Source: Escherichia phage vB_EcoP_S523 | DNA: 39,825 nucleotides | Sequence record: MH031343 | Strand: one strand, 5' to 3' | Shown: piece after piece, positions 1-39,825 of the stretch | How positions within the stretch are numbered: the first letter of the stretch is position 1 | Layout: each line of letters begins with the position of its first letter | The notes under the pieces: model-generated | Database searches by the model: none | Seen by the model: only the letters and a program-made list of their open reading frames with translations | Told to the model about the DNA's origin: nothing | Translations under genes and position numbers: made by a program

Positions 1-19
1 ATGACCTTTAGTTTAACTC

Positions 20-42
20 TTTCGCAATAGTGAGTCGTATTA
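20..42 (-). promoter_or_regulatory. phage RNAP promoter (phi1.3-like), TAATACGACTCACTATTGCGAAA
   Basis: Promoter core downstream of gene 1.2, upstream (across the window wrap) of ligase gene 1.3. Confidence 0.7.
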
Positions 43-312
43 CTTCCAGTGCTTCAGGTCTGCGTGTACCTTGCGGAGCCACTCAGTCTGTGCATTGCAG
101 CGAACGTCTGCGTCGTCTTGTTCGAAACGCTCAGAGGTTAACACTACGCCATTCCGCAAGACCACTCGAAGAGTCTCACCGGATACCCAGCGCATCCTAG
201 CATAGTTATTATAGCGGAAAGTCTCAGTGACCACACGGACATCATGGTCTTCTTTGAGTCGTTCGATAGCGTCTTTGTATGCTATTAAGTTACCACTGTA
301 TAAGCGACCCAT
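40..312 (-). CDS. gene 1.2-like protein (T7 gp1.2 is a host dGTPase inhibitor), 90 aa
   Basis: ORF starts MGRLYSGNL and ends HWK, like recalled T7 gp1.2; sits between gene 1.1 and the promoter preceding ligase; ATG at 310-312 with GGAGG upstream. Confidence 0.6.
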   Translation of the reverse strand: MGRLYSGNLIAYKDAIERLKEDHDVRVVTETFRYNNYARMRWVSGETLRVVLRNGVVLTSERFEQDDADVRCNAQTEWLRKVHADLKHWK

Positions 313-461
313 TAGAGTGCCTCCTTCCAGTTGCGTTTCTCAGAGTTGCCACGCTGTGTCTTGTGGCGTTTCTTCATGCGGTCTTTACGTTCCTGCCATT
401 CAGTACCGTGTTCATTGATTACGTTGTTGCGCTTAGTGGTTGGTTCAAAGTTGGTACGCAT
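312..461 (-). CDS. gene 1.1-like small basic protein, 49 aa
   Basis: Hand-translated minus-strand ORF MRTNFEPTTKRNNVINEHGTEWQERKDRMKKRHKTQRGNSEKRNWKEAL; AAGGA RBS; stop overlaps gene 1.2 start as TAATG; position matches T7 gene 1.1. Confidence 0.45.
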   Translation of the reverse strand: MRTNFEPTTKRNNVINEHGTEWQERKDRMKKRHKTQRGNSEKRNWKEAL

Positions 462-543
462 AATGTTGTTTCCTTCTGTGTAGTTAATGACAGTTAATCA
501 TGAAGGCCACCAAATGTGATGACCTTGAGTTTAACTTTCAGTG

Positions 544-566
544 TTTCCCATTAGTGAGTCGTATTG
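544..566 (-). promoter_or_regulatory. phage RNAP promoter (phi1.1B-like), CAATACGACTCACTAATGGGAAA
   Basis: Promoter core overlapping the stop codon of the 185-aa ORF, upstream of gene 1.1. Confidence 0.75.
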
Positions 567-1108
567 TCTGCAACCTTACGTGCAATCTCAATGCGACCCG
601 CTACATCTTTCTTATAATAGGTGAACTCTTTGCGCTCACCGTCAGTGCACGTCTGTGTCAGCAGGTAGCGGTCGGCTTGTTCAACCCAATGTAGACATGT
701 GACTTGCTTACCACATGAGCCGAGACCCAGCTTGAACTCAGTGCGCTTCCATCCAGCATCCGGGATGTGAGCAGTAAACTTGATAGACGTGATGTCACTG
801 TGTGTATACTCACGGATAATCTTCTTGGCTTCTTTAAGTTCCTTGCGGTACTCCACTGCCTCAGCGCGTAGACGCTCAATGAGTTCTCGTTGGTTCGACA
901 TGTCATATTGTTGTTCGAACTCTAAGGTACGGATTCGACCAGCTAGTTCCTGCTTATCTCGCCATCCATCTTCAAGTCTCTCTTTGAGTGCATGAGAGTT
1001 CTTCTCTTCTTTGATTAGCTTAGTGAGAAATACCTTTGAACGATTATAGTATGTTGCTGCAAGAATGGTTGATACGAGAGCGCCTACTGAAGTGATTAAA
1101 GTAAACAT
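551..1108 (-). CDS. hypothetical membrane-anchored protein, 185 aa (N-terminal TM helix, charged coiled-coil, Cys-containing C-terminal domain)
   Basis: ORF with ATG at 1106-1108 preceded by AAGAGGAAA RBS; hydrophobic N-terminus MFTLITSVGALVSTILAATYY; flanked by two phage promoters; no counterpart on the canonical T7 map between genes 1 and 1.1. Confidence 0.6.
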   Translation of the reverse strand: MFTLITSVGALVSTILAATYYNRSKVFLTKLIKEEKNSHALKERLEDGWRDKQELAGRIRTLEFEQQYDMSNQRELIERLRAEAVEYRKELKEAKKIIREYTHSDITSIKFTAHIPDAGWKRTEFKLGLGSCGKQVTCLHWVEQADRYLLTQTCTDGERKEFTYYKKDVAGRIEIARKVADNTTH

Positions 1109-1168
1109 GATTGTGTTTCCTCTTAAAGTTAGAACTTAAAGTTATCTTAAAGTTTAGGAAGCCCGAAG

Positions 1169-1191
1169 GCTCCCAATAGTGAGTCGTATTA
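1169..1191 (-). promoter_or_regulatory. phage RNAP promoter (phi1.1A-like), TAATACGACTCACTATTGGGAGC
   Basis: Promoter core immediately after the RNAP gene stop; transcript would begin GGGAGCCUUCGGGCUUCC (UUCG tetraloop hairpin). Confidence 0.8.
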
Positions 1192-1198
1192 GATTCCG

Positions 1199-3850
1199 TT
1201 AGGCAAACGCAAAGTCTGACTTAAGGATTTCTTGCAGGTCCAGAGAGCCTTTAGCTGGCATCTCAGGCATCTTATCAAGCTGTGTCTCGTGCAACTGGTC
1301 AGCAAATTGCTCATAGAAGTCTGCAAGTACATCGTTCTCTTCGTAAGTGTTGACCATCGTTTCACGCACTGCTTTAAACAGGTTGCCAGCAGCAGCCGGG
1401 ATAGTGCCAAAGGAGTCATGAATCAGTGCGAAGGATTCCACACCGTAGACCTCATTGGAGCGCACTACAGTCATTCTCAGGTGGCTTCCATCCATTGAGT
1501 GGACAAAGTTAGGTGCGATGCCTGACTCCTGTTTACGAGCGTCAATCCCGCTATCTTTGTTGGTGTTCACGGTAGGCTGTAGACGAATCTGGCCTAAGAA
1601 CATCAGGTTCAAGCGGGTCTGTACTGGCTTCTTATATTCCTGCCAGACCGGGAAGCCATCAGGAGTAACCCAATGTACCGCACAGCGCTTACGGAGGACT
1701 TCTTTAGTCTTTTTGTCCTTGACTTCAGCAGCCAGAAGTTTAGCAGCAGACTTCAACCAGTTCATCGCTTCAACCGCTGCGACAACTGTGACCGTTACCG
1801 ATTCCCAAATCAGTTTAGCCATGTAGCCAGCCGCTTGGTTCGGTTGAGTGAACATCAAGCCCTTGCCATCGTCGATAGCTGGCTGAATGGTGTCCTCAAG
1901 AACTTGGTCACGGAATCCGTACTCTTTGGAACCATAAGCCAACGTCATGACCGAACGCTTAGTGACCTTGCGAGTCACACCATAGGCCAGCCACTGACCA
2001 GCTAACTCTTTCGTTCCCAGCTTGAGCTTCTCAGTGATTTCACCAGTGTCCTTGTTTGTCACGGTTTCCACTTCGTTATCAGTGCCGTTGACTACCGCTT
2101 CGCGGAGCATCTCGTTCACACGTTCCGCAACGATTCGGTAGATGTCCTGTACTTCCTTGCTCGGCAGCAGGTTAACCGCACGACCACCAACCTCATCACG
2201 GAGCATCGCGGAGAAGTGCTGAATACCGGAGCAGCTACCATCGAACGCCAGCGGAAGAGAGCAGTTGTAGTTCATCCCGTGGTGTTGCACACCTGCATAC
2301 TCAAAGCAGAATGCGAGGAAGCAGAACGGAGAGTCTTGCTCGGCCCACCAAGTGTTAGCAATCGGGTCAGCCGCAACGCTCATGATGTTCTCATGGTTGT
2401 CATCAATGAACTTGATGCGTTCTGCAAAGTCCACCTTGTCCACGCCAGCAGTGTTAGCACCGTGAATCTTCAGCCAGTAATACCCATCGACACCGATTGG
2501 TTTACCTTTAGCGAGCGTTAACAGACCCTTGGTCATGTCGTTGCCCTGCGGGTTGAACATCGGGACCGCGTACACACGACCGCGCCAGTCCATATTCATC
2601 GGGAACCAGATAGCTTTAAACTGTGCGAACTTATTGGCCTGACCTAACATGAACTCCATGCTCATGCGGCGTGACACTCGTGCCTTCTCTTTGCGGTAGA
2701 TTGCGGAGGCCGCTTTCTTCCATGCTTTGAGTGATGCCTCGTTGGTGTCGATGTCATCAGGTTTGACCGGGAGTTCTCCACGTTCCAGAGCGGGTACATC
2801 TTCAACCGGGCAATGCTTCCAGTTCACAATCTCGTTGACCACTGCCAGAACCTTCTTGTTAATCTTCCAAGGAGTATTCTGTGCGATGTTCACCGCCTTG
2901 TAGACTTCAGGCATATACACATCGTTGTAACGCTCAAGTCCCTTCTTGCTACCAGTGCGAACCAGAGAGAGAGGCTTGCGACCCGCAGCCCAATAGCCAC
3001 CACCGACCGGAGAAGTCCAAGGCTTCGGAGGGACCACGCAAGGCTGATACATCGGAGCGATTGCAGCCAGAGCGCCAGCACGTTTGGATAGCAGGTCTAC
3101 ATATTGTTCTGTTAACTGGATGTACTCGCCATCCTTCTCGATGTTCCCAGCGAACGGGCGGTGTAACTCAACGAGACCAGTAGACCCGATGAGCAGTTCC
3201 AACATGCGCACACCAACGTGAATTGATTCTTCAGGTGTCCATGTAGTCCACTTGGTTTGCAGTTGACCAGCATCAAGCATCTTGCCCTCTACGGCTTGCA
3301 TGAATGCTTTCTTGTAGACGATACCAACGCGCTTGTTCAGTGCCTCCTGTACGTGATTCTTAAAGTGCTTCGCTTCTTCGTCACGGATGCGACCAAAACG
3401 CAGTTCATCCTCAATACTGCGACCAATCTTAGTGGCGACCGATTGCAGGTTGGTGAACTCTTCTTTCGTCAAGCAAGCGAGTGTGACCTTAAGTGTGATG
3501 AATGCAGCAGCTTCAGGTGCAACCTTCTGTACCAGATTGTAGGCTACTGGACGCTTACCACGCTTCGCTTCCACTTCAGTGAACCAAGTGTTCCACGCCT
3601 CGATGAACTTTGGTGCGAGGGATGACAGGAGCGGTTTAGCTACTGCGTTATCACCGAACTCACCCGCTTTGATTTGACGTTCCATTGCCTTTAAGAAACG
3701 TTTCTCACCCTCGGTGTGCGCCTCGTGTTCCAACTCAAGCTGCGTAGCTGCAAGCTGTGCGCCGTAATGGTCAGCCAGAATGTTGTACGGCTGGATTGCA
3801 TTAGCGATGTCAGAGAAGTCATTCTTTGGTGCGTTGATTACGTTAGTCAT
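1199..3850 (-). CDS. single-subunit DNA-directed RNA polymerase (T7 gp1 family), 883 aa
   Basis: Same length as T7 RNAP; conserved motifs (DGSCSGIQHFSAMLRDEVGG, palm/fingers, C-terminal FAFA); position after kinase gene 0.7. Confidence 0.97.
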   Translation of the reverse strand: MTNVINAPKNDFSDIANAIQPYNILADHYGAQLAATQLELEHEAHTEGEKRFLKAMERQIKAGEFGDNAVAKPLLSSLAPKFIEAWNTWFTEVEAKRGKRPVAYNLVQKVAPEAAAFITLKVTLACLTKEEFTNLQSVATKIGRSIEDELRFGRIRDEEAKHFKNHVQEALNKRVGIVYKKAFMQAVEGKMLDAGQLQTKWTTWTPEESIHVGVRMLELLIGSTGLVELHRPFAGNIEKDGEYIQLTEQYVDLLSKRAGALAAIAPMYQPCVVPPKPWTSPVGGGYWAAGRKPLSLVRTGSKKGLERYNDVYMPEVYKAVNIAQNTPWKINKKVLAVVNEIVNWKHCPVEDVPALERGELPVKPDDIDTNEASLKAWKKAASAIYRKEKARVSRRMSMEFMLGQANKFAQFKAIWFPMNMDWRGRVYAVPMFNPQGNDMTKGLLTLAKGKPIGVDGYYWLKIHGANTAGVDKVDFAERIKFIDDNHENIMSVAADPIANTWWAEQDSPFCFLAFCFEYAGVQHHGMNYNCSLPLAFDGSCSGIQHFSAMLRDEVGGRAVNLLPSKEVQDIYRIVAERVNEMLREAVVNGTDNEVETVTNKDTGEITEKLKLGTKELAGQWLAYGVTRKVTKRSVMTLAYGSKEYGFRDQVLEDTIQPAIDDGKGLMFTQPNQAAGYMAKLIWESVTVTVVAAVEAMNWLKSAAKLLAAEVKDKKTKEVLRKRCAVHWVTPDGFPVWQEYKKPVQTRLNLMFLGQIRLQPTVNTNKDSGIDARKQESGIAPNFVHSMDGSHLRMTVVRSNEVYGVESFALIHDSFGTIPAAAGNLFKAVRETMVNTYEENDVLADFYEQFADQLHETQLDKMPEMPAKGSLDLQEILKSDFAFA

Positions 3851-3923
3851 TGTTGCCTCACGTTGTTAAGAAAGTTTATCTATAAAGGCCAGCAGTCAGT
3901 GCCGACCTTGAAGATACACCTTA

Positions 3924-5027
3924 TCAGCCTTGCAGTTGTGCGTCAAGTAACTTGTCAATGTTCAGAGGTAGACCCGCTTGGATTGCTAGGCGGTCCCCTA
4001 GTTGCCACTTGAGGCCGTTCACTTGTTCAACCTTGCGGAACGTTGCGTTACCATTATGCAACCATGCGTAATGCCATGCAGACCCCATGAACATCTCGGC
4101 ACGGCGTTCATTTCGGTCAATAGCTCTACGCTCAAGACGCCCTTTGACAAACTGTTGCATTCCTTCCGCTGCATGTTTAGCACGTAACTTACGGTTACGC
4201 TTACGGCGTTTCATTGCTGCCTTGCGGTTAACCTGAAAGGTTCCGTTAGGGTCACACTTAGCCTTACGATTGCGGCACCGTTCAATGATGCGCTCGTTAG
4301 CTATCGCCTCGACCTCGGCAATCAGTGCTTCAGGGTCCAGAGGGAAACCGTCCTCACGTTCACGGTCATGAGAGAAACTAACCGGGTCAGTGATGTAAGC
4401 CACATCGTTCTCATCGAACATGATGTTCCCACTGTGCATGTCGAAAGATGCAATACCGTGGAAGAACTCACGAATCATCTTGCATGTCTCAATGAACTCC
4501 TTGCTAACATACTGTGCGTACCAATCGGCATCGCCTCCAGAGCACTCAATGAACTCCTGCGCAGCACTTGCATACTTTGCGTGCACATCGTTAGCGTAGC
4601 GGTCACAGCTTTGTAAGCGGTCCAGTACGACCGTATAGCAACCTGCATGTCGTGCTACGTGATAGACGTTAGGGATACCCGCTCGGCCTTGGTGCATCCT
4701 ACAGAACGCAGTGTACGCAGCGCCTGAATCCTCTTTCTTAAAGCCAACCTTGATGACTCGGCCCGGTAACAGTTCATGTGAGTAGGCCGCACTAAAGTGA
4801 CCATTACCCAACATGCGGAAACCTGCATCACGCATTAGTGCACCCAAGGTGTGCCAATAGTCCTGATACTCAAGACCCTGCGACCCATCTGTGTCGTTGC
4901 CATCGCTTGTCTCACCGTTCACGATGTCAGCAGCCAGTGCAACCAGAAGAGGCTGGCGCTTGTCCAGTTCACTAATCGGGAGTGACTTGATGATTGCCAG
5001 ACGTGCCTGAATGTCGGTGTAGTTCAT
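3924..5027 (-). CDS. gp0.7-like serine/threonine protein kinase / host transcription shut-off protein, 367 aa
   Basis: Kinase core resembling T7 gp0.7 (GNGHFSAAYSHELLPGRVIKVGFKKEDSGAAYTAFCRM, FDMHSGNIMF); located between gene 0.3 and gene 1. Confidence 0.85.
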   Translation of the reverse strand: MNYTDIQARLAIIKSLPISELDKRQPLLVALAADIVNGETSDGNDTDGSQGLEYQDYWHTLGALMRDAGFRMLGNGHFSAAYSHELLPGRVIKVGFKKEDSGAAYTAFCRMHQGRAGIPNVYHVARHAGCYTVVLDRLQSCDRYANDVHAKYASAAQEFIECSGGDADWYAQYVSKEFIETCKMIREFFHGIASFDMHSGNIMFDENDVAYITDPVSFSHDREREDGFPLDPEALIAEVEAIANERIIERCRNRKAKCDPNGTFQVNRKAAMKRRKRNRKLRAKHAAEGMQQFVKGRLERRAIDRNERRAEMFMGSAWHYAWLHNGNATFRKVEQVNGLKWQLGDRLAIQAGLPLNIDKLLDAQLQG

Positions 5028-5131
5028 TAGATTGTGTCCTTTAAGAGAGAAGATTGTGAGAGTGTTATTTCATGAAGATAATACAGAGCGTAGGCCATAC
5101 AACGAAGACCATGTAGAAGCCGAAATTGCGT

Positions 5132-5329
5132 TTAATGTGTTGCAACATAGAAGATACCAACCTTGTTAGCCTTAAAGCGCCCGTTGCGTTCACGGACTGT
5201 GAATCGTGGTAGAAAGCCATACTTCAGGTGCGAGAAGTTAGCCTTGTGTACCTTGAGACCCGTTGTGAAGTCTCGAAGGAAGTACGCCCCAATCAGAGCG
5301 TACACCGTGATTACAAAGAGTGCGACCAT
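5132..5329 (-). CDS. small hydrophobic early protein (gene 0.4-0.6 region), 65 aa
   Basis: ORF immediately downstream of gene 0.3 with hydrophobic N-terminus; weak RBS; function unknown. Confidence 0.35.
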   Translation of the reverse strand: MVALFVITVYALIGAYFLRDFTTGLKVHKANFSHLKYGFLPRFTVRERNGRFKANKVGIFYVATH

Positions 5330-5330
5330 G

Positions 5331-5789
5331 TTATGCTACCTGCCAGTATTTGCCGAACTCATCGACCGTGAAGCAGCCTTGGATTGGTGCACCTTTAGGG
5401 ATGCGCTGGAAACTACCCGACAAACGTTCAGCCTTATAGCCGTCAATGCCTTTAGCGTACACTAAGCCAGCCGTGTGAGTCTGTGACTTATAGACCAGTA
5501 CGCAATCTTGTTCCCACTCATTACAGGCCAGTCGTGCGACATTAAGAACCTGTGCCTTGTCTTTACAACGTACACGGATTGTTTTCTCTTCAGTCGGTGC
5601 ACTTGAGATGGCTTCGCGGTAACAGCCAGTTAAATCGGTAGACTCAACGCTACCATAAAGACCCGGTGCGTTGCGCAGGTTGTTAACCATGTGGCGGTGG
5701 CGACTCATGTTGACCTCATCGTCGAGGTTAGAACGGAATGCGCTTACCAGTACATAGAAAACATTAGCTTGCTCTTTAGTGTGAATCAT
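5331..5789 (-). CDS. gene 0.3 S-adenosylmethionine lyase (T3-type SAMase, anti-restriction), 152 aa
   Basis: First gene downstream of the early promoters; ATG at 5787-5789 with AAGGA RBS gives 152 aa; not acidic like T7 Ocr; resembles recalled T3 SAMase (ANVFYVLVSAFRSNL, CNEWEQDCVLVYKSQTHTAGLVYAKGIDGYKAERL). Confidence 0.65.
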   Translation of the reverse strand: MIHTKEQANVFYVLVSAFRSNLDDEVNMSRHRHMVNNLRNAPGLYGSVESTDLTGCYREAISSAPTEEKTIRVRCKDKAQVLNVARLACNEWEQDCVLVYKSQTHTAGLVYAKGIDGYKAERLSGSFQRIPKGAPIQGCFTVDEFGKYWQVA

Positions 5790-5973
5790 GATGATTTCCT
5801 TAGTTGCAGTGATTATCATAAAGGCTTCTCTTTCGAGTCACCTTGAGTTAATCGCTGTTGTCGTCGTCATCTCAAGAGTGCTTATTGTCCAAATTGTTAA
5901 AGAGCTTTAAGTGCAGGTTTGTTAGCACCGAGTCACTTTCAGTGTGTGACCTCACAAGAACGCTATGTCGTAC

Positions 5974-6003
5974 ATCTTACATCTTGTTGCTACTGCATGT
6001 CAA
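5974..6003 (-). promoter_or_regulatory. sigma-70-type early promoter, TTGACA-N18-TAAGAT
   Basis: Minus-strand -35 TTGACA (6003..5998) and -10 TAAGAT (5979..5974); same hexamers as recalled T7 A2. Confidence 0.6.
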
Positions 6004-6068
6004 CCACTTTGTTTCTCACCGTGACACCTCATGGTGTTTCAGAGGGCGACCAGTTGTTGACGACTGCT

Positions 6069-6097
6069 ATACTACGTTATTGCTTTCGTTGAGTCAA
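6069..6097 (-). promoter_or_regulatory. sigma-70-type early promoter, TTGACT-N17-TAGTAT
   Basis: Minus-strand -35 TTGACT (6097..6092), 17-nt spacer, -10 TAGTAT (6074..6069). Confidence 0.6.
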
Positions 6098-6204
6098 CCA
6101 CTTTCGTATGTCTGGTTGATGACTACTTGAGACCCTTCAGCCTTACCAGATAACTCTAGGTCTTGTCTGGTAGTTGGTAGCGTTGTGTCTCTCAACTGGT
6201 AGCC

Positions 6205-6233
6205 ATTAGAACATAGTTGTTTCTTAGAGTCAA
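6205..6233 (-). promoter_or_regulatory. sigma-70-type early promoter, TTGACT-N17-TCTAAT
   Basis: Minus-strand -35 TTGACT (6233..6228), 17-nt spacer, -10 TCTAAT (6210..6205); upstream-most of three. Confidence 0.5.
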
Positions 6234-6319
6234 CCCCTTAGTTAGACTTTAAGTTATCTTTAAGTGGTCTTTAAGTTAGCACTATAAGGAAGGGATTAGT
6301 AATAAGACTATAAACAACC

Positions 6320-6342
6320 ATTCTCAATAGTGAGTCGTATAA
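6320..6342 (-). promoter_or_regulatory. phage RNAP promoter (phiOL-like, left end), TTATACGACTCACTATTGAGAAT
   Basis: Match to T7 promoter core ACGACTCACTAT on minus strand, upstream of the host-type early promoters. Confidence 0.55.
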
Positions 6343-6479
6343 AGGCTATTGACTATAAGCCAGCTTTAAGGCACTATAAGCACTCAGTCAATTCTACTTG
6401 TCTCTCTCATTACTCAGAGACTGCTAAACAGAGTAAGATAGTGATTCTCTTAGTGACGTAGCCTACTGGTCACTGATAA

Positions 6480-6930
6480 ACATAAGGCACCGACTGAAGG
6501 TTAACATAAGGATAGCCAGCCATAAGGATAGACATAAGGTGTTAACTCTAAGAGGTCATAAGGTGTTAACTCTAGGGTCACTTACAGATAGGGACACAGA
6601 GAGGTCCACATATAGTATCATTAAGTCACTCTAAGCCCTATATCTAGTGGTAACACCTAGAGTTAACCCAATGTCACACATAAGGATTGACATTAAGTAA
6701 ACCATAAGTTACCATAGGGGCGCTCTCTTTGAGTGGACTGAAGGAGGCCATAGGGGGGGAAACACTTTGTATGAACTATGAGATACCCTCTCAGATTTTT
6801 CTGTAGGATTCTTAAAGGGGGTACATCAAGTCTCATAAGGTTAACCACAGAGGCTCTATCATAAGGTGAGACTACGTGAGAGACCCTAAGAGACCCTGTA
6901 GACCATAGAGAGTGGTACATAAGGGGTTAC
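6480..6930. repeat. terminal-region short repeat array (about 12 copies of CATAAGG-like motif; minus-strand CCTTATG) spanning the inferred concatemer junction
   Basis: Recurrent cataagg / ccatagg / tcataaggtgttaactcta motifs between phiOL and gene 19.5; analogous to the CCTAAAG repeats of the T7 left end. Confidence 0.55.
6771..6783 (-). other. inferred mature genome left end (minus strand begins TCTCATAGTTCAT...); terminal repeat collapsed to one copy
   Basis: Reverse complement of 6771..6783 is TCTCATAGTTCAT, followed by CCCCCCC-TATGG; resembles the recalled T7/T3 genome start TCTCA(C/T)AG... and lies between the last late gene and phiOL. Confidence 0.4.
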
Positions 6931-7016
6931 TCTTAGAGTTGACTTCTTACAGTGATTATAGGGAAGATGTATATCGACCATAATCACTAAGAGCGCACTA
7001 AGCGCCGATGAGCAGT

Positions 7017-7172
7017 CTAAGGAACACAAGTGAGTAGAGAACAAAGCAGAGTCTCCAGTTCACCGATGTGTTCAGCACTAGATGCGAGACCAATGGAAGC
7101 AGCAAGTACAACGAGAAATTTGTAAGTCACTCGATGCGTTGCCAGTGTCTTGAGCACGGATAGTAAGCGCAT
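7017..7172 (-). CDS. gene 19.5-like small protein, 51 aa
   Basis: Hand-translated ORF MRLLSVLKTLATHRVTYKFLVVLAASIGLASSAEHIGELETLLCSLLTCVP with AAGGAGG RBS; resembles recalled T7 gp19.5 (HRVTY.FLVVL); downstream of phiOR. Confidence 0.5.
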   Translation of the reverse strand: MRLLSVLKTLATHRVTYKFLVVLAASIGLASSAEHIGELETLLCSLLTCVP

Positions 7173-7329
7173 AGAGCGTCCTCCTTGTTATACTTGATGG
7201 TTGCACTGTTAGTAGGGATGTAATTACTATTACCATCATCCCTCACTGTAAGGGTCTCTAAGAGTTAGTCACTAAGTATGCACTTTGCATATGCAGTCTT
7301 TAAGTGTCTTTAAGTTGTCTTAGGGTGCC

Positions 7330-7352
7330 CTTCCCAATAGTGAGTCGTATTA
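7330..7352 (-). promoter_or_regulatory. phage RNAP promoter (phiOR-like, right end), TAATACGACTCACTATTGGGAAG
   Basis: Strong promoter match located after terminase gene 19, directing transcription across the genome junction. Confidence 0.75.
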
Positions 7353-7439
7353 ATTTCTTCATGTATATCAGTAAGTTACTCAACGGTAACGTAGCGGTAC
7401 TAAGTGCTTACCTATGCACCTTTCCCGCATACTTATCTA

Positions 7440-9197
7440 TTACCACTCAATGAAGCAGCTAGAGTCTCCATCGTCCTCGTAGTAGATGTCTACGCCACCA
7501 GCCTCGTAGCTATGGATAGCATCACCACCAATGGTCTGTTTCTCCATGTGGTGTTCAAGGAACTCAAGGGTCATAGCTTCCTCACCTACCTTAGAGTCCA
7601 CCTGCATCCCTTCACGAAGGAACTCGATACCCAATGCGATAGCATCAAGACGGTCATCGTGTGCCACAGCGCCCTTCTCACGAGTCATACGGGTCATCTG
7701 ATAGAACGCACTGTAGCGAACATCATGTTTCCCATCAAGGTCACGAGCGGTCTGGTAGTCCTCACGGATTACTTCGTCACGGATGATAAGGCGGTGTGCA
7801 CCCATCAACGGTTCGATAGTATCGCAGATACGCATCTCCTTCATGCCACGAGCGCGAATCTCTTCTAAGGCACACTTGTGGTGCTTCAGGAGAACCGGAG
7901 AGAATACCTTACCAAACATACCATCACCGAAGTTACTCTCGTGTACGACCGTCTGTACCTTCCACTGCTTGGCCTTCTTAGCGAGCTTCTCTAGGGTAGG
8001 GTCATCGTAGCCACCACGGAACCCACCGACTTCCATCAAGTAGATGTAGCCGTTCAGGGTGTAGAGGACCGCGTAACCCGTTTCATCCTTACCACGACCA
8101 GAGGGGTCAATGACGAGAATCTTTTGCTGGTACTCAGCGGTCTTAGAGGAACACACATGGAAGCTGTGAATGTCGTCACCCTTCAGACCCACGTTAGGAA
8201 GTTCCTCATTGCGGTTCTGACGGTTCGGCAACCACTGGTAGGACAATGGGGCACGTTCAGTGTCCACTGCGCACACGATAGCGTCACGGAGCCTCAGAGG
8301 GTACTTCTCGGCATCACTCAGGTTAGGGTTGAGCATGAACTGTAACGTGTAACCAGCTTTACCATATTCGAGTTCACGTTCACGGAGGTCATCCATATCG
8401 AATCGAACAGGGTCAGTAGGTTGTCCACGAAGTAACTCATAGCCATCATCATACTCGGCCTTAAGCATAGGAGCCAATCGGTCGCCATAGTAGAGAGCCT
8501 CAGCATCATTACGTGGATACTGTGCTGGCCAGATTACTGTGCTATACCCTTTGTTATCCTCAAGTTCCTTATAGAGAGTCATCTCGGTTTGAGGTGTCCC
8601 AAGGTAGATAACACGAGAGGTAGGCAACGGCTTAAGCAACGCAGCAAACTCAGTTACCAACGTCCAGAGCTTCTCACGGGCAGAACTCGTAGAACTGTTG
8701 CCGGGAACCTCAACGTCATCCGCAATGATAATATCAGCACGGCTACCAGTCAACTGACCAGTAATACCTACAGACTTCACAGAAGGTGAGTGGTCGGGTT
8801 TCGCCAAGCCTACGTCAAAGCTAATCACAGAGTCACGCTGTCCCGGTCGAGGTTTCAACTCAGCGAGGAATGGCAGCAGGTCAATGATGTTCTTAATGAA
8901 GATGGAGTTAGCATCCGCACGTTCCTTAGAGGCAGACACGATGAGCACCTTAAGTTGAGGGTCACGCCATAGCACCCACACAACGAACGCACAGGTGATA
9001 AAGGACTTGCCGATACCACGGAACGCCTGAAGGATAAACTTCTTGTGGTCGCCATTAGCGAGTGTACGTGCCATATCAATCTGACACTTGGTTGGTTTAG
9101 GTAAGTTCAGAGCCTTCCATAAGACGAACAGGAAGGCCACGAAGTCACCCTTAAGTTGCGCCACGATGAGCGCATTCTTGTTTGCTTGAGTAGACAT
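7440..9197 (-). CDS. terminase large subunit (gp19), 585 aa
   Basis: Near-colinear with T7 gp19 ([54 protein letters not shown]). Confidence 0.95.
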
Positions 9198-9212
9198 TGT
9201 GGCCTCCTATTG

Positions 9213-9770
9213 TTACTCGGCAGATTTCTCTAAGGCAGCAATGCGCTTCTCAAGAGCCTTGATAGTGTCGGTCTTAGACACAGCCCCGTCGATGTTACTA
9301 GGTTGGAACATAACGGAAGCGCTCTTCCCTTCGCTGTCCACGAACTGTGTACCAAATGCACTATCAGACGCAGAAAGCGTTGCATTGACTAATGAAGACA
9401 CACCACCTTCCGGTTCAGGGTCAGCACCAGTCCACTCTTTGTATACGTCGATTCGAACCATACCGAGCCGCTCAGTGCTTTGCTCATTCAGGAACACCGT
9501 CATGAACCCGCTACCCGGTTTAGACTCGACGGAGCCGCCCCAAGTGGACATAAGGGTCTCGAACGTAGCATGTTGCTCAGTGGTGCCATCACTCAGTTGG
9601 ATAACGTATTCAACCTTAGAGTAGCCATCAACCTTAACCATCTCCGAAGCTGGGATGTCGATACGCCCAACACGAATGCCAATATTGTTGCGGTCATACA
9701 CATCACGACTGTCTGGTGAGCGACCATTGATGGTCCAGAGTGTGCGGGTTCTTGAGTTTGTAGTAGCCAT
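9213..9770 (-). CDS. hypothetical protein, 185 aa, between the spanin genes and the terminase large subunit gene
   Basis: ORF with ATG at 9768-9770 and AAGGAG RBS, packed tightly between gene 18.5 and gene 19; no TM segment; C-terminal heptad-like KALEKRIAALEK; no T7 counterpart at this position. Confidence 0.6.
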   Translation of the reverse strand: MATTNSRTRTLWTINGRSPDSRDVYDRNNIGIRVGRIDIPASEMVKVDGYSKVEYVIQLSDGTTEQHATFETLMSTWGGSVESKPGSGFMTVFLNEQSTERLGMVRIDVYKEWTGADPEPEGGVSSLVNATLSASDSAFGTQFVDSEGKSASVMFQPSNIDGAVSKTDTIKALEKRIAALEKSAE

Positions 9771-9771
9771 A

Positions 9772-10215
9772 TTATTTCTCCTTCTTAGATTGCATTTCAG
9801 TTATTGTATTTTGGAGCGCTTTAATCCACGCATCCCCTCTTTGAGTTACTCCGATAAGACGCTTACTAAACTCTTCGTCAAGTTCGGCTCGACCATCAAC
9901 GAGGCATCCACCGTTAGCTTGGAGTTCTCGTGAGGTGGCTGATAGTTTGACACGCAGCCGCTTACCATCGTTACGCAAATCATTAATGACCCTATCAGTG
10001 CTGCCTTCCAGCGCCGCAAGGTCTTCTTGGTATTGTCGTGAGACTTCATTGAGAGCAGCCTGTTTATCCTCAGTCGCCTTAACTTTCTTAACGTACTCAT
10101 TGTGCACCTCCTGTTCCCATTTAGTGTTAGCCTTGTCATAGCCGTGGTTGTACGCAAGGGTAATTCCCAAGGCAAACGCAGCGATTATGGCGTAGCTCTT
10201 TAAATTCTTGAGCAT
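9772..10215 (-). CDS. inner-membrane spanin (gp18.5, Rz-like), 147 aa
   Basis: N-terminal TM segment and conserved KWEQEVHNEYVKKV ... YQEDLAALEGSTDR as in T7 gp18.5. Confidence 0.85.
   Translation of the reverse strand: MLKNLKSYAIIAAFALGITLAYNHGYDKANTKWEQEVHNEYVKKVKATEDKQAALNEVSRQYQEDLAALEGSTDRVINDLRNDGKRLRVKLSATSRELQANGGCLVDGRAELDEEFSKRLIGVTQRGDAWIKALQNTITEMQSKKEK
9846..10100 (-). CDS. outer-membrane lipoprotein spanin (gp18.7, Rz1-like) embedded in gene 18.5 in another frame, 84 aa
   Basis: ATG at 10098-10100 gives MSTLRKLRRLR...; lipobox-like LIGSLMICVTMVSGC; proline-rich C-terminus ending SLMVEPNLT like T7 gp18.7. Confidence 0.7.
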   Translation of the reverse strand: MSTLRKLRRLRINRLLSMKSHDNTKKTLRRWKAALIGSLMICVTMVSGCVSNYQPPHENSKLTVDASLMVEPNLTKSLVSVLSE

Positions 10216-10313
10216 AACTACCCTCCCGTATTTTCAGATTTCACGTAGCGTCACCGTGAGTTGTGTTGATAATTCATAAAGACCACTAGATGTAGTGGCC
10301 TTGAGTATTACCA

Positions 10314-10583
10314 TCAGTTAAGTGTGTACTTCTCATCTTCAGTGAGGCCATCAGCACCAACTAGGTTCTGGTACTCTTCGAGTCCATCTGCCAGTCCACC
10401 AAGGATGTTACGGTCTGGTTGTAACTTGGAGACTTGGAACTTATGGCGCTCTAACAGTTTCCCGATTGCGTTGTACAATTGAGGTGTACGGCGTTCATCG
10501 TTCTGCAAGTCAGCAAGCATACGTTGAGCCATCTCAGTGTCCAGCATCTCAAGGAATTGAATTAAGGACTTATCATTAGACAT
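10314..10583 (-). CDS. terminase small subunit (gp18), 89 aa
   Basis: MSNDKSLIQFLEMLDT...; same length as T7 gp18. Confidence 0.85.
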   Translation of the reverse strand: MSNDKSLIQFLEMLDTEMAQRMLADLQNDERRTPQLYNAIGKLLERHKFQVSKLQPDRNILGGLADGLEEYQNLVGADGLTEDEKYTLN

Positions 10584-10782
10584 CTTTACCCTCCTTCTTC
10601 CATTTGATAATCACATCGACTACCTTGGCACCAATTTGAGCCACTGTGTAGGCAATTGCGGCTACATAGAACCACTCGTTAAGGGACAGTCCGAAGAACA
10701 GACGGGCAGCACCATCGGCTACACCTGTCCCTACAATCGGAGCAGCCTTCACTACCTCGTTGTTAAAGTCTAAAGACAACAT
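10576..10782 (-). CDS. holin (gp17.5, class II), 68 aa
   Basis: MLSLDFNNE..AAPIVGTGVAD...FGLSLNEWFYVAAIAYTV like T7 gp17.5; overlaps gene 18 start. Confidence 0.85.
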   Translation of the reverse strand: MLSLDFNNEVVKAAPIVGTGVADGAARLFFGLSLNEWFYVAAIAYTVAQIGAKVVDVIIKWKKEGKDV

Positions 10783-10829
10783 TGTGTCCTCCTTATTGTT
10801 GAGACCATCCGTGGTCTATATGTTGTCCG

Positions 10830-12854
10830 TTATTGGGTTTGAACTAAGATTCTCGTAGGTACAGAACTACGGTCAGCATCATTACGGAAAGTTCTCCCGT
10901 TGTTGGAGATTGTGAACTGTAACCACCCGCCCATAGAAGAGATGTAGTATGCACCGTTATCACCAATCTGAACAGGGTTCCAGCGTCCTCGAGTTTGAAT
11001 CCAGATGGTTCTCCATCGGACATCCTGTGAGAGACCTACGGATACCCCACCACCAGCGGAACCTTTCCACACCTCAGCCCAGCCAGCATTCTTACGAATG
11101 TATCGACCGTCAGCGGCACCTTGGGTTAAACGACCATTAACTAGGTTGTTCACCTCTCTTTTGTTATAGGCATGTTCACCAAGGCGTTTGTTGACCCAAC
11201 CGTCGATGTAAGAATCATACTTCTTGATGTATAAGTTACCATCTGCCGCAATCTGCCACCCCTTACTACTTGCCAATGCGCCTTGAATAGTCATTGTAAG
11301 GGCATGTTCATTACCGCCATCCCCCTTGAGTTGGATGATACCATCGTGGAAGTTGTTGCTACCCTTGGATACCATACCGATGGAGAATGCCGCCGGATAA
11401 CCATTAGAGCGTCTACCATATTGTTTAATCATAGGGTAATACACGTTGCCATCCTGATTTCCGGGGAGGCTTTGCGAGTAGGGGGCATTGTTATTCAACT
11501 GGTTTGCGAACCCTCCTGACCCAAAAGTTGACTCAGTGTAGAATCGCTCATCAGCCCTGATATACTTAGATACTCGAAGATAACCATCCATAGATACGTT
11601 CTGGTAGAACCGTGAATCATGGTGAGAGTGGAATCCACCGTAGAAATCGTGGCGTCCGTTCCCATTGGAGCGACCATCAGGCCACTTAGATGGGTCCGTG
11701 TTTGTAAACACATAGTAGTCCATGCGTTTTGGTCCGGCCTGAATCCACTGTTCCCAAACAGTCTCCTTACTGCCCTCCCCACGCCATTGGGTCCACACCA
11801 AGTCAACTGGCTGTGTACCAGCACCTTTTGCATCATTTCGCAACGTAAAGTCCTTACCAGATACTTTGCGCTTGAAGTAAACATCAGGAGCCTCAACCCT
11901 GTCGATAGCCTCAGCTAGTGAGTTCATATTACCCAACTTGTCAGCCTCAGCCTTAGCACGGTCAGCCTCACCTTTGGAGCGGTTTGCCTCAGTGTTGGCT
12001 CGGTCAGCATGTCCCTTAGCGGTCTCAACATGTGCAGCAGCTTTGGCAACCTCAGCAGCAGCTTTAGTCACTTCTCCGGCAGCACGATTGGCCTCATCAC
12101 GGGCACGATTGGCCTCAGAGTTGGAACGGTCAGCTTGCTTCTTGGCCTCAGCGACACTTGCGGTCATACTATCAGCATAACCTTTAGCTCGGTTAGCCTC
12201 AGAGTTGGAACGGTCAGCTTGCTTCTTGGACTCAACTGCTTGTTGCGTAGAGACACCTGCCTGTTGCGTTGAGCGGTCAGCTTCACGTTGAGCACGGTTG
12301 GCCTCATCACGAGAACGGTTTGCTTCCTTATTGGCCCTGTCAGCGTGTTCGTTAGCTTTTGTTACGGCATTCCATGCAGAGGATTCACGCTCTTTAACCT
12401 GCTTTAAAGGAACGGCATCATAGTCACTTGTGGCATACGCCAAGTTAACAATCTTACGACCACGAGCATCTAAGTGACCGTCATTGTTGACACCAATGGT
12501 ATCCGCAGTGAGGTCTCGTGCTTCTTCAGCAACATGCAGTGTTTGAATCTGCGAGATGTTCAGGTCATATGCACGGAGGATTGAGCCATCAGCAAGGTCA
12601 ACCAGACGATCAGTAGCCGAAGTGAATCGACGAATCTCAATCATCTGGTAGCCATCAGCGGCAGTCCACGCACGGGTAGTAGTAATTTGAGTCTTACTGG
12701 TAAAACGATAGTCCTGATTGAGAACCAGTTCTTTACGGTCTTTACCAATAAGTGTCACTTGGATGAACTTACGTGCCAGATAATCAAAGGTAATCGTGAA
12801 ATTCACGGCACCATTCAGCGGGTAAGTCATCACAGTACGAATCTTGTTAGCCAT
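10830..12854 (-). CDS. tail fiber protein (gp17), 674 aa, with extended shaft and distal domain
   Basis: N-terminal about 150 aa and C-terminal about 90 aa match T7 gp17 (FEYLARKF..VTLIG, GSAGGGVSV..SQD); central ADRxNxEANR repeats; about 120 aa longer than T7 gp17 (553 aa). Confidence 0.9.
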   Translation of the reverse strand: MANKIRTVMTYPLNGAVNFTITFDYLARKFIQVTLIGKDRKELVLNQDYRFTSKTQITTTRAWTAADGYQMIEIRRFTSATDRLVDLADGSILRAYDLNISQIQTLHVAEEARDLTADTIGVNNDGHLDARGRKIVNLAYATSDYDAVPLKQVKERESSAWNAVTKANEHADRANKEANRSRDEANRAQREADRSTQQAGVSTQQAVESKKQADRSNSEANRAKGYADSMTASVAEAKKQADRSNSEANRARDEANRAAGEVTKAAAEVAKAAAHVETAKGHADRANTEANRSKGEADRAKAEADKLGNMNSLAEAIDRVEAPDVYFKRKVSGKDFTLRNDAKGAGTQPVDLVWTQWRGEGSKETVWEQWIQAGPKRMDYYVFTNTDPSKWPDGRSNGNGRHDFYGGFHSHHDSRFYQNVSMDGYLRVSKYIRADERFYTESTFGSGGFANQLNNNAPYSQSLPGNQDGNVYYPMIKQYGRRSNGYPAAFSIGMVSKGSNNFHDGIIQLKGDGGNEHALTMTIQGALASSKGWQIAADGNLYIKKYDSYIDGWVNKRLGEHAYNKREVNNLVNGRLTQGAADGRYIRKNAGWAEVWKGSAGGGVSVGLSQDVRWRTIWIQTRGRWNPVQIGDNGAYYISSMGGWLQFTISNNGRTFRNDADRSSVPTRILVQTQ
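12112..12229 (-). repeat. in-frame direct repeat inside tail fiber shaft region (34-nt identical copies at 12112..12145 and 12196..12229, 84 nt apart)
   Basis: gcctcagagttggaacggtcagcttgcttcttgg occurs twice; encodes repeated KKQADRSNSEANRA. Confidence 0.7.
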
Positions 12855-12901
12855 CTGTAGCCTCCTTTCGAATGTGTTGGATAGAGGGAAGCTGTGTGAG
12901 C

Positions 12902-12924
12902 CTTCCCATTAGTGAGTCGTATTG
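12902..12924 (-). promoter_or_regulatory. phage RNAP promoter upstream of tail fiber gene (phi17-like), CAATACGACTCACTAATGGGAAG
   Basis: Promoter core match about 50 nt upstream of gene 17 ATG. Confidence 0.75.
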
Positions 12925-12925
12925 A

Positions 12926-15900
12926 TTACTTCTTGTCAGCCTTAAGGTGAACACCATTAGCCTCATAGAACTTAATGAGCATCTGTTGAGTGATAGGGTC
13001 ATTAGGAACCATCTCACGATGAGCGTTCATCAAGCCAGTCATCATCTCACGCTCGGTCACTTTGTTAGGAGCCGTTAGGACACCATAAGCATTTCGACCA
13101 GCAGCAAGGGTTGCCCCAGCGAAACCAAGAGCGGGAATCTGTTCACCAATAGCGCCCATGATGGATTCTCCCATATCACGAGAGGTCACTGCTTTATTCC
13201 GGTCACGCTTGTCTTCTCCTTTCGGTAGAATCGTAGAGCGCACCATGAGACCTTGGTCGTAACCAGCAGCACCCATAGCGAAGTTGGCGATACTCAACGG
13301 GGAACCTAAGTGTGAACTACGGGAGGCCGCAGCGTAGGCAATCATCTTCGGGTCGAGGGCTTTCTTCAAGTAATCCTTCTGTTGCTCTTTAGGAAGACCA
13401 GCAGCTTTCAAGTGAGCCTGTGCCACATAGTAGGAGCCAGCAATGCCACCAGAGATAGCATAGGTCAGCGCCATGTCCATAGCACGGTGGTTCTTAAAGG
13501 CTTCGTTGCCAGAGCGGATAAACTTAGAGTTCATCGACTTGATGACAAACGACTTAAACTGAAGGACTAACTTAGGGATAGCACCATACGCATGGGAATC
13601 CTGTAGGGAAACCTTATGAGGTCGGAGCATCGTTTCATCAGCAACCTTATCAGCTAAACGCCATAAGTCCATAGCACGAGGGTCATTCGCCAGCTTGCGC
13701 TTATCCTTGAAGGTGAACTTACCGTCTTCACCACGAGTCACGTTCTCACGAATGAGGTTCTGAATGCCTTCCCACTGTTCCTTAGAGATACTCGCAGACT
13801 TCAGCATGTCACCTTTAATCCACTTGTTGGCACCTTTGCCAGTGATAGCATGAGTGACCACATCTCCCATCACACCCTGTCGAGCCATATCGAGAATGTA
13901 GTTTGACGTACCATTCAGGAACTTGGTGAGCGGGGAGCGAGCAGCTAACTCTTGAGTCGTGTGCTTGATAGTCCCTACAGCCTTAGCAGCCATATCTGGA
14001 GTATCGGTTGACTCGCGTAGTCGCTGAACGATGTCTTGACGAGTCGGACGAATCAGGTCGTCGAACTCTTTACCAAACACCATTGAGTGGAGTTCCTTGA
14101 GTTCCTTACCAGAGACTGGCTTGTTGCGGAACGCTAAGTCACGCAGAGCAGGAATACCATGCAGCATCGCACGAGTGTTACCCTTTGCTAAGAGACCAGA
14201 GATTTCAGTTAGGTTCTGCAAGCCCATGTATGCGTTCTTCGTAAAGAATGACATATCGGACAGAGCGCGAACCATAGTGTCACCTACGGTATCCTGATTG
14301 CGACGAGCGCGACCAGTGAGAATCTTAACGGTATCTTTCAGTGCCTCTACTTCACCTTTCATCGTACCCTTCCCTTCTGACTTCTTATCGAGAGCCATAA
14401 TGGAATCTTTCAGTTCAGCAGTTGTCTTCCCTGTTCCACCCATGATTGCAATGTCACCATCAACACGTCGGTCATAGGCTGGCATCACACGCTTCATATC
14501 GAAGTCACGGAGGTCATTCACAGAGAACGGCTGTCCATTCGGTAAGGTAACTGGCATGTCAGAGTCGAATAGGTTACGGGCTTCAAGGAACGAGTTGTTC
14601 TCAATCCCCACGAGACCCTCAATGTTATCGTCGATGACACTTGAAGAGTTGAACTCATCAGTCTTCGCAATACCATAAGCCTTATCGCTGGCATGTTTCA
14701 TCACCATCTCTTCGGTAACAGCCTTTGGGTCGATACCCAAGGTCTCCGCTAAGTGCTCATCCACACGAGCCTTAACTTCAGGACGTGAACGGTAAGAGGT
14801 CATCCAGCTTGCAGCGATAGCTTCCTGTAAACCGTCAGTACCGCCAAGAGCCTGTGAGTACAACTGCTTGGCTTCCCGCGAGTACACATGAGGAACGTAA
14901 GTCCCTTTGTGACGACTATTGGGGAAGATAGAAGTTGCCTTGTTACCAAACATAGACGGGTTCTCCATCATCTCACGCTTGAGGTCGAAATGTTCCTTCA
15001 TGATGTCCATTACCTTACGCTCAGCCTTCGTTAAGTTGGCCTGAAGTTCTGGACGCTCAATAGCGATTGCAGCACGACGATAGATTTCCTGACGAGCACC
15101 TTGAGCACCCTGCTTGAACATACCCACAGACCACTCAGGGTCAGCCATAGCTTCCTTCATTGCACTATAGAGGTCGTTGTAGGTTCGTTGGTTCGTACTG
15201 TGCAGACGCTCTTTAATGTCAGAGGCAGTAGCACCGAACTTACCGTGAGTACCTGACTCCATACCTGTAGGTGAGCGCACTAAGTCCTTAGCGAGACCAC
15301 GGATTTCAGCGTGTTCAGAACGTAAAGTCCTCAAGCCGATTTCACTCAGTCCACGCATAGGCAAGCCCCACGCAGCACGTTCAGGGTCTACTTCTGCGAA
15401 CTCTTTGGCTGTCATTGGGTTAGCCAAGTTTGTATCACTGATAATGGAACCATCACGCAACACTACGGCACCCGGTTCAGTTTCAAGAGGTGAATACTCA
15501 ACGCCATTGTGATTCGAGAACACTCGGTCTTCACTAGGAGGCATACGGCTTGCGTCGTGCCCACCTGTGTTACGTGCAGTCTCACGAGCCTCAAAGCGCA
15601 TCTGTGCAGCAGCGAATGGGTTCTCAATCTGTTCAGCACCGGACTTACGGAGACCAGCAGCCACACCATCAGCGATAGCAGTAAGGCCACCAGCGAACAG
15701 CATACCAGCAAGGGCAGCTTCAGCATAGTGAGCATCACCGCCAGCAACCGATGTGCGGAGTCCTTCAGAGGCCACGTTGAGAGCGCCAGCTTGAGCACCT
15801 ACAATCAACGCCTTGTTAACCAGCTTGAACCCTTTAGCCGCAGTCCCAGCGATAGGAACGTAGGTCAACGGGTCAACACCAGCACCAATAAGGCCAGCAG

Positions 15901-16873
15901 ACAGTTTGGCACCAACCCCAGCATCAGCGGCCTTAGAGTCCAACTCGAAGTTCTCATTGGCTAACTTGATGAGTTCATCCAGATTCTCAGAGGAACCTCC
16001 CAGCACTACGTTCATGTACGCAGGGTTCTTCACTTCGTTGCGAATCTTTTCGAGTTCTTCAGGCGACCAAATGTGGCTATTAAACCGTGTCGGTTGAAGT
16101 ACGTCAGTAACAACATCGAAACCATTATCACGCTTACCAGCACGGAAGGCCACACCCAATGTTGAGTTGGAGAGTTCTGCTTCAGTAGCATTGCCGAATC
16201 CGAAGAAGGTTGAACGCTCGTTAGCTTCGTCGAGTGTAGTTCCTTTGGCTTCCCAATAGTCTTTACCGAACGGCTGATTGGGAGCGGCCTGTTCTTTACC
16301 TTGAAAGGACATTGAGTGAGACTCAGGGAGTTCAGTTGTTACCTTTCCTTTCTTCCCGATACCACTCATCGCAGCATCAAACGGAATCCCTTTAGCCTTT
16401 GGGGTGATACCACCGAATGACTCAATGTCCCCACTCTTAGGTGACTTAGCGACATCCAGAAGTGAACGCAGATAGTTACGACCTTCATCCCCAATGTTGG
16501 CAAAGTTGCCAGAATCGTAGGCTTCCAGTTGTGGCTTACCATTGCGTCCTTCACCTTGGTTGTACGCTAGGGCAGCTTTAAGTTCATCGCCATCGTACTT
16601 CTTAACGAGGTCTGCAAGGTAACGAGCACCTGCATCAATGGACTTAGCCGGGTCAGTGAAGTCCTCATCGTTCTGGAGACCATAAGCCTGACCAGTTGCC
16701 TTAGTGAACTGCATGACACCTCGCGGCCCTGTTGGTGATTGAGCCGTAGGTTTAAAGCGGGACTCTACCCAACCGACCTTCCGAAGAAGGCCATAGGAGA
16801 CTCCATGTGTGTCAGCAGCTTGTTGAAATAACGCATCATATTCATGCGGTTCGTTCGGGTTATACTTATCCAC
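12926..16873 (-). CDS. internal virion protein D (gp16) with N-terminal lytic transglycosylase domain, 1315 aa
   Basis: Length and N-terminal SLT-like motif (GVSYGLLRKVGWVESRF, GPRGVMQFTKAT) as in T7 gp16; conserved C-terminus. Confidence 0.95.
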   Translation of the reverse strand: MDKYNPNEPHEYDALFQQAADTHGVSYGLLRKVGWVESRFKPTAQSPTGPRGVMQFTKATGQAYGLQNDEDFTDPAKSIDAGARYLADLVKKYDGDELKAALAYNQGEGRNGKPQLEAYDSGNFANIGDEGRNYLRSLLDVAKSPKSGDIESFGGITPKAKGIPFDAAMSGIGKKGKVTTELPESHSMSFQGKEQAAPNQPFGKDYWEAKGTTLDEANERSTFFGFGNATEAELSNSTLGVAFRAGKRDNGFDVVTDVLQPTRFNSHIWSPEELEKIRNEVKNPAYMNVVLGGSSENLDELIKLANENFELDSKAADAGVGAKLSAGLIGAGVDPLTYVPIAGTAAKGFKLVNKALIVGAQAGALNVASEGLRTSVAGGDAHYAEAALAGMLFAGGLTAIADGVAAGLRKSGAEQIENPFAAAQMRFEARETARNTGGHDASRMPPSEDRVFSNHNGVEYSPLETEPGAVVLRDGSIISDTNLANPMTAKEFAEVDPERAAWGLPMRGLSEIGLRTLRSEHAEIRGLAKDLVRSPTGMESGTHGKFGATASDIKERLHSTNQRTYNDLYSAMKEAMADPEWSVGMFKQGAQGARQEIYRRAAIAIERPELQANLTKAERKVMDIMKEHFDLKREMMENPSMFGNKATSIFPNSRHKGTYVPHVYSREAKQLYSQALGGTDGLQEAIAASWMTSYRSRPEVKARVDEHLAETLGIDPKAVTEEMVMKHASDKAYGIAKTDEFNSSSVIDDNIEGLVGIENNSFLEARNLFDSDMPVTLPNGQPFSVNDLRDFDMKRVMPAYDRRVDGDIAIMGGTGKTTAELKDSIMALDKKSEGKGTMKGEVEALKDTVKILTGRARRNQDTVGDTMVRALSDMSFFTKNAYMGLQNLTEISGLLAKGNTRAMLHGIPALRDLAFRNKPVSGKELKELHSMVFGKEFDDLIRPTRQDIVQRLRESTDTPDMAAKAVGTIKHTTQELAARSPLTKFLNGTSNYILDMARQGVMGDVVTHAITGKGANKWIKGDMLKSASISKEQWEGIQNLIRENVTRGEDGKFTFKDKRKLANDPRAMDLWRLADKVADETMLRPHKVSLQDSHAYGAIPKLVLQFKSFVIKSMNSKFIRSGNEAFKNHRAMDMALTYAISGGIAGSYYVAQAHLKAAGLPKEQQKDYLKKALDPKMIAYAAASRSSHLGSPLSIANFAMGAAGYDQGLMVRSTILPKGEDKRDRNKAVTSRDMGESIMGAIGEQIPALGFAGATLAAGRNAYGVLTAPNKVTEREMMTGLMNAHREMVPNDPITQQMLIKFYEANGVHLKADKK

Positions 16874-16896
16874 TTGGAACCTCCTATCGTGGTCTG

Positions 16897-19176
16897 TTAG
16901 TCTTTACCAGTCAGCGTGTCCAGAATACCTTTACCACTTACCGAATCGTACATGCTACCAGAGCGCTTAGGCTTCTTAGCTTCACGTTCACGCTTGCGGT
17001 TCATAGCTCGTGTATGCAGGGTTCGCTTATTGGCATCTTTGAGTGCCTTGTTACGGGCTTCCTCATCCAGCTTCGCTTGGTTCTCTTGATACATCTTAGA
17101 GAGCAACTGCTTGTCATACCGAATGTTAACCTGTCCGGTTGTATCCATCAGGTAGATAGAGTCACCACGCTCGAACACAGTGAGTTGCTTGTTAGTCACC
17201 CAAGGGTTCGTCTCAGCGAGTTTCTTAGCGGCTGTGTCGATGATGTCCTTACCCTGTTTCCAAGAGTCCGGGTCATCGGTCACACGTAGAGAGTTTCTCG
17301 TTAAGACACCAATGGTATCACCATCAACATCATCACCAGTGAGAGTCGTTGTGTTCTCTTTGAGGTACTTATCGACCTGTTGCATCGCCATATCAGCATT
17401 GCCAGTACGGTACTTCACAGAGTCATAAATCTTACGAGCACCAGCGTCCAAGGTGGCTGGCATACGGGATAATTCAGGAGACTGTGAGTTGTTCTTAAGA
17501 GCAGCCCATGCCTTGTCATCCTCATACTGCATATCCTTGGTCAGAGATTGTCGAGCCTTGTCTGCATCTAAGAGAATCTGCGGGTCAATCCCTTGGTTGT
17601 CCATCATGTCCATCGTGAGGAACATCTCGGCTTTATCAGGATAGAGTGCAGCGAATAACTCAGGGTCAGCATTACGAACACGACGAAGAGCATTAAGTGC
17701 CACTCCACCATCTTCGGGCATCTTCCCGTTAATCACAGCGGACGTCCACTCCTTCTCAGCGTCCCCAATAAGTTCACCAACCGCAGTACGGAAAGCACCC
17801 TTCTCAGAGTCAGCCTTGAGGTAGTCCAGCTTCATTCGGTCCTTCTGTTCAGCAGGGATGTCCATAGCGTCAATGTCGGCTAACTTCTTGTTCGCATAGT
17901 TAACCATGTCACTATGGGTGAACTCGCCAGTGTTCTCGTTGGTAGGCATATCGCCATACGCAGTAGACACATACTGACCATTCAGTCTCTTCTGGAACTG
18001 TGCGTCAATGACGTTCATTTTGTTCATCGACTTCTGTTGCTTGTCCATCTGCTTGGCTAACTCAGCGGTCTCCCGCTTCATCCTGTCCTGCATCTGCGTC
18101 TGTGCATTGATTAACGCCTGACGTTCAGGTGTCATCTCTTCGCCCGGTTGCAGTGTGTCCAGTTCAGCCTTGATGGATTGCAACTGTTCCCAGCCAGTGT
18201 TCACATTCTCTTGGTTCAACGCAGAGTTCACATTAAGTTGGAACGCCTCGGTCTTCTTAGCATTCAACTGGAACTCATTATGTTGAGCCTTAACCATCAG
18301 ATTGTTCCACTGTTCGGCACCCATCAGTTCCTTGAAGGTTGTCTCTTTTCCGTGGAGTTTCACCTTACGGTTCTCAATCTGTTGCAGGAACTGACCGCCA
18401 CCTTCACGGTTAACCACGTCAGACAGACCTTGGCTAATCATTGTGAACGCTTGGTCATCACTAGGAATACTACCAGTCGTCAATCCAGCACTGAAGTAGT
18501 TCTCAAAGAACTCACCAGCATGTGGAGAACGTAGGGTTTCCGGGTCGTTCAACACAGAGTTCAACTCTACGCGACTGTTGATGACAGCACCCTTCTTAGC
18601 TTGGTCACTCAGGAAGTTATCGTGAGCACCATAGAGGGCGATGTTACGTTCAGTGATGTCGGAGTTGAAACCTTTCTGATAGTGCTCATCAGTCTCGTCG
18701 ATACCGAACTGTTCCGCATAGTTCTTAGCGGCTTCTTGCAGTCGGCTATGACGGAACTCTTCCAACTCTTGACGAGTACGGAACTCACCGTTCTTCACCT
18801 TCTGTGCCACTTCATCATCTACGAGATACGCAGCGTTACGACCAGTCTTAATCTTAAGTGCTTCCATCGCATATGGGTCATCCTGATATAACAGTGTCCC
18901 ATTCTTAATGGCCTCTCGACGTTGCTCAGGAGTCAGCTTACGAATAATCTCGTTAGAGCGTTCGTCTGCTTTGTCCTTCTGGTGCTGGTCATACTGCATG
19001 TAAGCATCCGCGCCCATCTCAGCAAGTTTACCTACAGTGCCAATCAGAGCGGACTTCTTGGCATACTTAGGGTCTTCATAGACTGTTGCGGCCTTAACTT
19101 CCATACGACCAGTGCCGCGCAGACGACTAGCAGCCGGAGCGTTCATGCTACCCAATGCTTGCGCTAACTTACTCAT
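16897..19176 (-). CDS. internal virion protein C (gp15), 759 aa
   Basis: Size and position between gp14 and gp16 as in T7 (747 aa). Confidence 0.88.
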   Translation of the reverse strand: MSKLAQALGSMNAPAASRLRGTGRMEVKAATVYEDPKYAKKSALIGTVGKLAEMGADAYMQYDQHQKDKADERSNEIIRKLTPEQRREAIKNGTLLYQDDPYAMEALKIKTGRNAAYLVDDEVAQKVKNGEFRTRQELEEFRHSRLQEAAKNYAEQFGIDETDEHYQKGFNSDITERNIALYGAHDNFLSDQAKKGAVINSRVELNSVLNDPETLRSPHAGEFFENYFSAGLTTGSIPSDDQAFTMISQGLSDVVNREGGGQFLQQIENRKVKLHGKETTFKELMGAEQWNNLMVKAQHNEFQLNAKKTEAFQLNVNSALNQENVNTGWEQLQSIKAELDTLQPGEEMTPERQALINAQTQMQDRMKRETAELAKQMDKQQKSMNKMNVIDAQFQKRLNGQYVSTAYGDMPTNENTGEFTHSDMVNYANKKLADIDAMDIPAEQKDRMKLDYLKADSEKGAFRTAVGELIGDAEKEWTSAVINGKMPEDGGVALNALRRVRNADPELFAALYPDKAEMFLTMDMMDNQGIDPQILLDADKARQSLTKDMQYEDDKAWAALKNNSQSPELSRMPATLDAGARKIYDSVKYRTGNADMAMQQVDKYLKENTTTLTGDDVDGDTIGVLTRNSLRVTDDPDSWKQGKDIIDTAAKKLAETNPWVTNKQLTVFERGDSIYLMDTTGQVNIRYDKQLLSKMYQENQAKLDEEARNKALKDANKRTLHTRAMNRKREREAKKPKRSGSMYDSVSGKGILDTLTGKD

Positions 19177-19190
19177 AAACTGTACCTCCT

Positions 19191-19796
19191 TTATTTACCT
19201 TGGCCTGTTGACTTGGCATCTGAAGCCTTAACCTTAGCGGCGGCCTTCTTAGCCAGCTTGCCTTCAAAGAGTCCACCAGCAGTTGCAATACCAGCCAGTT
19301 TACCCATACCAAGGCCCAGCGGGTCAATGATTTGCTCTAAGCGACCTTTAAGTTTAGGTTCAGACTTGTTGATTTCTTTAATTTGACTGACTGTGTTCTC
19401 GTGGTTAGCTAACCGCTTCCCTAAGATGACACTGTAGTCACGTTGATAGTTCTCAGTGAGACCTTGAGACTCTCGAAGGAAGTCACCCTCAGTAACGCGA
19501 GTTACACGTTCCATAGAGTTACCTTCAAGCATCCCTTCACCGATTGCCGCGCGGATAGTCCCCATGTTTCTCACACGGTTCATATTCGCTTGGGTCATCT
19601 CTTGCACAGTGGAGTCAATGAGGTCACGAGATTCTAACTTAAGGTTAGCCTCGTTGTAGTTCATCTCCTTCAGCATCTGCATACTTTGACGACGACCTTG
19701 GTCAATCTGTGCGGCCTTTGCCTGTTCACCCTGCATACCTCCCATAATCATGGAAGCGCCTTGCATAGCGATAGGGATTGCAGCCATCCAGCACAT
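19191..19796 (-). CDS. internal virion protein B (gp14), 201 aa
   Basis: Size and position as T7 gp14 (196 aa). Confidence 0.8.
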   Translation of the reverse strand: MCWMAAIPIAMQGASMIMGGMQGEQAKAAQIDQGRRQSMQMLKEMNYNEANLKLESRDLIDSTVQEMTQANMNRVRNMGTIRAAIGEGMLEGNSMERVTRVTEGDFLRESQGLTENYQRDYSVILGKRLANHENTVSQIKEINKSEPKLKGRLEQIIDPLGLGMGKLAGIATAGGLFEGKLAKKAAAKVKASDAKSTGQGK

Positions 19797-19798
19797 AG

Positions 19799-20212
19799 TT
19801 AACCTCCTATTGTGAATAGTTGGAATTGATTACTGTCACCAGTAAACTCATTGTGGAATACCGCACCGATAGACTTCAAGAACCTAACGTGGGACTTATT
19901 GCCTATCCAGACATAGTTCCAGATTATTGGATACTGTTTTAGCATCGTATCGCGGTACTCTAGAATGAGCTTGCGGAACTCTCTTCGTGTCTTCATACTC
20001 AGTTTCCACACACGGGCAGACGTTACGAACCACACTTGGTCCCCACAGTTACCACCAATAGCCACAGGCATCCCATGAAGGGACATAGTGACGCACTCAG
20101 AGGCTGGTGGAAATGATGGTTCAATGCCATAAGCGTGAGCCTCAGCAATGTCTTCAGGTGACGGAGTGAATCTCTCGAAGTCGGATTCTTTGGTAGGTCT
20201 GATTATTAACAT
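19799..20212 (-). CDS. internal virion / assembly protein gp13, 137 aa
   Basis: Size and position as T7 gp13 (138 aa); preceded by a phage promoter. Confidence 0.75.
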   Translation of the reverse strand: MLIIRPTKESDFERFTPSPEDIAEAHAYGIEPSFPPASECVTMSLHGMPVAIGGNCGDQVWFVTSARVWKLSMKTRREFRKLILEYRDTMLKQYPIIWNYVWIGNKSHVRFLKSIGAVFHNEFTGDSNQFQLFTIGG

Positions 20213-20238
20213 AGAGTTTCTCCTTTAAGTATAAACCC

Positions 20239-20261
20239 CTTCCCAATAGTGAGTCGTATTG
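20239..20261 (-). promoter_or_regulatory. phage RNAP promoter (phi13-like), CAATACGACTCACTATTGGGAAG
   Basis: Promoter core match between gene 12 stop and gene 13 start. Confidence 0.75.
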
Positions 20262-20289
20262 TTCACTAATTGAGTCGGGGTGTTTTCAT

Positions 20290-22677
20290 TTAGATACCAG
20301 AAGAACGACGAAGGTAGTTACCCTCCCAGCCACAACCGATAACGTTCAGTGGTGTGGTGTGGTCAGAGATAATGCGGACCTCATTCAACTGTGCGTTGCC
20401 AGCAACCGGGAATCGGAACTGACCTGTACCAACGTTAAGTCCACCAGCACGTAACGCATTGGAACCCAAACGGGCACCTGCCATATCGTAGCTGAACAGA
20501 CGTGAGGTGTTCTCCACTTCCACAACGAATGCACCAGAGTCCTCATAGTTCACCCATGCTCGACGAAGCTGCAATCGACCAATGTCCTCGGTAGCCGTAG
20601 ACCCGTCGTCAGCGGTCTTCTTAATGAGGAACTTAGAGAACACATAACGGAAGTTTATAGCCAAGCCAACGTAGATTGTCTCACCCTCACGGTTCCCACT
20701 CATTGACAGCACAGGGACACCATTAGGCCAACCACCACGCGGAGGGTCGAACCACGAGACTAAACCATCAGAGGCCACGATGTAGAACTTACCCGTCCAA
20801 TACTTCATCCCGTAGATGTCCACAGGCTTGATAGTGGTCGTGTAGGTATCATCATTGTAGGCACCTTTAGGAATCACATACTTTATCTTGTTGTCGATGT
20901 ACAGCCGATATGGTTCATCATGGAAGTCAATGGAGTTCTTCGTAAAGTGTGCTCGGCACATCCAAGTGTGGGACTGGTTGCGCAACACAAGGTACATCGT
21001 TGAGCCGATAGAGTCACAAGCCAGAACCGTTACGTTACTTCCAAGTTCCCAATGTGACCACGACTGTTGAGCAATCTCTTCGTTGAGGTACAGGAATTTG
21101 TACAGGAAGATTTTACTCGGAGCGTTCGCAGAGAGCACGGAGATAAAGTTCTCAGTACCGGAGCCACGAATGGAGAACACACCGTTCGGAATGTAACTTG
21201 GAACGTGAGCACTCATATCCTCAGCAGACTTCACGGAGCTAACATCCTGTACCGCATAGTAACGGTTAAGTGACGTATAGGAAGCACGAGGTGACGCAAA
21301 GTACACACCACGCCCAACGCCAAAAGGTCTCGCTCGGTCTGACACATCGAACTCGGTCGTGAGGTTCAATTCTACTGACTTCGGTGAGAGTATACCTTGA
21401 GCAGACAACACGAACTGTGCTTGGTCTGACCATAGGAGCAACTCTTCGGAGAATGGCACAGCGTACTTCAGGATTGAGATTCTGTTGTGAGACACGGCAA
21501 CGTCGATTGGGTCATCATCAGACAGGTTAGCCACGGAGGCAGGGAACAGTGAGAAATACTTGGAGGTACGGGACATCACAATGTTCTCACCAGCGAGGAA
21601 CCCTAAGCGGTTACGGAAGAAGAACACATCGTTAATCGACTGGTCAACAATAGACGGAGTAGGGTTAGTGTCCATGTCCCCACATGAGCGCTGTGCCCAC
21701 GGTAGAACCTGCATCTGGAATGAACCATCAGACTGACGGACGAGAGCGTGAGGCATCGTGCCACCATTGAGTCCCTTCTGTACGCCCCAACCAGCCACCT
21801 CTTTCCATACCTTCTTCACGTTGTCGTACTGAACGTAGAACTGGTCGGAAGTCTTAGAGGTGTCACCTACAATCTTCACTGTGTACCCATTAGGAGCCTC
21901 AAGAGGCAACTTACTGAATGACTGGCTGGTGTGCATCACTGCGTTCATCAACTGGTTGGCGTAGCCATCTTCAGTGGACAGTGAGTTAATCTGGCTGTTA
22001 CCCGGAGCAATCACATGGATGAACCCCGGCCCTTCGTTGAACTTCCAGTCCTTAAAGGAACCGTGAGCACGAGCGAGGCCAGCCAGTTTCTTAACGAGCC
22101 ACTGTGCGTCTGTCTCCTGTACAGCCTGTTCAGCACCATCACCAACACCGTTGTGAATCTTGTATGCGATACGTACACCGTTGATAGTGAATGCCAATGT
22201 ACGACCATACTGACCGCCACGGACGTTAATCAAGCAGTCCCCATTCTCCTTAAGGTCATACAGAGGGGCAGTGTCAGCGCGTACCACCATGTTACGGTTT
22301 ACGATAAACGTATAGTCAGCCACAGTGACCATCCTTAAGTCATCTCGTGGGTTCCCTACCTTCACGTAGGACAAGTCACCCTTCACAGCATACTCTTTAC
22401 CATTGAGGTCGAACACACGAATACCCTGTCCGGTAAACACTACGTAATACTGTTCGACACTATCGCGGTTGATTAGGTGAACGAGAGGTTTGGCACCAAG
22501 GGCATTCTGGTCTCCAATGGTCTTAGTGAAGACAAAAGGTGGACGCTTCTGAAGACCCTCAGTCTCCGAAGACCAACCGTTAATCTGTTCGGAACCCTGT
22601 TCGGGGAACCTTAAGATGTTCGGCTGTTGACTGATACCGCCCTTCAGGTTCTTGACGGATTGTGAAATAAGAGCCAT
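20290..22677 (-). CDS. tail tubular protein B (gp12), 795 aa
   Basis: ATG at 22675-22677 with AGGAGG RBS gives MALISQSVKNLKGGISQQP..., colinear with T7 gp12 and ending GCGWEGNYLRRSSGI; the 863-aa track ORF is an upstream extension. Confidence 0.95.
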   Translation of the reverse strand: MALISQSVKNLKGGISQQPNILRFPEQGSEQINGWSSETEGLQKRPPFVFTKTIGDQNALGAKPLVHLINRDSVEQYYVVFTGQGIRVFDLNGKEYAVKGDLSYVKVGNPRDDLRMVTVADYTFIVNRNMVVRADTAPLYDLKENGDCLINVRGGQYGRTLAFTINGVRIAYKIHNGVGDGAEQAVQETDAQWLVKKLAGLARAHGSFKDWKFNEGPGFIHVIAPGNSQINSLSTEDGYANQLMNAVMHTSQSFSKLPLEAPNGYTVKIVGDTSKTSDQFYVQYDNVKKVWKEVAGWGVQKGLNGGTMPHALVRQSDGSFQMQVLPWAQRSCGDMDTNPTPSIVDQSINDVFFFRNRLGFLAGENIVMSRTSKYFSLFPASVANLSDDDPIDVAVSHNRISILKYAVPFSEELLLWSDQAQFVLSAQGILSPKSVELNLTTEFDVSDRARPFGVGRGVYFASPRASYTSLNRYYAVQDVSSVKSAEDMSAHVPSYIPNGVFSIRGSGTENFISVLSANAPSKIFLYKFLYLNEEIAQQSWSHWELGSNVTVLACDSIGSTMYLVLRNQSHTWMCRAHFTKNSIDFHDEPYRLYIDNKIKYVIPKGAYNDDTYTTTIKPVDIYGMKYWTGKFYIVASDGLVSWFDPPRGGWPNGVPVLSMSGNREGETIYVGLAINFRYVFSKFLIKKTADDGSTATEDIGRLQLRRAWVNYEDSGAFVVEVENTSRLFSYDMAGARLGSNALRAGGLNVGTGQFRFPVAGNAQLNEVRIISDHTTPLNVIGCGWEGNYLRRSSGI

Positions 22678-22702
22678 TAGAGACCTCCTTAAGTTGTTAC
22701 CA

Positions 22703-23293
22703 TTAGCGAGACAGCAGACCACCAGTGAAGGCATCACCATCAAGCATGTTGAAGTTACCAAAGTCCAGTTCATACTCGTGACACTGCATCTTCGCTTCTT
22801 GTTCTTCTTCAGCCAACACTGCGTCAATCTCAGGAGCACCAAAGAACCTGTTGTTAAACTGACGGGCAGCTTTAGTGACAATCCAGAAGCGGAAGCACTC
22901 AGGCATCTCGTAGAACTCGCGGAGCTTGATGATGGTCACAGTGATTGGGTTCTGGAACACATCGGTTCCTGTAGTCCGGTCATAGACGTAACCACCACGG
23001 TTAACGTAAGCGGTCGCGCCTCCTTCAGACAGTACGGACAGGTAGTCGGACATATAGGGAATCAATCCGTTGAACACATCGGGAAGTAACTGTTGGTCTT
23101 CCTCAATGTTGAACGTCCAGCCCTTAGATTGAATCTGACGGTTAATCTTATTGAGCACTCGACGAGCATTGGCAACATCGGCGTTAGCATCACCTTCCAA
23201 AGTGGAGACTGGCGGTTCACCGATAGAGGCCAAGATGTCATTGACCGCAGCCAACTCTTCGCCTGTCTCTAGGGTTGTTTCATAGGAACGCAT
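22703..23293 (-). CDS. tail tubular protein A (gp11), 196 aa
   Basis: ATG at 23291-23293 gives MRSYETT...; same length as T7 gp11 with conserved [24 protein letters not shown]. Confidence 0.9.
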
Positions 23294-23315
23294 GTTGGTA
23301 TCCTCCTGTTGTAGC

Positions 23316-23358
23316 GAAAAAAAAACCCTCAAGCACCCGCGAAGGCACCCAAGGGGTT
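23316..23358 (-). terminator. late terminator (Tphi-like): GC/GU-rich hairpin followed by a U9 tract
   Basis: Minus-strand RNA AACCCCUUGGGUGCCUUCGCGGGUGCUUGAGGG-UUUUUUUUU; same architecture and position (after capsid gene 10) as T7 Tphi. Confidence 0.7.
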
Positions 23359-23369
23359 TCATATAGTTA

Positions 23370-24547
23370 TCATTCAGTAGCAGCTAACTCAGCTTCCTTT
23401 CGAGCCTTGTTTGCCGCACGGGTACGGGCAGCTTTCTGTTGTGGCGTTAGCTCTTGCTCAACTTCAGTAAGGGACTCAGTGTCCCCTACGAGTTTGCGAG
23501 AAGTTAAGCCTTGTTGAAAACCAGCGCACCACATGCTTCAGGGCGCAGACCACCGTGACCCATAGCGTACTTAGCGATAATCTGGTCTGCTTGGAAGTTA
23601 GCTCGACGAGCACGTTCCAGTGCCATATCTTTCAGCTTAACAGTACCAACGGCAGAGCGGTGATTGAACAGACCGACAACGTTGTCCAGAGCAACACGGG
23701 TGTCACCAGAGGAAGTCTCAGGGAACGCATGTTTCTGACCAGTCGGATTTACACCTTCTTCTGGACGGTCTTCGCCAGCACCACCAGCAGTCAGATGCGG
23801 AACCTCAATAACTTCGAAGCCCATAACGTTGCGGATAGAGCCAGTAGACGGGTCAATCAGAGCCTGATAGTTTGCAGCGTTAGGCATCAGAGCAGCCAGA
23901 ATAGCAGAGTAGTTGTCTGGAGTGGTGTAGAACACACGGTCAGCAGACGGAACATAGTTGCTAGTCAGCTTGGCACGAGCCAGAGTTAACTGTGCGATAA
24001 TAGCCTGACCCAGCTTAACTTGGTCTCCCTGAAGATCAGACTGCTTGCCAACTTCCAGTACATGAGCCTTACCGAGACCAGCGATGTTCTCATCAGACGC
24101 AGACGGAAGGTTACACAGTTTAGCCATTTCAGCCAGAACCGCGCCATCAGCAGCCATCGCAAGAGATTCACCCAACTGTGCGGTATACTCGGAGCGCACG
24201 TCATAGTGGTTCATTGCGTCTTCGATGTCGTAAATCAGAACGTCAGCAGTCAGCAGACCATCAATGTTGATGACCTTCTCAGTGTGCTTCATGTCTTTAC
24301 GTTTGTCATCGAGGTTCTCACCCGGTTGCAGGTAAGCAGCTTTGGTACGACCCAGCACAGGGAACTGCGCGGACTTACCGGACTGAATAGAACGCACGAG
24401 GTGTTTGTTCATAGTAACAGAGGTACGAGTAAACGCGGTCAGAACTTCACCACCGAACACTTTCAGGAACAGAGCCAGTTTATCACCAGCAGACATACCT
24501 TTACCTTGGTCTTTACCAATTTGCTGACCACCATTCATCTTAGCCAT
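23370..24547 (-). CDS. minor capsid protein 10B, predicted -1 frameshift product of gene 10 (about 49 extra residues)
   Basis: GGTTTTC at 23516..23522 just before the 10A stop; the -1 frame stays open for [49 protein letters not shown] to a TGA at 23370..23372, just upstream of Tphi. Confidence 0.5.
23504..24547 (-). CDS. major capsid protein 10A, 347 aa
   Basis: Colinear with T7 gp10A ([41 protein letters not shown]). Confidence 0.95.
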   Translation of the reverse strand: MAKMNGGQQIGKDQGKGMSAGDKLALFLKVFGGEVLTAFTRTSVTMNKHLVRSIQSGKSAQFPVLGRTKAAYLQPGENLDDKRKDMKHTEKVINIDGLLTADVLIYDIEDAMNHYDVRSEYTAQLGESLAMAADGAVLAEMAKLCNLPSASDENIAGLGKAHVLEVGKQSDLQGDQVKLGQAIIAQLTLARAKLTSNYVPSADRVFYTTPDNYSAILAALMPNAANYQALIDPSTGSIRNVMGFEVIEVPHLTAGGAGEDRPEEGVNPTGQKHAFPETSSGDTRVALDNVVGLFNHRSAVGTVKLKDMALERARRANFQADQIIAKYAMGHGGLRPEACGALVFNKA

Positions 24548-24715
24548 GTTGAATCTCCTTCTGTTGATTTAAAGTTTAATGTGTGAGGTACTACTTGAAA
24601 CGAGTTGGTTCTCATTGTGTATCACTCAAAGGGAGCATTCCCACGACAAGCCCGGAAGCCAGATGTCACAGCAACTTAATGGTCTGTGTGACCTCCAATC
24701 GTGGGATTCCATCTC

Positions 24716-24738
24716 TCTCCCAATAGTGAGTCGTATTA
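24716..24738 (-). promoter_or_regulatory. phage RNAP promoter upstream of capsid gene (phi10-like), TAATACGACTCACTATTGGGAGA
   Basis: Best promoter match in the window; about 165-nt leader ending AAGGAGATTCAACATG. Confidence 0.85.
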
Positions 24739-24741
24739 ATT

Positions 24742-25653
24742 TTAGAAGTTACTGTACATCATCTTACGCTCAACTTCAGCACGGAACTTAGAGTCCGAAC
24801 GGTAGCGAGGGTCAGACATTGCAGCAATCATCTCAGCCTGTGACTCAAAGCCAGACTGTTTGGCTCGTACAGGTGCAGCAGGTACGGCACGTTTAGAAAT
24901 GCTACGGGAAGCAGGTTTACCGAAAGTCTTCGCACGGCTTGCACCAGCAAGATTCACGATAGCCTTAACGGTCGCAAGGTCACGGTTTTCCAGAGCACTA
25001 ACCAGAGACTCGGCAGCATCCGGGTTGGACACTTCGAGGTGATTGTAGATTGCTTGGAACTGTGCTTCACCACCAGCATACTCCATAACAGACTGAACGT
25101 ACTGTTCGACCAGTGCTTCCTGTCCACGAATGTAGGAGTCAACGAAGGACTTAGAGTAGCCAGCCTTAGCCAGTTCTTCATAGGACTCTTCGGACAGACC
25201 ATCTTCACCATATTCCTGTTGGATACGGACGATAGTTTCTTCGGACAGACCACGTTCAGCAGCCTGATTGACCATCTCTTCGAAGCCAGCTTCATGCTCT
25301 TCGAGTTGACTTGAGGCTTCATTCAGTTCGTCTGGAACGTCACCCACAGGTTCAAACTCTTCGGAACCTTCTTCGTTGCCTTCGGAGTAATCAATCTCAC
25401 CCTCTTCGGTCTCTTCAGGTTCACCATCAGTGGAGATACGAATCTCAGTACGATTCTCGTCTTCTTCACCAAACGGGTCTGGATTACCATAAGGGTCATC
25501 ATTGCCAACTAACTCGATTGCATCATCACCATCACGGGCAGCAACATCGAGTTCAAGCATAGCCTGTTCGTGGTCAGTAGGAGTAGACCCACCGACAACC
25601 GCAGAGTTCACACCGAAAGATGCGTAAACATCAGCATTAGATTCACCGGACAT
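24742..25653 (-). CDS. capsid scaffolding protein (gp9), 303 aa
   Basis: ATG at 25651-25653 with AGGAGA RBS gives MSGESNADVYASFGVNSA... like T7 gp9; acidic; the track ORF begins at a non-ATG codon upstream. Confidence 0.88.
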   Translation of the reverse strand: MSGESNADVYASFGVNSAVVGGSTPTDHEQAMLELDVAARDGDDAIELVGNDDPYGNPDPFGEEDENRTEIRISTDGEPEETEEGEIDYSEGNEEGSEEFEPVGDVPDELNEASSQLEEHEAGFEEMVNQAAERGLSEETIVRIQQEYGEDGLSEESYEELAKAGYSKSFVDSYIRGQEALVEQYVQSVMEYAGGEAQFQAIYNHLEVSNPDAAESLVSALENRDLATVKAIVNLAGASRAKTFGKPASRSISKRAVPAAPVRAKQSGFESQAEMIAAMSDPRYRSDSKFRAEVERKMMYSNF

Positions 25654-25740
25654 ATTGTATCTCCTTTGATAATAAAGTTTAGAACTCAAAGGGACACCAA
25701 GGACTCCAACCTTGTGACGGCGCTCATTTCAAAGCCGTGT

Positions 25741-25763
25741 GTTCCCATTAGTGAGTCGTATTA
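25741..25763 (-). promoter_or_regulatory. phage RNAP promoter (phi9-like), TAATACGACTCACTAATGGGAAC
   Basis: Promoter core overlapping the gene 8 stop codon, upstream of gene 9. Confidence 0.8.
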
Positions 25764-27368
25764 ATTAGGAACCATACCAGCCTGTGCAGCAGCAGCTTCC
25801 ATGTTCTCAGGACTTGCAGTAGCCAGTGCACCAGCACCAGCACCAGCAGACGCAGCAGCGTTCTCCATAGCAGTACCTTGAGCGGCCTCAGCCATCTCCT
25901 GTTGCTTCTCTTCAGGTGTCTTAAGGATACCAGAAGTGTCGATGCCGATAGCATTCGCAATGCGCAACTTAATGGTCGCAATGTTGATGTCCGGGTCATT
26001 CTGCATAGGAGCAAGAGCAGACCAAGCAGCAATACAACGTTCCAGCTTATCGAGGTCTTGACCACGACCCAATGCTTCCATCCCGGTACTGATAGTAGGC
26101 TCAACGGCCTCTTTCGGTAACTCAGGAATTTGATTGGTTGCTTGAAGTTGCTTCAGCAGTACACGAACCATTGGCAACTGAAGTTCCTGTGAGAGAATCG
26201 AATAGACACCACCAAGGGTATCTTCGAGTTCAGATGCAACATAACGAATCTCTTCGGCAGTCACACGCTCACCAGTACGCTGCACAGCGGAGTTCAACAT
26301 AAAGGCATAGGACAGTCGGCCTTCAATCTGTTCACTCACAGCACGAGCCACGGAGAAGTCAGCAGCCTTTTCGAGTTGTAGGAACGAGATGTCTTCTGGA
26401 CGACCAGACACGAAGTCACCAGTCTGCGCTTTGGTCAAGCGTCGAACCTGTGTGATACCAGCCGGGTTTACCAAGCCGATAACCTTTGCACTAATCATGG
26501 ACATCTTGACGATAGCTTCCTGAAGGTTCTCAAGGGAACGTAAGTCACCCAAGTATTCCTCACAGTATGAACGACCGTATGATTCCCCATCAATGCGTAC
26601 CATGCGAACCGGGATATAAGGACAAGCGTCCACCGGATAAGAAGCATCTGTACCATCAACTTCGACTCCATCAATCTCTTCGTACTTCAGGTATTCGCCT
26701 GATTCCTCATCGAGATAAATGTGAGTATACACGTCAATCATTTCATCGCCTTTATGTTCCGTACCGGAGTCCATAGAGTTCCTTACGTCTTCTGGTAGTG
26801 CTGCATAGGCAGTCTTATCCAAGGTCACAATCTGTAGTACCGTGCCGAATGCGTCTCGTTGGACAACATAAGAAGACAGTCGGTATAACTTCATGGGATT
26901 GTAAGTACCTTCAGGTTCCGGGATGTAGAGCAGAGCGTTACCCGCTACGACCAACTGCTTCAGGGTCTCAAAGAGTGTCACACGGTATGAGTTTGACTCG
27001 ATGTAGTTCATCAAGATACGCTCGACCATTGAGAGACCCTCTTCGACCTTCGCCAGTTCAGCAGGTTGTGCAACCAATTGTTTCGCTTCGAACTCAGAGA
27101 TGGTCAGCTTCATCCAAGTCTGCATAGGGAACAGAGCGAGCATGAGCTTAGAGGCCAAGTTGTTCAGACCACGAGCGCCTACTGCTTGCCACGGAGTCGT
27201 GTAGTCAGTAGAGGCGTTATCGGAGTCCTTCGGGAACAACGAGGGGATGGTGTACTTCGCACAGTTTTCCGCACGGGTCTCATAGGAGTTCCGGTCGTTC
27301 TTCAATGCGTCATACACCGCCTTGGCACCATTCTCAGCGAAGCCTTCACGTTTCTGTGAGCTTGCCAT
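25761..27368 (-). CDS. head-to-tail connector / portal protein (gp8), 535 aa
   Basis: Colinear with T7 gp8 (536 aa). Confidence 0.95.
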   Translation of the reverse strand: MASSQKREGFAENGAKAVYDALKNDRNSYETRAENCAKYTIPSLFPKDSDNASTDYTTPWQAVGARGLNNLASKLMLALFPMQTWMKLTISEFEAKQLVAQPAELAKVEEGLSMVERILMNYIESNSYRVTLFETLKQLVVAGNALLYIPEPEGTYNPMKLYRLSSYVVQRDAFGTVLQIVTLDKTAYAALPEDVRNSMDSGTEHKGDEMIDVYTHIYLDEESGEYLKYEEIDGVEVDGTDASYPVDACPYIPVRMVRIDGESYGRSYCEEYLGDLRSLENLQEAIVKMSMISAKVIGLVNPAGITQVRRLTKAQTGDFVSGRPEDISFLQLEKAADFSVARAVSEQIEGRLSYAFMLNSAVQRTGERVTAEEIRYVASELEDTLGGVYSILSQELQLPMVRVLLKQLQATNQIPELPKEAVEPTISTGMEALGRGQDLDKLERCIAAWSALAPMQNDPDINIATIKLRIANAIGIDTSGILKTPEEKQQEMAEAAQGTAMENAAASAGAGAGALATASPENMEAAAAQAGMVPN

Positions 27369-27382
27369 TTAGCGCCTCCTTG

Positions 27383-27733
27383 TTAGATATTAAGACCACC
27401 GCCAGAACTACGAGCGACACTCAGAGATTTCTTACCACCAGCACGAGCTTTCTTCTTACCAGATTCGGTCTGTGCATCATCATCGGTGTCCACATCGTCT
27501 TTACTCGGTGGCTCAATAATCTGCGCAGCTACAGGAGCGGCTTGTTCAACCACCTGTACATCAGGCTTACCACCACCAGCAAGTGCACCAGCAACGCCAC
27601 CAACGACTTTACCAGCTTCCTTCCCGACCTTCTCGACTGCCTTACCAGTTTCCTTGACAATCTTCTCGACTGGCTTAGTTACTTTCTTGATAGTCTTTTT
27701 GATTTTCTTACGAATCTTTTTACCCCAACCCAT
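27383..27733 (-). CDS. gp7.3-like tail/host-range protein, 116 aa
   Basis: Lysine-rich N-terminus and C-terminus ESGKKKARAGGKKSLSVARSSGGGLNI as in T7 gp7.3. Confidence 0.8.
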   Translation of the reverse strand: MGWGKKIRKKIKKTIKKVTKPVEKIVKETGKAVEKVGKEAGKVVGGVAGALAGGGKPDVQVVEQAAPVAAQIIEPPSKDDVDTDDDAQTESGKKKARAGGKKSLSVARSSGGGLNI

Positions 27734-27747
27734 GATACACCTCCTAA

Positions 27748-28023
27748 TTATTTCTTCTTAAAGACACTGGTACGGATACCAGACTTGGACTTCTTCTTGG
27801 CAGCATCGGAGTCTGCCTTCTTGGACTTCTCAACGGAGTCATCCAGTTTCACCTTCAGGGACTTCTTGCCACCCGTTGGCACCTCAGAAGAGGTTCCGCT
27901 ATCATTGTCCTCTTCGCCACCAAAGAGAATACCTTTCGGTTCTTCCGTCAGTGGCGCAGGGTCGATAGCTCGGATGGATTCAGTCTTTACTTTAGGTGTC
28001 TTAATCTTTGGCGAAAAGCACAT
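27748..28023 (-). CDS. gp6.7-like virion protein, 91 aa
   Basis: N-terminus MCFSPKIKTPK... as recalled for T7 gp6.7; position after gene 6.5. Confidence 0.75.
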   Translation of the reverse strand: MCFSPKIKTPKVKTESIRAIDPAPLTEEPKGILFGGEEDNDSGTSSEVPTGGKKSLKVKLDDSVEKSKKADSDAAKKKSKSGIRTSVFKKK

Positions 28024-28038
28024 AAGACCTCCATACGA

Positions 28039-28284
28039 TTAGGACTCAGCCTGTTCCTTACGGATTGCCTCCATGTCGTCCAGAGTTTGAGACGCATAGT
28101 TGAGACCCGCGAGGAACCCAGCGATGTAGCTTTCAGACCATCCAGCCTGTTTCAATCGGTTGATTAGTCCTGACTGAATAGCATATCCAGCATTGTATTG
28201 AACCTGTAGGTACTCCATAGTTGCACGAGGCACATTAGGAATATCTTGTGGGTTCTCCATATACTTCTTGATAGGGGTTAACAT
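28039..28284 (-). CDS. gp6.5-like protein, 81 aa
   Basis: ATG at 28282-28284 with AAGGAGAA RBS just downstream of a phage promoter; MLTPIKKYMENPQDIPNVPRATMEYLQV...; the track ORF is an upstream extension. Confidence 0.65.
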   Translation of the reverse strand: MLTPIKKYMENPQDIPNVPRATMEYLQVQYNAGYAIQSGLINRLKQAGWSESYIAGFLAGLNYASQTLDDMEAIRKEQAES

Positions 28285-28335
28285 AATTAATGTTCTCCTT
28301 AAAGTTAAACTTAAAGTAGGTATCATATAGGCACC

Positions 28336-28358
28336 CCTCTCAATAGTGAGTCGTATTG
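28336..28358 (-). promoter_or_regulatory. phage RNAP promoter (phi6.5-like), CAATACGACTCACTATTGAGAGG
   Basis: Promoter core between gene 6.3-like ORF and gene 6.5. Confidence 0.75.
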
Positions 28359-28386
28359 ATTTCACTGTCGAGAAGAATGCCTAGAG

Positions 28387-28473
28387 TTACACACTCTTAG
28401 CTATAAATGCAGCCCACACCATAGCGAAGGCTACGATTGCGAACATTACGAACGCAACTGTTCCGGCGACCAT
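28387..28473 (-). CDS. gene 6.3-like small hydrophobic protein, 28 aa
   Basis: Hand-translated MVAGTVAFVMFAIVAFAMVWAAFIAKSV; AAGGAG RBS; overlaps the 3' end of gene 6. Confidence 0.3.
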   Translation of the reverse strand: MVAGTVAFVMFAIVAFAMVWAAFIAKSV

Positions 28474-29360
28474 AGGTAAATCTCCTTGTCGATAAAGTTG
28501 TACTCTTCGAATCGAAGTATGCGAGCCATCTGGCCTTGCTTAATGATTTCCTCTTCGGTCATCCCAGCTTTTGCACCAAGTGTCACAATGGCTTCCCATA
28601 GGGTTCGCTCACCCATGTCAACCTTTTTCCATTCGAGAACTGTCTGTCCCTTACGAGCACCAGACTTGAAAGTTTTCTCAACCTGTTCAAAGGCATACGG
28701 GTTCTCCAGCCACTCAGCGGTAGTCTCTCCCCAGCCCGGAATGCCACCATAGCCATCTGTCAAGTCACCTTTGATGGTCTGATAGATGTGCCAGTAGTCG
28801 GCAGTCGTCTGGTCTTGAGTCAAGATGTTACCAGTGGTACACCACAAGAAGTCACAATCAGGGATGGTCTTAAAGTCCTTATCACAGGAGACCAGCACAG
28901 CCTTCTTGAAACCAAAGTGTTTAGCACCAGACCCAATGATTCCCATTACGTCATCGCCCTCAAGTCGGTCCTCAAGGATAGACGTCCAGTCCTCACAGGC
29001 TTGAACACGCTCGACGAACGCACGGTAGCCTACAGGCTTACGGGATGCCTTACGGTTCTCCTTATAGGTTGGGTCCACCAGTTCCTTACGCCAGTTCACA
29101 GAGTCAGTGAAGGCCAATACGATAGGTGCATCACGCCAAGCCTTCTTACGGCTCGCATAGGACTTGATAGAGTCAACCAGAATGTTCCACGCTTTCCCAT
29201 GGTCACACTCTAAGGTCCACACATCGTCACCCCAATCGGTCTCGACTTCACTTGCTGCCATCGCTTGGAACACCAGCCAGTCACCATCCATTACGAGAAC
29301 ACCCTTATCGGATTTCCCTTGGCGTAACTCGTAGAACTCCTTCAGTGTAATTGCGCTCAT
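28446..29360 (-). CDS. 5'-3' exonuclease (gp6), 304 aa
   Basis: ATG at 29358-29360 gives MSAITLKEFYELRQG...GVLVMDGDWLVFQAM, colinear with T7 gp6; upstream part of track ORF is an extension. Confidence 0.9.
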   Translation of the reverse strand: MSAITLKEFYELRQGKSDKGVLVMDGDWLVFQAMAASEVETDWGDDVWTLECDHGKAWNILVDSIKSYASRKKAWRDAPIVLAFTDSVNWRKELVDPTYKENRKASRKPVGYRAFVERVQACEDWTSILEDRLEGDDVMGIIGSGAKHFGFKKAVLVSCDKDFKTIPDCDFLWCTTGNILTQDQTTADYWHIYQTIKGDLTDGYGGIPGWGETTAEWLENPYAFEQVEKTFKSGARKGQTVLEWKKVDMGERTLWEAIVTLGAKAGMTEEEIIKQGQMARILRFEEYNFIDKEIYLWSPEQLRS

Positions 29361-29566
29361 ACGCAACCTCCCATCTTCTTCAGGAATCGGACACCAGAGC
29401 CTGTTACTTCCCAAGCGCCAGCATTACGCCCATCGACTGATAGGCAAGAGATATGACCACGACTCGCAGCCTCAGCCACCAGTGACGCATTGTTGCGCAC
29501 ATAGTTCGACTGAAAGGTCTTAGGGCAGCTTTTGATAGCCGCCAGTACACGTAGATATTCACCCAT
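29357..29566 (-). CDS. gp5.7-like protein, 69 aa
   Basis: Same length as T7 gp5.7; position between gp5.5 and gene 6; overlaps gene 6 start by 4 nt. Confidence 0.6.
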   Translation of the reverse strand: MGEYLRVLAAIKSCPKTFQSNYVRNNASLVAEAASRGHISCLSVDGRNAGAWEVTGSGVRFLKKMGGCV

Positions 29567-29850
29567 TACTTCACCTCACGGATAGTTGCTGGAGAAACCT
29601 TCAGACCATCTTCCGGTAACTCGGTACGAATGAACTCTCGCATACCCTGTTTGGCGGCAAATGAGATAGCACCCTCGACACCATGAGTCAGCGCTTGTAC
29701 CAGAAGTTCACGGTCACGGGGACTAATCTTCTCACCAGCCGCAGCCTTCTTAGCCAAGTGAACCAGTTCCTCAGTGAATCCTTCCTCCATCTCGGAGGTG
29801 ATTACAGCGGTGACTTCGAATGATACTTTAAAGCGTTTAGTAATAGCCAT
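29566..29850 (-). CDS. gp5.5-like protein (T7 gp5.5 binds host H-NS), 94 aa
   Basis: MAITKRFKVSFEVTA... resembles T7 gp5.5 N-terminus; position downstream of the HNH gene. Confidence 0.65.
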   Translation of the reverse strand: MAITKRFKVSFEVTAVITSEMEEGFTEELVHLAKKAAAGEKISPRDRELLVQALTHGVEGAISFAAKQGMREFIRTELPEDGLKVSPATIREVK

Positions 29851-30172
29851 GATATTTCTCCTTTGCTTCTAATGTGATGACCTTCCGCTCTCGGTTGGTC
29901 TTGATTACGTGTTCCCGCTTGGGGATACACTGTAGGTGCTCTACGTTACAGCACCCACGGTTTAGGCATAGATGGTCTATCTCATACCCTTCTGGTATCT
30001 TTCCGTGGACGTTCTCCCACACGAATCGGTGGAACATGAAAGCAACCTTCTCACCCTTGCGGGACGAGCCTATGCTATACCGGAAGTACCCATCTTTGTT
30101 CCTCTTATGGGAGACGCAGACGATACAGCCAGTCGGCATAGTGTGAAACCTAAGCGTAGCAACGCCTCCCAT
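29837..30172 (-). CDS. HNH family endonuclease (homing-endonuclease-like; same position as T7 gene 5.3), 111 aa
   Basis: His-Me finger signature FHRFVWENVHGKIPEGYEIDHLCLNRGCCNVEHLQ with flanking Cys pairs; strong RBS AAGGAGGT; wedged between DNA polymerase and gene 5.5 with a 14-nt overlap. Confidence 0.8.
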   Translation of the reverse strand: MGGVATLRFHTMPTGCIVCVSHKRNKDGYFRYSIGSSRKGEKVAFMFHRFVWENVHGKIPEGYEIDHLCLNRGCCNVEHLQCIPKREHVIKTNRERKVITLEAKEKYHGYY

Positions 30173-30183
30173 AGTTTACCTCC

Positions 30184-32298
30184 TTAGTGACAAACGGCCC
30201 AATTCGGCCCCATCTTTCCTTCAGTATCCAGTTGACACCTGAAGTTAAAGTGGTCGCCAACCCAGCGCATAGCCTGTTGAGATACTTCGATTACAACTTT
30301 GGCAATCTCTTCAGTACGGCAAGCAAGCTGTTGCTCATCGTGTATCCACCCCATGAGGCAGAAGTCACCATCCCAGCCGTGCTTGTATCCCATCTCAAGG
30401 AGCATCTCTTCTGTCTTGACAATCCACAGTTTACAAATCAGAGCACCAGCAGATTGCAACAAGGTGTTCAACGCAGCGTGAGGACTACGGACATGGACTT
30501 TACGACCATCCAAGCCACGAACCCAACGGCGCTTCCAAGTTACCTTCTGTTCGCCACCAACCCACTTAGAGTCCTTGACGAGTGTACCTGTGATTGCTTC
30601 ACGTAACGCAGCGATAGCCGGAGTTTGCTCAAGGAAGTTCTTGATGAGTCGCTTACCATCTTCGGCAGTGCCACCAACAATCTGTCCAATCTTCGCAGCA
30701 CCAGCACCATAGAGGAACCCATAGATAAACGTCTTAGCGTTATCACGAGTAGGCAGACCAGCAGCCATCTGGTTCTTCGTATGGATGTCACCCGTTAGGA
30801 TGGTCTCAACGTACTCACCTTCGTCATAACGATACATGAAGTGACCTAAGCAACGTAGCTCAAGGCCGGACGCATCCACACCCACTTGAATCCAAGGGTC
30901 TGGCTTACCGTCTTTCATGTTGTGCTCGGCACCGAAAGCAGCACGGCAAGGTTCACCATAAGCAGCACGGATAGAAGGCACCTGTGCCACGTTAGGGAAG
31001 CTATGAGTTGCACGTCCAGTTACCGCACCGTTCGGGTTAACGCTACCGTGAATACGACCATCGTCTCCAATCATTCGGAGCCAGCCGTTATCACCTTCAG
31101 CAACCTGACCGATACGCTTCTGAATCATAAGGTATTCTTTAATCAACTCAATGCAACGCTGTGCATCAGGGTCGTCTACCTTAACGTGCTCTAAGACTTC
31201 ATCGTCTACCTTTGGTGCACCACTAGGAGTGAACTCAACTGGAACCCATCCAGCTTTGGTAAGCACACGAGTGATGTGGTCACGACTAGCAGGGTTAAAC
31301 ACAACGTGCTCTACAGGCGTGTAAGGTGCGCCCTCTACGTAATCACGAGTGTCCAGTTCACAAGGCTCCAGACCTTCACGTTGCTTCTTGTTCTTTGGCT
31401 TCTTAAAGATGCCACCCTGTTTCGGATACTTCACACGAGGATACTTAGTGAGAGGCTTACCAGTTCTCGGATGACGGAATGCTTCAACGCCACCCTTAGC
31501 CTGATACCATGAGCCGAAAGTGTTGGTCAGTTCGACCAGCAGTTCACCACGGCGACCAGCCAGTTCAGCGTAGAGATTCTCTAAGGACTTGATGTCAATA
31601 GGGAAACCATTACGTTCCATCTTGGCTAACAACCACGCAGCATCGTGTTCCAGTTTGACAGCCTCAAGGCTACCGTTCCAGAAACGTTCTGCTTCTGTGC
31701 TTCCAGCAGGTGTCTCGTTAGGGAAATAGAATGTGTTGCTACACAGTTTCTCGAAGAGAGCCTTGGTAACTACAACGTCTTGAACGTTATATTCCATCAT
31801 GTCTTCGTTGAAGAACAGCCACTCCATCCCCTCTTCGTATTCATCACCAGACTCTTCCAGTGACTTCTTAAAGTCGTCCTTGTACTCACCCTTCATTTCG
31901 CCTAAGCGGTAGCCCCACGCCTCAAGAGCGTGAGAGCCAAAGCGTTTACCCGGCAGCTTGCCAGAGCGCAGCAGACCAGCATCGGTGTCTTTGATGTTAG
32001 AGTAAATCAGTCGGGACATCACTAAGGTGTCCAAGACGTTCTCTTTCGGGAACTTAACGTCACGATTCAGAATCAGCTTCGCCAGCTTCTCGATAACAGG
32101 AACGTCATACTTGTGACCGTTGTGGAACACAATGAGACCACCACGAGCAACCTCGGCTTCGAGTGCATCAATGTATGCCCCAAAGTCATCAGGTCGGTAA
32201 CGGATGTACTGGTCGGTTGTGTAGTCGTAAGTCACCGCACAGTGAAATTGACTAACGTTGTGCAGCAACCCGTTTGTTTCGATGTCGGATAGTAACAT
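30184..32298 (-). CDS. DNA polymerase (gp5), 704 aa
   Basis: Same length as T7 gp5; conserved N-terminal exonuclease motif (SDIE.N.LL...FHC) and GLIVFHNGHKYDVP. Confidence 0.97.
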   Translation of the reverse strand: MLLSDIETNGLLHNVSQFHCAVTYDYTTDQYIRYRPDDFGAYIDALEAEVARGGLIVFHNGHKYDVPVIEKLAKLILNRDVKFPKENVLDTLVMSRLIYSNIKDTDAGLLRSGKLPGKRFGSHALEAWGYRLGEMKGEYKDDFKKSLEESGDEYEEGMEWLFFNEDMMEYNVQDVVVTKALFEKLCSNTFYFPNETPAGSTEAERFWNGSLEAVKLEHDAAWLLAKMERNGFPIDIKSLENLYAELAGRRGELLVELTNTFGSWYQAKGGVEAFRHPRTGKPLTKYPRVKYPKQGGIFKKPKNKKQREGLEPCELDTRDYVEGAPYTPVEHVVFNPASRDHITRVLTKAGWVPVEFTPSGAPKVDDEVLEHVKVDDPDAQRCIELIKEYLMIQKRIGQVAEGDNGWLRMIGDDGRIHGSVNPNGAVTGRATHSFPNVAQVPSIRAAYGEPCRAAFGAEHNMKDGKPDPWIQVGVDASGLELRCLGHFMYRYDEGEYVETILTGDIHTKNQMAAGLPTRDNAKTFIYGFLYGAGAAKIGQIVGGTAEDGKRLIKNFLEQTPAIAALREAITGTLVKDSKWVGGEQKVTWKRRWVRGLDGRKVHVRSPHAALNTLLQSAGALICKLWIVKTEEMLLEMGYKHGWDGDFCLMGWIHDEQQLACRTEEIAKVVIEVSQQAMRWVGDHFNFRCQLDTEGKMGPNWAVCH

Positions 32299-32310
32299 TG
32301 TGTTTACTCC

Positions 32311-32727
32311 TTAAAATGTTGAACGGCGATAGCCCATGAAGTTCTTAGGGTCAACCACACGCAGGTTCTTGTGGTTCAGCTTGTGATACTGAATCCCAGC
32401 GACTGTGCCCATTGCATCAATGCGAGTCACACGGGAGCACCAAATGTCTGTCCCCTCGACCTTACGGACATACCAAATGTCTGCATTGCTGGTGGAGGTG
32501 CAGAAGTCCCCAGCCTTAATGTGGGTCATCTTGTTTGCGTCGAAAGTCTGCATACCAACGCTACCACTATTGGTTACTGGTTTGACCCACTTGCCATACT
32601 TGCGGGTCCACCCTAAGTTCTTCAGGATGTGTACCGCAGAGTCACGCGCACATTCATACTCTTTGACATCAGCCAGTTCAGCTTGCAACTTAGAGATTTC
32701 AGCTTCGATTACATTACGATTACGCAT
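32311..32727 (-). CDS. gene 4.7-like hypothetical protein, 138 aa
   Basis: Position between gene 4.5-like ORF and gene 5; size close to T7 gp4.7 (135 aa); preceded by a variant phage promoter. Confidence 0.55.
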   Translation of the reverse strand: MRNRNVIEAEISKLQAELADVKEYECARDSAVHILKNLGWTRKYGKWVKPVTNSGSVGMQTFDANKMTHIKAGDFCTSTSNADIWYVRKVEGTDIWCSRVTRIDAMGTVAGIQYHKLNHKNLRVVDPKNFMGYRRSTF

Positions 32728-32735
32728 AGTGTTGT

Positions 32736-32758
32736 TCTCCCATTAGTGAGTTGAATAG
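32736..32758 (-). promoter_or_regulatory. variant phage RNAP promoter, CTATTCAACTCACTAATGGGAGA
   Basis: Conserved -11 to +6 (ACTCACTAATGGGAGA) but divergent -17 to -12; directly upstream of the gene 4.7-like ATG. Confidence 0.5.
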
Positions 32759-32767
32759 ATTTCATAC

Positions 32768-32816
32768 AAAAGTTAATCACCAAGGCCACCCGTAGATGAC
32801 CTTTAGTTTAACTCTT
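32768..32816 (-). promoter_or_regulatory. conserved ~48-nt structured element (putative RNase III processing site, R4.7-like); copy B
   Basis: aaaagttaatcaccaaggccacccgtagatgacctttagtttaactc; near-identical to the element at 39776..39825; imperfect long hairpin with internal bulges. Confidence 0.45.
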
Positions 32817-32817
32817 A

Positions 32818-32890
32818 CTCTTCACACTTGTCAGCAAGCATGTTGCCCTCAGAACTCTTCACACTTGTCAGCAAGCATGTTGCCCTCAGA
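32818..32890 (-). repeat. 37-bp tandem duplication (2 copies: 32818..32853 and 32855..32890) spanning the gene 4.5 stop codon
   Basis: ctcttcacacttgtcagcaagcatgttgccctcaga repeated back-to-back; the upstream copy encodes the last 12 codons of the gene 4.5-like ORF, the downstream copy is untranslated. Confidence 0.85.
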
Positions 32891-33154
32891 CTCCACGGCT
32901 TTACCTAGCAGAACCTGACGAACATTGTCTTCGCCTACAGCCACAGTAGCGGCTACAGCAACGGAGGCCAGCAGACGACCTGCCTGTGTGTCATCCAGAG
33001 TCACACGCTGTGTGTGCGCCTTGGTTGACTTACTGTCCTTCCAGCGGTAGACCAGAGTTACCTTGCCGTTGCGAACGTTGATGTGCACTCGGCGAGCATA
33101 CTGGTCGATGGTGTCAGACAGACGGATTGTGTTGCCGGGGAATTTAATAGCCAT
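32849..33154 (-). CDS. gene 4.5-like hypothetical protein, 101 aa
   Basis: ORF with ATG at 33152-33154; position between gene 4.3-like and gene 4.7-like ORFs. Confidence 0.55.
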   Translation of the reverse strand: MAIKFPGNTIRLSDTIDQYARRVHINVRNGKVTLVYRWKDSKSTKAHTQRVTLDDTQAGRLLASVAVAATVAVGEDNVRQVLLGKAVESEGNMLADKCEEF

Positions 33155-33347
33155 GTTGTGTACTCCTATTAGATACAGTTGTAGTTGGCAGTGAAAACCC
33201 TGCCGTTCTTCATCAAGTCCTTAGACCACGAGCGCCCTTGCTGTTCGCATATCTCGTATGCCTCAGCCTTTGGTGCCGTGATAGGGACTTGACTTATTGT
33301 TTGTCCGCTCACAGTTATCAGAGTGAGCACAAGGGTTATCGTAACCA

Positions 33348-33560
33348 TTACAGGAAGAACTTGTTCAGGTCGGTTGCTTTCGCTGCAATCTTAGCAGCAG
33401 ACGTAACGCCAGCACTTGCATCTTCAGACAGTAGACGTGCCTGTTTCGCCAAGCGTTGAGCCTGTTCTGCATCCTTACGTGCCTTGTCGTTCAGACGTTT
33501 AGCTTCACGGAAGTACATTTTAACTACCAGCTTACCAAGAGTGTTGATGAATTTAAACAT
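33348..33560 (-). CDS. gene 4.3-like protein, 70 aa
   Basis: ATG at 33558-33560 with AAGGAG RBS, just downstream of a phage promoter; same length as T7 gp4.3; track ORF is an upstream extension. Confidence 0.5.
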   Translation of the reverse strand: MFKFINTLGKLVVKMYFREAKRLNDKARKDAEQAQRLAKQARLLSEDASAGVTSAAKIAAKATDLNKFFL

Positions 33561-33603
33561 TGCGATTCTCCTTAAGTGGATTGATAAGTGGGAACAGAGT
33601 GTC

Positions 33604-33626
33604 TGTCCCATTAGTGAGTTGTATTG
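33604..33626 (-). promoter_or_regulatory. variant phage RNAP promoter (phi4.3-like), CAATACAACTCACTAATGGGACA
   Basis: Promoter core inside the 3' end of gene 4, upstream of the gene 4.3-like ORF. Confidence 0.55.
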
Positions 33627-33691
33627 ATTGCTTTCTGTAGAGCGCCTGTTCGCGCTCGTTCAGTTCTTCCCACTGGTCTACCCAATGGCTA

Positions 33692-35467
<1,776 letters not shown>

Positions 35468-35550
35468 TCACCGGAAGTGCTTCACCAAATAGCTTACGCA
35501 TAGTGGTTACTCCTTATACAATTTTAGCGAACAAAGGGAGAAACCTTTCG

Positions 35551-35573
35551 GCTCTCCCATAGTGAGTTCTATT
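35551..35573 (-). promoter_or_regulatory. irregular phage RNAP promoter-like site (phi4c position), TAATAGAACTCACTAT-GGGAGAG
   Basis: Promoter core one nucleotide short between CACTAT and GGG; followed by a GGGAGA...UCUCCC leader hairpin. Confidence 0.4.
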
Positions 35574-35665
35574 ACTTACGAGTTAAGATATAGGTCAATG
35601 CCAGAACGAATACACAGCGGTAAATCATATCGTACATGCCCATCTCATGAATAATCATCATAATC

Positions 35666-36121
35666 TTATCCCCAATCACTTGTTACTAATTCACCAGTCT
35701 TCAGCCAGCGACTCAAGTTAAAACTTGGACACGCTTTAGGAGCCACATCGTGGTGTGCTTTGATTTCTGCATCCGGGTACAGGTCTTTCAGGTCTGCCAG
35801 TTTCTCTTTAAGAGAGTGCATCTGTGCTGGCGTAAAGTTAGCTTCGTGTCTGCCCTTATCGTCGATACCACCAACGAGGCACACACCAACTGACTTACTG
35901 TTCCAGTCTTTCACATGAGACCCAACGACACCGACCGGACGGCCTTCTTCGATTGTACCATCACGGCGAATAATGAAGTGGTAGCCTACATCAAGCCAGC
36001 CCTGTTCTTTATGCCACTGACGGATTTCACGCAGACCGACATTCATGGTCGCCTTAGTTGCGCTACAATGGACAAAGATTGCTTCTGTCACAGCGCGTGG
36101 TTTGAATTGTACCTTACTCAT
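35666..36121 (-). CDS. lysozyme / N-acetylmuramoyl-L-alanine amidase (gp3.5), 151 aa
   Basis: Same length as T7 gp3.5; conserved AIFVHCSATK, REIRQWHKEQGWLDVGYHFII, HHDVAPKACPSF. Confidence 0.92.
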   Translation of the reverse strand: MSKVQFKPRAVTEAIFVHCSATKATMNVGLREIRQWHKEQGWLDVGYHFIIRRDGTIEEGRPVGVVGSHVKDWNSKSVGVCLVGGIDDKGRHEANFTPAQMHSLKEKLADLKDLYPDAEIKAHHDVAPKACPSFNLSRWLKTGELVTSDWG

Positions 36122-36564
36122 TTCTTCTTCACCTCTTTAAATTTATCGAATGGAACATCCTTAGAAGGCTCTTTAAGCCAATCAACTGGAATTAATTTGT
36201 CAGCAAACAGAATGCCATGCTTCTCACACCACTCGCCATAACTGGTCGGAGACCCTTTGTACAGCTTGGAGCGACTAGAAGAGAACACGATGCGCACATC
36301 AAGTTCAGGATACTGTTCACGGATAAGTAAGTGCTTCTTACGGTCGTCACTGTCCCACAGACCTTTGGTTTCCACAAAGATGCCATTAGGTAACAGGAAG
36401 TCCGGGCAATAGGTATGGTTGCTTGCAGGAACAACATATGGTACACGCCAACGCTCGTAGTCGAACTTAATGTTCTTCCCTTCGAGTTGTTTGCTTACCT
36501 TATCCTCCAAGCCAGAGCGAAAGGCACCCACACGAGTGCCTCGACCTGCATAGCCCTTAGCCAT
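36118..36564 (-). CDS. endonuclease I, Holliday-junction resolvase (gp3), 148 aa
   Basis: Colinear with T7 gp3 (VGAFRSGLEDKVSKQLE, PDFLLPNGIFVETKGLW). Confidence 0.9.
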   Translation of the reverse strand: MAKGYAGRGTRVGAFRSGLEDKVSKQLEGKNIKFDYERWRVPYVVPASNHTYCPDFLLPNGIFVETKGLWDSDDRKKHLLIREQYPELDVRIVFSSSRSKLYKGSPTSYGEWCEKHGILFADKLIPVDWLKEPSKDVPFDKFKEVKKK

Positions 36565-37262
36565 TAGAAATCACCGTCTTCGTCTTCATCGTCCTCTTCT
36601 GGTTCTTCATTCCAGCCAGAGTCGTTTTGAGGCTTGCGGGTCTGTGCTTCATCAGCTTCGTAGCCGTCTTCTTCGATTTCATCACCCCAATCGTCATCAC
36701 CACCACCGAACTCGACCAGCTTAATCAGCATCACGGAATCCAGTTGCAGCTTAACGGAAGCACCTGCCACAGCAGACCAACCGTAAGGGAACAGAGTGTA
36801 TTTAATCTTCAGTTCAGAGCCACCAGAGATAGCTGGACGCTCACCACGGATGCGCTTACCTTTGGAGTCCACGATAGCCAAGTCGATTGGTTTGTTCTCA
36901 CCAGTCTTCTTGTCAGTGAACGAGCCGTAGCACTTGAAGTTGAACGTAGTGGTTCCATCTTCGTTATCCATGAAAGGCATGTCGCCAACATATGGCTTCA
37001 GCGGTTTCTTACCCTTGACAACTTTCGGCGGGTTCGCTTCGTACTCTTCGAGTCGAGCAGCGTAGTCCGTCTCATGGGCTTCGACAATCTCGTCAATCAT
37101 CTTCTGACAGCGAGGGTCGTCGTTGGATACAGTCAGTGATACTTTGTAGACACCACGTTCGTTCTTGAAGTCACCGCTACCGAAGTCCGGCTTTGCCAGA
37201 TAGCAGTAAGGTTCAGCAATACCACGAGCGGAAGTGAATACTTTACGTTTTGCGAATGCCAT
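36564..37262 (-). CDS. single-stranded DNA-binding protein (gp2.5), 232 aa
   Basis: Same length as T7 gp2.5; conserved N-terminus and acidic C-terminal tail ending DGDF. Confidence 0.92.
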   Translation of the reverse strand: MAFAKRKVFTSARGIAEPYCYLAKPDFGSGDFKNERGVYKVSLTVSNDDPRCQKMIDEIVEAHETDYAARLEEYEANPPKVVKGKKPLKPYVGDMPFMDNEDGTTTFNFKCYGSFTDKKTGENKPIDLAIVDSKGKRIRGERPAISGGSELKIKYTLFPYGWSAVAGASVKLQLDSVMLIKLVEFGGGDDDWGDEIEEDGYEADEAQTRKPQNDSGWNEEPEEDDEDEDGDF

Positions 37263-37310
37263 AATGATTCTCCTTTAGTTTCTGAAAGTTAAAAGTGGGA
37301 AACGTTAGTG

Positions 37311-37333
37311 TCTCCCATTAGTGAGTCCTATTA
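37311..37333 (-). promoter_or_regulatory. phage RNAP promoter (phi2.5-like), TAATAGGACTCACTAATGGGAGA
   Basis: Promoter core overlapping the gene 2 stop, upstream of gene 2.5. Confidence 0.7.
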
Positions 37334-37522
37334 AACCTTACGGTCTGGACGGATGCGTGTTACAGCGAAGCCAGCAGGGACGTATTGCCACTCAGCTAAC
37401 TCATTGGCCTCTTCAAGAGACGTAGCGAACACGGGTACTTCGAACGATTGGCCTTGGCCTTCTACCGTAGCGAAGAACTTCTTGTCACCGTTTACCAGTG
37501 ACCCTTTATTCAGAGTGCTCAT
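37331..37522 (-). CDS. gp2-like inhibitor of host RNA polymerase, 63 aa
   Basis: Size (T7 gp2 64 aa) and conserved [20 protein letters not shown] motif. Confidence 0.8.
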
Positions 37523-37617
37523 TGTCCTCTCTCCTTCCAGTGATTATATAATTCAAGGTAGTCGGTGTTGCCTGTCTTTTCAAACATACGCTCACACCAT
37601 TCACTAGGCTTTTCCAT
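37519..37617 (-). CDS. gene 1.8-like small protein, 32 aa
   Basis: Hand-translated [32 protein letters not shown]; GAGGTGG RBS; stop overlaps gene 2 ATG (ATGA). Confidence 0.3.
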
Positions 37618-37697
37618 ATTCCACCTCTATAGCCCAAAACATGAGGAACAGGCAAGCACCCATTCCAACACAAATTAGCAGGAAATATAAGATGTCA

Positions 37698-38069
37698 TTA
37701 AGCATAGCACTTACCTTTGTGTTTCTCGTACAGTTCACCATAGAACCCAGCTTTCGCCATGTCCTTCTCTAAGAATGCTAGTTCAGATTTCTTACCAGCA
37801 CGTAGGCGATACTTAAGGATGTTCCCTAAGCAGTACCCTTTGAACTGTTCACGGGTCATCGACCGGGCAATCACTTCGATAGCCTCAATGTCGTCAAACA
37901 ACATATAGTGGCTCGGAGTACGAACATCATCTATATCTTGTGGTTTGTCTGACTTAGTGCAACTACATACACCAGCGCCATTCCAGATTGTACACTCACT
38001 GGTGTGCTTTGTTTTGCAGGTATGCGGGTAGCGGTCATCTTTCTCTAAACATGCTATGCAACCAGACAT
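37698..38069 (-). CDS. gp1.7-like protein (T7 gp1.7 is a nucleotide kinase), short form, 123 aa
   Basis: Conserved CIACLEKDDRYPHTC and PSHYMLFDDIEAIEVIARSMT..FKGYC.GNILKYRLRAGKK relative to recalled T7 gp1.7, but lacking about 70 central residues. Confidence 0.75.
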   Translation of the reverse strand: MSGCIACLEKDDRYPHTCKTKHTSECTIWNGAGVCSCTKSDKPQDIDDVRTPSHYMLFDDIEAIEVIARSMTREQFKGYCLGNILKYRLRAGKKSELAFLEKDMAKAGFYGELYEKHKGKCYA

Positions 38070-38332
38070 TAGAACACCTCCTTGATACGAGCAATGACCA
38101 GACGGACTTTAGGGAAACGGGTGACAAGAACCGGAATGAAAGGCCGGGAGCCAGTGGTCGCTTCTTTATATAAGCCAGTGGTGATTACAGCGTGAACACG
38201 AGGTGCTAACTCAATGGTCGAGCCAAGCACTTTAGGAATGACAGCATGTTTCTCGGAGGCAAGAACCGTCGAGCGGTCGGAACCACGAGCAGAAAAGATA
38301 CCGTTTGATTTGTTGAAGTGTAGTCGTAACAT
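38069..38332 (-). CDS. gene 1.6-like protein, 87 aa
   Basis: ATG at 38330-38332 lies 8 nt downstream of GGAGG in the promoter-initiated leader; the track ORF start at 38347 lies upstream of the predicted transcription start. Confidence 0.55.
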   Translation of the reverse strand: MLRLHFNKSNGIFSARGSDRSTVLASEKHAVIPKVLGSTIELAPRVHAVITTGLYKEATTGSRPFIPVLVTRFPKVRLVIARIKEVF

Positions 38333-38339
38333 AAGTGTT

Positions 38340-38362
38340 TCCTCCATAGGTGAGTCGTATTA
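38340..38362 (-). promoter_or_regulatory. variant phage RNAP promoter (phi1.6-like), TAATACGACTCACCTATGGAGGA
   Basis: Perfect -17 to -5 match, divergent -4 to +4; initiating region doubles as the RBS for gene 1.6. Confidence 0.55.
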
Positions 38363-38440
38363 GCAATCAGGCCAGCAGTTGTCGTCAATGATAACGAAGG
38401 CAAACGTGGCAAAGATAGCAGCAGCAATTAGAAATAGCAT
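38360..38440 (-). CDS. small hydrophobic peptide (gene 1.5 position), 26 aa
   Basis: Hand-translated MLFLIAAAIFATFAFVIIDDNCWPDC; its TAA stop is the first bases of the phi1.6 promoter. Confidence 0.3.
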   Translation of the reverse strand: MLFLIAAAIFATFAFVIIDDNCWPDC

Positions 38441-38447
38441 GAGGTTG

Positions 38448-38470
38448 TTCCTCCATAGTGAGTCTAATAG
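38448..38470 (-). promoter_or_regulatory. variant phage RNAP promoter (phi1.5-like), CTATTAGACTCACTATGGAGGAA
   Basis: Partial promoter core with the same TATGGAGGA initiating region as the phi1.6 site. Confidence 0.4.
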
Positions 38471-38503
38471 AAACACGAAAAGGCCAGACCCGAAAGTCTG
38501 ACC
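38470..38503 (-). terminator. intrinsic terminator (TE-like early terminator): 8-bp stem, 6-nt loop, U-rich tail
   Basis: Minus-strand RNA GGUCAGAC-UUUCGG-GUCUGGCC-UUUUCGUGUUUCU; located after the ligase gene region, where T7 TE lies. Confidence 0.6.
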
Positions 38504-38510
38504 AGTGTTA

Positions 38511-38693
38511 CTACATGTTGGCGTGAAGATATGCCTTTACCTCGGATATGCTTCTACACTCTTTCTGTGTGAAGTAATCCCACTTGCGTCCATAAGAGGC
38601 TGGGTCGTCTCCCTCAGACCACTTCAGGATGTGGAATACCTGTAAGTGTGGGTGTTGCCATACCTTCCAAATGCCTTGGTCAAAGATTATCAT
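38511..38693 (-). CDS. hypothetical protein, 60 aa, immediately downstream of ligase
   Basis: ORF MIIFDQGIWKVWQ...; start overlaps ligase stop (TAATG); lies before the TE-like terminator. Confidence 0.4.
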   Translation of the reverse strand: MIIFDQGIWKVWQHPHLQVFHILKWSEGDDPASYGRKWDYFTQKECRSISEVKAYLHANM

Positions 38694-39739
38694 TACATCT
38701 TCTCCGTTGGGTTATCTTCAGTACCACGGAACATAACGAACGATGGGTGACGCAGAGAACCATCAGGAGTTTCCTCCATGTAGGCAACCTGACACGCCCA
38801 ATTCATATAAGGCGCTGGCTTCATGCCATCCTCAGTGGTCTCCCACTTGGTGTACGCTTCGGTAAACTCATCCATCAGAGCGCGAGAGATGTTTGTGGCG
38901 TTAACTACACGACCACTCTCAAGAAGCACTTCGAATCCGATAATCTTACCTTCGTTAGCCAAGCCGGGAGTTCCCCAGCAGTATCCAATGACCTCACCAT
39001 CAGCTTCACTCTCAGGCTTCATCTTCCACCAGCCAGACTTCTTACCACGCTTGTAGACTTCCAGCGGGTCTTTGACAACCAGACCTTCATGACCATCGGC
39101 GCGAGCTTTCTCGTAGAGTTCCTGAAGTTCTACCATGTCGTAGACTTCTTTGGCCTCAGAGAGTTCCCAAGTGATTTCCGGGAAGTGTTCACTAAGAACC
39201 GGAATGAGGGAACGCACATGCTCTTGCATCAGGAGGGACATAACGCCGTACTCTTTGCCTTCTACCATATCGTGATACGGCATAGCAGCATACAAGACAA
39301 CCTTCAGGCGCTGTGGGTCTAACTCAAACGGCTGTTTGTTCTTCTTCCACTCTTCATGGAAGTATTCGCTGGTGGAGTGCACGAAGTTTGTGGCCTTGAG
39401 CCACTTGGTTCTCAGTAGGCCAGACCCTGTGTTGAAGTCTACGCCTTTGACCATGAGTTCGCCATCCAGCATAAAGCCATCAGGGAAAATCCAGCGGTCA
39501 TCTTTGAGAACATTAGCCCAGCGTTGGTCGAACCCATTAAGGTGCTCAAGCGCGGGGATGGTCTTGGAGACACGGGACAGCCACAGGCAGTCAGCCGTAT
39601 TGTCAACCACGATGTTACCACGTACACCATCATGCTTAGTGTCAGCAATCAGGTAGCCAGCCTTGTCGAGTGCTTTCTTAATGGCAGACTCAACGTAGGA
39701 TACTGCTTTGAACGGCGAAGTCTTAAATGTGATTTCCAT
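38693..39739 (-). CDS. ATP-dependent DNA ligase (gp1.3), 348 aa
   Basis: Catalytic lysine motif KHDGVRG (T7: KYDGVRG) and conserved PFKAVSYVESAIKKALD, GSLRHPSFVMFRGTEDNP..EKM. Confidence 0.95.
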   Translation of the reverse strand: MEITFKTSPFKAVSYVESAIKKALDKAGYLIADTKHDGVRGNIVVDNTADCLWLSRVSKTIPALEHLNGFDQRWANVLKDDRWIFPDGFMLDGELMVKGVDFNTGSGLLRTKWLKATNFVHSTSEYFHEEWKKNKQPFELDPQRLKVVLYAAMPYHDMVEGKEYGVMSLLMQEHVRSLIPVLSEHFPEITWELSEAKEVYDMVELQELYEKARADGHEGLVVKDPLEVYKRGKKSGWWKMKPESEADGEVIGYCWGTPGLANEGKIIGFEVLLESGRVVNATNISRALMDEFTEAYTKWETTEDGMKPAPYMNWACQVAYMEETPDGSLRHPSFVMFRGTEDNPTEKM

Positions 39740-39775
39740 GATGGAACTCCTTTAGTGTGTCGGTTAATAAGTAAT

Positions 39776-39825
39776 CAAAAGTTAATCACAAAGGCCACCC
39801 GTGAAGATGACCTTTAGTTTAACTC
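39776..39825 (-). promoter_or_regulatory. conserved ~50-nt structured element (putative RNase III processing site, R1.3-like); copy A, continuing into window start
   Basis: aaaagttaatcacaaaggccacccgtgaagatgacctttagtttaactc; last 19 nt identical to window positions 1..19; lies between the phi1.3-like promoter and the ligase RBS. Confidence 0.45.

Follow-up and report, generated by a model that had tools for sequence, protein, structure and literature searches.

The −1 frameshift in gene 10 of bacteriophage T7 was reportedly described by Dunn & Studier in 1983 and by Condron, Atkins & Gesteland in 1991. The shift gives rise to two proteins, 10A and 10B, and 10B has been demonstrated in T7 (PMC5009743, PMC1635266). 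On its own, the T7 heptamer supports less than 1% frameshifting, versus about 10% in its native context (PMC1635266). The CCCC of the downstream terminator has been implicated in T7 frameshifting, and a 2016 recoding review, which lists G_GUU_UUC as a known intermediate case, calls the 3′ requirement of T7 unexplained (PMC5009743). In phages T3 and phiYeO3-12, the homologous capsid gene likewise has a −1 shift a few codons ahead of its stop, and a C-terminally extended minor capsid protein results (PMC5009743). Their slippery site is the lysine site C_CCA_AAG, and the T3-type extension, roughly 90–98 aa long, carries an unrelated Ig-like Big_2 domain (Pfam PF02368, E = 1.6e-15). Frameshifting of the Escherichia coli dnaX type uses A_AAA_AAG flanked by a Shine-Dalgarno sequence on its 5′ side and a hairpin on its 3′ side. 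Nearer to the phage studied here, SDS-PAGE combined with MALDI mass spectrometry has revealed the 10B protein in virions of Kluyvera phage Kvp1 (Lingohr et al. 2008, PMC2579914).

Here we analyse gene 10 of Escherichia phage vB_EcoP_S523 (MH031343), a Berlinvirus with about 94% identity to 285P, BSP161, BA14 and PZJ0206, and 94–99% identity overall to its Berlinvirus relatives. The window referred to below is the whole stretch analysed, 39,825 nucleotides in length. The 10A/10B frameshift in S523 is already known in kind, and is a further example of textbook recoding. We consider it highly probable, at roughly 93%, that ribosomes undergo a programmed −1 frameshift on the capsid mRNA of this T7-like phage.

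The S523 locus shares the T7 gene 10 arrangement

Gene 10 lies on the minus strand, like the other genes of the genome (Table 1). Its zero-frame product is a homologue of T7 gp10A, matching Pfam PF21703 (Gp10A-like; E = 9.5e-108) and the T7 10A chain of PDB entry 2xvr (E = 2.7e-167; also 3j7v). The heptamer is identical to that of T7 and agrees with it in phase and in distance from the 10A stop; in S523 it is followed by AAC AAG GCT TAA, which places it three codons ahead of the terminating triplet. From position 23522, the −1 frame contains 49 sense codons, counted from Phe, so that the predicted 10B protein comprises residues 1–344 of 10A and a further 48 aa, 392 aa in total. The tail is homologous to that of T7 10B (BLASTP E = 3e-12), with a shared core beginning LTPAQ(K/E), and is common to 40 unique loci. 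Unlike the T7 tail, which extends 53 aa past the Phe, it is 48 aa long, and its N-proximal half is unrelated in sequence to the T7 SGVMLGVASTVAASPEEASVTSTEET. Directly after it, again as in T7, comes a T-phi-type terminator beginning AACCCCUUGGG; a terminator scan placed a hairpin with a T-run at 23355..23326, 14 nt past the 10B TGA. The downstream limit of the element is set by the gene 11 start codon, ATG 23293, which is preceded by an AGGAGG Shine-Dalgarno sequence.

A sequence-only reading of this DNA had proposed a conserved −1 frameshift giving 10B. The GGTTTTC that it placed three codons before the 10A stop is correct in coordinates and sequence, on the minus strand; translation bears out its −1 frame, open for 49 codons to the TGA; and its two further proposals, an extension like the T7 10B tail and a Tphi-like hairpin after the 10B stop, agree with the BLASTP match and the terminator scan. 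With the capsid homologue, heptamer, tail and terminator in place, the sequence elements of the T7 10A/10B system are present in S523, and the proposal as a whole is supported. The T3-type elements differ: S523 lacks C_CCA_AAG and has no A_AAG context, and its tail lacks a Pfam domain. Searches of Pfam and of the PDB matched no domain in, and no solved structure covering, the 10B tail.

Table 1. Coordinates of the features of the gene 10 frameshift locus in phage S523
Feature	Coordinates	Strand	Description	Basis
Gene 10A, major capsid protein	24547..23504	minus	347 aa, zero frame	ORF list
−1-frame stop TGA	23540..23538	minus	Five codons upstream of heptamer	ORF list, sequence
Slippery heptamer GGTTTTC	23522..23516	minus	Phase G_GTT_TTC; Val343-Phe344 in zero frame	Sequence
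10B-specific coding sequence	23370..23516	minus	48 codons (QQGL...AATE) + TGA 23372..23370	Translation
Spacer AACAAG	23510..23515	minus	6 nt, heptamer to hairpin	Sequence and fold
Predicted bipartite RNA hairpin	23456..23509	minus	54 nt, candidate 3′ frameshift stimulator	Fold
Hairpin lower stem	23509..23500 with 23465..23456	minus	GCUUAACUUC (holds 10A UAA) pairs with GAAGUUGAGC	
10A stop TAA	23506..23504	minus		Sequence and ORF list
Hairpin upper stem	23489..23481 with 23475..23467	minus	GUAGGGGAC pairs with GUCCCUUAC	
Hairpin apical loop	23480..23476	minus	ACUGA	
Conserved tail core	23406..23450	minus	15 residues; protein-level constraint	Alignment
T-phi-like intrinsic/T7-RNAP terminator	23316..23356	minus	ACCCCUUGGGUGCC-UUCG-CGGGUGCUUGAGGG then U9	
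Gene 11 (tail tubular protein A)	22703..23293	minus		Sequence; annotation of relatives

Comparative evidence distinguishes the site from a chance open frame

The heptamer departs from the X_XXY_YYZ rule: UUUC fits as YYYZ, and G_GU is an imperfect X_XX, unlike the canonical dnaX heptamer. A rival reading is that there is no recoding at all: the 3′ untranslated region would happen to be open in the −1 frame, and the heptamer would only mirror codon preference. CTG, GTT and TTC are the preferred Leu, Val and Phe codons of gene 10A, and GGTTTTC is not enriched in the window, with 3 occurrences against about 5 expected. From the base composition of the window alone, a 50-codon open frame has p ~0.07; in an empirical count, 0.7% of the −1-frame positions within genes stay open for 50 codons. 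In-phase G_GTT_TTC has a single instance among coding-strand ORFs of at least 100 aa. By themselves, neither the heptamer nor the open frame exceeds what chance would give, and the weight of the case lies with the comparative evidence. The significance of the site follows from the homology of the tail, from selection specific to its frame, and from the association between the slippery codon pair and the extension.

That association is strong. Among unique loci of relatives, the Val-Phe codons are GTT_TTY in 47 of the 51 that have a −1 extension, but in just 1 of the 18 that lack one, where the remainder use the non-slippery synonymous GTC_TTC or GTG_TTC (Fisher p = 1.7e-11, without correction for phylogeny). 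Across the whole tail, pN/pS is 0.54 in the 10B frame versus 1.08 and 1.38 in the other frames. Within the conserved core, 28 unique nucleotide versions gave pS 0.59 and pN 0.087, a ratio of 0.15, in the 10B frame, versus ratios of 3.9 and 3.1 in the other two; synonymous change is near-saturated over an almost invariant peptide. Judged by these substitution ratios, purifying selection acts on the −1 frame and on neither of the others, and it is strong in the core. Such selection, the homology to T7 10B, the codon choice of extension-less relatives and the demonstration of 10B in both T7 and Kvp1 make it extremely unlikely that the open frame is a chance feature with no recoding.

The heptamer itself is present in the T7 form and phase in 35 of the 40 unique loci with a T7-type tail; in five lineages whose tails are intact, its first base is A or C. 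Since re-pairing from GUU to GGU leaves a central mismatch in the P site, and since these first-base variants occur, slippage may depend mostly on tRNA-Phe. Comparative data show different tails swapped at the same site among relatives, and in some Yersinia pestis phages the 10B tail is cut short. Because of these natural truncations, 10B would be dispensable in at least some settings, and they suggest that the fitness role of the tail is conditional.

A published Kvp1 mass fits the predicted junction

The −1-frame TGA upstream of the heptamer and the 10A stop confine the shift to 23537..23504, a stretch of 34 nt. This is wide enough to consider that a longer capsid protein might be made by another route, through RNA polymerase slippage on the T-run or ribosomal slippage elsewhere in the stretch, and several relatives do have a stronger extra site downstream. 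Many Berlin-like phages have a lysine site, C_AAA_AAG, and BA14 has U_UUA_AAA_AAG just downstream of the heptamer; it is the only relative with A_AAA_AAG at this position. S523 has AAC AAG rather than AAA AAG, and the lysine slippery site is thus absent. A run of four T, as found in S523, is far shorter than the homopolymer runs known for polymerase slippage.

The position of the shift can be read from phage Kvp1, which is nucleotide-identical to S523 over a stretch that starts upstream of the heptamer and takes in the 10B stop and the terminator stem, and whose 10B tail is identical. The two differ in their 10A bodies, which are about 98% identical, in the 3′ arm of the terminator (GAGGGU9 in S523, GAGGGGU6 in Kvp1) and in a phi11 promoter that follows the terminator in Kvp1 and is absent from S523. 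A 43.6 kDa band from Kvp1 virions contained gp10 peptides (70% coverage) together with tail peptides, and peaks at m/z 2244.123, 2372.219 and 2692.310 were reported; iodoacetamide was used in the procedure (PMC2579914). For the 20-residue tail peptide we calculated a mass of 2244.124, and for the same peptide with an N-terminal K, 2372.219. The 25-residue junction peptide, with carbamidomethyl-Cys and oxidised Met, has a calculated mass of 2692.308. All three peaks agree with the predicted tail and junction peptides within 0.002 Da. The junction mass fits ...ALVF|QQGLTSR only; we tried the alternatives ...LVFN|QGL..., ...LVFNK|GL... and ...AL|GFQQ..., and none fits. A shift by another route or at another codon is accordingly extremely improbable. 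Mass spectrometry of virions for a junction peptide was the check put forward in the sequence-only reading, and the published Kvp1 data, obtained from an identical nucleotide stretch, in effect supply it. By analogy with Kvp1, 10B would be expected in S523 virions as well.

The same spectra bear on whether the tail is instead a separate small gene. A 54-aa ORF (23534..23370, minus strand) opens with an ATG of its own that shares the −1 frame of the tail; stand-alone short CDSs of the 'major capsid protein 10B' or 'head protein' type are annotated in Salmonella phage BSP161 and in Yepe2, and the tail alone is matched by PHROG families 12582 and 20538, two 'head protein' families of 52 and 38 positions. 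The ATG at 23534, however, has no Shine-Dalgarno sequence 5–13 nt upstream (CGCCCTGAAGC) and arises only from the Ala-Cys codons GCA TGT. Berlin-like relatives with Ala-Val (GCAGTAGG), and the whole T7 group, have no ATG there and keep the tail. With gp10 and tail peptides together in the 43.6 kDa band of Kvp1, and a mass that fits the fused junction, expression from a separate gene is highly unlikely.

A predicted hairpin encloses the 10A stop codon

Downstream of the heptamer, the mRNA is predicted to fold into a bipartite hairpin with the 10A stop codon within its 5′ arm (Table 1). The minimum free energy is −26.2 kcal/mol (z = −4.0), and 0 of 200 shuffled sequences fold as well. The 6-nt spacer falls within the 5–9 nt that is canonical between a −1 slippery site and a stable structure. 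RNAalifold gave the same structure on 12 Berlin-like sequences. Among Berlin-like phages, 97.8% of alignment cells are paired, versus 30–51% in slid controls, and there are 5 compensatory pairs, this covariation deriving from about three divergent lineages (L016, L099/L109) and minor variants. A covariance model search of 57 sources, including 16 metagenome loci, recovered the Berlin-like group only and zero new lineages. Rfam 15 gave two chance-level matches over 23250..23650 (E = 5 and 8) and no frameshift-element family.

T7 differs in that its local hairpin is of another sequence, and in that covariation support is found in the Berlin-like group and not in the T7 group. For the latter, RNAalifold predicts an analogous hairpin enclosing the UAA; 98.4% of cells are paired, but there are 0 compensatory pairs and shuffles score equally, so these sequences are only compatible with the fold. 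Klebsiella-phage-like loci (L119-L126) have the heptamer and tail and no convincing hairpin (z = +0.3). We regard the hairpin as a plausible local stimulator of slippage, judging from the fold and the covariation. A tentative idea, which we hold to be rather unlikely, is that it serves as the main local stimulator in Berlin-like phages and has a counterpart of similar architecture in T7. If the hairpin does act in this way, constraints of RNA structure would be the main influence on the N-proximal half of the tail, and protein function would shape only the C-terminal half.

The hairpin seems to be undescribed in the accessible literature. The authors of the Kvp1 study reported 'no typical slippage site' and sought a pseudoknot at the terminator, and the local hairpin is not described there (PMC2579914). 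In that study and in the AP5 paper, pseudoknots were sought elsewhere or none were found.

The mechanism we propose would run as follows. Most ribosomes would read G_GUU_UUC AAC AAG GCU UAA and produce the 347-aa 10A protein. A minority would slip back by one base while tRNA-Val occupies GUU in the P site and tRNA-Phe occupies UUC in the A site; these two tRNAs would re-pair with GGU and UUU, the next codon would be CAA, and translation would continue for 48 codons to UGA 23372..23370. The product would be a 392-aa minor capsid protein, 10B, with an acidic linker followed by a basic, conserved C-terminal segment. The most likely stimulator of slippage would be the bipartite hairpin 6 nt past the heptamer, which would sequester the 10A stop in its 5′ arm, and the terminator region, lying about 160 nt beyond the site, may also play a part, as it reportedly does in T7. 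The tandem-slippage geometry is inferred, and so are stimulation by the hairpin and the terminator and any role that the tail may have. By analogy with T7, the efficiency would be about 10% (PMC1635266).

S523 would share its general mechanism with dnaX: tandem slippage that is stimulated by a hairpin some 6 nt past the heptamer (PMC1635266). Unlike in dnaX, the S523 heptamer is non-canonical (G_GU in place of X_XX) and frameshifting lengthens the zero-frame product instead of shortening it. No clear upstream Shine-Dalgarno-like stimulator of the dnaX kind was identified in S523.

The terminator and annotation of gene 10

The terminator folds at −18.8 kcal/mol (z = −3.0), and its AACCCCTTGGG...CTTGAGGGG T-run is conserved in nearly all relatives. 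CCCC 23356..23353 corresponds to the element of the T7 terminator for which an effect on frameshifting has been reported; it lies about 160 nt from the slippery site, versus more than 200 nt in T7. The CCCC is invariant everywhere among relatives, and hence offers no covariation to evaluate. We considered long-range pairing of this CCCC with GGGG 23486..23483, which would form at most 5–6 bp, and dropped it because the G-run is not conserved in the T7 group and the CCCC is invariant and already paired in the terminator. In T7 itself, GGGGG occurs at a place similar to that of the S523 GGGG.

The appropriate annotation for gene 10 of S523 is 10A together with a joined CDS for 10B, which on the minus strand is 24547..23516 + 23516..23370, with base 23516 read twice. 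The stand-alone 54-aa 'head protein' is an annotation error, common enough to yield PHROG families of its own. For the specialist, the modest interest of the locus lies in the codon pair that tracks the extension, the covarying hairpin around the 10A stop and the exchange of tails, which leave the picture of T7-type recoding unchanged. Relatives have already been annotated along these lines: the joined 10B CDS of Kvp1 is said to be one that 'results from ribosomal frameshifting', and the note in BA14 states that it 'may be translated via slippery sequence'.

A −1 frameshift site at the 3′ end of gene 10A

The sequence-only reading had placed a GGTTTTC heptamer three codons before the 10A stop, with the −1 frame open for 49 codons to a TGA at 23370..23372, a Tphi-like hairpin just beyond it, and an extension resembling the T7 10B tail. 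The site is confirmed as described. Heptamer and open frame are exact: the codons at the 3′ end of 10A are CTG GTT TTC AAC AAG GCT TAA, and minus-strand translation of 23522..23370 gives 50 residues, ending at that TGA. A hairpin with a T-run follows, and the extension is homologous to the T7 10B tail (E = 3e-12). Because an upstream TGA blocks the −1 frame, entry is confined to the 34 nt 23537..23504. The predicted 10B comprises 10A residues 1–344 plus 48 residues, 392 in total.

Features of the gene 10 frameshift region
Feature	Sequence	Coordinates	Strand	Remark
Gene 10A (capsid, 347 aa)		24547..23504	minus	TAA at 23506..23504
Upstream TGA closing the −1 frame	TGA	23540..23538	minus	five codons 5′ of heptamer
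Slippery heptamer	G_GTT_TTC	23522..23516	minus	three codons ahead of 10A stop
Lower stem	GCUUAACUUC with GAAGUUGAGC	23509..23500 with 23465..23456	minus	10A UAA inside 5′ arm
Upper stem	GUAGGGGAC with GUCCCUUAC	23489..23481 with 23475..23467	minus	loop ACUGA
Hairpin with T-run (terminator)		23355..23326	minus	14 nt past TGA 23372..23370

Within the window, GGTTTTC occurs 3 times against ~5 expected, and 10A prefers CTG (25/33 Leu), GTT (15/24 Val) and TTC (9/10 Phe). Fifty open codons have p ~0.07 by base composition, and 0.7% of intragenic −1-frame positions stay open that long. Taken by itself, then, the window's heptamer and open frame are not beyond chance, and the evidence comes from comparison across phages.

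Relatives and existing annotation

In the gene 10 region, the window shares 98.7% identity with Enterobacter phage PZJ0206 and 97.6% with Salmonella phage BSP161; for Kluyvera phage Kvp1 and Escherichia phage BA14 the figure is ~95%. Compared over 25 kb, it is ~94% identical to 285P, BSP161, BA14 and PZJ0206. These relatives are members of the genus Berlinvirus (Autographiviridae, Studiervirinae), which makes the window a T7-like phage genome in reverse orientation. In the Kvp1 record, 'major capsid protein 10B' is a joined CDS marked 'results from ribosomal frameshifting', and the T7 record likewise joins 10B; BA14 10A is said to be one that 'may be translated via slippery sequence', giving a longer C-terminal tail. 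In the BSP161 and Yepe2 records the tail is a separate small CDS. PHROG families 12582 and 20538 ('head protein', 52 and 38 positions) match the tail only (E = 1e-19; window 23370..23534, minus strand), and appear to have been built from 10B tails mis-annotated in this way as stand-alone genes, a systematic artefact.

Comparative evidence for recoding

We compared 144 related loci from viral contigs, metagenome contigs and GenBank records. A core, LTP(A/Q)Q(K/E)AA(R)TRA(A)NK, is common to 40 unique loci. The 10B frame had a whole-tail pN/pS of 0.54, the two remaining frames 1.08 and 1.38. Across 28 distinct nucleotide versions of the 15-codon core, the 10B frame had pS 0.59 and pN 0.087 (ratio 0.15), and the others had ratios of 3.9 and 3.1: the peptide hardly varies, with synonymous differences nearly saturated. 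This selection on the core excludes the reading of the −1 frame as a chance ORF.

Presence of the extension and choice of the slippery codon pair go together across these sequences. Among unique loci encoding Val-Phe here, GTT_TTY is used in 47 of 51 with a −1 extension versus 1 of 18 without (Fisher p = 1.7e-11, uncorrected for phylogeny), the remaining loci having GTC_TTC or GTG_TTC. The exceptions are Yep-phi (L092), a Berlinvirus whose tail is truncated; L059, L063 and L076, with an A_AAG lysine site just 3′; and L068, whose −1 frame simply continues into gene 11. The first heptamer base is not strictly required: five lineages whose tails are intact have A or C there, which suggests that the essential step is tRNA-Phe re-pairing from UUC to UUU.

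The junction in Kvp1 virions

No nucleotide differs between the window and Kvp1 over a stretch that starts upstream of the heptamer and takes in the 10B stop and most of the terminator. Kvp1 virions contain a 43.6 kDa band above gp10; MALDI of this band gave 70% gp10 coverage and three extra peaks, m/z 2244.123, 2372.219 and 2692.310, assigned to residues 327–372, and the authors, who used iodoacetamide, deduced a −1 frameshift 'at TTTTCA' (Lingohr et al. 2008, PMC2579914). We calculate MH+ of 2244.124 and 2372.219 for tail peptides of 20 and 21 residues, and 2692.308 for a 25-residue junction peptide with carbamidomethyl-Cys and oxidised Met, the oxidation being our assumption. Moving the junction by one codon in either direction puts the calculated mass at least 14 Da away from the third peak. 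The fit therefore places the junction at Phe344|Gln, as slippage on G_GUU_UUC predicts.

This fused peptide contradicts a stand-alone 54-aa gene encoding the tail from ATG 23534, a start codon without a Shine-Dalgarno sequence and missing in many relatives that retain the tail. The junction mass also speaks against a different slip site or polymerase slippage; the window has no A_AAG site, and the T-run at the heptamer is short for polymerase slippage. The 10A/10B frameshift interpretation is thus supported. The feature is already known, being textbook in T7 and demonstrated on identical sequence in Kvp1, and its value for this genome is correct annotation.

Slippage and candidate stimulators

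In the proposed mechanism, the tRNAs on GUU (P site) and UUC (A site) would both slip one base 5′, onto GGU and UUU, making CAA the next codon. Such movement of both tRNAs is tandem slippage, with which the Kvp1 junction is consistent. The G_GU of T7 gene 10 is a known imperfect X_XX, and the terminator CCCC, >200 nt 3′ of the T7 site, is involved in a way still unexplained (review PMC5009743). Native T7 frameshifting is ~10%, versus <1% for GGTTTTC alone before a reporter (PMC1635266), so 3′ context is needed. We infer that a bipartite hairpin starting 6 nt past the heptamer may act as a stimulator, and that the conserved terminator may also contribute.

The predicted hairpin encloses the 10A stop codon (MFE −26.2 kcal/mol, z = −4.0; none of 200 shuffles was as stable). 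RNAalifold returned the same structure for 12 distinct Berlin-like sequences, in which 97.8% of cells are paired, falling to 30–51% when the 3′ partner is slid. Five pairs are altered on both sides (e.g. C-G to G-C, U-A to G-U, U-A to G-C, G-C to A-U or C-G), the changes stemming from about three divergent lineages, and the peptide encoded across the hairpin varies while the pairs stay. A covariance-model search with the hairpin found no further lineages. An analogous UAA-enclosing hairpin is predicted in the T7 group, where the covariation test gave no support, and Klebsiella-phage-like loci show no convincing hairpin of this kind; a stem starting 5–7 nt past the heptamer is predicted in 10 of 12 lineage representatives. 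The covariation-supported hairpin around the stop codon is the only mildly new element.

On the 5′ side of its 10-nt internal loop (UCUCGCAAA, 23491..23499, minus strand), UCU CGC (Ser-Arg) is kept in 11 of 12 Berlin-like sequences, BA14 having UCU CAC, yet Ser and Arg have six synonymous codons each. Such conservation could point to an RNA-level function of the loop, for instance a tertiary contact; we found no partner sequence.

The terminator (23316..23356, minus strand) is a conserved element whose CCCC, at 23356..23353, is the counterpart of that in T7. Its 3′ arm is GAGGG plus U9, versus GAGGGG plus U6 in nearly all relatives, so that in the window the first C of the CCCC is left unpaired. 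Contig L089 shares the GAGGG change, for which AAAACCC on the 5′ side compensates. A phi11 promoter (...TAATAGACTCACTAATGGGAGG) lies between terminator and gene 11 in Kvp1 (L002 1627..1649) and some relatives (L011, L012), and is absent from the window (23294..23325, minus strand), BA14 and BSP161; in PYPS50 (L015) an extra ORF inserted directly after the 10B stop takes its place.

The tail and its variation

The tail consists of an acidic linker and a basic segment, the latter probably helical. A Pfam scan found no domain in it, no solved structure covers it, and the literature examined states no function for T7 10B. In T7 display, peptides are fused to the gp10B C-terminus, and the vector determines how many copies a virion carries, from <1 to all 415 (PMC3444042).

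In Berlinviruses of Yersinia pestis the heptamer is retained and the tails are damaged. Yepe2 (L004 1388..1538) has lost the 10A stop (TAA to CAA), and its 10B is cut short after ...AANKGS by an inserted A; the Yep-phi (L009/L092) tail ends after 21 codons. Such truncations suggest that phages can do without the tail in some settings, or that this lineage is losing it. The core motif turns up as well within non-capsid ORFs on much larger, unrelated viral contigs (L117 15..632, 205 aa, on a 108-kb viral contig; L128 417..872, 151 aa; L141, a 230-kb metagenome contig), and one of these ORFs has a CxxC...CxxC segment; the motif may be a portable short module.

In BA14 (L001 1479..1497, window 23522..23504), G_GTT_TTA_AAA_AAG replaces G_GTT_TTC AAC AAG, creating overlapping canonical U_UUA_AAA and dnaX-like A_AAA_AAG sites ahead of the same −1 tail, and numerous other Berlin-like phages carry TTC_AAA_AAG. 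Relatives, unlike the window, may thus have two slip sites into one frame.

Two IMG/VR contigs (3300034349_000001, L049; 3300034127_000003, L065) carry GGTTTTT at the same position, with a −1 frame of >405 codons running past the end of the fetched locus. This frame codes first for a Big_2 Ig-like domain (Pfam E = 5e-11) and beyond that for ~320 aa, which contain an FEGDSL (GDSL-like) motif and match no Pfam family; frameshifting may here display an enzyme on the capsid. Extension types at the one shift position form four combinations (L013, L019, L021, L080; L056–L067; L017–L028): Big_2 extensions lie behind T3-type C_CCA_AAG, G_GTT_TTC or x_ACA_AAG, and (G/C)GTTTTC precedes a 93–98-aa domain (…TVAIGGDSLKVTL…TNTLYFKG…) without a Pfam match. 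Capsid tails appear to be swapped as modules at one recoding site.

Follow-up and report, generated by a model that had tools for sequence, protein, structure and literature searches.

Bonocora and Shub reportedly found in 2009 that gene 5.3 of phage T3 is a free-standing homing endonuclease gene which spreads into related phages whose site is empty. The protein it encodes is reported by the same authors to cut gene 5 of phage T7 at the same positions as I-TslI. To our knowledge, activity has been reported for T3 gp5.3 only, compared with the homologous proteins of phiYeO3-12 and of the phage considered here. I-TslI, from the T7-like phage PhiI, is an HNH homing endonuclease that nicks DNA and has a core site of 9 bp (PMC8136825, PMC8845596). 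Another nicking HNH homing endonuclease, I-HmuI (PDB 1u3e), is encoded in the DNA polymerase intron of Bacillus phage SPO1. The gene described here is an element of this already known kind; its family has been characterised by experiment, and several sister genomes have it annotated accordingly. We consider it, with a probability of roughly 0.8, to be a free-standing HNH homing endonuclease gene of the T3 type, homing via motif C of gene 5 of related phages.

The window, i.e. the whole stretch of 39,825 nt that was analysed, is the complete-length 39.8 kb genome of a Berlinvirus, a T7-group phage, read on the reverse strand. Among public genomes, that of Enterobacter phage vB_SEqdws-315 (genus Berlinvirus) is the closest to it, with 97.6% nucleotide identity over positions 29300-30700 and also 97.6% for gene 5. 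Landmarks assigned by Pfam include RNA polymerase (1199..3850), the large terminase (7440..9197) and the exonuclease (28446..29360). Gene 5.3 (29837..30172, minus strand, 111 aa, an ORF with an ATG start at 30170-30172) lies between gene 5 for the family-A DNA polymerase (30184..32298, minus strand, 704 aa; Pfam DNA_pol_A, E=1.7e-41) and gene 5.5, which encodes a Berlin-type allele of the H-NS-binding protein family (29566..29850, minus strand; Pfam Phage_T7_55, E=3.8e-18). The stop codon TAA of gene 5 (30184-30186) adjoins the Shine-Dalgarno sequence GGAGGT of gene 5.3 (30178..30183, minus strand), which is part of the inserted DNA described below and is found 5 nt upstream of the ATG (full match AAGGAGGT); the start codon thus follows the gene 5 stop codon by 11 nt. 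At the other end, the stop codon of gene 5.3 (29837-29839, minus strand) is located within gene 5.5, whose own ATG is at 29848-29850, so that the two genes overlap by 14 nt. The original prediction of a compact His-Me finger (HNH) ORF between genes 5 and 5.5, with a strong ribosome-binding site and a 14-nt overlap with gene 5.5, is borne out in each of these features. Gene 5.3 is also free-standing, as had been proposed, since gene 5 is an uninterrupted ORF. A tblastn search of the whole 39,825-nt genome found no second HNH paralogue. In the record of phage ETEP21B, the Shine-Dalgarno sequence of gene 5.3 is annotated as a ribosome-binding site.

A tblastn search with gp5.3 against 50,697 phage records found an identical protein encoded in vB_SEqdws-315, where no CDS is annotated for it, and proteins 93-99% identical to it in PcCB251, vB_YpEc11, Carena, ETEP21B, P1338 and JSS1. 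About 110 further copies of 60-90% identity were found in T3, T7M, phiYeO3-12 and many podoviruses of Klebsiella, Citrobacter, Serratia and Escherichia. Where annotated, the gene is mostly called "gene 5.3", "HNH endonuclease" or "homing endonuclease", and is followed by the H-NS-binding gene 5.5. Judged by its sequence, the window gene is the orthologue of gene 5.3 of T3 and of phiYeO3-12 (77.5% and 81.7% aa identity, respectively, along the full protein), and the correct label for it is T3-type gene 5.3 HNH homing endonuclease, not T7 gene 5.3. This label is of value for annotation, as the gene is absent from the annotation of vB_SEqdws-315 and several other genomes have it without a nuclease label.

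Residues 46-89 of gp5.3 match the Pfam family HNH_3 (PF13392) with a score of 63.7 bits (E=1.2e-17) where the cut-off is 24.8, and there is a match below threshold to the I-PpoI-type zinc loop family. Thirteen PHROG endonuclease families also match the protein, the best of them with E=1.9e-28. A protein-database search gave 26 relatives, and 23 homologues were aligned. Residues C16, N25, D27-Y29, R31, H48, R49, H79, H88, N93 and R96 are invariant in this alignment, and H67, C69, C74 and N76 are kept in at least 90% of the sequences; conservation thus includes the cysteines C16, C69 and C74. Residue 66 is Asp in the window and Asn in most of the homologues. The HNH arrangement of a general-base histidine with two downstream motif residues (Asn or His) for metal is present as H67, H79 and H88, and D66, H67, H79 and H88 are candidate catalytic residues. 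Searches of solved structures by sequence were uninformative: the single protein gave no nuclease match below E=0.28, and the top PDB matches of both the single protein and the 23-sequence profile were spurious (transferrin, T-cell receptor), so that a fold comparison was required. The AlphaFold model built from the 23-homologue alignment is confident (pLDDT 84), has the beta-beta-alpha-metal fold as predicted, and appears I-HmuI-like in the fold comparison. In the sequences themselves, a weak phmmer match aligns gp5.3 residues 20-73 with residues 30-81 of the I-HmuI chain, at the same offset as the motif residues; we take D74, H75, N87 and N96 of I-HmuI to be the residues spaced like D66, H67, H79 and H88 of gp5.3.

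The confidence of the model is lowest at residues 101-111 (pLDDT 55-44). This C-terminal tail is probably dispensable, and the T3 copy of the gene ends 10 codons before the window copy. Furthermore, gp5.3 is without the C-terminal helix-turn-helix extension found in homologues of 131-151 aa, and its sequence specificity is therefore uncertain. A rival reading sees in gene 5.3 what is left of a homing endonuclease gene, inactive and with its frame still open only by chance or owing to recent arrival. The poorly predicted tail, with its last 8 residues and stop codon derived from gene 5.5 sequence, would fit such a remnant, as would the sequence-only structure searches, with their lack of a nuclease match below E=0.28. 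All motif residues are nevertheless conserved, the HNH_3 score is far above the cut-off, the model is confident and of predicted I-HmuI-like fold, and every one of the eight Berlinvirus-like copies and of the dozens of T3-like ones is intact. Nei-Gojobori estimates of dN/dS for gene 5.3 are 0.12 against Carena, 0.11 against JSS1, 0.07 against T3 and 0.05 against phiYeO3-12, and with values of 0.05-0.12 purifying selection acts on the gene, which is no decaying remnant. To judge from the HNH_3 and PHROG matches, the intact orthologues and these ratios, the ORF is not there by chance, and we regard an inactive remnant as very improbable.

The junction of genes 5 and 5.5 was compared between the window and eleven relatives. 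In the empty site of BSP161, Yepe2 and 285P it reads ...CACTAA-TTAAC-AGGAGAAATATCATG (with longer flanks, ...TGTCACTAA TTAAC AGGAGAAATATCATGGCT...), TTAAC being the 5 nt between the gene 5 stop codon and the ribosome-binding site of gene 5.5. The filled sites compared were those of the window, vB_SEqdws-315, Carena and JSS1. Defined against the empty site of the HNH-less relatives, the inserted cassette of the window is 321 nt long (29863..30183, minus strand) and stands in the place of TTAAC, between identical flanks, with gene 5.5 as its downstream border. It opens with its own Shine-Dalgarno sequence immediately past the polymerase stop codon. From its far end, the HNH frame crosses the native ribosome-binding site and start codon of gene 5.5 to reach a TAA within that gene; residues 104-111 and the stop codon of gp5.3, i.e. 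the last 26 nt of the ORF (29837..29862, minus strand), are thus "borrowed" from native gene 5.5 sequence that is common to the empty-site phages. The cassette is missing in relatives that are otherwise 90-95% identical, and gene 5.3 is probably mobile. Presence or absence at this locus had been put forward as a check on the original prediction, with missing catalytic residues and universal presence named as the findings that would speak against it. The motif residues are conserved, and the full region is held by 7 of the 160 phage records with similar flanks; with such patchy presence and a precise empty site among close relatives (BSP161, Yepe2 and 285P), the prediction stands on this point.

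At least four versions of the slot between genes 5 and 5.5 exist in Berlinvirus. It is empty in BSP161, Yepe2 and 285P; it holds the T3-type HNH gene in the window, vB_SEqdws-315, Carena and JSS1, a T7-type PD-(D/E)XK gene in Kvp1, and an ORF of 75 aa that matches no Pfam family in PhiV-1 and in the IMG/VR loci L021, L023 and L025. Three unrelated occupants thus use this slot. The T7 and Kvp1 genes named 5.3 share with the window gene the position between genes 5 and 5.5 and a small product of nuclease type, but their proteins belong to the unrelated PD-(D/E)XK family (Pfam PDDEXK_5, E about 1e-10), whereas window gp5.3 is an HNH protein. The best PDB match of T7 gp5.3 is 2ost, presumably I-Ssp6803I, and with each family as a separate query, tblastn gave no match between T7-type gp5.3 and the HNH-carrying loci. 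T7 gene 5.3, which the original prediction had named as the analogue, lies in the same slot but has no similarity to the window gene.

Mosaicism is evident on either side of the gene. Over its final ~215 nt, gene 5 is of one version, encoding ...CLMGWIHDEQQLA..., in all eight of the HNH-carrying Berlinvirus-like genomes. Phages 285P, PhiV-1 and Kvp1 have the other, T7-like version of the gene 5 3' end (AYMAWVHDEIQVA), with 67% identity over 215 nt. The switch between the two versions starts at about nt 1880-1900 of gene 5, slightly upstream of the motif-C site. Downstream of the same HNH gene, either of two gene 5.5 alleles is found, with ~55% aa identity to each other, the second of them in Carena, JSS1, YpEc11 and P1338. 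With a shared 3' allele upstream and varying gene 5.5 alleles downstream, the HNH gene is linked to the polymerase 3' end and positioned at a recombination boundary. Such linkage next to a boundary is expected if repair tracts extend from a cut at motif C through the cassette. Nuclease genes mark boundaries of exchange in phages, and the mosaicism observed here agrees with this (PMC10055350).

In phages 13a and K1F, gene 5 contains an insertion of ~600 nt between codons H653 and D654, i.e. in motif C (in 13a at gene 5 nt 1959/1960, corresponding to window positions 30340/30339), ~160 nt upstream of the position of the free-standing gene. This insertion holds a 131-aa HNH gene, and the 13a protein is 50% identical to window gp5.3 (BLASTP, E=2e-34). 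In RefSeq, gene 5 of both phages is annotated as a two-piece join at motif C, which we read as an intron. An Rfam scan of 13a, Yepe2 and L050 at the gathering score detected no group I intron, probably since the ribozyme is interrupted by the ORFs inserted into it, and the intron status of the 13a and Yepe2 insertions rests on the annotation of the records and on a published account (PMC6083498). The window gene itself is not located in a group I intron, gene 5 being a single 704-aa ORF. A scan of IMG/VR with the gp5.3 alignment gave 80 loci with homologues of 42-82% identity. All 77 that could be resolved have the HNH gene tied to a family-A polymerase gene, leaving 3 unresolved, and the polymerases at these loci are only 25-76% identical to that of the window. 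The HNH gene directly follows the polymerase stop codon in 44 of the 80, at a distance of -17 to +18 nt in all of these except L133, and lies inside the polymerase gene at motif C in 33, where exon 2 starts with GAYGAR (D654 E655). Three metagenomic contigs found via the protein database have the same free-standing arrangement.

This association also bears on the suggestion that gp5.3 might be a packaging-associated HNH protein of the HK97 gp74 type, assisting terminase in the cutting of concatemers, a role that is common among small stand-alone phage HNH proteins (PMC8845596). The large terminase gene (7440..9197) is more than 20 kb away, gp5.3 belongs to HNH_3 with a predicted I-HmuI-like fold, and the homologues are polymerase-associated in 77 of 80 cases, with the other 3 unresolved. 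As close relatives without the gene are viable, a function in packaging is effectively refuted. A more serious contender is a resident, non-mobile HNH gene, domesticated or "fixed", whose product would degrade DNA of the host or of competitors or act in recombination-dependent replication, with no homing involved. In its favour, copies that have diverged to dS of 0.5-2 are under stronger purifying selection (dN/dS of 0.05-0.12) than a purely selfish gene would show in the classic homing cycle. With 111 aa, the protein is moreover minimal and has no helix-turn-helix DNA-binding extension, and phages of the Teetrevirus, Przondovirus and Kayfunavirus-like groups very often have the gene in this slot. 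Purifying selection is, however, also expected for an element that re-invades repeatedly. A resident gene would sit poorly with clean presence and absence at one site among phages of 90-95% identity and with recombination breakpoints directly downstream of gene 5.3, and a homing enzyme directed at the polymerase gene, unlike a general nuclease, would be expected to be tied to polymerase genes as strictly as this whole family is, with some of its copies in motif-C insertions. We therefore hold a resident function to be unlikely, and for all three alternatives, namely an inactive remnant, a packaging protein and a resident nuclease, agreement with the observed polymorphism, selection and polymerase linkage is poorer than for homing.

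As to the target of the homing endonuclease, the original prediction had suggested a search for a cleavage site near the junction of genes 5 and 5.5, but the comparison points inside gene 5, to motif C, ~160 nt upstream of that junction. The intron site of Yepe2/Berlin in motif B (gene nt 1573, about window position 30726) had at first been taken as the target, and was rejected in favour of motif C because the protein encoded there is unrelated and the exon sequence does not discriminate. The motif-B intron is 679 nt long and encodes an Endonuclease VII-type protein (PF02945) unrelated to the window HNH protein, and within 45 nt on either side of the site no difference separates HNH-carrying from HNH-less phages. 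This intron is also covered in the literature (PMC6083498).

At motif C, the sequence TGGGTGCAT/GATGA (slash, insertion point) is invariant in 21 of 21 mappable intron alleles, representing 15 distinct contexts, and this invariance includes three synonymous third positions. The corresponding site in T7 is TGGGTACAT/GATGA, and T7, 285P, PhiV-1 and Kvp1 all conform to TGGGTxCAy/GAyGA, with Val652. In the window (30335..30348, minus strand; W651 I652 H653 / D654 E655), the predicted target reads TGGATACAC/GATGA; compared with the intron-allele consensus it is changed at -6, -4 and -1, and compared with the T7 site at -6 and -1. Around the site, the sequence of T3 is almost that of T7, with differences at -6, -1 and +3. 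In 54 genomes with a free-standing copy (44 IMG/VR loci, the window and 9 GenBank phages), TGGGTNCAT/GATGA was found in none. Position -6, where A instead of G makes residue 652 Ile instead of Val, was compared among polymerases of T7, T3 and Berlin type: A is present in 14 of 16 carriers of the free-standing gene versus 6 of 29 non-carriers (Fisher p=2e-5, a value that ignores shared ancestry). The exceptions L055 and L058 have free-standing copies beside a polymerase gene with G at -6, in a different context (TTTGTCCAT). The Ile652 allele is not diagnostic, since the HNH-less BSP161, L019, L020, L033 and Yepe2/Berlin have it too, and it may simply be the ancestral Berlinvirus allele. Moreover, the invariance at the intron junction could result from intron-exon pairing for splicing and not from recognition by the endonuclease. 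Even so, there is good comparative support, drawn from aligned sites, for motif C as the probable target of the enzyme and for carriers being shielded by a variant site, and we infer that the motif-C site of the window is a resistant allele. The original prediction thus finds partial support: it was right as to the kind of element, and wrong as to the named analogue and the location of the target.

The following scheme of homing is proposed. Gene 5.3 would be transcribed together with gene 5, among the middle (class II) genes, given that the 11-nt spacer is too short for a promoter, while its translation would start from a strong ribosome-binding site of its own. The small, monomeric gp5.3 would then recognise a short site at motif C, approximately TGGGTACAT/GATGA, in co-infecting relatives without the gene, by means of its N-terminal beta-sheet region and HNH core, and would probably nick one strand there, by analogy with its relatives I-HmuI and I-TslI. 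Repair of the break by replication and recombination, with the endonuclease-carrying genome as template, would copy the cassette and the ~160 nt between cut and cassette into the recipient, that is, homing with co-conversion. Local markers of the recipient would in part be excluded by the same co-conversion. The carrier's own polymerase gene would escape by virtue of its variant motif-C site, in which the G-to-A change at -6 (Val652Ile) may serve as self-protection. The comparative pattern thereby predicts both the target TGGGTACAT/GATGA and immunity via -6 G-to-A, and extends the published concept. Gene 5.3 could bias inheritance in mixed infections, in phage cocktails and in engineering crosses, and the polymerase 3' end would be inherited along with it.

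It is also tempting to see in the slot a landing pad contested by unrelated nucleases, each with its own version of the polymerase 3' end, with the HNH gene having driven, and still maintaining, Val652Ile as self-immunity. The contenders would be the T3-type HNH gene, the T7-type PD-(D/E)XK gene and possibly the 75-aa ORF, each accompanied by its own last ~215 nt of gene 5. This broader proposal is speculative, and we think it rather less probable than its contrary. If it is true, the mark of self-immunity lies beside the catalytic Asp654 of the polymerase, and conflict between selfish elements shapes the active-site motif in an enzyme essential to replication and also sets recombination boundaries in Berlinvirus.

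In comparison with known systems, the intron-encoded genes of I-TslI type in 13a and K1F resemble the window gene in that they encode homologous HNH proteins and are associated with the same host gene. They differ in being located inside a ~600 nt insertion that splits the polymerase gene, and in products of at least 131 aa with a C-terminal extension, whereas the window gene lies outside the polymerase ORF, is shorter, and adjoins a polymerase gene without an intron. I-HmuI shares with gp5.3 the N-terminal beta-sheet and the HNH core. Unlike gp5.3, it is 174 aa long, with two further helices and a helix-turn-helix domain, has Asn at two motif positions where gp5.3 has His, and is encoded by an intron at a different site of the polymerase gene, whereas the gene for gp5.3 is free-standing. 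The window gene differs from gene 5.3 of T3 and phiYeO3-12 in representing a distinct Berlinvirus sub-lineage (dS ~1.9-2.3), and from that of T3 also in an ORF 10 codons longer, which reaches into gene 5.5, and in the adjoining 3' allele of gene 5 (CLMGWIHDEQQLA in the window, AYMAWIHDEIQVA in T3). With T3 and phiYeO3-12, on the other hand, it has in common the location directly after gene 5 and ahead of gene 5.5, the size class and motif residues of the protein, and a neighbouring polymerase with Ile652 (TGGATxCAy).

The gene 5/5.5 slot, which in the window holds the HNH gene, is variously occupied in relatives. In some Berlinviruses it is filled by a 75-aa ORF (PhiV-1, locus L005, positions 3249..3476; also loci L021, L023 and L025). 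This ORF lacks any match in Pfam, and wherever it occurs, the final ~215 nt of gene 5 are those of the T7-like version. T7-type gene 5.3 (positions 2998..3378 of locus L007 from Kvp1, and 2484..2840 of locus L008 from T7) is also present in some Berlinviruses and absent from others. It encodes a PD-(D/E)XK nuclease that matches Pfam PDDEXK_5 and has 2ost as its best relative in the PDB, and it may represent another homing endonuclease that contends for the slot. Annotation of the HNH gene itself is uneven. In the closest public genome, that of phage vB_SEqdws-315 (OK663600), the HNH protein is 100% identical and no CDS is annotated across its gene (2038..2373 of locus L001); the gene likewise lacks annotation in the record of phage JSS1.

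A second presence/absence polymorphism, involving gene 5.9, was noted a few hundred nt away from the HNH gene. In the window, gene 5.7 (29357..29566) is directly followed by the exonuclease gene 6 (28446..29360) with an overlap of 4 nt, and the RecBCD-inhibitor gene 5.9 is missing between them. Comparison of loci found that gene 5.9 is likewise missing from phages 315, BSP161 and 285P, and that a gene 5.9 of ~180 nt lies between genes 5.7 and 6 in JSS1, PhiV-1, Yepe2 and Kvp1.

The junction at polymerase motif C was compared across 21 IMG/VR loci (among L060-L108) that carry an insertion at this motif. The exon junction, TGGGTGCAT followed by GATGA, is identical at every nucleotide in all 21, synonymous positions included, in polymerases that are just 41-93% identical to that of the window. 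Co-conversion during homing is a possible cause of this invariance; pairing with an intron guide sequence is a possible alternative.

Yepe2/Berlin-type Berlinviruses feature a 679-nt intron in motif B of the polymerase gene (3015..5809 of locus L006 in Yepe2), inserted after ...AAGACGTTTA; the protein it encodes is of the Endonuclease VII type and matches Pfam PF02945 at E=4e-23. The window polymerase gene has no intron at the equivalent point, at about 30726/30725. Two IMG/VR loci (L041 and L049) appear to carry an insertion at this same motif B point, with no Endonuclease VII-type ORF.

The early region of the window genome is T3-like, not T7-like, since it contains a T3-type S-adenosylmethionine lyase gene (5331..5819), which matches Pfam S-AdoMet_lyase at E=1e-43, as well as a gene resembling T3 gene 1.05 (551..1108). 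Elsewhere, a 139-aa ORF at 33553..33972 matches DUF5480 (E=2e-18) and overlaps, in a different frame, the 3′ end of a 582-aa ORF (33692..35440). The arrangement appears to resemble that of gene 4.2, which is annotated in T3 and phiYeO3-12 where the primase/helicase gene 4 ends.

Follow-up and report, generated by a model that had tools for sequence, protein, structure and literature searches.

At the 3′ end of gene 4.5 in the phage analysed here, a short segment of DNA stands twice in direct succession, which raises the question whether this repeat is a genuine duplication or a product of assembly, how it could have come about, and whether it changes the gene 4.5 product or the signals that follow the gene. 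The sequence examined, further called the window, is 39,825 nt long and is that of a BA14-like Berlinvirus of the T7 group, as judged from its sequence, read on the reverse strand. Its best local matches are Escherichia phages ErnstBeyeler and PhiV-1 (~96%) and BA14 (92%), and over 20 kb the nearest records share ~94% identity. All genes around the repeat are carried by the minus strand, in the order 4A/B, 4.2, 4.3, a 59-aa ORF, 4.5, 4.7, and 5.

We found that the repeat consists of two perfect 37-nt copies placed head to tail with no spacer between them (window positions 32817–32853 and 32854–32890), the unit reading ACTCTTCACACTTGTCAGCAAGCATGTTGCCCTCAGA on the plus strand and TCTGAGGGCAACATGCTTGCTGACAAGTGTGAAGAGT on the sense strand. 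It was recovered in three ways, by sequence read-out, by a repeat finder, and by Tandem Repeats Finder, and according to an exhaustive scan (period 12–400) it is the sole perfect tandem duplication in the window. A chance origin is ruled out by this uniqueness and by the expectation for such a repeat, which by our own arithmetic is about 39,825 × 4^-37, i.e., ~2e-18. Imperfect repeats occur elsewhere, namely a 33-nt unit present 2.1 times in gene 7.3 (27609–27677, 83% matches) and 21-nt repeats in the tail-fibre gene 17 (11940–12065, 70–84% matches). The 37-nt unit corresponds to the final 36 nt of gene 4.5 (12 codons, SEGNMLADKCEE) and the T of the ancestral TAA stop codon. The tandem duplication claimed in the first-pass annotation is thus confirmed as two perfect adjacent copies; its wording of 36 nt plus one describes the same repeat, but is offset by one base with respect to the spacerless 37-nt pair. 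Moreover, gene 4.5 lies on the minus strand (33154..32849), which corrects the earlier description. The features of the repeat and of the gene that it terminates are the following:

32854..32890, minus strand: copy 1, translated; the last 12 ancestral codons (SEGNMLADKCEE) and base 1 of the additional Phe codon
32817..32853, minus strand: copy 2; the first 5 nt finish TTC (Phe) and provide TGA, the other 32 nt are untranslated spacer
33154..32849, minus strand: gene 4.5, 101 aa, ending in ...ADKCEEF with a TGA stop; recognised by the ORF list, PF17574, phrog_2254, and synteny with BA14 gene 4.5
32849..32851, minus strand: new TGA stop, inside copy 2, brought about by the frame shift at the junction (translation ...KCEEF*)
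32815..32817, minus strand: ancestral TAA stop, no longer used, where copy 2 ends; the lower stem of the adjoining hairpin starts with the final two bases of this TAA

The product of gene 4.5 matches the Pfam family PF17574 (TA_inhibitor, Gp4.5), named 'Inhibitor of toxin/antitoxin system (Gp4.5)', over residues 8–75 (E 5.4e-30, 103.7 bits with a cutoff of 27), and is assigned to phrog_2254. The gene is positioned 3′ of gene 4.3 and the 59-aa ORF and 5′ of R4.7, φ4.7, and gene 4.7, as it is in BA14, PhiV-1, and JSS1. T7 gp4.5 has been reported to inhibit the Lon protease and hence Lon-dependent toxin-antitoxin defence (PMC10286901, PMC11482910), a role for which both cite Sberro et al. 2013. 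Lon binding and inhibition are known for T7 gp4.5 only, and the protein encoded here is a putative Lon inhibitor.

As the length of the unit (36 + 1 nt) is not a multiple of three, the reading frame shifts at the junction, where the coding strand reads GAG-T|TC-TGA and is translated as ...KCEEF*. The extra Phe codon TTC (32854–32852) straddles the junction, and the tail of gp4.5 is changed from ...ADKCEE to ...ADKCEEF, gaining one residue. The 100-aa form without this Phe is exactly the gp4.5 of PhiV-1 (QLF85772.1) and is on record on 6 contigs. It had been stated that the extra copy follows the stop codon of gene 4.5; this is only partly the case, since the stop in use is itself created within copy 2, after the additional Phe. 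The second copy of the last 12 codons is, as also stated, essentially untranslated. The duplicated tail falls outside the Pfam domain, and the gp4.5 proteins of relatives, 76–107 aa in length, have variable tails that end in K, S, I, E, and other residues (...SEI in the BA14 type). Compared with its counterparts of 100 aa in Berlinvirus and 89 aa in T7-type contigs, the protein of the window is distinguished by its 101 aa and terminal Phe.

Three side observations concern gp4.5 tails and the new 3′ end of the gene. Two T7-like contigs of IMG/VR (L055 and L062) encode an 87-aa gp4.5 ending in ...KI* (TGA), as compared with the 89-aa form ending in ...KIDS* (TAA); the difference is suggestive of a single inserted base (+1 frameshift), and would be another natural frameshift tolerated in the tail. 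Within copy 2 we noted a mini-ORF at 32836–32812 on the minus strand (ATG CTT GCT GAC AAG TGT GAA GAG TAA, MLADKCEE), which starts 7 nt past the new TGA and 5 nt behind GAGG (GAGG-N5-ATG); this candidate mini-ORF could permit termination-reinitiation. In turn, gp2.5 and gp4 of the window possess acidic tails with a terminal Phe, ...EDEDGDF and ...EDDGQDF, respectively (36564–36653 and 33692–33781, both on the minus strand). In T7, an acidic tail with a terminal Phe is the motif for DNA polymerase binding. The likeness of ...CEEF to these tails is only superficial and comes down to two acidic residues.

Directly downstream of the repeat lie a predicted structured element, a phage promoter, and an intact gene, and a close relative of the structured element spans the two ends of the window:

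32768..32816, minus strand: R4.7-type hairpin, 49 nt, whose lower and upper stems are separated by an internal loop; presumably processed by RNase III
32736..32758, minus strand: φ4.7 phage RNA polymerase promoter, CTATTCAACTCACTAATGGGAGA; the homologous site of BA14 is annotated phi4.7
32311..32727, minus strand: gene 4.7, 138 aa, intact downstream neighbour
39776..39825, continuing at 1–21, minus strand: R1.3-type hairpin, sharing 94% identity with the R4.7 element across 52 nt

The R4.7-type hairpin has a minimum free energy of -21.5 kcal/mol, and the AA of the former TAA opens its lower stem. A consensus drawn from 13 diverse T7-group relatives comprises 19 pairs, nine of them with compensatory changes on both sides. 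All of the collected T7-group relatives have a hairpin in this position, and T7-type contigs share the order stop, hairpin, φ4.7. No Rfam family matches the element; by position and shape it corresponds to the R4.7 RNase III site of T7 and is presumed to be a cleavage site. Like the T7-group RNase III sites R4.7, R1.3, and R1.1, it is a two-stem hairpin with an internal loop, followed by a class II promoter. In the predicted folds, its pairing is identical in transcripts with two copies and with one copy of the 37-nt unit, and the extra copy just re-forms a small local hairpin that copy 1 already makes. An effect of the duplication on 3′ processing, as earlier surmised, is not borne out by these folds. 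What sets the site apart from the other putative R4.7 sites of the T7 group is the distance between the gene 4.5 stop in use and the AAGGTC core of the hairpin, which amounts to 45 nt here versus 7–20 nt in 69/69 relatives.

The R1.3-type hairpin sits upstream of gene 1.3, and a weaker related copy is found upstream of gene 1.1, in the R1.1 position (492–539, minus strand). The R4.7 and R1.3 elements share the exact 23-mer AGATGACCTTTAGTTTAACTCTT; such a likeness is uncommon between distinct processing sites, and its length suffices to mislead short-k assemblies. The "duplicated structured element" mentioned in the first-pass annotation as lying next to the repeat is this R4.7-type hairpin with its twin R1.3. 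The variant promoter mentioned there is likewise real: the core of φ4.7, CTCACTAATGGGAGA, equals the consensus at 15/15 positions, and its upstream half reads TATTCAAC where the other promoters have AATACGAC (eight promoter sites were found in the window, 0.37 being expected by chance). The variant is not a result of the duplication, since it is ancestral, invariant in four relatives, and present as phi4.7 in BA14. We determined that no terminator-like site is created by the duplication and that the search for sigma-70-like sites at this position gives a single hit, which is at chance level. Together with the unchanged fold, these results rule out disruption of the hairpin and the birth of a new terminator or promoter.

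In the alignment with ErnstBeyeler, PhiV-1, JSS1, and BA14, all four relatives have a gap of exactly 37 nt opposite copy 2, with both flanks well aligned. The duplication was detected in none of the 55 GenBank phage records that include this locus (spans of 112–114 nt versus 149 nt here), no perfect tandem repeat was present within 200 nt of the gp4.5 stop in any of 69 IMG/VR relatives, and all six contigs with an identical 59-aa neighbour gene encode the 100-aa gp4.5 and lack the duplication (0/6); these GenBank, IMG/VR, and contig sets overlap and are not independent samples. An inherited lineage feature is ruled out by the three counts. A degenerate 31-nt pattern of the junction had no match in IMG/VR, GTDB genomes, and JGI metagenomes, and the 101-aa gp4.5 had no exact match in a 15-billion-protein index or in a gene index. 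Neither did the gp4.7 of the window find an exact-protein match, and there is no near-isogenic comparator. On the sequences searched, the duplication is private to one sequence. The comparison of copy number among relatives proposed in the first-pass annotation gives a single copy in every one examined. Its reading is upheld in that the duplication is derived and affects the 3′ terminus of what is, by its PF17574 match, a true homologue of gene 4.5.

Beyond this locus, 44/44 BA14 genes with a counterpart in the window are intact in a single frame, and three further differences from BA14 were noted. The tail-fibre gene 17 is 68% identical to that of BA14 and 19 aa longer, a divergence which suggests that the host range may differ. 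A 111-aa ORF between genes 5 and 5.5 (29837–30172, minus strand) carries an HNH-like motif, EIDHLCLNRGCCNVEHL, and gives a weak 40% match to the BA14 HNH gene '2.8'. The BA14 gene lies between 4.7 and 5, a site which is empty here (32299–32310), and the 111-aa ORF is presumed to be a homing endonuclease at a different insertion site. In addition, the gene 4.2-like ORF inside gene 4 (33553–33972, minus strand) encodes 139 aa versus 120 aa in BA14 and extends across the φ4.3 promoter region into the beginning of gene 4.3.

As for the origin of the repeat, the endpoints of a period-37 event share 0 nt of microhomology in the ancestral sequence. The only nearby 4-nt repeat, GAGT, is found at offset 36, spans exactly both endpoints, and predicts an in-frame duplication of 36 nt. 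Since there is no microhomology at period 37, one-step slipped mispairing is not supported, and classical slippage in one step is ruled out for the 37-nt event, so that the "slipped" alternative offered earlier lacks support. Junctions without microhomology are unusual among spontaneous duplications and deletions of T7. The adjective "recent", used in the same place, is weakly constrained: gene 4.5 differs from that of PhiV-1 at 10/301 positions, from which we estimate that an event as old as the PhiV-1 split would be expected to show ~1.2 differences between the copies, with a probability of zero differences of ~0.3, i.e., identical copies would be met in ~30% of cases even at that age. Nor does the locus look like a recombination hot spot, as no other rearrangement is seen at the site in any relative.

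The state of the assembly bears on whether the repeat exists in the phage at all. The window is an uncurated raw assembly, reverse-complemented and circularly permuted, in which the terminal repeat has been collapsed: where BA14 has two 194-bp terminal repeats, there is a single copy at ~6590–6783. Positions 1–19 equal positions 39807–39825 (ATGACCTTTAGTTTAACTC), which makes a 19-nt end overlap, and with this overlap removed the window ends close colinearly on the φ1.3/R1.3 region of BA14. The true genome is probably ~40.0 kb, as estimated from this arrangement. The contig is broken within the 23-mer AGATGACCTTTAGTTTAACTCTT, which has just one further exact copy, ending a single base away from the duplication. 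A break within a 23-mer shared by R1.3 and R4.7 shows that the assembly graph was ambiguous at that repeat and is a reason for caution.

The most serious objection to a genuine duplication is that it arose as an artefact of assembly or consensus calling, or as a minority variant raised to the consensus, in a population that is wholly or mostly single-copy; unmerged overlaps, a mis-resolved graph loop, or chimeric reads could each lead to it. We regard this as unlikely, though far from negligible. The permuted raw contig with its collapsed terminal repeat and 19-nt end overlap speaks for it, as do the 23-mer at both the break and the flank of the duplication, where the assembler evidently met a repeat, the absence of the duplication from every other sequence, and the perfect identity of the copies joined without microhomology. 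In its perfect short direct repeat with no counterpart in relatives, the locus also resembles the terminal k-mer overlaps that arise as artefacts when phage assemblies are circularised. Yet such artefacts lie at a contig end or join and have the length of the assembler overlap, whereas the duplication is tandem and interior, 6.9 kb from the contig end, and measures 37 nt as opposed to the 19 nt at the ends. Moreover, the junction ...CCCTCAGA|ACTCTTCAC... can come out of a de Bruijn assembler only if it is present in reads, and with the neighbouring repeat it has at most a 7-nt string in common. The 44 genes contain no further indel or frameshift, and a random hit in a mostly coding genome would rarely cost only one residue. 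If the duplication is genuine, it could also have been built in two steps, by a 36-nt in-frame slippage at GAGT, which would yield a protein of 112 aa carrying its 12-aa tail twice, and by a subsequent insertion of one T at the junction. Such a course is favoured by the ancestral GAGT at offset 36, exactly across both endpoints, and by the junction GAGT|TCTG, which equals the 36-nt product and one T; the insertion would restore a near-wild-type gp4.5 end and would be compatible with a near-neutral private duplication. However, it needs two events where one is enough, a single nonsense substitution would be a likelier compensation than an insertion right at the junction, and there is no 36-nt intermediate among relatives (55 GenBank records, 69 IMG/VR loci), which makes it an improbable history.

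That the change is adaptive seems very unlikely to us. Such an advantage might stem from the shift of gene 4.5 termination by ~35 nt away from R4.7, so that ribosomes would no longer melt the lower stem, from the acidic-plus-Phe C-terminus acquired by gp4.5, or from termination-reinitiation at the mini-ORF MLADKCEE. The first possibility is in line with the stop-to-core spacing, which in all 69 relatives is short, with the stop usually overlapping the lower stem; the second with the series gp2.5 ...GDF, gp4 ...QDF, and the new gp4.5 ...CEEF; and the third with the GAGG-N5-ATG that copy 2 places 7 nt beyond the TGA. Still, no other isolate shares the duplication and there is no sign of its spread or recurrence, the predicted fold of the hairpin is unchanged, the tail is highly variable and outside the conserved domain, the likeness of CEEF to the replication-protein tails amounts to two acidic residues only, and all three mechanisms are conjecture. 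A selected regulatory change, in which the 32-nt spacer would uncouple 4.5 termination from R4.7, or the acidic-Phe end or the mini-ORF would be functional, is hardly to be expected; if true, it would mean altered processing or stability of the 4.5/4.7 messages.

We consider it likely, with good confidence, that the repeat is a genuine tandem duplication of 37 bp, private to this strain of a BA14-like Berlinvirus and nearly neutral under selection; its neutrality is inferred. In this genuine duplication, one replication or repair accident would have taken the closing 36 nt of gene 4.5, with the first base of TAA, and inserted a copy of them head to tail, presumably through a microhomology-independent template switch or end-joining, and fork stalling at the adjacent hairpin possibly helped. 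The resulting gp4.5 is the PhiV-1 allele with one C-terminal Phe, and the remaining 32 nt of copy 2 with the old TAA form a 3′-untranslated spacer before the unaltered R4.7 hairpin, φ4.7, and gene 4.7. Apart from a gene 4.5 3′UTR longer by 37 nt, no functional consequence would be expected. The survival of the duplication may be explained by its position, probably one of very few sites where an out-of-frame duplication of 37 nt harms neither a protein nor the hairpin. The stop abuts the hairpin and the tail is variable and outside the domain; a boundary at the hairpin edge is thus what selection would leave. Several points weigh against this neutral duplication: the stop-to-hairpin spacing of 45 nt is outside the range of the 69 relatives, the duplication is carried by one sequence only, the assembly graph was ambiguous at the flanking 23-mer, and the junction lacks the microhomology usual in T7.

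Small tandem duplications have been described in evolved T7 lines, one of 154 bp, including φ13, and one of 13 bases (PMC3737178). The 154-bp event, which doubled a promoter, was considered to affect regulation (PMC3737178). The duplication found here is similarly short, perfect, head-to-tail, situated within or bordering on an intergenic regulatory region, and confined to a single lineage. In contrast to the 154-bp case, only a coding tail is doubled, and the hairpin and the promoter remain single-copy. It also differs from the evolved lines in that it comes from a natural isolate or assembly and not from a tracked line, and in its junction without microhomology. By every feature that can be tested on sequence, gp4.5, the R4.7-type hairpin, and φ4.7 are ordinary family members, and the duplication is a new instance of a known mutation type.

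For annotation, the stop of gene 4.5 should be given as the junction-made TGA and the product as 101 aa, and the downstream copy is not to be called a gene. For quality control and strain typing, the locus offers a 37-bp length polymorphism that is easily checked by PCR. The biological weight of the finding is small, as it adds one more small tandem duplication in the T7 group, in an almost certainly harmless position. It nevertheless serves, on a modest scale, as a natural experiment that asks if the overlap conserved between the gene 4.5 stop codon and the R4.7 hairpin is of importance.

Follow-up and report, generated by a model that had tools for sequence, protein, structure and literature searches.

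The compact regulatory block at positions 38340..38510 of the window, which is the whole 39,825-nt stretch of DNA analysed here, is very probably the early-to-middle transcription junction of a Berlinvirus, homologous to the series TE/phi1.5/gene 1.5/phi1.6/gene 1.6 of the phages BA14, T3 and T7. All elements named in the original prediction are real and were correctly identified; with the block already annotated in BA14, Kvp1, T3 and T7, it is an ordinary one.

Results and Discussion

The window represents a T7-family phage genome (Berlinvirus) that is reverse-complemented and circularly permuted, with phi1.3 at 42..20 and the ligase gene starting at 39739. Over 24.8 kb it exhibits approximately 94% identity to the phages 285P, BSP161 and BA14, and across the block the identity to these three amounts to 98-99%. 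Over an 801-bp region the identity reaches 99.0% with Salmonella phage BSP161 and 97.8% with Escherichia phage 285P, and BA14 and Kvp1 match in part, at about 93%. BSP161, 285P, BA14 and Kvp1 are all classified as Autographiviridae, Studiervirinae, Berlinvirus, and from the high identity to 285P, BSP161 and BA14 the window is therefore a Berlinvirus genome.

Every long ORF near the block is carried by the minus strand, on which the order is ligase gene, 60-aa ORF, TE hairpin, phi1.5, gene 1.5, phi1.6 and gene 1.6. This anatomy can be read directly from the minus strand as ATGTAG TAACACT GGTCAGACT TTCG GGTCTGGCC TTTTCGTGTTT CTATTAGACTCACTATGGAGGAA CAACCTC ATG (26 codons) TGC TAATACGACTCACCTATGGAGGA AACACTT ATG. 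For comparison, 31 related loci were anchored on gp1.6 and their upstream 200-800 nt were dissected.

Gene 1.3 (38693..39739, minus strand) was found as an ORF for an ATP-dependent DNA ligase of 348 aa, annotated as gp1.3 or DNA ligase in BA14, 285P, Kvp1 and BSP161. It closes the series of large genes in the early unit, which is transcribed by host polymerase. The block had been described as lying after ligase; it is indeed located downstream of the ligase gene, but not directly, as a 60-codon ORF (38693..38511) intervenes. This ORF (38511..38693, minus strand) corresponds to a hypothetical protein in BSP161 and to phrog_6957 (E = 8e-22); its start codon overlaps the stop codon of the ligase gene (ATGTAATGA). 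Related sequences are found in 236 phage records from unrelated groups, and the ORF is missing from BA14 and Kvp1, both of which align as two pieces. Being located upstream of TE, it is therefore part of the early unit. At the other end of the block, gene 1.6 (38069..38332, minus strand) encodes an 87-aa BC10-family protein (Pfam PF06726, E = 3.4e-19, 69.3 bits, exceeding the curated cut-off of 27; phrog_1777), the product of which is 99% identical to BA14 gp1.6 and 55% identical to T7 gp1.6. A 92-aa version of gene 1.6 starting from an ATG inside the promoter (38347) was rejected: the ATG at 38332 has GGAGG 8 nt upstream, and the starts in BA14, T7 and T3 agree with 38332.

The hairpin and U tract that had been placed at 38470..38503 are present on the minus strand at 38503..38472. 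The hairpin GGUCAGACU-UUCG-GGUCUGGCC (DNA GGTCAGACT-TTCG-GGTCTGGCC; 38482..38503), detected by a terminator scan, is identical to the BA14 'terminator TE', and the same scan gave the U-rich tail UUUUCGUGUU (DNA TTTTCGTGTT; 38472..38481, minus strand). Nine pairs, five of them G-C, form the stem, which carries a 4-nt loop. With a folding energy of -19.4 kcal/mol the 51-nt RNA around TE is far more stable than its dinucleotide shuffles (-8.3 +/- 2.3 kcal/mol; z = -4.84), none of which folded as well (0 of 200). Among terminator-like sites on the coding strand of the whole window TE takes rank 2; rank 1 is held by a 13-pair hairpin (23355..23326) at the late-terminator position of the relatives. 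No Rfam family matched within 37900..38900 (E <= 1).

A TE-type hairpin pairs in all 19 distinct variants obtained from the 31 related loci, with energies between -11.9 and -18.7 kcal/mol. The variants were folded one by one and the pairs numbered from the stem base. Pairs 1-2 are G-C in every case, whereas pair 5 occurs as AU, CG, GU or UG, pair 6 as GC, AU or GU and pair 7 as AU, UG or CG, so that two-sided, compensatory changes at pairs 5-7, observed directly in the 19 variants, preserve the pairing. The loops differ as well (UUCG, GAAA, UUAG, UAAC and others), and every one of the 19 variants has 6-7 T in its 10-nt tail. When the 19 hairpin regions were aligned with MAFFT and analysed by RNAalifold, only 3 pairs were recovered, because MAFFT set the 5' arms of the two clades out of register; this analysis was superseded by the per-sequence folding. 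Conservation and covariation of TE among the relatives support a function, and by analogy with the T7 and T3 terminators we infer that TE would terminate E. coli RNA polymerase in the window phage. In T7, host transcription reaches TE just past 7.5 kb and T7 RNA polymerase brings in and transcribes the remaining genome; the termination efficiency of T7 TE was described as 'substantial' (PMC3737178).

To locate phage-polymerase promoters, a first weight matrix was built from all 16 annotated BA14 promoters including phi1.5 and phi1.6, and is circular for those two. In the window it picked out exactly 16 sites, every one of them on the coding strand and each corresponding to one annotated promoter of BA14; the opposite strand gave none. 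A leave-out matrix was then made from 14 BA14 promoters, with the homologous phi1.5 and phi1.6 omitted. Here phi1.5 scored 18.0 bits and phi1.6 21.5 bits, compared to 24.1-37.8 bits for the other 14 window promoters; these two are thus the lowest-scoring of the 16 sites, with phi1.5 at the bottom. Any site as good as phi1.5 was found in 12 of 1000 composition-matched random genomes, and any as good as phi1.6 in 1 of 1000, while the expectation of such scores in a given 200-nt stretch is 3e-5. Given this rarity, both are therefore real matches. A search with the consensus TAATACGACTCACTAWTGGGAGA allowing up to 3 mismatches gave 11 other window sites (chance expectation none), and neither phi1.5 nor phi1.6 was among them.

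The promoter originally called degenerate, phi1.5 (CTATTAGACTCACTATGGAGGAA; 38448..38470, minus strand), deserves the term: besides having the lowest score it departs from the 23-nt consensus at 8 positions, of which 4 fall within the polymerase-binding part -17..-5, so the promoter could be very weak. The second predicted variant promoter, phi1.6 (TAATACGACTCACCTATGGAGGA; 38362..38340, minus strand), has 4 mismatches to the 23-bp consensus at -4, -3, +3 and +4 and none in -17..-5, which is perfect (TAATACGACTCAC). Identical 23-mers are annotated as phi1.5 and phi1.6, respectively, in BA14. Owing to the departures at +3/+4 (GGGAGA to GGAGGA), the start region reads as a canonical Shine-Dalgarno sequence. 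In phi1.5, GGAGG (38454..38450) is located 9 nt before the ATG of gene 1.5; in phi1.6, the bases +1 to +5 are GGAGG (38345..38341), 8 nt before the ATG of gene 1.6 (38332), and the suggestion that they double as its ribosome-binding site agrees with this geometry. Judged by motif and spacing, the two GGAGG sequences are the predicted Shine-Dalgarno elements of gene 1.5 and gene 1.6. No sigma-70-type promoter was found in the block on either strand, and no phage-type promoter was found by the weight-matrix scan on its plus strand. By analogy with T7 and T3, phi1.5 and phi1.6 would be used by the phage polymerase; T7 phi1.5 and phi1.6 were reportedly mapped experimentally (Dunn and Studier 1983).

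Between the two promoters lies gene 1.5 (38360..38440, minus strand), which encodes the 26-aa peptide MLFLIAAAIFATFAFVIIDDNCWPDC and is annotated as gp1.5 in BA14, 285P and Kvp1. The hydrophobic 26-aa ORF had thus been assigned at its correct coordinates. It starts with the ATG at 38440 and, as had been predicted, ends on a TAA (38362..38360) that forms the first bases, positions 1-3, of phi1.6. The peptide combines a hydrophobic N-terminal segment (Kyte-Doolittle mean 2.84 for residues 1-18) with an acidic, Cys-containing tail, DDNCWPDC. It matches phrog_10145 with E = 2.8e-17, residues 1-26 aligning to profile positions 1-26 of 26, and the site between phi1.5 and gene 1.6 is the same as in BA14, Kvp1, 285P and T3. 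A tblastn search with the 26-aa query against the phage collection gave no hits, owing to the shortness and low complexity of the peptide, and the family placement was therefore taken from PHROGs.

The mini-ORF is open in 29 of 31 relatives. For 10 distinct Berlin-type gene 1.5 sequences a pooled dN/dS of 0.31 was obtained, and for the T7-type set 0.15. Variable columns of the Berlin-type set are distributed over the three codon positions as 10/6/14. For the Berlin-type tail, counted from codon 19 onwards, pN is 0.010 and pS 0.400; over both gene 1.5 types the C-terminal tail ranges from 0.010 to 0.029 in pN and from 0.37 to 0.40 in pS. As pN is far below pS here and DDNCWPDC is kept through synonymous changes, the constraint acts on the protein and not on the DNA. 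Judged by these substitution patterns, gene 1.5 evolves under purifying selection, as a protein-coding sequence. Antisense ORFs on the plus strand (e.g. 38379..38501, 40 aa, TTG start) were rejected as genes; they span promoter and terminator, the frame is broken in the related loci L017 and L018, and the plus strand offers neither a phage-type nor a sigma-70-type promoter.

T7 gp1.5 matches only phrog_12128 and the window peptide only phrog_10145; the window peptide is thus not a member of the T7 gp1.5 family. The two peptides agree in position and size, and each has a hydrophobic N-terminus and a D-D-[ND]-x-[WM]-P-D-like tail, so that they can be regarded as positional and functional analogues rather than as established homologues. 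When expressed alone, T7 Gp1.5 inhibits growth of E. coli in minimal medium, an effect that is relieved by stringent-like RNA polymerase alleles; consistent two-hybrid interactions with RelA, SpoT or RpoZ were not seen (PMC13483052). The growth inhibition indicates that the T7 counterpart peptide is biologically active. Since the two peptides belong to different PHROG families (10145 and 12128), the T7 toxicity result may not transfer; with the T7 toxicity and its link to the stringent response in mind, the gene 1.5 peptide may act on host physiology. Literature searches for gene 1.5, 1.4 and 1.6 phrases gave no results, the main text of the PhageMaP T7 essentiality and T7 genome-reduction papers contains nothing specific on gene 1.5, and TE, phi1.5 and phi1.6 are not covered in a preprint on T7 transcript degradation.

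The identity of the block to annotated features was observed directly, and BA14 (EU734171) gives the closest match: TE at 7987..8008, phi1.5 at 8020..8042, gene 1.5 at 8050..8130, phi1.6 at 8128..8150 and gene 1.6 at 8158..8421. Element order, spacing, hairpin, U tract and both promoter 23-mers equal those of the window, and so do the 81-nt length of gene 1.5, its tail and the TAA inside phi1.6. BA14 differs by having no 60-aa ORF between ligase gene and TE and by four differences in the hydrophobic part of gp1.5 (residues 6-10: IASVA in BA14, AAAIF in the window). The Kvp1 annotation has a rho-independent terminator and phi1.5, together with a gene 1.5 described as 'similar to gene 1.5 protein of T3'.

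In T7 (NC_001604) an 'E. coli transcription terminator TE' (7588) is annotated together with gene 1.4, phi1.5 (7778), gene 1.5 (7791..7880), phi1.6 (7895) and gene 1.6 (7906..8166). Similar to the window, T7 TE follows the ligase gene and exhibits the base pairs GG/CC, a UUCG loop and a CCUUUCUGCGUUU tail; the two promoters are class II, with GGAGG/GGAGA at +1 as ribosome-binding sites and an ATG 8-9 nt later; and T7 gene 1.5 is hydrophobic-then-acidic, its TAA forming the first three bases of phi1.6 (TAATACGACTCAC). In contrast to the window, gene 1.4 (51 aa) is placed between TE and phi1.5, the promoter positions -4..-1 read TAAA instead of TATG/CTAT, and gp1.5 has 29 aa with the tail DDDMPDGHA and belongs to phrog_12128 instead of phrog_10145.

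For T3 (NC_003298) the record lists a 'rho-independent early transcriptional terminator TE for E. coli RNA polymerase' (7646..7667), phi1.5 (7683..7705) and gene 1.5 (7714..7791). TE stands directly after the ligase gene; next come phi1.5 and gene 1.5, whose 25-aa product, MWLILFAIVATLGLMVADDNIWPDC, belongs to the same type as the window peptide. The promoter specificity of T3 (ATTAACCCTCACTAA) is unlike that of the window, and T3 has no phi1.6: the TAA of gene 1.5 is directly followed by GGAGA and the ATG of gene 1.6. Likewise, locus L018 has no promoter at the phi1.6 position, only a ribosome-binding site. With T3 and L018 as examples, phi1.6 appears to be dispensable in evolution.

The overlap of signals had also been called unusually tight, and this part of the original prediction is not supported. 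T7 has exactly equal overlaps, and 23 of the 29 relatives with an open mini-ORF end it on the TAA of TAATACGACTCAC. The hairpin abuts phi1.5 in 22 of 27 relatives with a recognisable hairpin, T7 with its interposed gene 1.4 being an exception. In the window itself, the stop codon of the upstream gene is contained in 5 of the 16 promoters (phi1.3, phi1.6, phi2.5, phi3.8-type and phi9), or in 6 if one case with an unannotated ORF is included, and a ribosome-binding site and start codon follow closely after +1 at phi1.5, phi1.6, phi4.7 and phi6.5. The tight arrangement is thus an ancestral trait of the group.

The following course of events can be proposed for the junction. Host RNA polymerase of the E. 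coli type would start at the left-end early promoters and transcribe the early region, the ligase gene included, as far as the end of the 60-aa ORF. The intrinsic terminator TE (38503..38482 plus U tract) would then stop it and define the end of the early mRNA; as in T7, this stop would also end genome entry driven by the host polymerase. The single-subunit phage RNA polymerase, made from early mRNA, would take over, and its transcripts from phi1.05, phi1.1 and phi1.3 would be expected to pass TE, by analogy with T7 and T3. To these, the weak, class-II-type phi1.5 and phi1.6 would add transcripts from approximately 38453 and from 38345. In both, the initially transcribed hexamer, which is GGGAGA and already purine-rich in this promoter family, reads GGAGGA and provides a perfect Shine-Dalgarno sequence 8-9 nt ahead of the start codons of gene 1.5 and 1.6, so that the same GGAGG bases could serve both initiation and ribosome binding, for mRNAs starting there or upstream. 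Gene 1.5 is very probably a real, translated gene, its 26-aa peptide having one hydrophobic segment, which by comparison with T7 and T3 is probably membrane-spanning, and the conserved acidic tail DDNCWPDC.

Alternatively, one or both promoters might be decayed relics, GGAGG acting solely as ribosome-binding site and genes 1.5 and 1.6 being served by read-through from phi1.05, phi1.1 and phi1.3. The two sites are the lowest of 16 (18.0 and 21.5 bits, compared to 24-38 bits), phi1.5 carries 4 mismatches in the -17..-5 binding region, T3 and L018 manage without phi1.6, and relatives vary by one base in the distance from GACTCAC to TATGGAGG (CACCTATGG, CACATATGG, CACTATGG). We nevertheless consider such a decay unlikely: -17..-5 of phi1.6 is perfect (TAATACGACTCAC) and conserved in Berlin-type and T7-type loci with no coding need beyond the TAA, the T7 record annotates phi1.5 and phi1.6 both as T7 promoters, and the scores of the two sites are rare by chance. 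That the 26-codon ORF is an untranslated spacer between promoters, open by chance or by a constraint at the DNA level, is very improbable. Such a reading could draw on its shortness, on the 26-aa tblastn query that remained without hits, and on the antisense frame, which is also stop-free over about 45 codons in most close relatives; with the antisense frame also open, open frames in this place are weak evidence alone. The antisense frame is, however, broken in L017 and L018, on a strand without a promoter match, whereas on the coding strand third-position changes dominate (10/6/14), dN/dS is 0.31 and the tail exhibits pN 0.010 against pS 0.400. Moreover, the ORF is retained in T3 despite the other promoter specificity and the missing phi1.6, has a canonical GGAGG 9 nt upstream and belongs to a recognised PHROG family.

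For the hairpin, a role mainly in RNA processing or stability, as RNase III site or 3'-end protector instead of terminator, seems extremely improbable. T7-family early mRNAs are cut at several RNase III sites, T3 annotates the RNase III site R1.3 just upstream of its ligase gene, and the early mRNA would also gain stability from a hairpin at its 3' end. With its 9-bp stem and tetraloop, though, the hairpin is far shorter than T7-type RNase III sites (40 nt for T3 R1.3), there is no Rfam match, and the U-rich tail, unneeded for processing, is conserved in every variant. The T7 and T3 homologues are annotated as E. coli RNA polymerase terminators, and T7 TE is substantially efficient (PMC3737178). 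Stabilisation of the 3' end after termination is compatible with TE as terminator and does not compete with it.

A further idea, which we regard as quite unlikely, is that the conserved abutment of TE and phi1.5 is not mere compaction but a functional device for the hand-over between polymerases. Position -17 of phi1.5 begins approximately 11 nt past the TE stem, so close that a host polymerase letting go at the U tract would still cover it. In one version, host polymerase that fails to stop at TE could be blocked by phage polymerase sitting on phi1.5; in the other, phi1.5 could stay occluded for as long as a host polymerase is stalled or terminating at TE. If true, either effect would couple genome entry to the polymerase switch.

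Conclusion

The block would mark the end of host-polymerase transcription in this Berlinvirus and the place where middle-gene transcription by the phage polymerase can begin. The 26-codon ORF appears to be a real gene that deserves annotation, and beyond correct annotation the finding has little import.

Over its full length (1..39825), the window comprises one complete genome of the T7 type, stored in circularly permuted and reverse-complemented form. Its break point falls between the phage promoter phi1.3 (42..20) and the gene belonging to it, ligase (start 39739). The true genome ends, marked by the terminal repeat, must lie somewhere within approximately 6350 to 7330, with phiOL located at 6342..6320 and phiOR at 7352..7330.

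In many of the phage promoters of the window the initial GGGAGA at +1 is followed downstream by its own complement, as exemplified by GGGAGAcactaacgtTTCCCA (37317..37296, minus strand). Similar complementary sequences were also found after the promoters at 35574, 33626, 24738, 12924 and 1191. Transcripts starting from these promoters would carry a predicted stem-loop at the 5' end, a type of feature that is also present in the phi10 leader of T7. The promoters phi1.5 and phi1.6 lack such a complement after +1 because ribosome-binding site and ATG follow immediately.

Promoter phi1.6 is labile in evolution. The site approximately 30 nt 5' of the gene 1.6 ATG was compared in L015, L016, L012/L017/L019, L018 and L026, all relatives' loci anchored on gp1.6. 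Depending on the locus, GACTCAC is separated from TATGGAGG by C, by A or by no base. One base is lost at −14 in L015, and in L026 the promoter is partly duplicated at this site (TAATACTTCTAATACGACTCAC). L018 as well as T3 exhibit no promoter at all at the phi1.6 position.

The next gene after 1.6 (37698..38069, minus strand) encodes a Cys-rich DUF3310 protein (PF11753) of 123 aa. Profiles of T7 gp1.7-type nucleotide kinases are matched only in their C-terminal part, with positions 83–172 of 175 covered in phrog_2585, and the gene is therefore a shortened equivalent of gene 1.7. Its BA14 counterpart is annotated as 'unknown product'. Another ORF (37604..37741, minus strand), whose 45-aa product contains a hydrophobic segment, overlaps both the end of the DUF3310 gene and the start of a gene 1.8-like ORF. 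Within this 45-aa ORF a terminator-like hairpin of 9 pairs is located (37645..37666, minus strand).

Between the ligase gene and the early terminator TE, a 60-aa ORF (MIIFDQGIWKVWQHPHLQ..., 38511..38693, minus strand) was located, the ATG of which overlaps the ligase stop codon (ATGTAATGA). It was found in BSP161, 285P and PZJ0206 and is missing from BA14, Kvp1 and FE44. Its product matches phrog_6957 and has no match in Pfam. By tblastn, relatives were detected in 236 phage records from unrelated groups, including T4-like RB49, rV5-like phages, the jumbo phage PBECO4 and Cronobacter S13. The ORF appears to be a small mobile gene that entered the early unit by insertion.

Follow-up and report, generated by a model that had tools for sequence, protein, structure and literature searches.

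Dunn and Studier are said to have described, in 1983, the sites of phage T7 at which RNase III processes the mRNA (R1.1, R1.3 and R4.7), and the processed RNA ends known from the classical T7 work are 5'-pGAU and ...CCUUUAU-OH. In phage T3 (NC_003298), three stem_loops, R1.1, R1.3 and R4.7, carry the annotation 'RNase III recognition site' and lie at the same three positions as the sites that we describe here, and the T7 sites have the same placement as ours relative to genes 1.1, 1.3 and 4.7 and to the promoters. The T7 RefSeq stretches examined annotate promoters and no RNase III features. The T7 R1.1 RNA is the reference substrate of RNase III and is cut at a single phosphodiester (PMC4858673). 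The enzyme needs about two helical turns, the sequence of the tetraloop is not critical, and internal loops confine cleavage to one phosphodiester, leaving a protective 3' hairpin (PMC1540722, PMC3867540). In the searchable literature, we found no mention of RNase III sites for BA14, Kvp1, Berlin, Yepe2 or Yep-phi, and no report of cleavage, transcript ends or RNase III dependence in a Berlinvirus. None of the Berlinvirus matches listed in our searches annotates the hairpins described below; the feature beneath them is none at all, a promoter or a CDS, or the record is unannotated.

The DNA analyzed here is the whole 39,825-nt stretch of sequence record MH031343 from Escherichia phage vB_EcoP_S523 (hereafter the window). 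It is 90–96% identical to Berlinvirus genomes (for example D226, BA14, ErnstBeyeler, Kvp1 and FE44), and its sequence identifies it as a complete T7-like Berlinvirus genome of the BA14/FE44 type, circularly permuted and reverse-complemented. Because of the reverse-complement orientation, all phage genes lie on the minus strand. The repeat-family listing of the window contains 15 copies of a T7-type promoter motif, and no second copy of a terminal repeat of ~190 bp, which is annotated in BA14, is found among the families listed. Two other sets of repeats lie in minus-strand coding regions, one at 11937–12356 with a 21-nt period (5–8 copies, 65–74% identical) and the other a separate 33-nt tandem pair at 27609–27674 (82% identical); at the protein level, they probably correspond to heptad or 11-residue repeats.

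The two ends of the window need a comment, since the first of the elements runs into them. Bases 1–19 are an exact repeat of bases 39807–39825, and this 19-nt identity is the overlap between the ends of a circularly permuted assembly, which was opened within the R1.3 hairpin. Past 39825, the R1.3 element resumes at base 20 and not at base 1; the preliminary description had let it continue into 1–19, which in fact repeats 39807–39825. An 826-nt query spanning the junction was covered over at least 80% of its length by 42 phage records, and the matches listed are each a single aligned piece. Since the junction is contiguous in other phage records, the join of the window ends is genuine.

Two copies of the element, at 39776–39825 (continued at 20–21) and at 32767–32816, lie 7 kb apart and are identical in 49 of the 52 columns of a global alignment (94%). 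Their sole differences are a substitution (a at 39790, c at 32781) and a 2-nt indel ('ga' at 39803–39804). This alignment agrees with the preliminary description, which had noted two near-identical elements with one substitution and a 2-nt indel, and which had placed them in the leaders of genes 1.3 and 4.7, a placement confirmed by the ligase and gp4.5/gp4.7 protein families. Both copies are present, but the boundaries first given for them need correction: they opened with 'aaaagtt', which starts at 39777, whereas the c at 39776 and 32767 is the first base of the shared run; the run also reaches 2 nt beyond 'aactc'. Nor does the count of two hold, as a third, more diverged copy lies at 485–540 before gene 1.1 (~77% identical to the other two). 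Searches with the halves of the element (at most 3 mismatches) and with a gapped core pattern each found exactly three places in the window, and the same searches on 100 dinucleotide shuffles gave no match. By homology with T7 and T3, the elements at 39776–39825, 32767–32816 and 485–540 are very probably R1.3, R4.7 and R1.1, the sites of RNase III processing in this Berlinvirus, and the near-identity of the first two is very probably inherited. Under these names, the features of the three loci are as follows.

39776..39825, minus strand: main part of the R1.3 hairpin (covariance-model match 39779–39825, 60.5 bits, cut by the window end); RNA GAGUUAAACUAAAGGUCAUC-UUCACG-GGUGGCCUUUGUGAUUAACUUUUG
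20–25, minus strand (RNA GCGAAA): start nucleotide (+1 G) of phi1.3, together with the two bases that open the lower stem of R1.3
20..42, minus strand: promoter phi1.3 (TAATACGACTCACTATT followed directly by the transcribed GCGAAA), a member of the promoter repeat family; phi1.3 is annotated here in BA14, Kvp1 and FE44
38693..39739, minus strand: gene 1.3, ATP-dependent DNA ligase (phrog_114, E 6.9e-89; annotations of relatives)
40..312, minus strand: gene 1.2, dGTPase inhibitor, upstream of R1.3
32764..32817, minus strand: R4.7 hairpin (covariance model, 69.1 bits); hairpin RNA UAAGAGUUAAACUAAAGGUCAUC-UACG-GGUGGCCUUGGUGAUUAACUUUUG
32736..32758, minus strand: weak phi4.7-type promoter (CTATTCAACTCACTAATGGGAGA; promoter family, 79% identity); phi4.7 is annotated here in BA14, Kvp1 and FE44
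32311..32727, minus strand: gene 4.7 (phrog_4023, E 1.2e-55; BA14 gp4.7 annotation)
32849..33154, minus strand: gene 4.5 (phrog_2254), its 3' end changed by a 37-nt tandem duplication
485..540, minus strand: R1.1 hairpin, the third copy (covariance model, 70.7 bits)
543–566, minus strand: promoter phi1.1, upstream of the R1.1 hairpin
312–461, minus strand: gene 1.1, downstream of the R1.1 hairpin

Read along the minus strand, the order is thus gene 1.2, phi1.3, hairpin and gene 1.3 at the first locus, gene 4.5, hairpin, phi4.7 and gene 4.7 at the second, and phi1.1, hairpin and gene 1.1 at the third. The stop codon of gene 1.2 falls within promoter phi1.3, transcription from phi1.3 starts ~4 nt ahead of the R1.3 hairpin, and a leader of ~40 nt separates this hairpin from the ligase gene. 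At the second locus, the ancestral gene 4.5 stop UAA (32817–32815) overlaps the base of the R4.7 hairpin, and the phi4.7-type promoter is placed between the hairpin and gene 4.7. Where gene 4.5 ends (3'), and directly adjoining this hairpin, the window also carries a perfect 37-nt tandem duplication (32817–32853 and 32854–32890) bounded by ACTC microhomology. ErnstBeyeler, BA14, Carena and FE44 lack the duplication, and the megablast matches listed are all split in two there. It lengthens gp4.5 by one residue (...CEEF-stop vs ...CEE-stop), its second copy forming an added 3' untranslated stretch before the hairpin, and it could either have arisen by true slippage or be an error of sequencing or assembly.

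On the sense (minus) strand, the minimum free energies of the folded elements are −21.7 (R1.3), −21.5 (R4.7) and −18.1 kcal/mol (R1.1), with z-scores against shuffles of −4.68, −5.09 and −3.65, respectively. That the sequence can fold into a long imperfect hairpin had been proposed from its letters, and RNA folding of both original copies (z of −4.7 and −5.1) bears this out. The plus-strand transcript of the R1.3 and R4.7 DNA gave −7.5 and −6.3 kcal/mol (z about −0.4), which is no better than shuffles; the antisense fold is weak because several of the pairs are G-U, and the restriction of the fold to the minus strand makes the structure specific to the transcribed strand. The hairpin consists of two helices of ~20 bp in total, or about two helical turns, with a small loop on top. 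The lower stem has ~9 bp (AAGAGUUAA / UUAACUUUU) and the upper stem 9–10 bp (AAGGUCAUC / GGUGGCCUU). Between the two helices, all copies have an asymmetric internal loop with ACU(A/C) on the 5' side and (N)(G/A)UGA on the 3' side, located at the conserved CCUU-N-R-UGAU motif. The indel that distinguishes R1.3 from R4.7 sits in the apical loop (CUUCACGG vs CUACGG, a C-G-closed UACG tetraloop), and the substitution is the internal-loop base directly after GGCCUU. Since both differences are unpaired, all paired bases are the same in the two copies. Variation within the element is greatest in the apical loop, which seems to shift among stable tetraloop sequences; many apical loops are C-G-closed UNCG tetraloops, with UACG in R4.7 of the window and UCCG and UUCG in relatives.

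For this phage, we infer cleavage, its exact position and its physiological effects as follows. The hairpin would form in read-through transcripts from upstream promoters, and the R1.3 hairpin would form also in transcripts begun at phi1.3, ~4 nt upstream. Host RNase III would then bind the quasi-continuous helix made by the two coaxial stems, which spans about two helical turns, and would cut the 3' strand only, between the U and the GAU of GGCCUU-N-R-UGAU, a position assigned by homology with T7; the internal loop would be responsible for the cut being confined to a single strand. A protective 3' hairpin would remain on the upstream mRNA, and the mRNA beyond the cut (for ligase, or from gene 4.7 onward) would receive a 5'-monophosphate GAUUAAC... 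end. In window coordinates, the predicted cuts would fall between U39788 and G39787 in R1.3, between U32779 and G32778 in R4.7, and between U500 and G499 in R1.1.

The two-helix fold is also the consensus of the wider family of such sites. Our alignment of this family comprises 46 distinct sites, drawn from T7 as well as from the window, eight relatives and IMG/VR pieces. The sites were collected by a regular expression requiring AAGG[TC]C...GG[CT]CTT, so that the invariance at the base of the upper stem is partly by construction, and the breadth added by the IMG/VR pattern scan is small because its 24 stretches are mostly isolate genomes already present in GenBank. The RNAalifold consensus of the 46 sites contains the same two helices. 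Across 18 pairs and 46 sites, 94.9% of the cells can pair, compared with 86.9 ± 0.5 in column shuffles, and pairing drops to 27–58% when the partners are slid by 1–3 columns. Two-sided changes occur in 11 of the 18 pairs, including all nine pairs of the lower stem.

A covariance model built from this alignment, which contains no T3 sequence, was used to scan the whole window with filters off. Six places in the window match at 40 bits or more, all of them on the minus strand and all intergenic at T7-equivalent positions, and the next-best match has 14 bits. Besides the three hairpins listed above, the matches are the following.

3867..3923, minus strand: R1-type hairpin between genes 0.7 and 1 (53.8 bits; the BA14 equivalent, 2913–2969, lies between gp0.7 and gp1)
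10261..10316, minus strand: R18.5-type hairpin before gene 18.5 (50.6 bits; the BA14 equivalent, 36109–36164, lies upstream of gp18.5)
5803..5858, minus strand: R0.3-type hairpin before gene 0.3 (40.1 bits; the BA14 equivalent is 980–1035, and BA14 gene 0.3 starts at 1050)

The labels R1, R18.5 and R0.3 were assigned through the equivalent matches in BA14 and the BA14 annotation. The R0.3 site lies outside the training alignment, and the core of the R18.5 site has its G-U wobble positions swapped, reading GGCC...GGUC rather than GGUC...GGCC. As a positive control, the matches of the model in T3 at 1003–1058, 1514–1569 and 7970–8023 coincide with the curated RNase III stem_loops R1.1, R1.3 and R4.7, the scores being 69.8, 38.6 and 63.1 bits. 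T3 R3.8, which is a different type of hairpin, gave no match to the covariance model. An Rfam scan of the whole window on both strands returned no family at the gathering score.

A 61-nt query with the element found 306 places in 218 phage records. Among the matches listed, Berlinvirus-type records have two places each, and T3-like (Teetrevirus) records have one, at R1.1 between genes 1.05 and 1.1. R1.3 and R4.7 are near-identical in all 13 other Berlinvirus genomes compared, where they are 1–9 edits apart (3 in the window), and the pair is present in every examined Berlinvirus that keeps the gene 4.5–4.7 junction. Kvp1 is without this junction and without R4.7, a gene 2.8-type homing endonuclease standing there in place of genes 4.3–4.5. 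The R1.1 copy is missing in FE44, PYPS50 and Berlin. Orthologous hairpins occupy the same positions in FE44, BA14, 285P, Yersinia phage Berlin, Yepe2 and others, and differ chiefly in their apical loops and at a single internal-loop base. In FE44, R1.3 is 100% identical to that of the window over 60 nt, and the pair carries the same two loop variants; its R4.7 is two bases off, at an upstream position and at an internal-loop position. The R4.7 element is clearly an island of conservation, with a mean pairwise identity of 0.94 against 0.60–0.73 in its flanks (8 genomes). R1.3 is not conserved above its flanks (0.71 vs 0.76–0.79), and its low value is due to the hypervariable apical loop. Most likely, selection acts to preserve the paired bases, and drift is confined to the apical loop and a single base of the internal loop.

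The near-identity of R1.3 and R4.7 is thus a property of the genus, and comparison with the other known sites gives a hint of its source. R1.3 of the window is 62–69% identical to R1.3 of T3 and T7, and R4.7 of the window is 68–76% identical to R4.7 of T3 and T7. T3 R1.1, by comparison, is 88% identical to R1.3 and 84% identical to R4.7 of the window, and T3 R1.3 and R4.7 have lower stems of their own. The R4.7 sites of T3 and T7 are each other's best match (78%), and the signal between T3 and T7 R1.3 is weak (68%). That this sequence type occurs once in T3-like phages, at R1.1, suggests an old copying into the other two positions. The most economical history, which we slightly favor, is that the ancestor of Berlinvirus acquired copies of an R1.1-type hairpin at R1.3 and R4.7, through gene conversion or ectopic recombination, and that its descendants have kept them; the elements compared are ~50 nt long, and T3 and T7 are the only outgroups aligned base by base. 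Where the preliminary description offered internal duplication or a shared regulatory function, the sites are indeed paralogous RNase III sites, but the copying would be an old one that concerns the whole genus and did not take place in this particular genome.

A different account of the likeness is continuing concerted evolution, in which frequent gene conversion would keep the three sites alike within each genome. Two genomes give it some encouragement. In D226, one G-to-A stem change recurs at each of the three sites, and the loop UUAAUGA is found in both R1.3 and R4.7; in ErnstBeyeler, R1.1 and R4.7 have the loop UACAUGG in common, which R1.3 lacks. Both patterns could be parallel change or short conversion patches. 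In the D226 sites (8480–8535, 7956–8010 and 993–1047), the change affects pair eight of the upper stem, a U-G that becomes U-A. Label-permutation tests on 9–13 genomes showed little excess likeness between sites of one genome: same-genome and different-genome distances were 4.92 and 5.26 for R1.3/R4.7 (p = 0.11), 9.91 and 10.15 for R1.1/R1.3 (p = 0.04, marginal) and 8.89 and 9.11 for R1.1/R4.7 (p = 0.23). In addition, the signatures of the individual sites are stable across genomes, with UUUGUG at R1.3, UUCAUG at R1.1 and characteristic downstream flanks. We consider this account unlikely, and as the permutation tests are barely significant or non-significant, we make no claim of active concerted evolution.

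A broader conjecture is that the RNase III hairpins of T7-like phages are exchangeable cassettes, the R1.1-type allele (AGAGUUAAACU...GUGAUUAACUUU) having spread by ectopic gene conversion to R1.3 and R4.7 in the ancestor of Berlinvirus, being still occasionally patched between sites (D226, ErnstBeyeler), and being kept because its exact sequence, beyond its pairing, has a second function; we regard this combination as quite unlikely. Its last component can be considered separately. The uniform lower stem (AGAGUUAAACU / GUGAUUAACUUUU) might have a second, sequence-specific function, such as the binding of a phage or host protein or the provision of a common 5' leader (GAUUAACUUUUG). RNase III sites in T7 and T3 tolerate different lower stems with compensatory changes, and yet genomes throughout the genus retain this exact lower stem at two or three of their sites, as T3-like phages do at R1.1. 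Common descent together with selection on pairing can, however, account for this uniformity, and position 7 of the lower stem is free at R1.3 (T, G or C), with one pair broken. Such a function seems to us quite unlikely.

A recent duplication or gene conversion in this one genome would be the simplest way of making R1.3 and R4.7 alike. The copies are 94% identical although they are 7 kb apart, a truly recent tandem duplication, that of 37 nt, adjoins R4.7, and T7-like phages recombine efficiently at short homologies. FE44, however, has the same two loop variants, with R1.3 identical over 60 nt and R4.7 two bases off, and the near-identical pair recurs in the 13 other Berlinvirus genomes, for which the 3 edits of the window are typical. 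We rejected a recent event on the strength of FE44 and the genus-wide pair, and hold it to be very improbable.

The hairpins could also be read as transcription terminators or attenuators rather than as processing sites, for they are stable, GC-containing and intergenic, with UUUU a few bases downstream. This U-run, however, belongs to the lower stem, and the internal loop parts it from the GC-rich upper stem. The R1.3 hairpin begins ~4 nt past a promoter start and directly before the gene served by that promoter, the homologous elements in T7 and T3 are known as RNase III sites, either established or curated, and the terminators TE and Tphi annotated in BA14 are located elsewhere. A scan for the intrinsic-terminator consensus flags neither R1.3 nor R4.7, and on this result the terminator reading, which we judge highly unlikely, was rejected. 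Finally, it is next to inconceivable that the repeat is an artefact of an assembly whose contig starts and ends inside it, as the 19-nt overlap of the window ends might suggest, and this was rejected on the contiguity of the junction in the 42 records of independently sequenced phages; both copies are, moreover, found in relatives.

The reading of the three elements as inherited RNase III sites leaves our understanding of T7-type gene expression unchanged. The kind of element is textbook, and these instances of it are unannotated, straightforward homologues; the copying of one hairpin allele to three positions at the level of the genus is the only, and mildly, new point. For annotation, the covariance model is of value in that it places six RNase III sites in this genome, which are unmarked in the listed Berlinvirus records. 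The near-identity of R1.3 and R4.7, set against the single R1.1 copy in T3-like phages, makes a small and clean case of a regulatory RNA copied between intergenic positions. These sites are also natural 'allele swaps' that can be used for asking what RNase III requires besides helix geometry.

Compared with the best-known sites, those of T7, the sites described here have much in common with them and also differ. First, T7 R1.1, R1.3 and R4.7 share with them the core AAGGUC...UGGCCUU-N-R-UGA and the fold of two helices with an internal loop. Second, the first 8 upper-stem pairs of T7 R1.1 are identical to those of the window sites, the core AAGGUCAU...GUGGCCUU being present in both; this homology covers the proximal-box/distal-box region, compared as a region rather than by published position. 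Third, the apical loops differ, with UACG and UUCACG in the window and GCAA and others in T7. Finally, R1.3 and R4.7 of the window are identical at the 94% level and have the same lower stem as R1.1, whereas the three T7 sites do not share theirs and are only 60–68% identical in pairwise comparison, in line with the early remark that the T7 sites are not near-identical to each other. The divergence among the three T7 sites indicates that RNase III function needs no near-identity.
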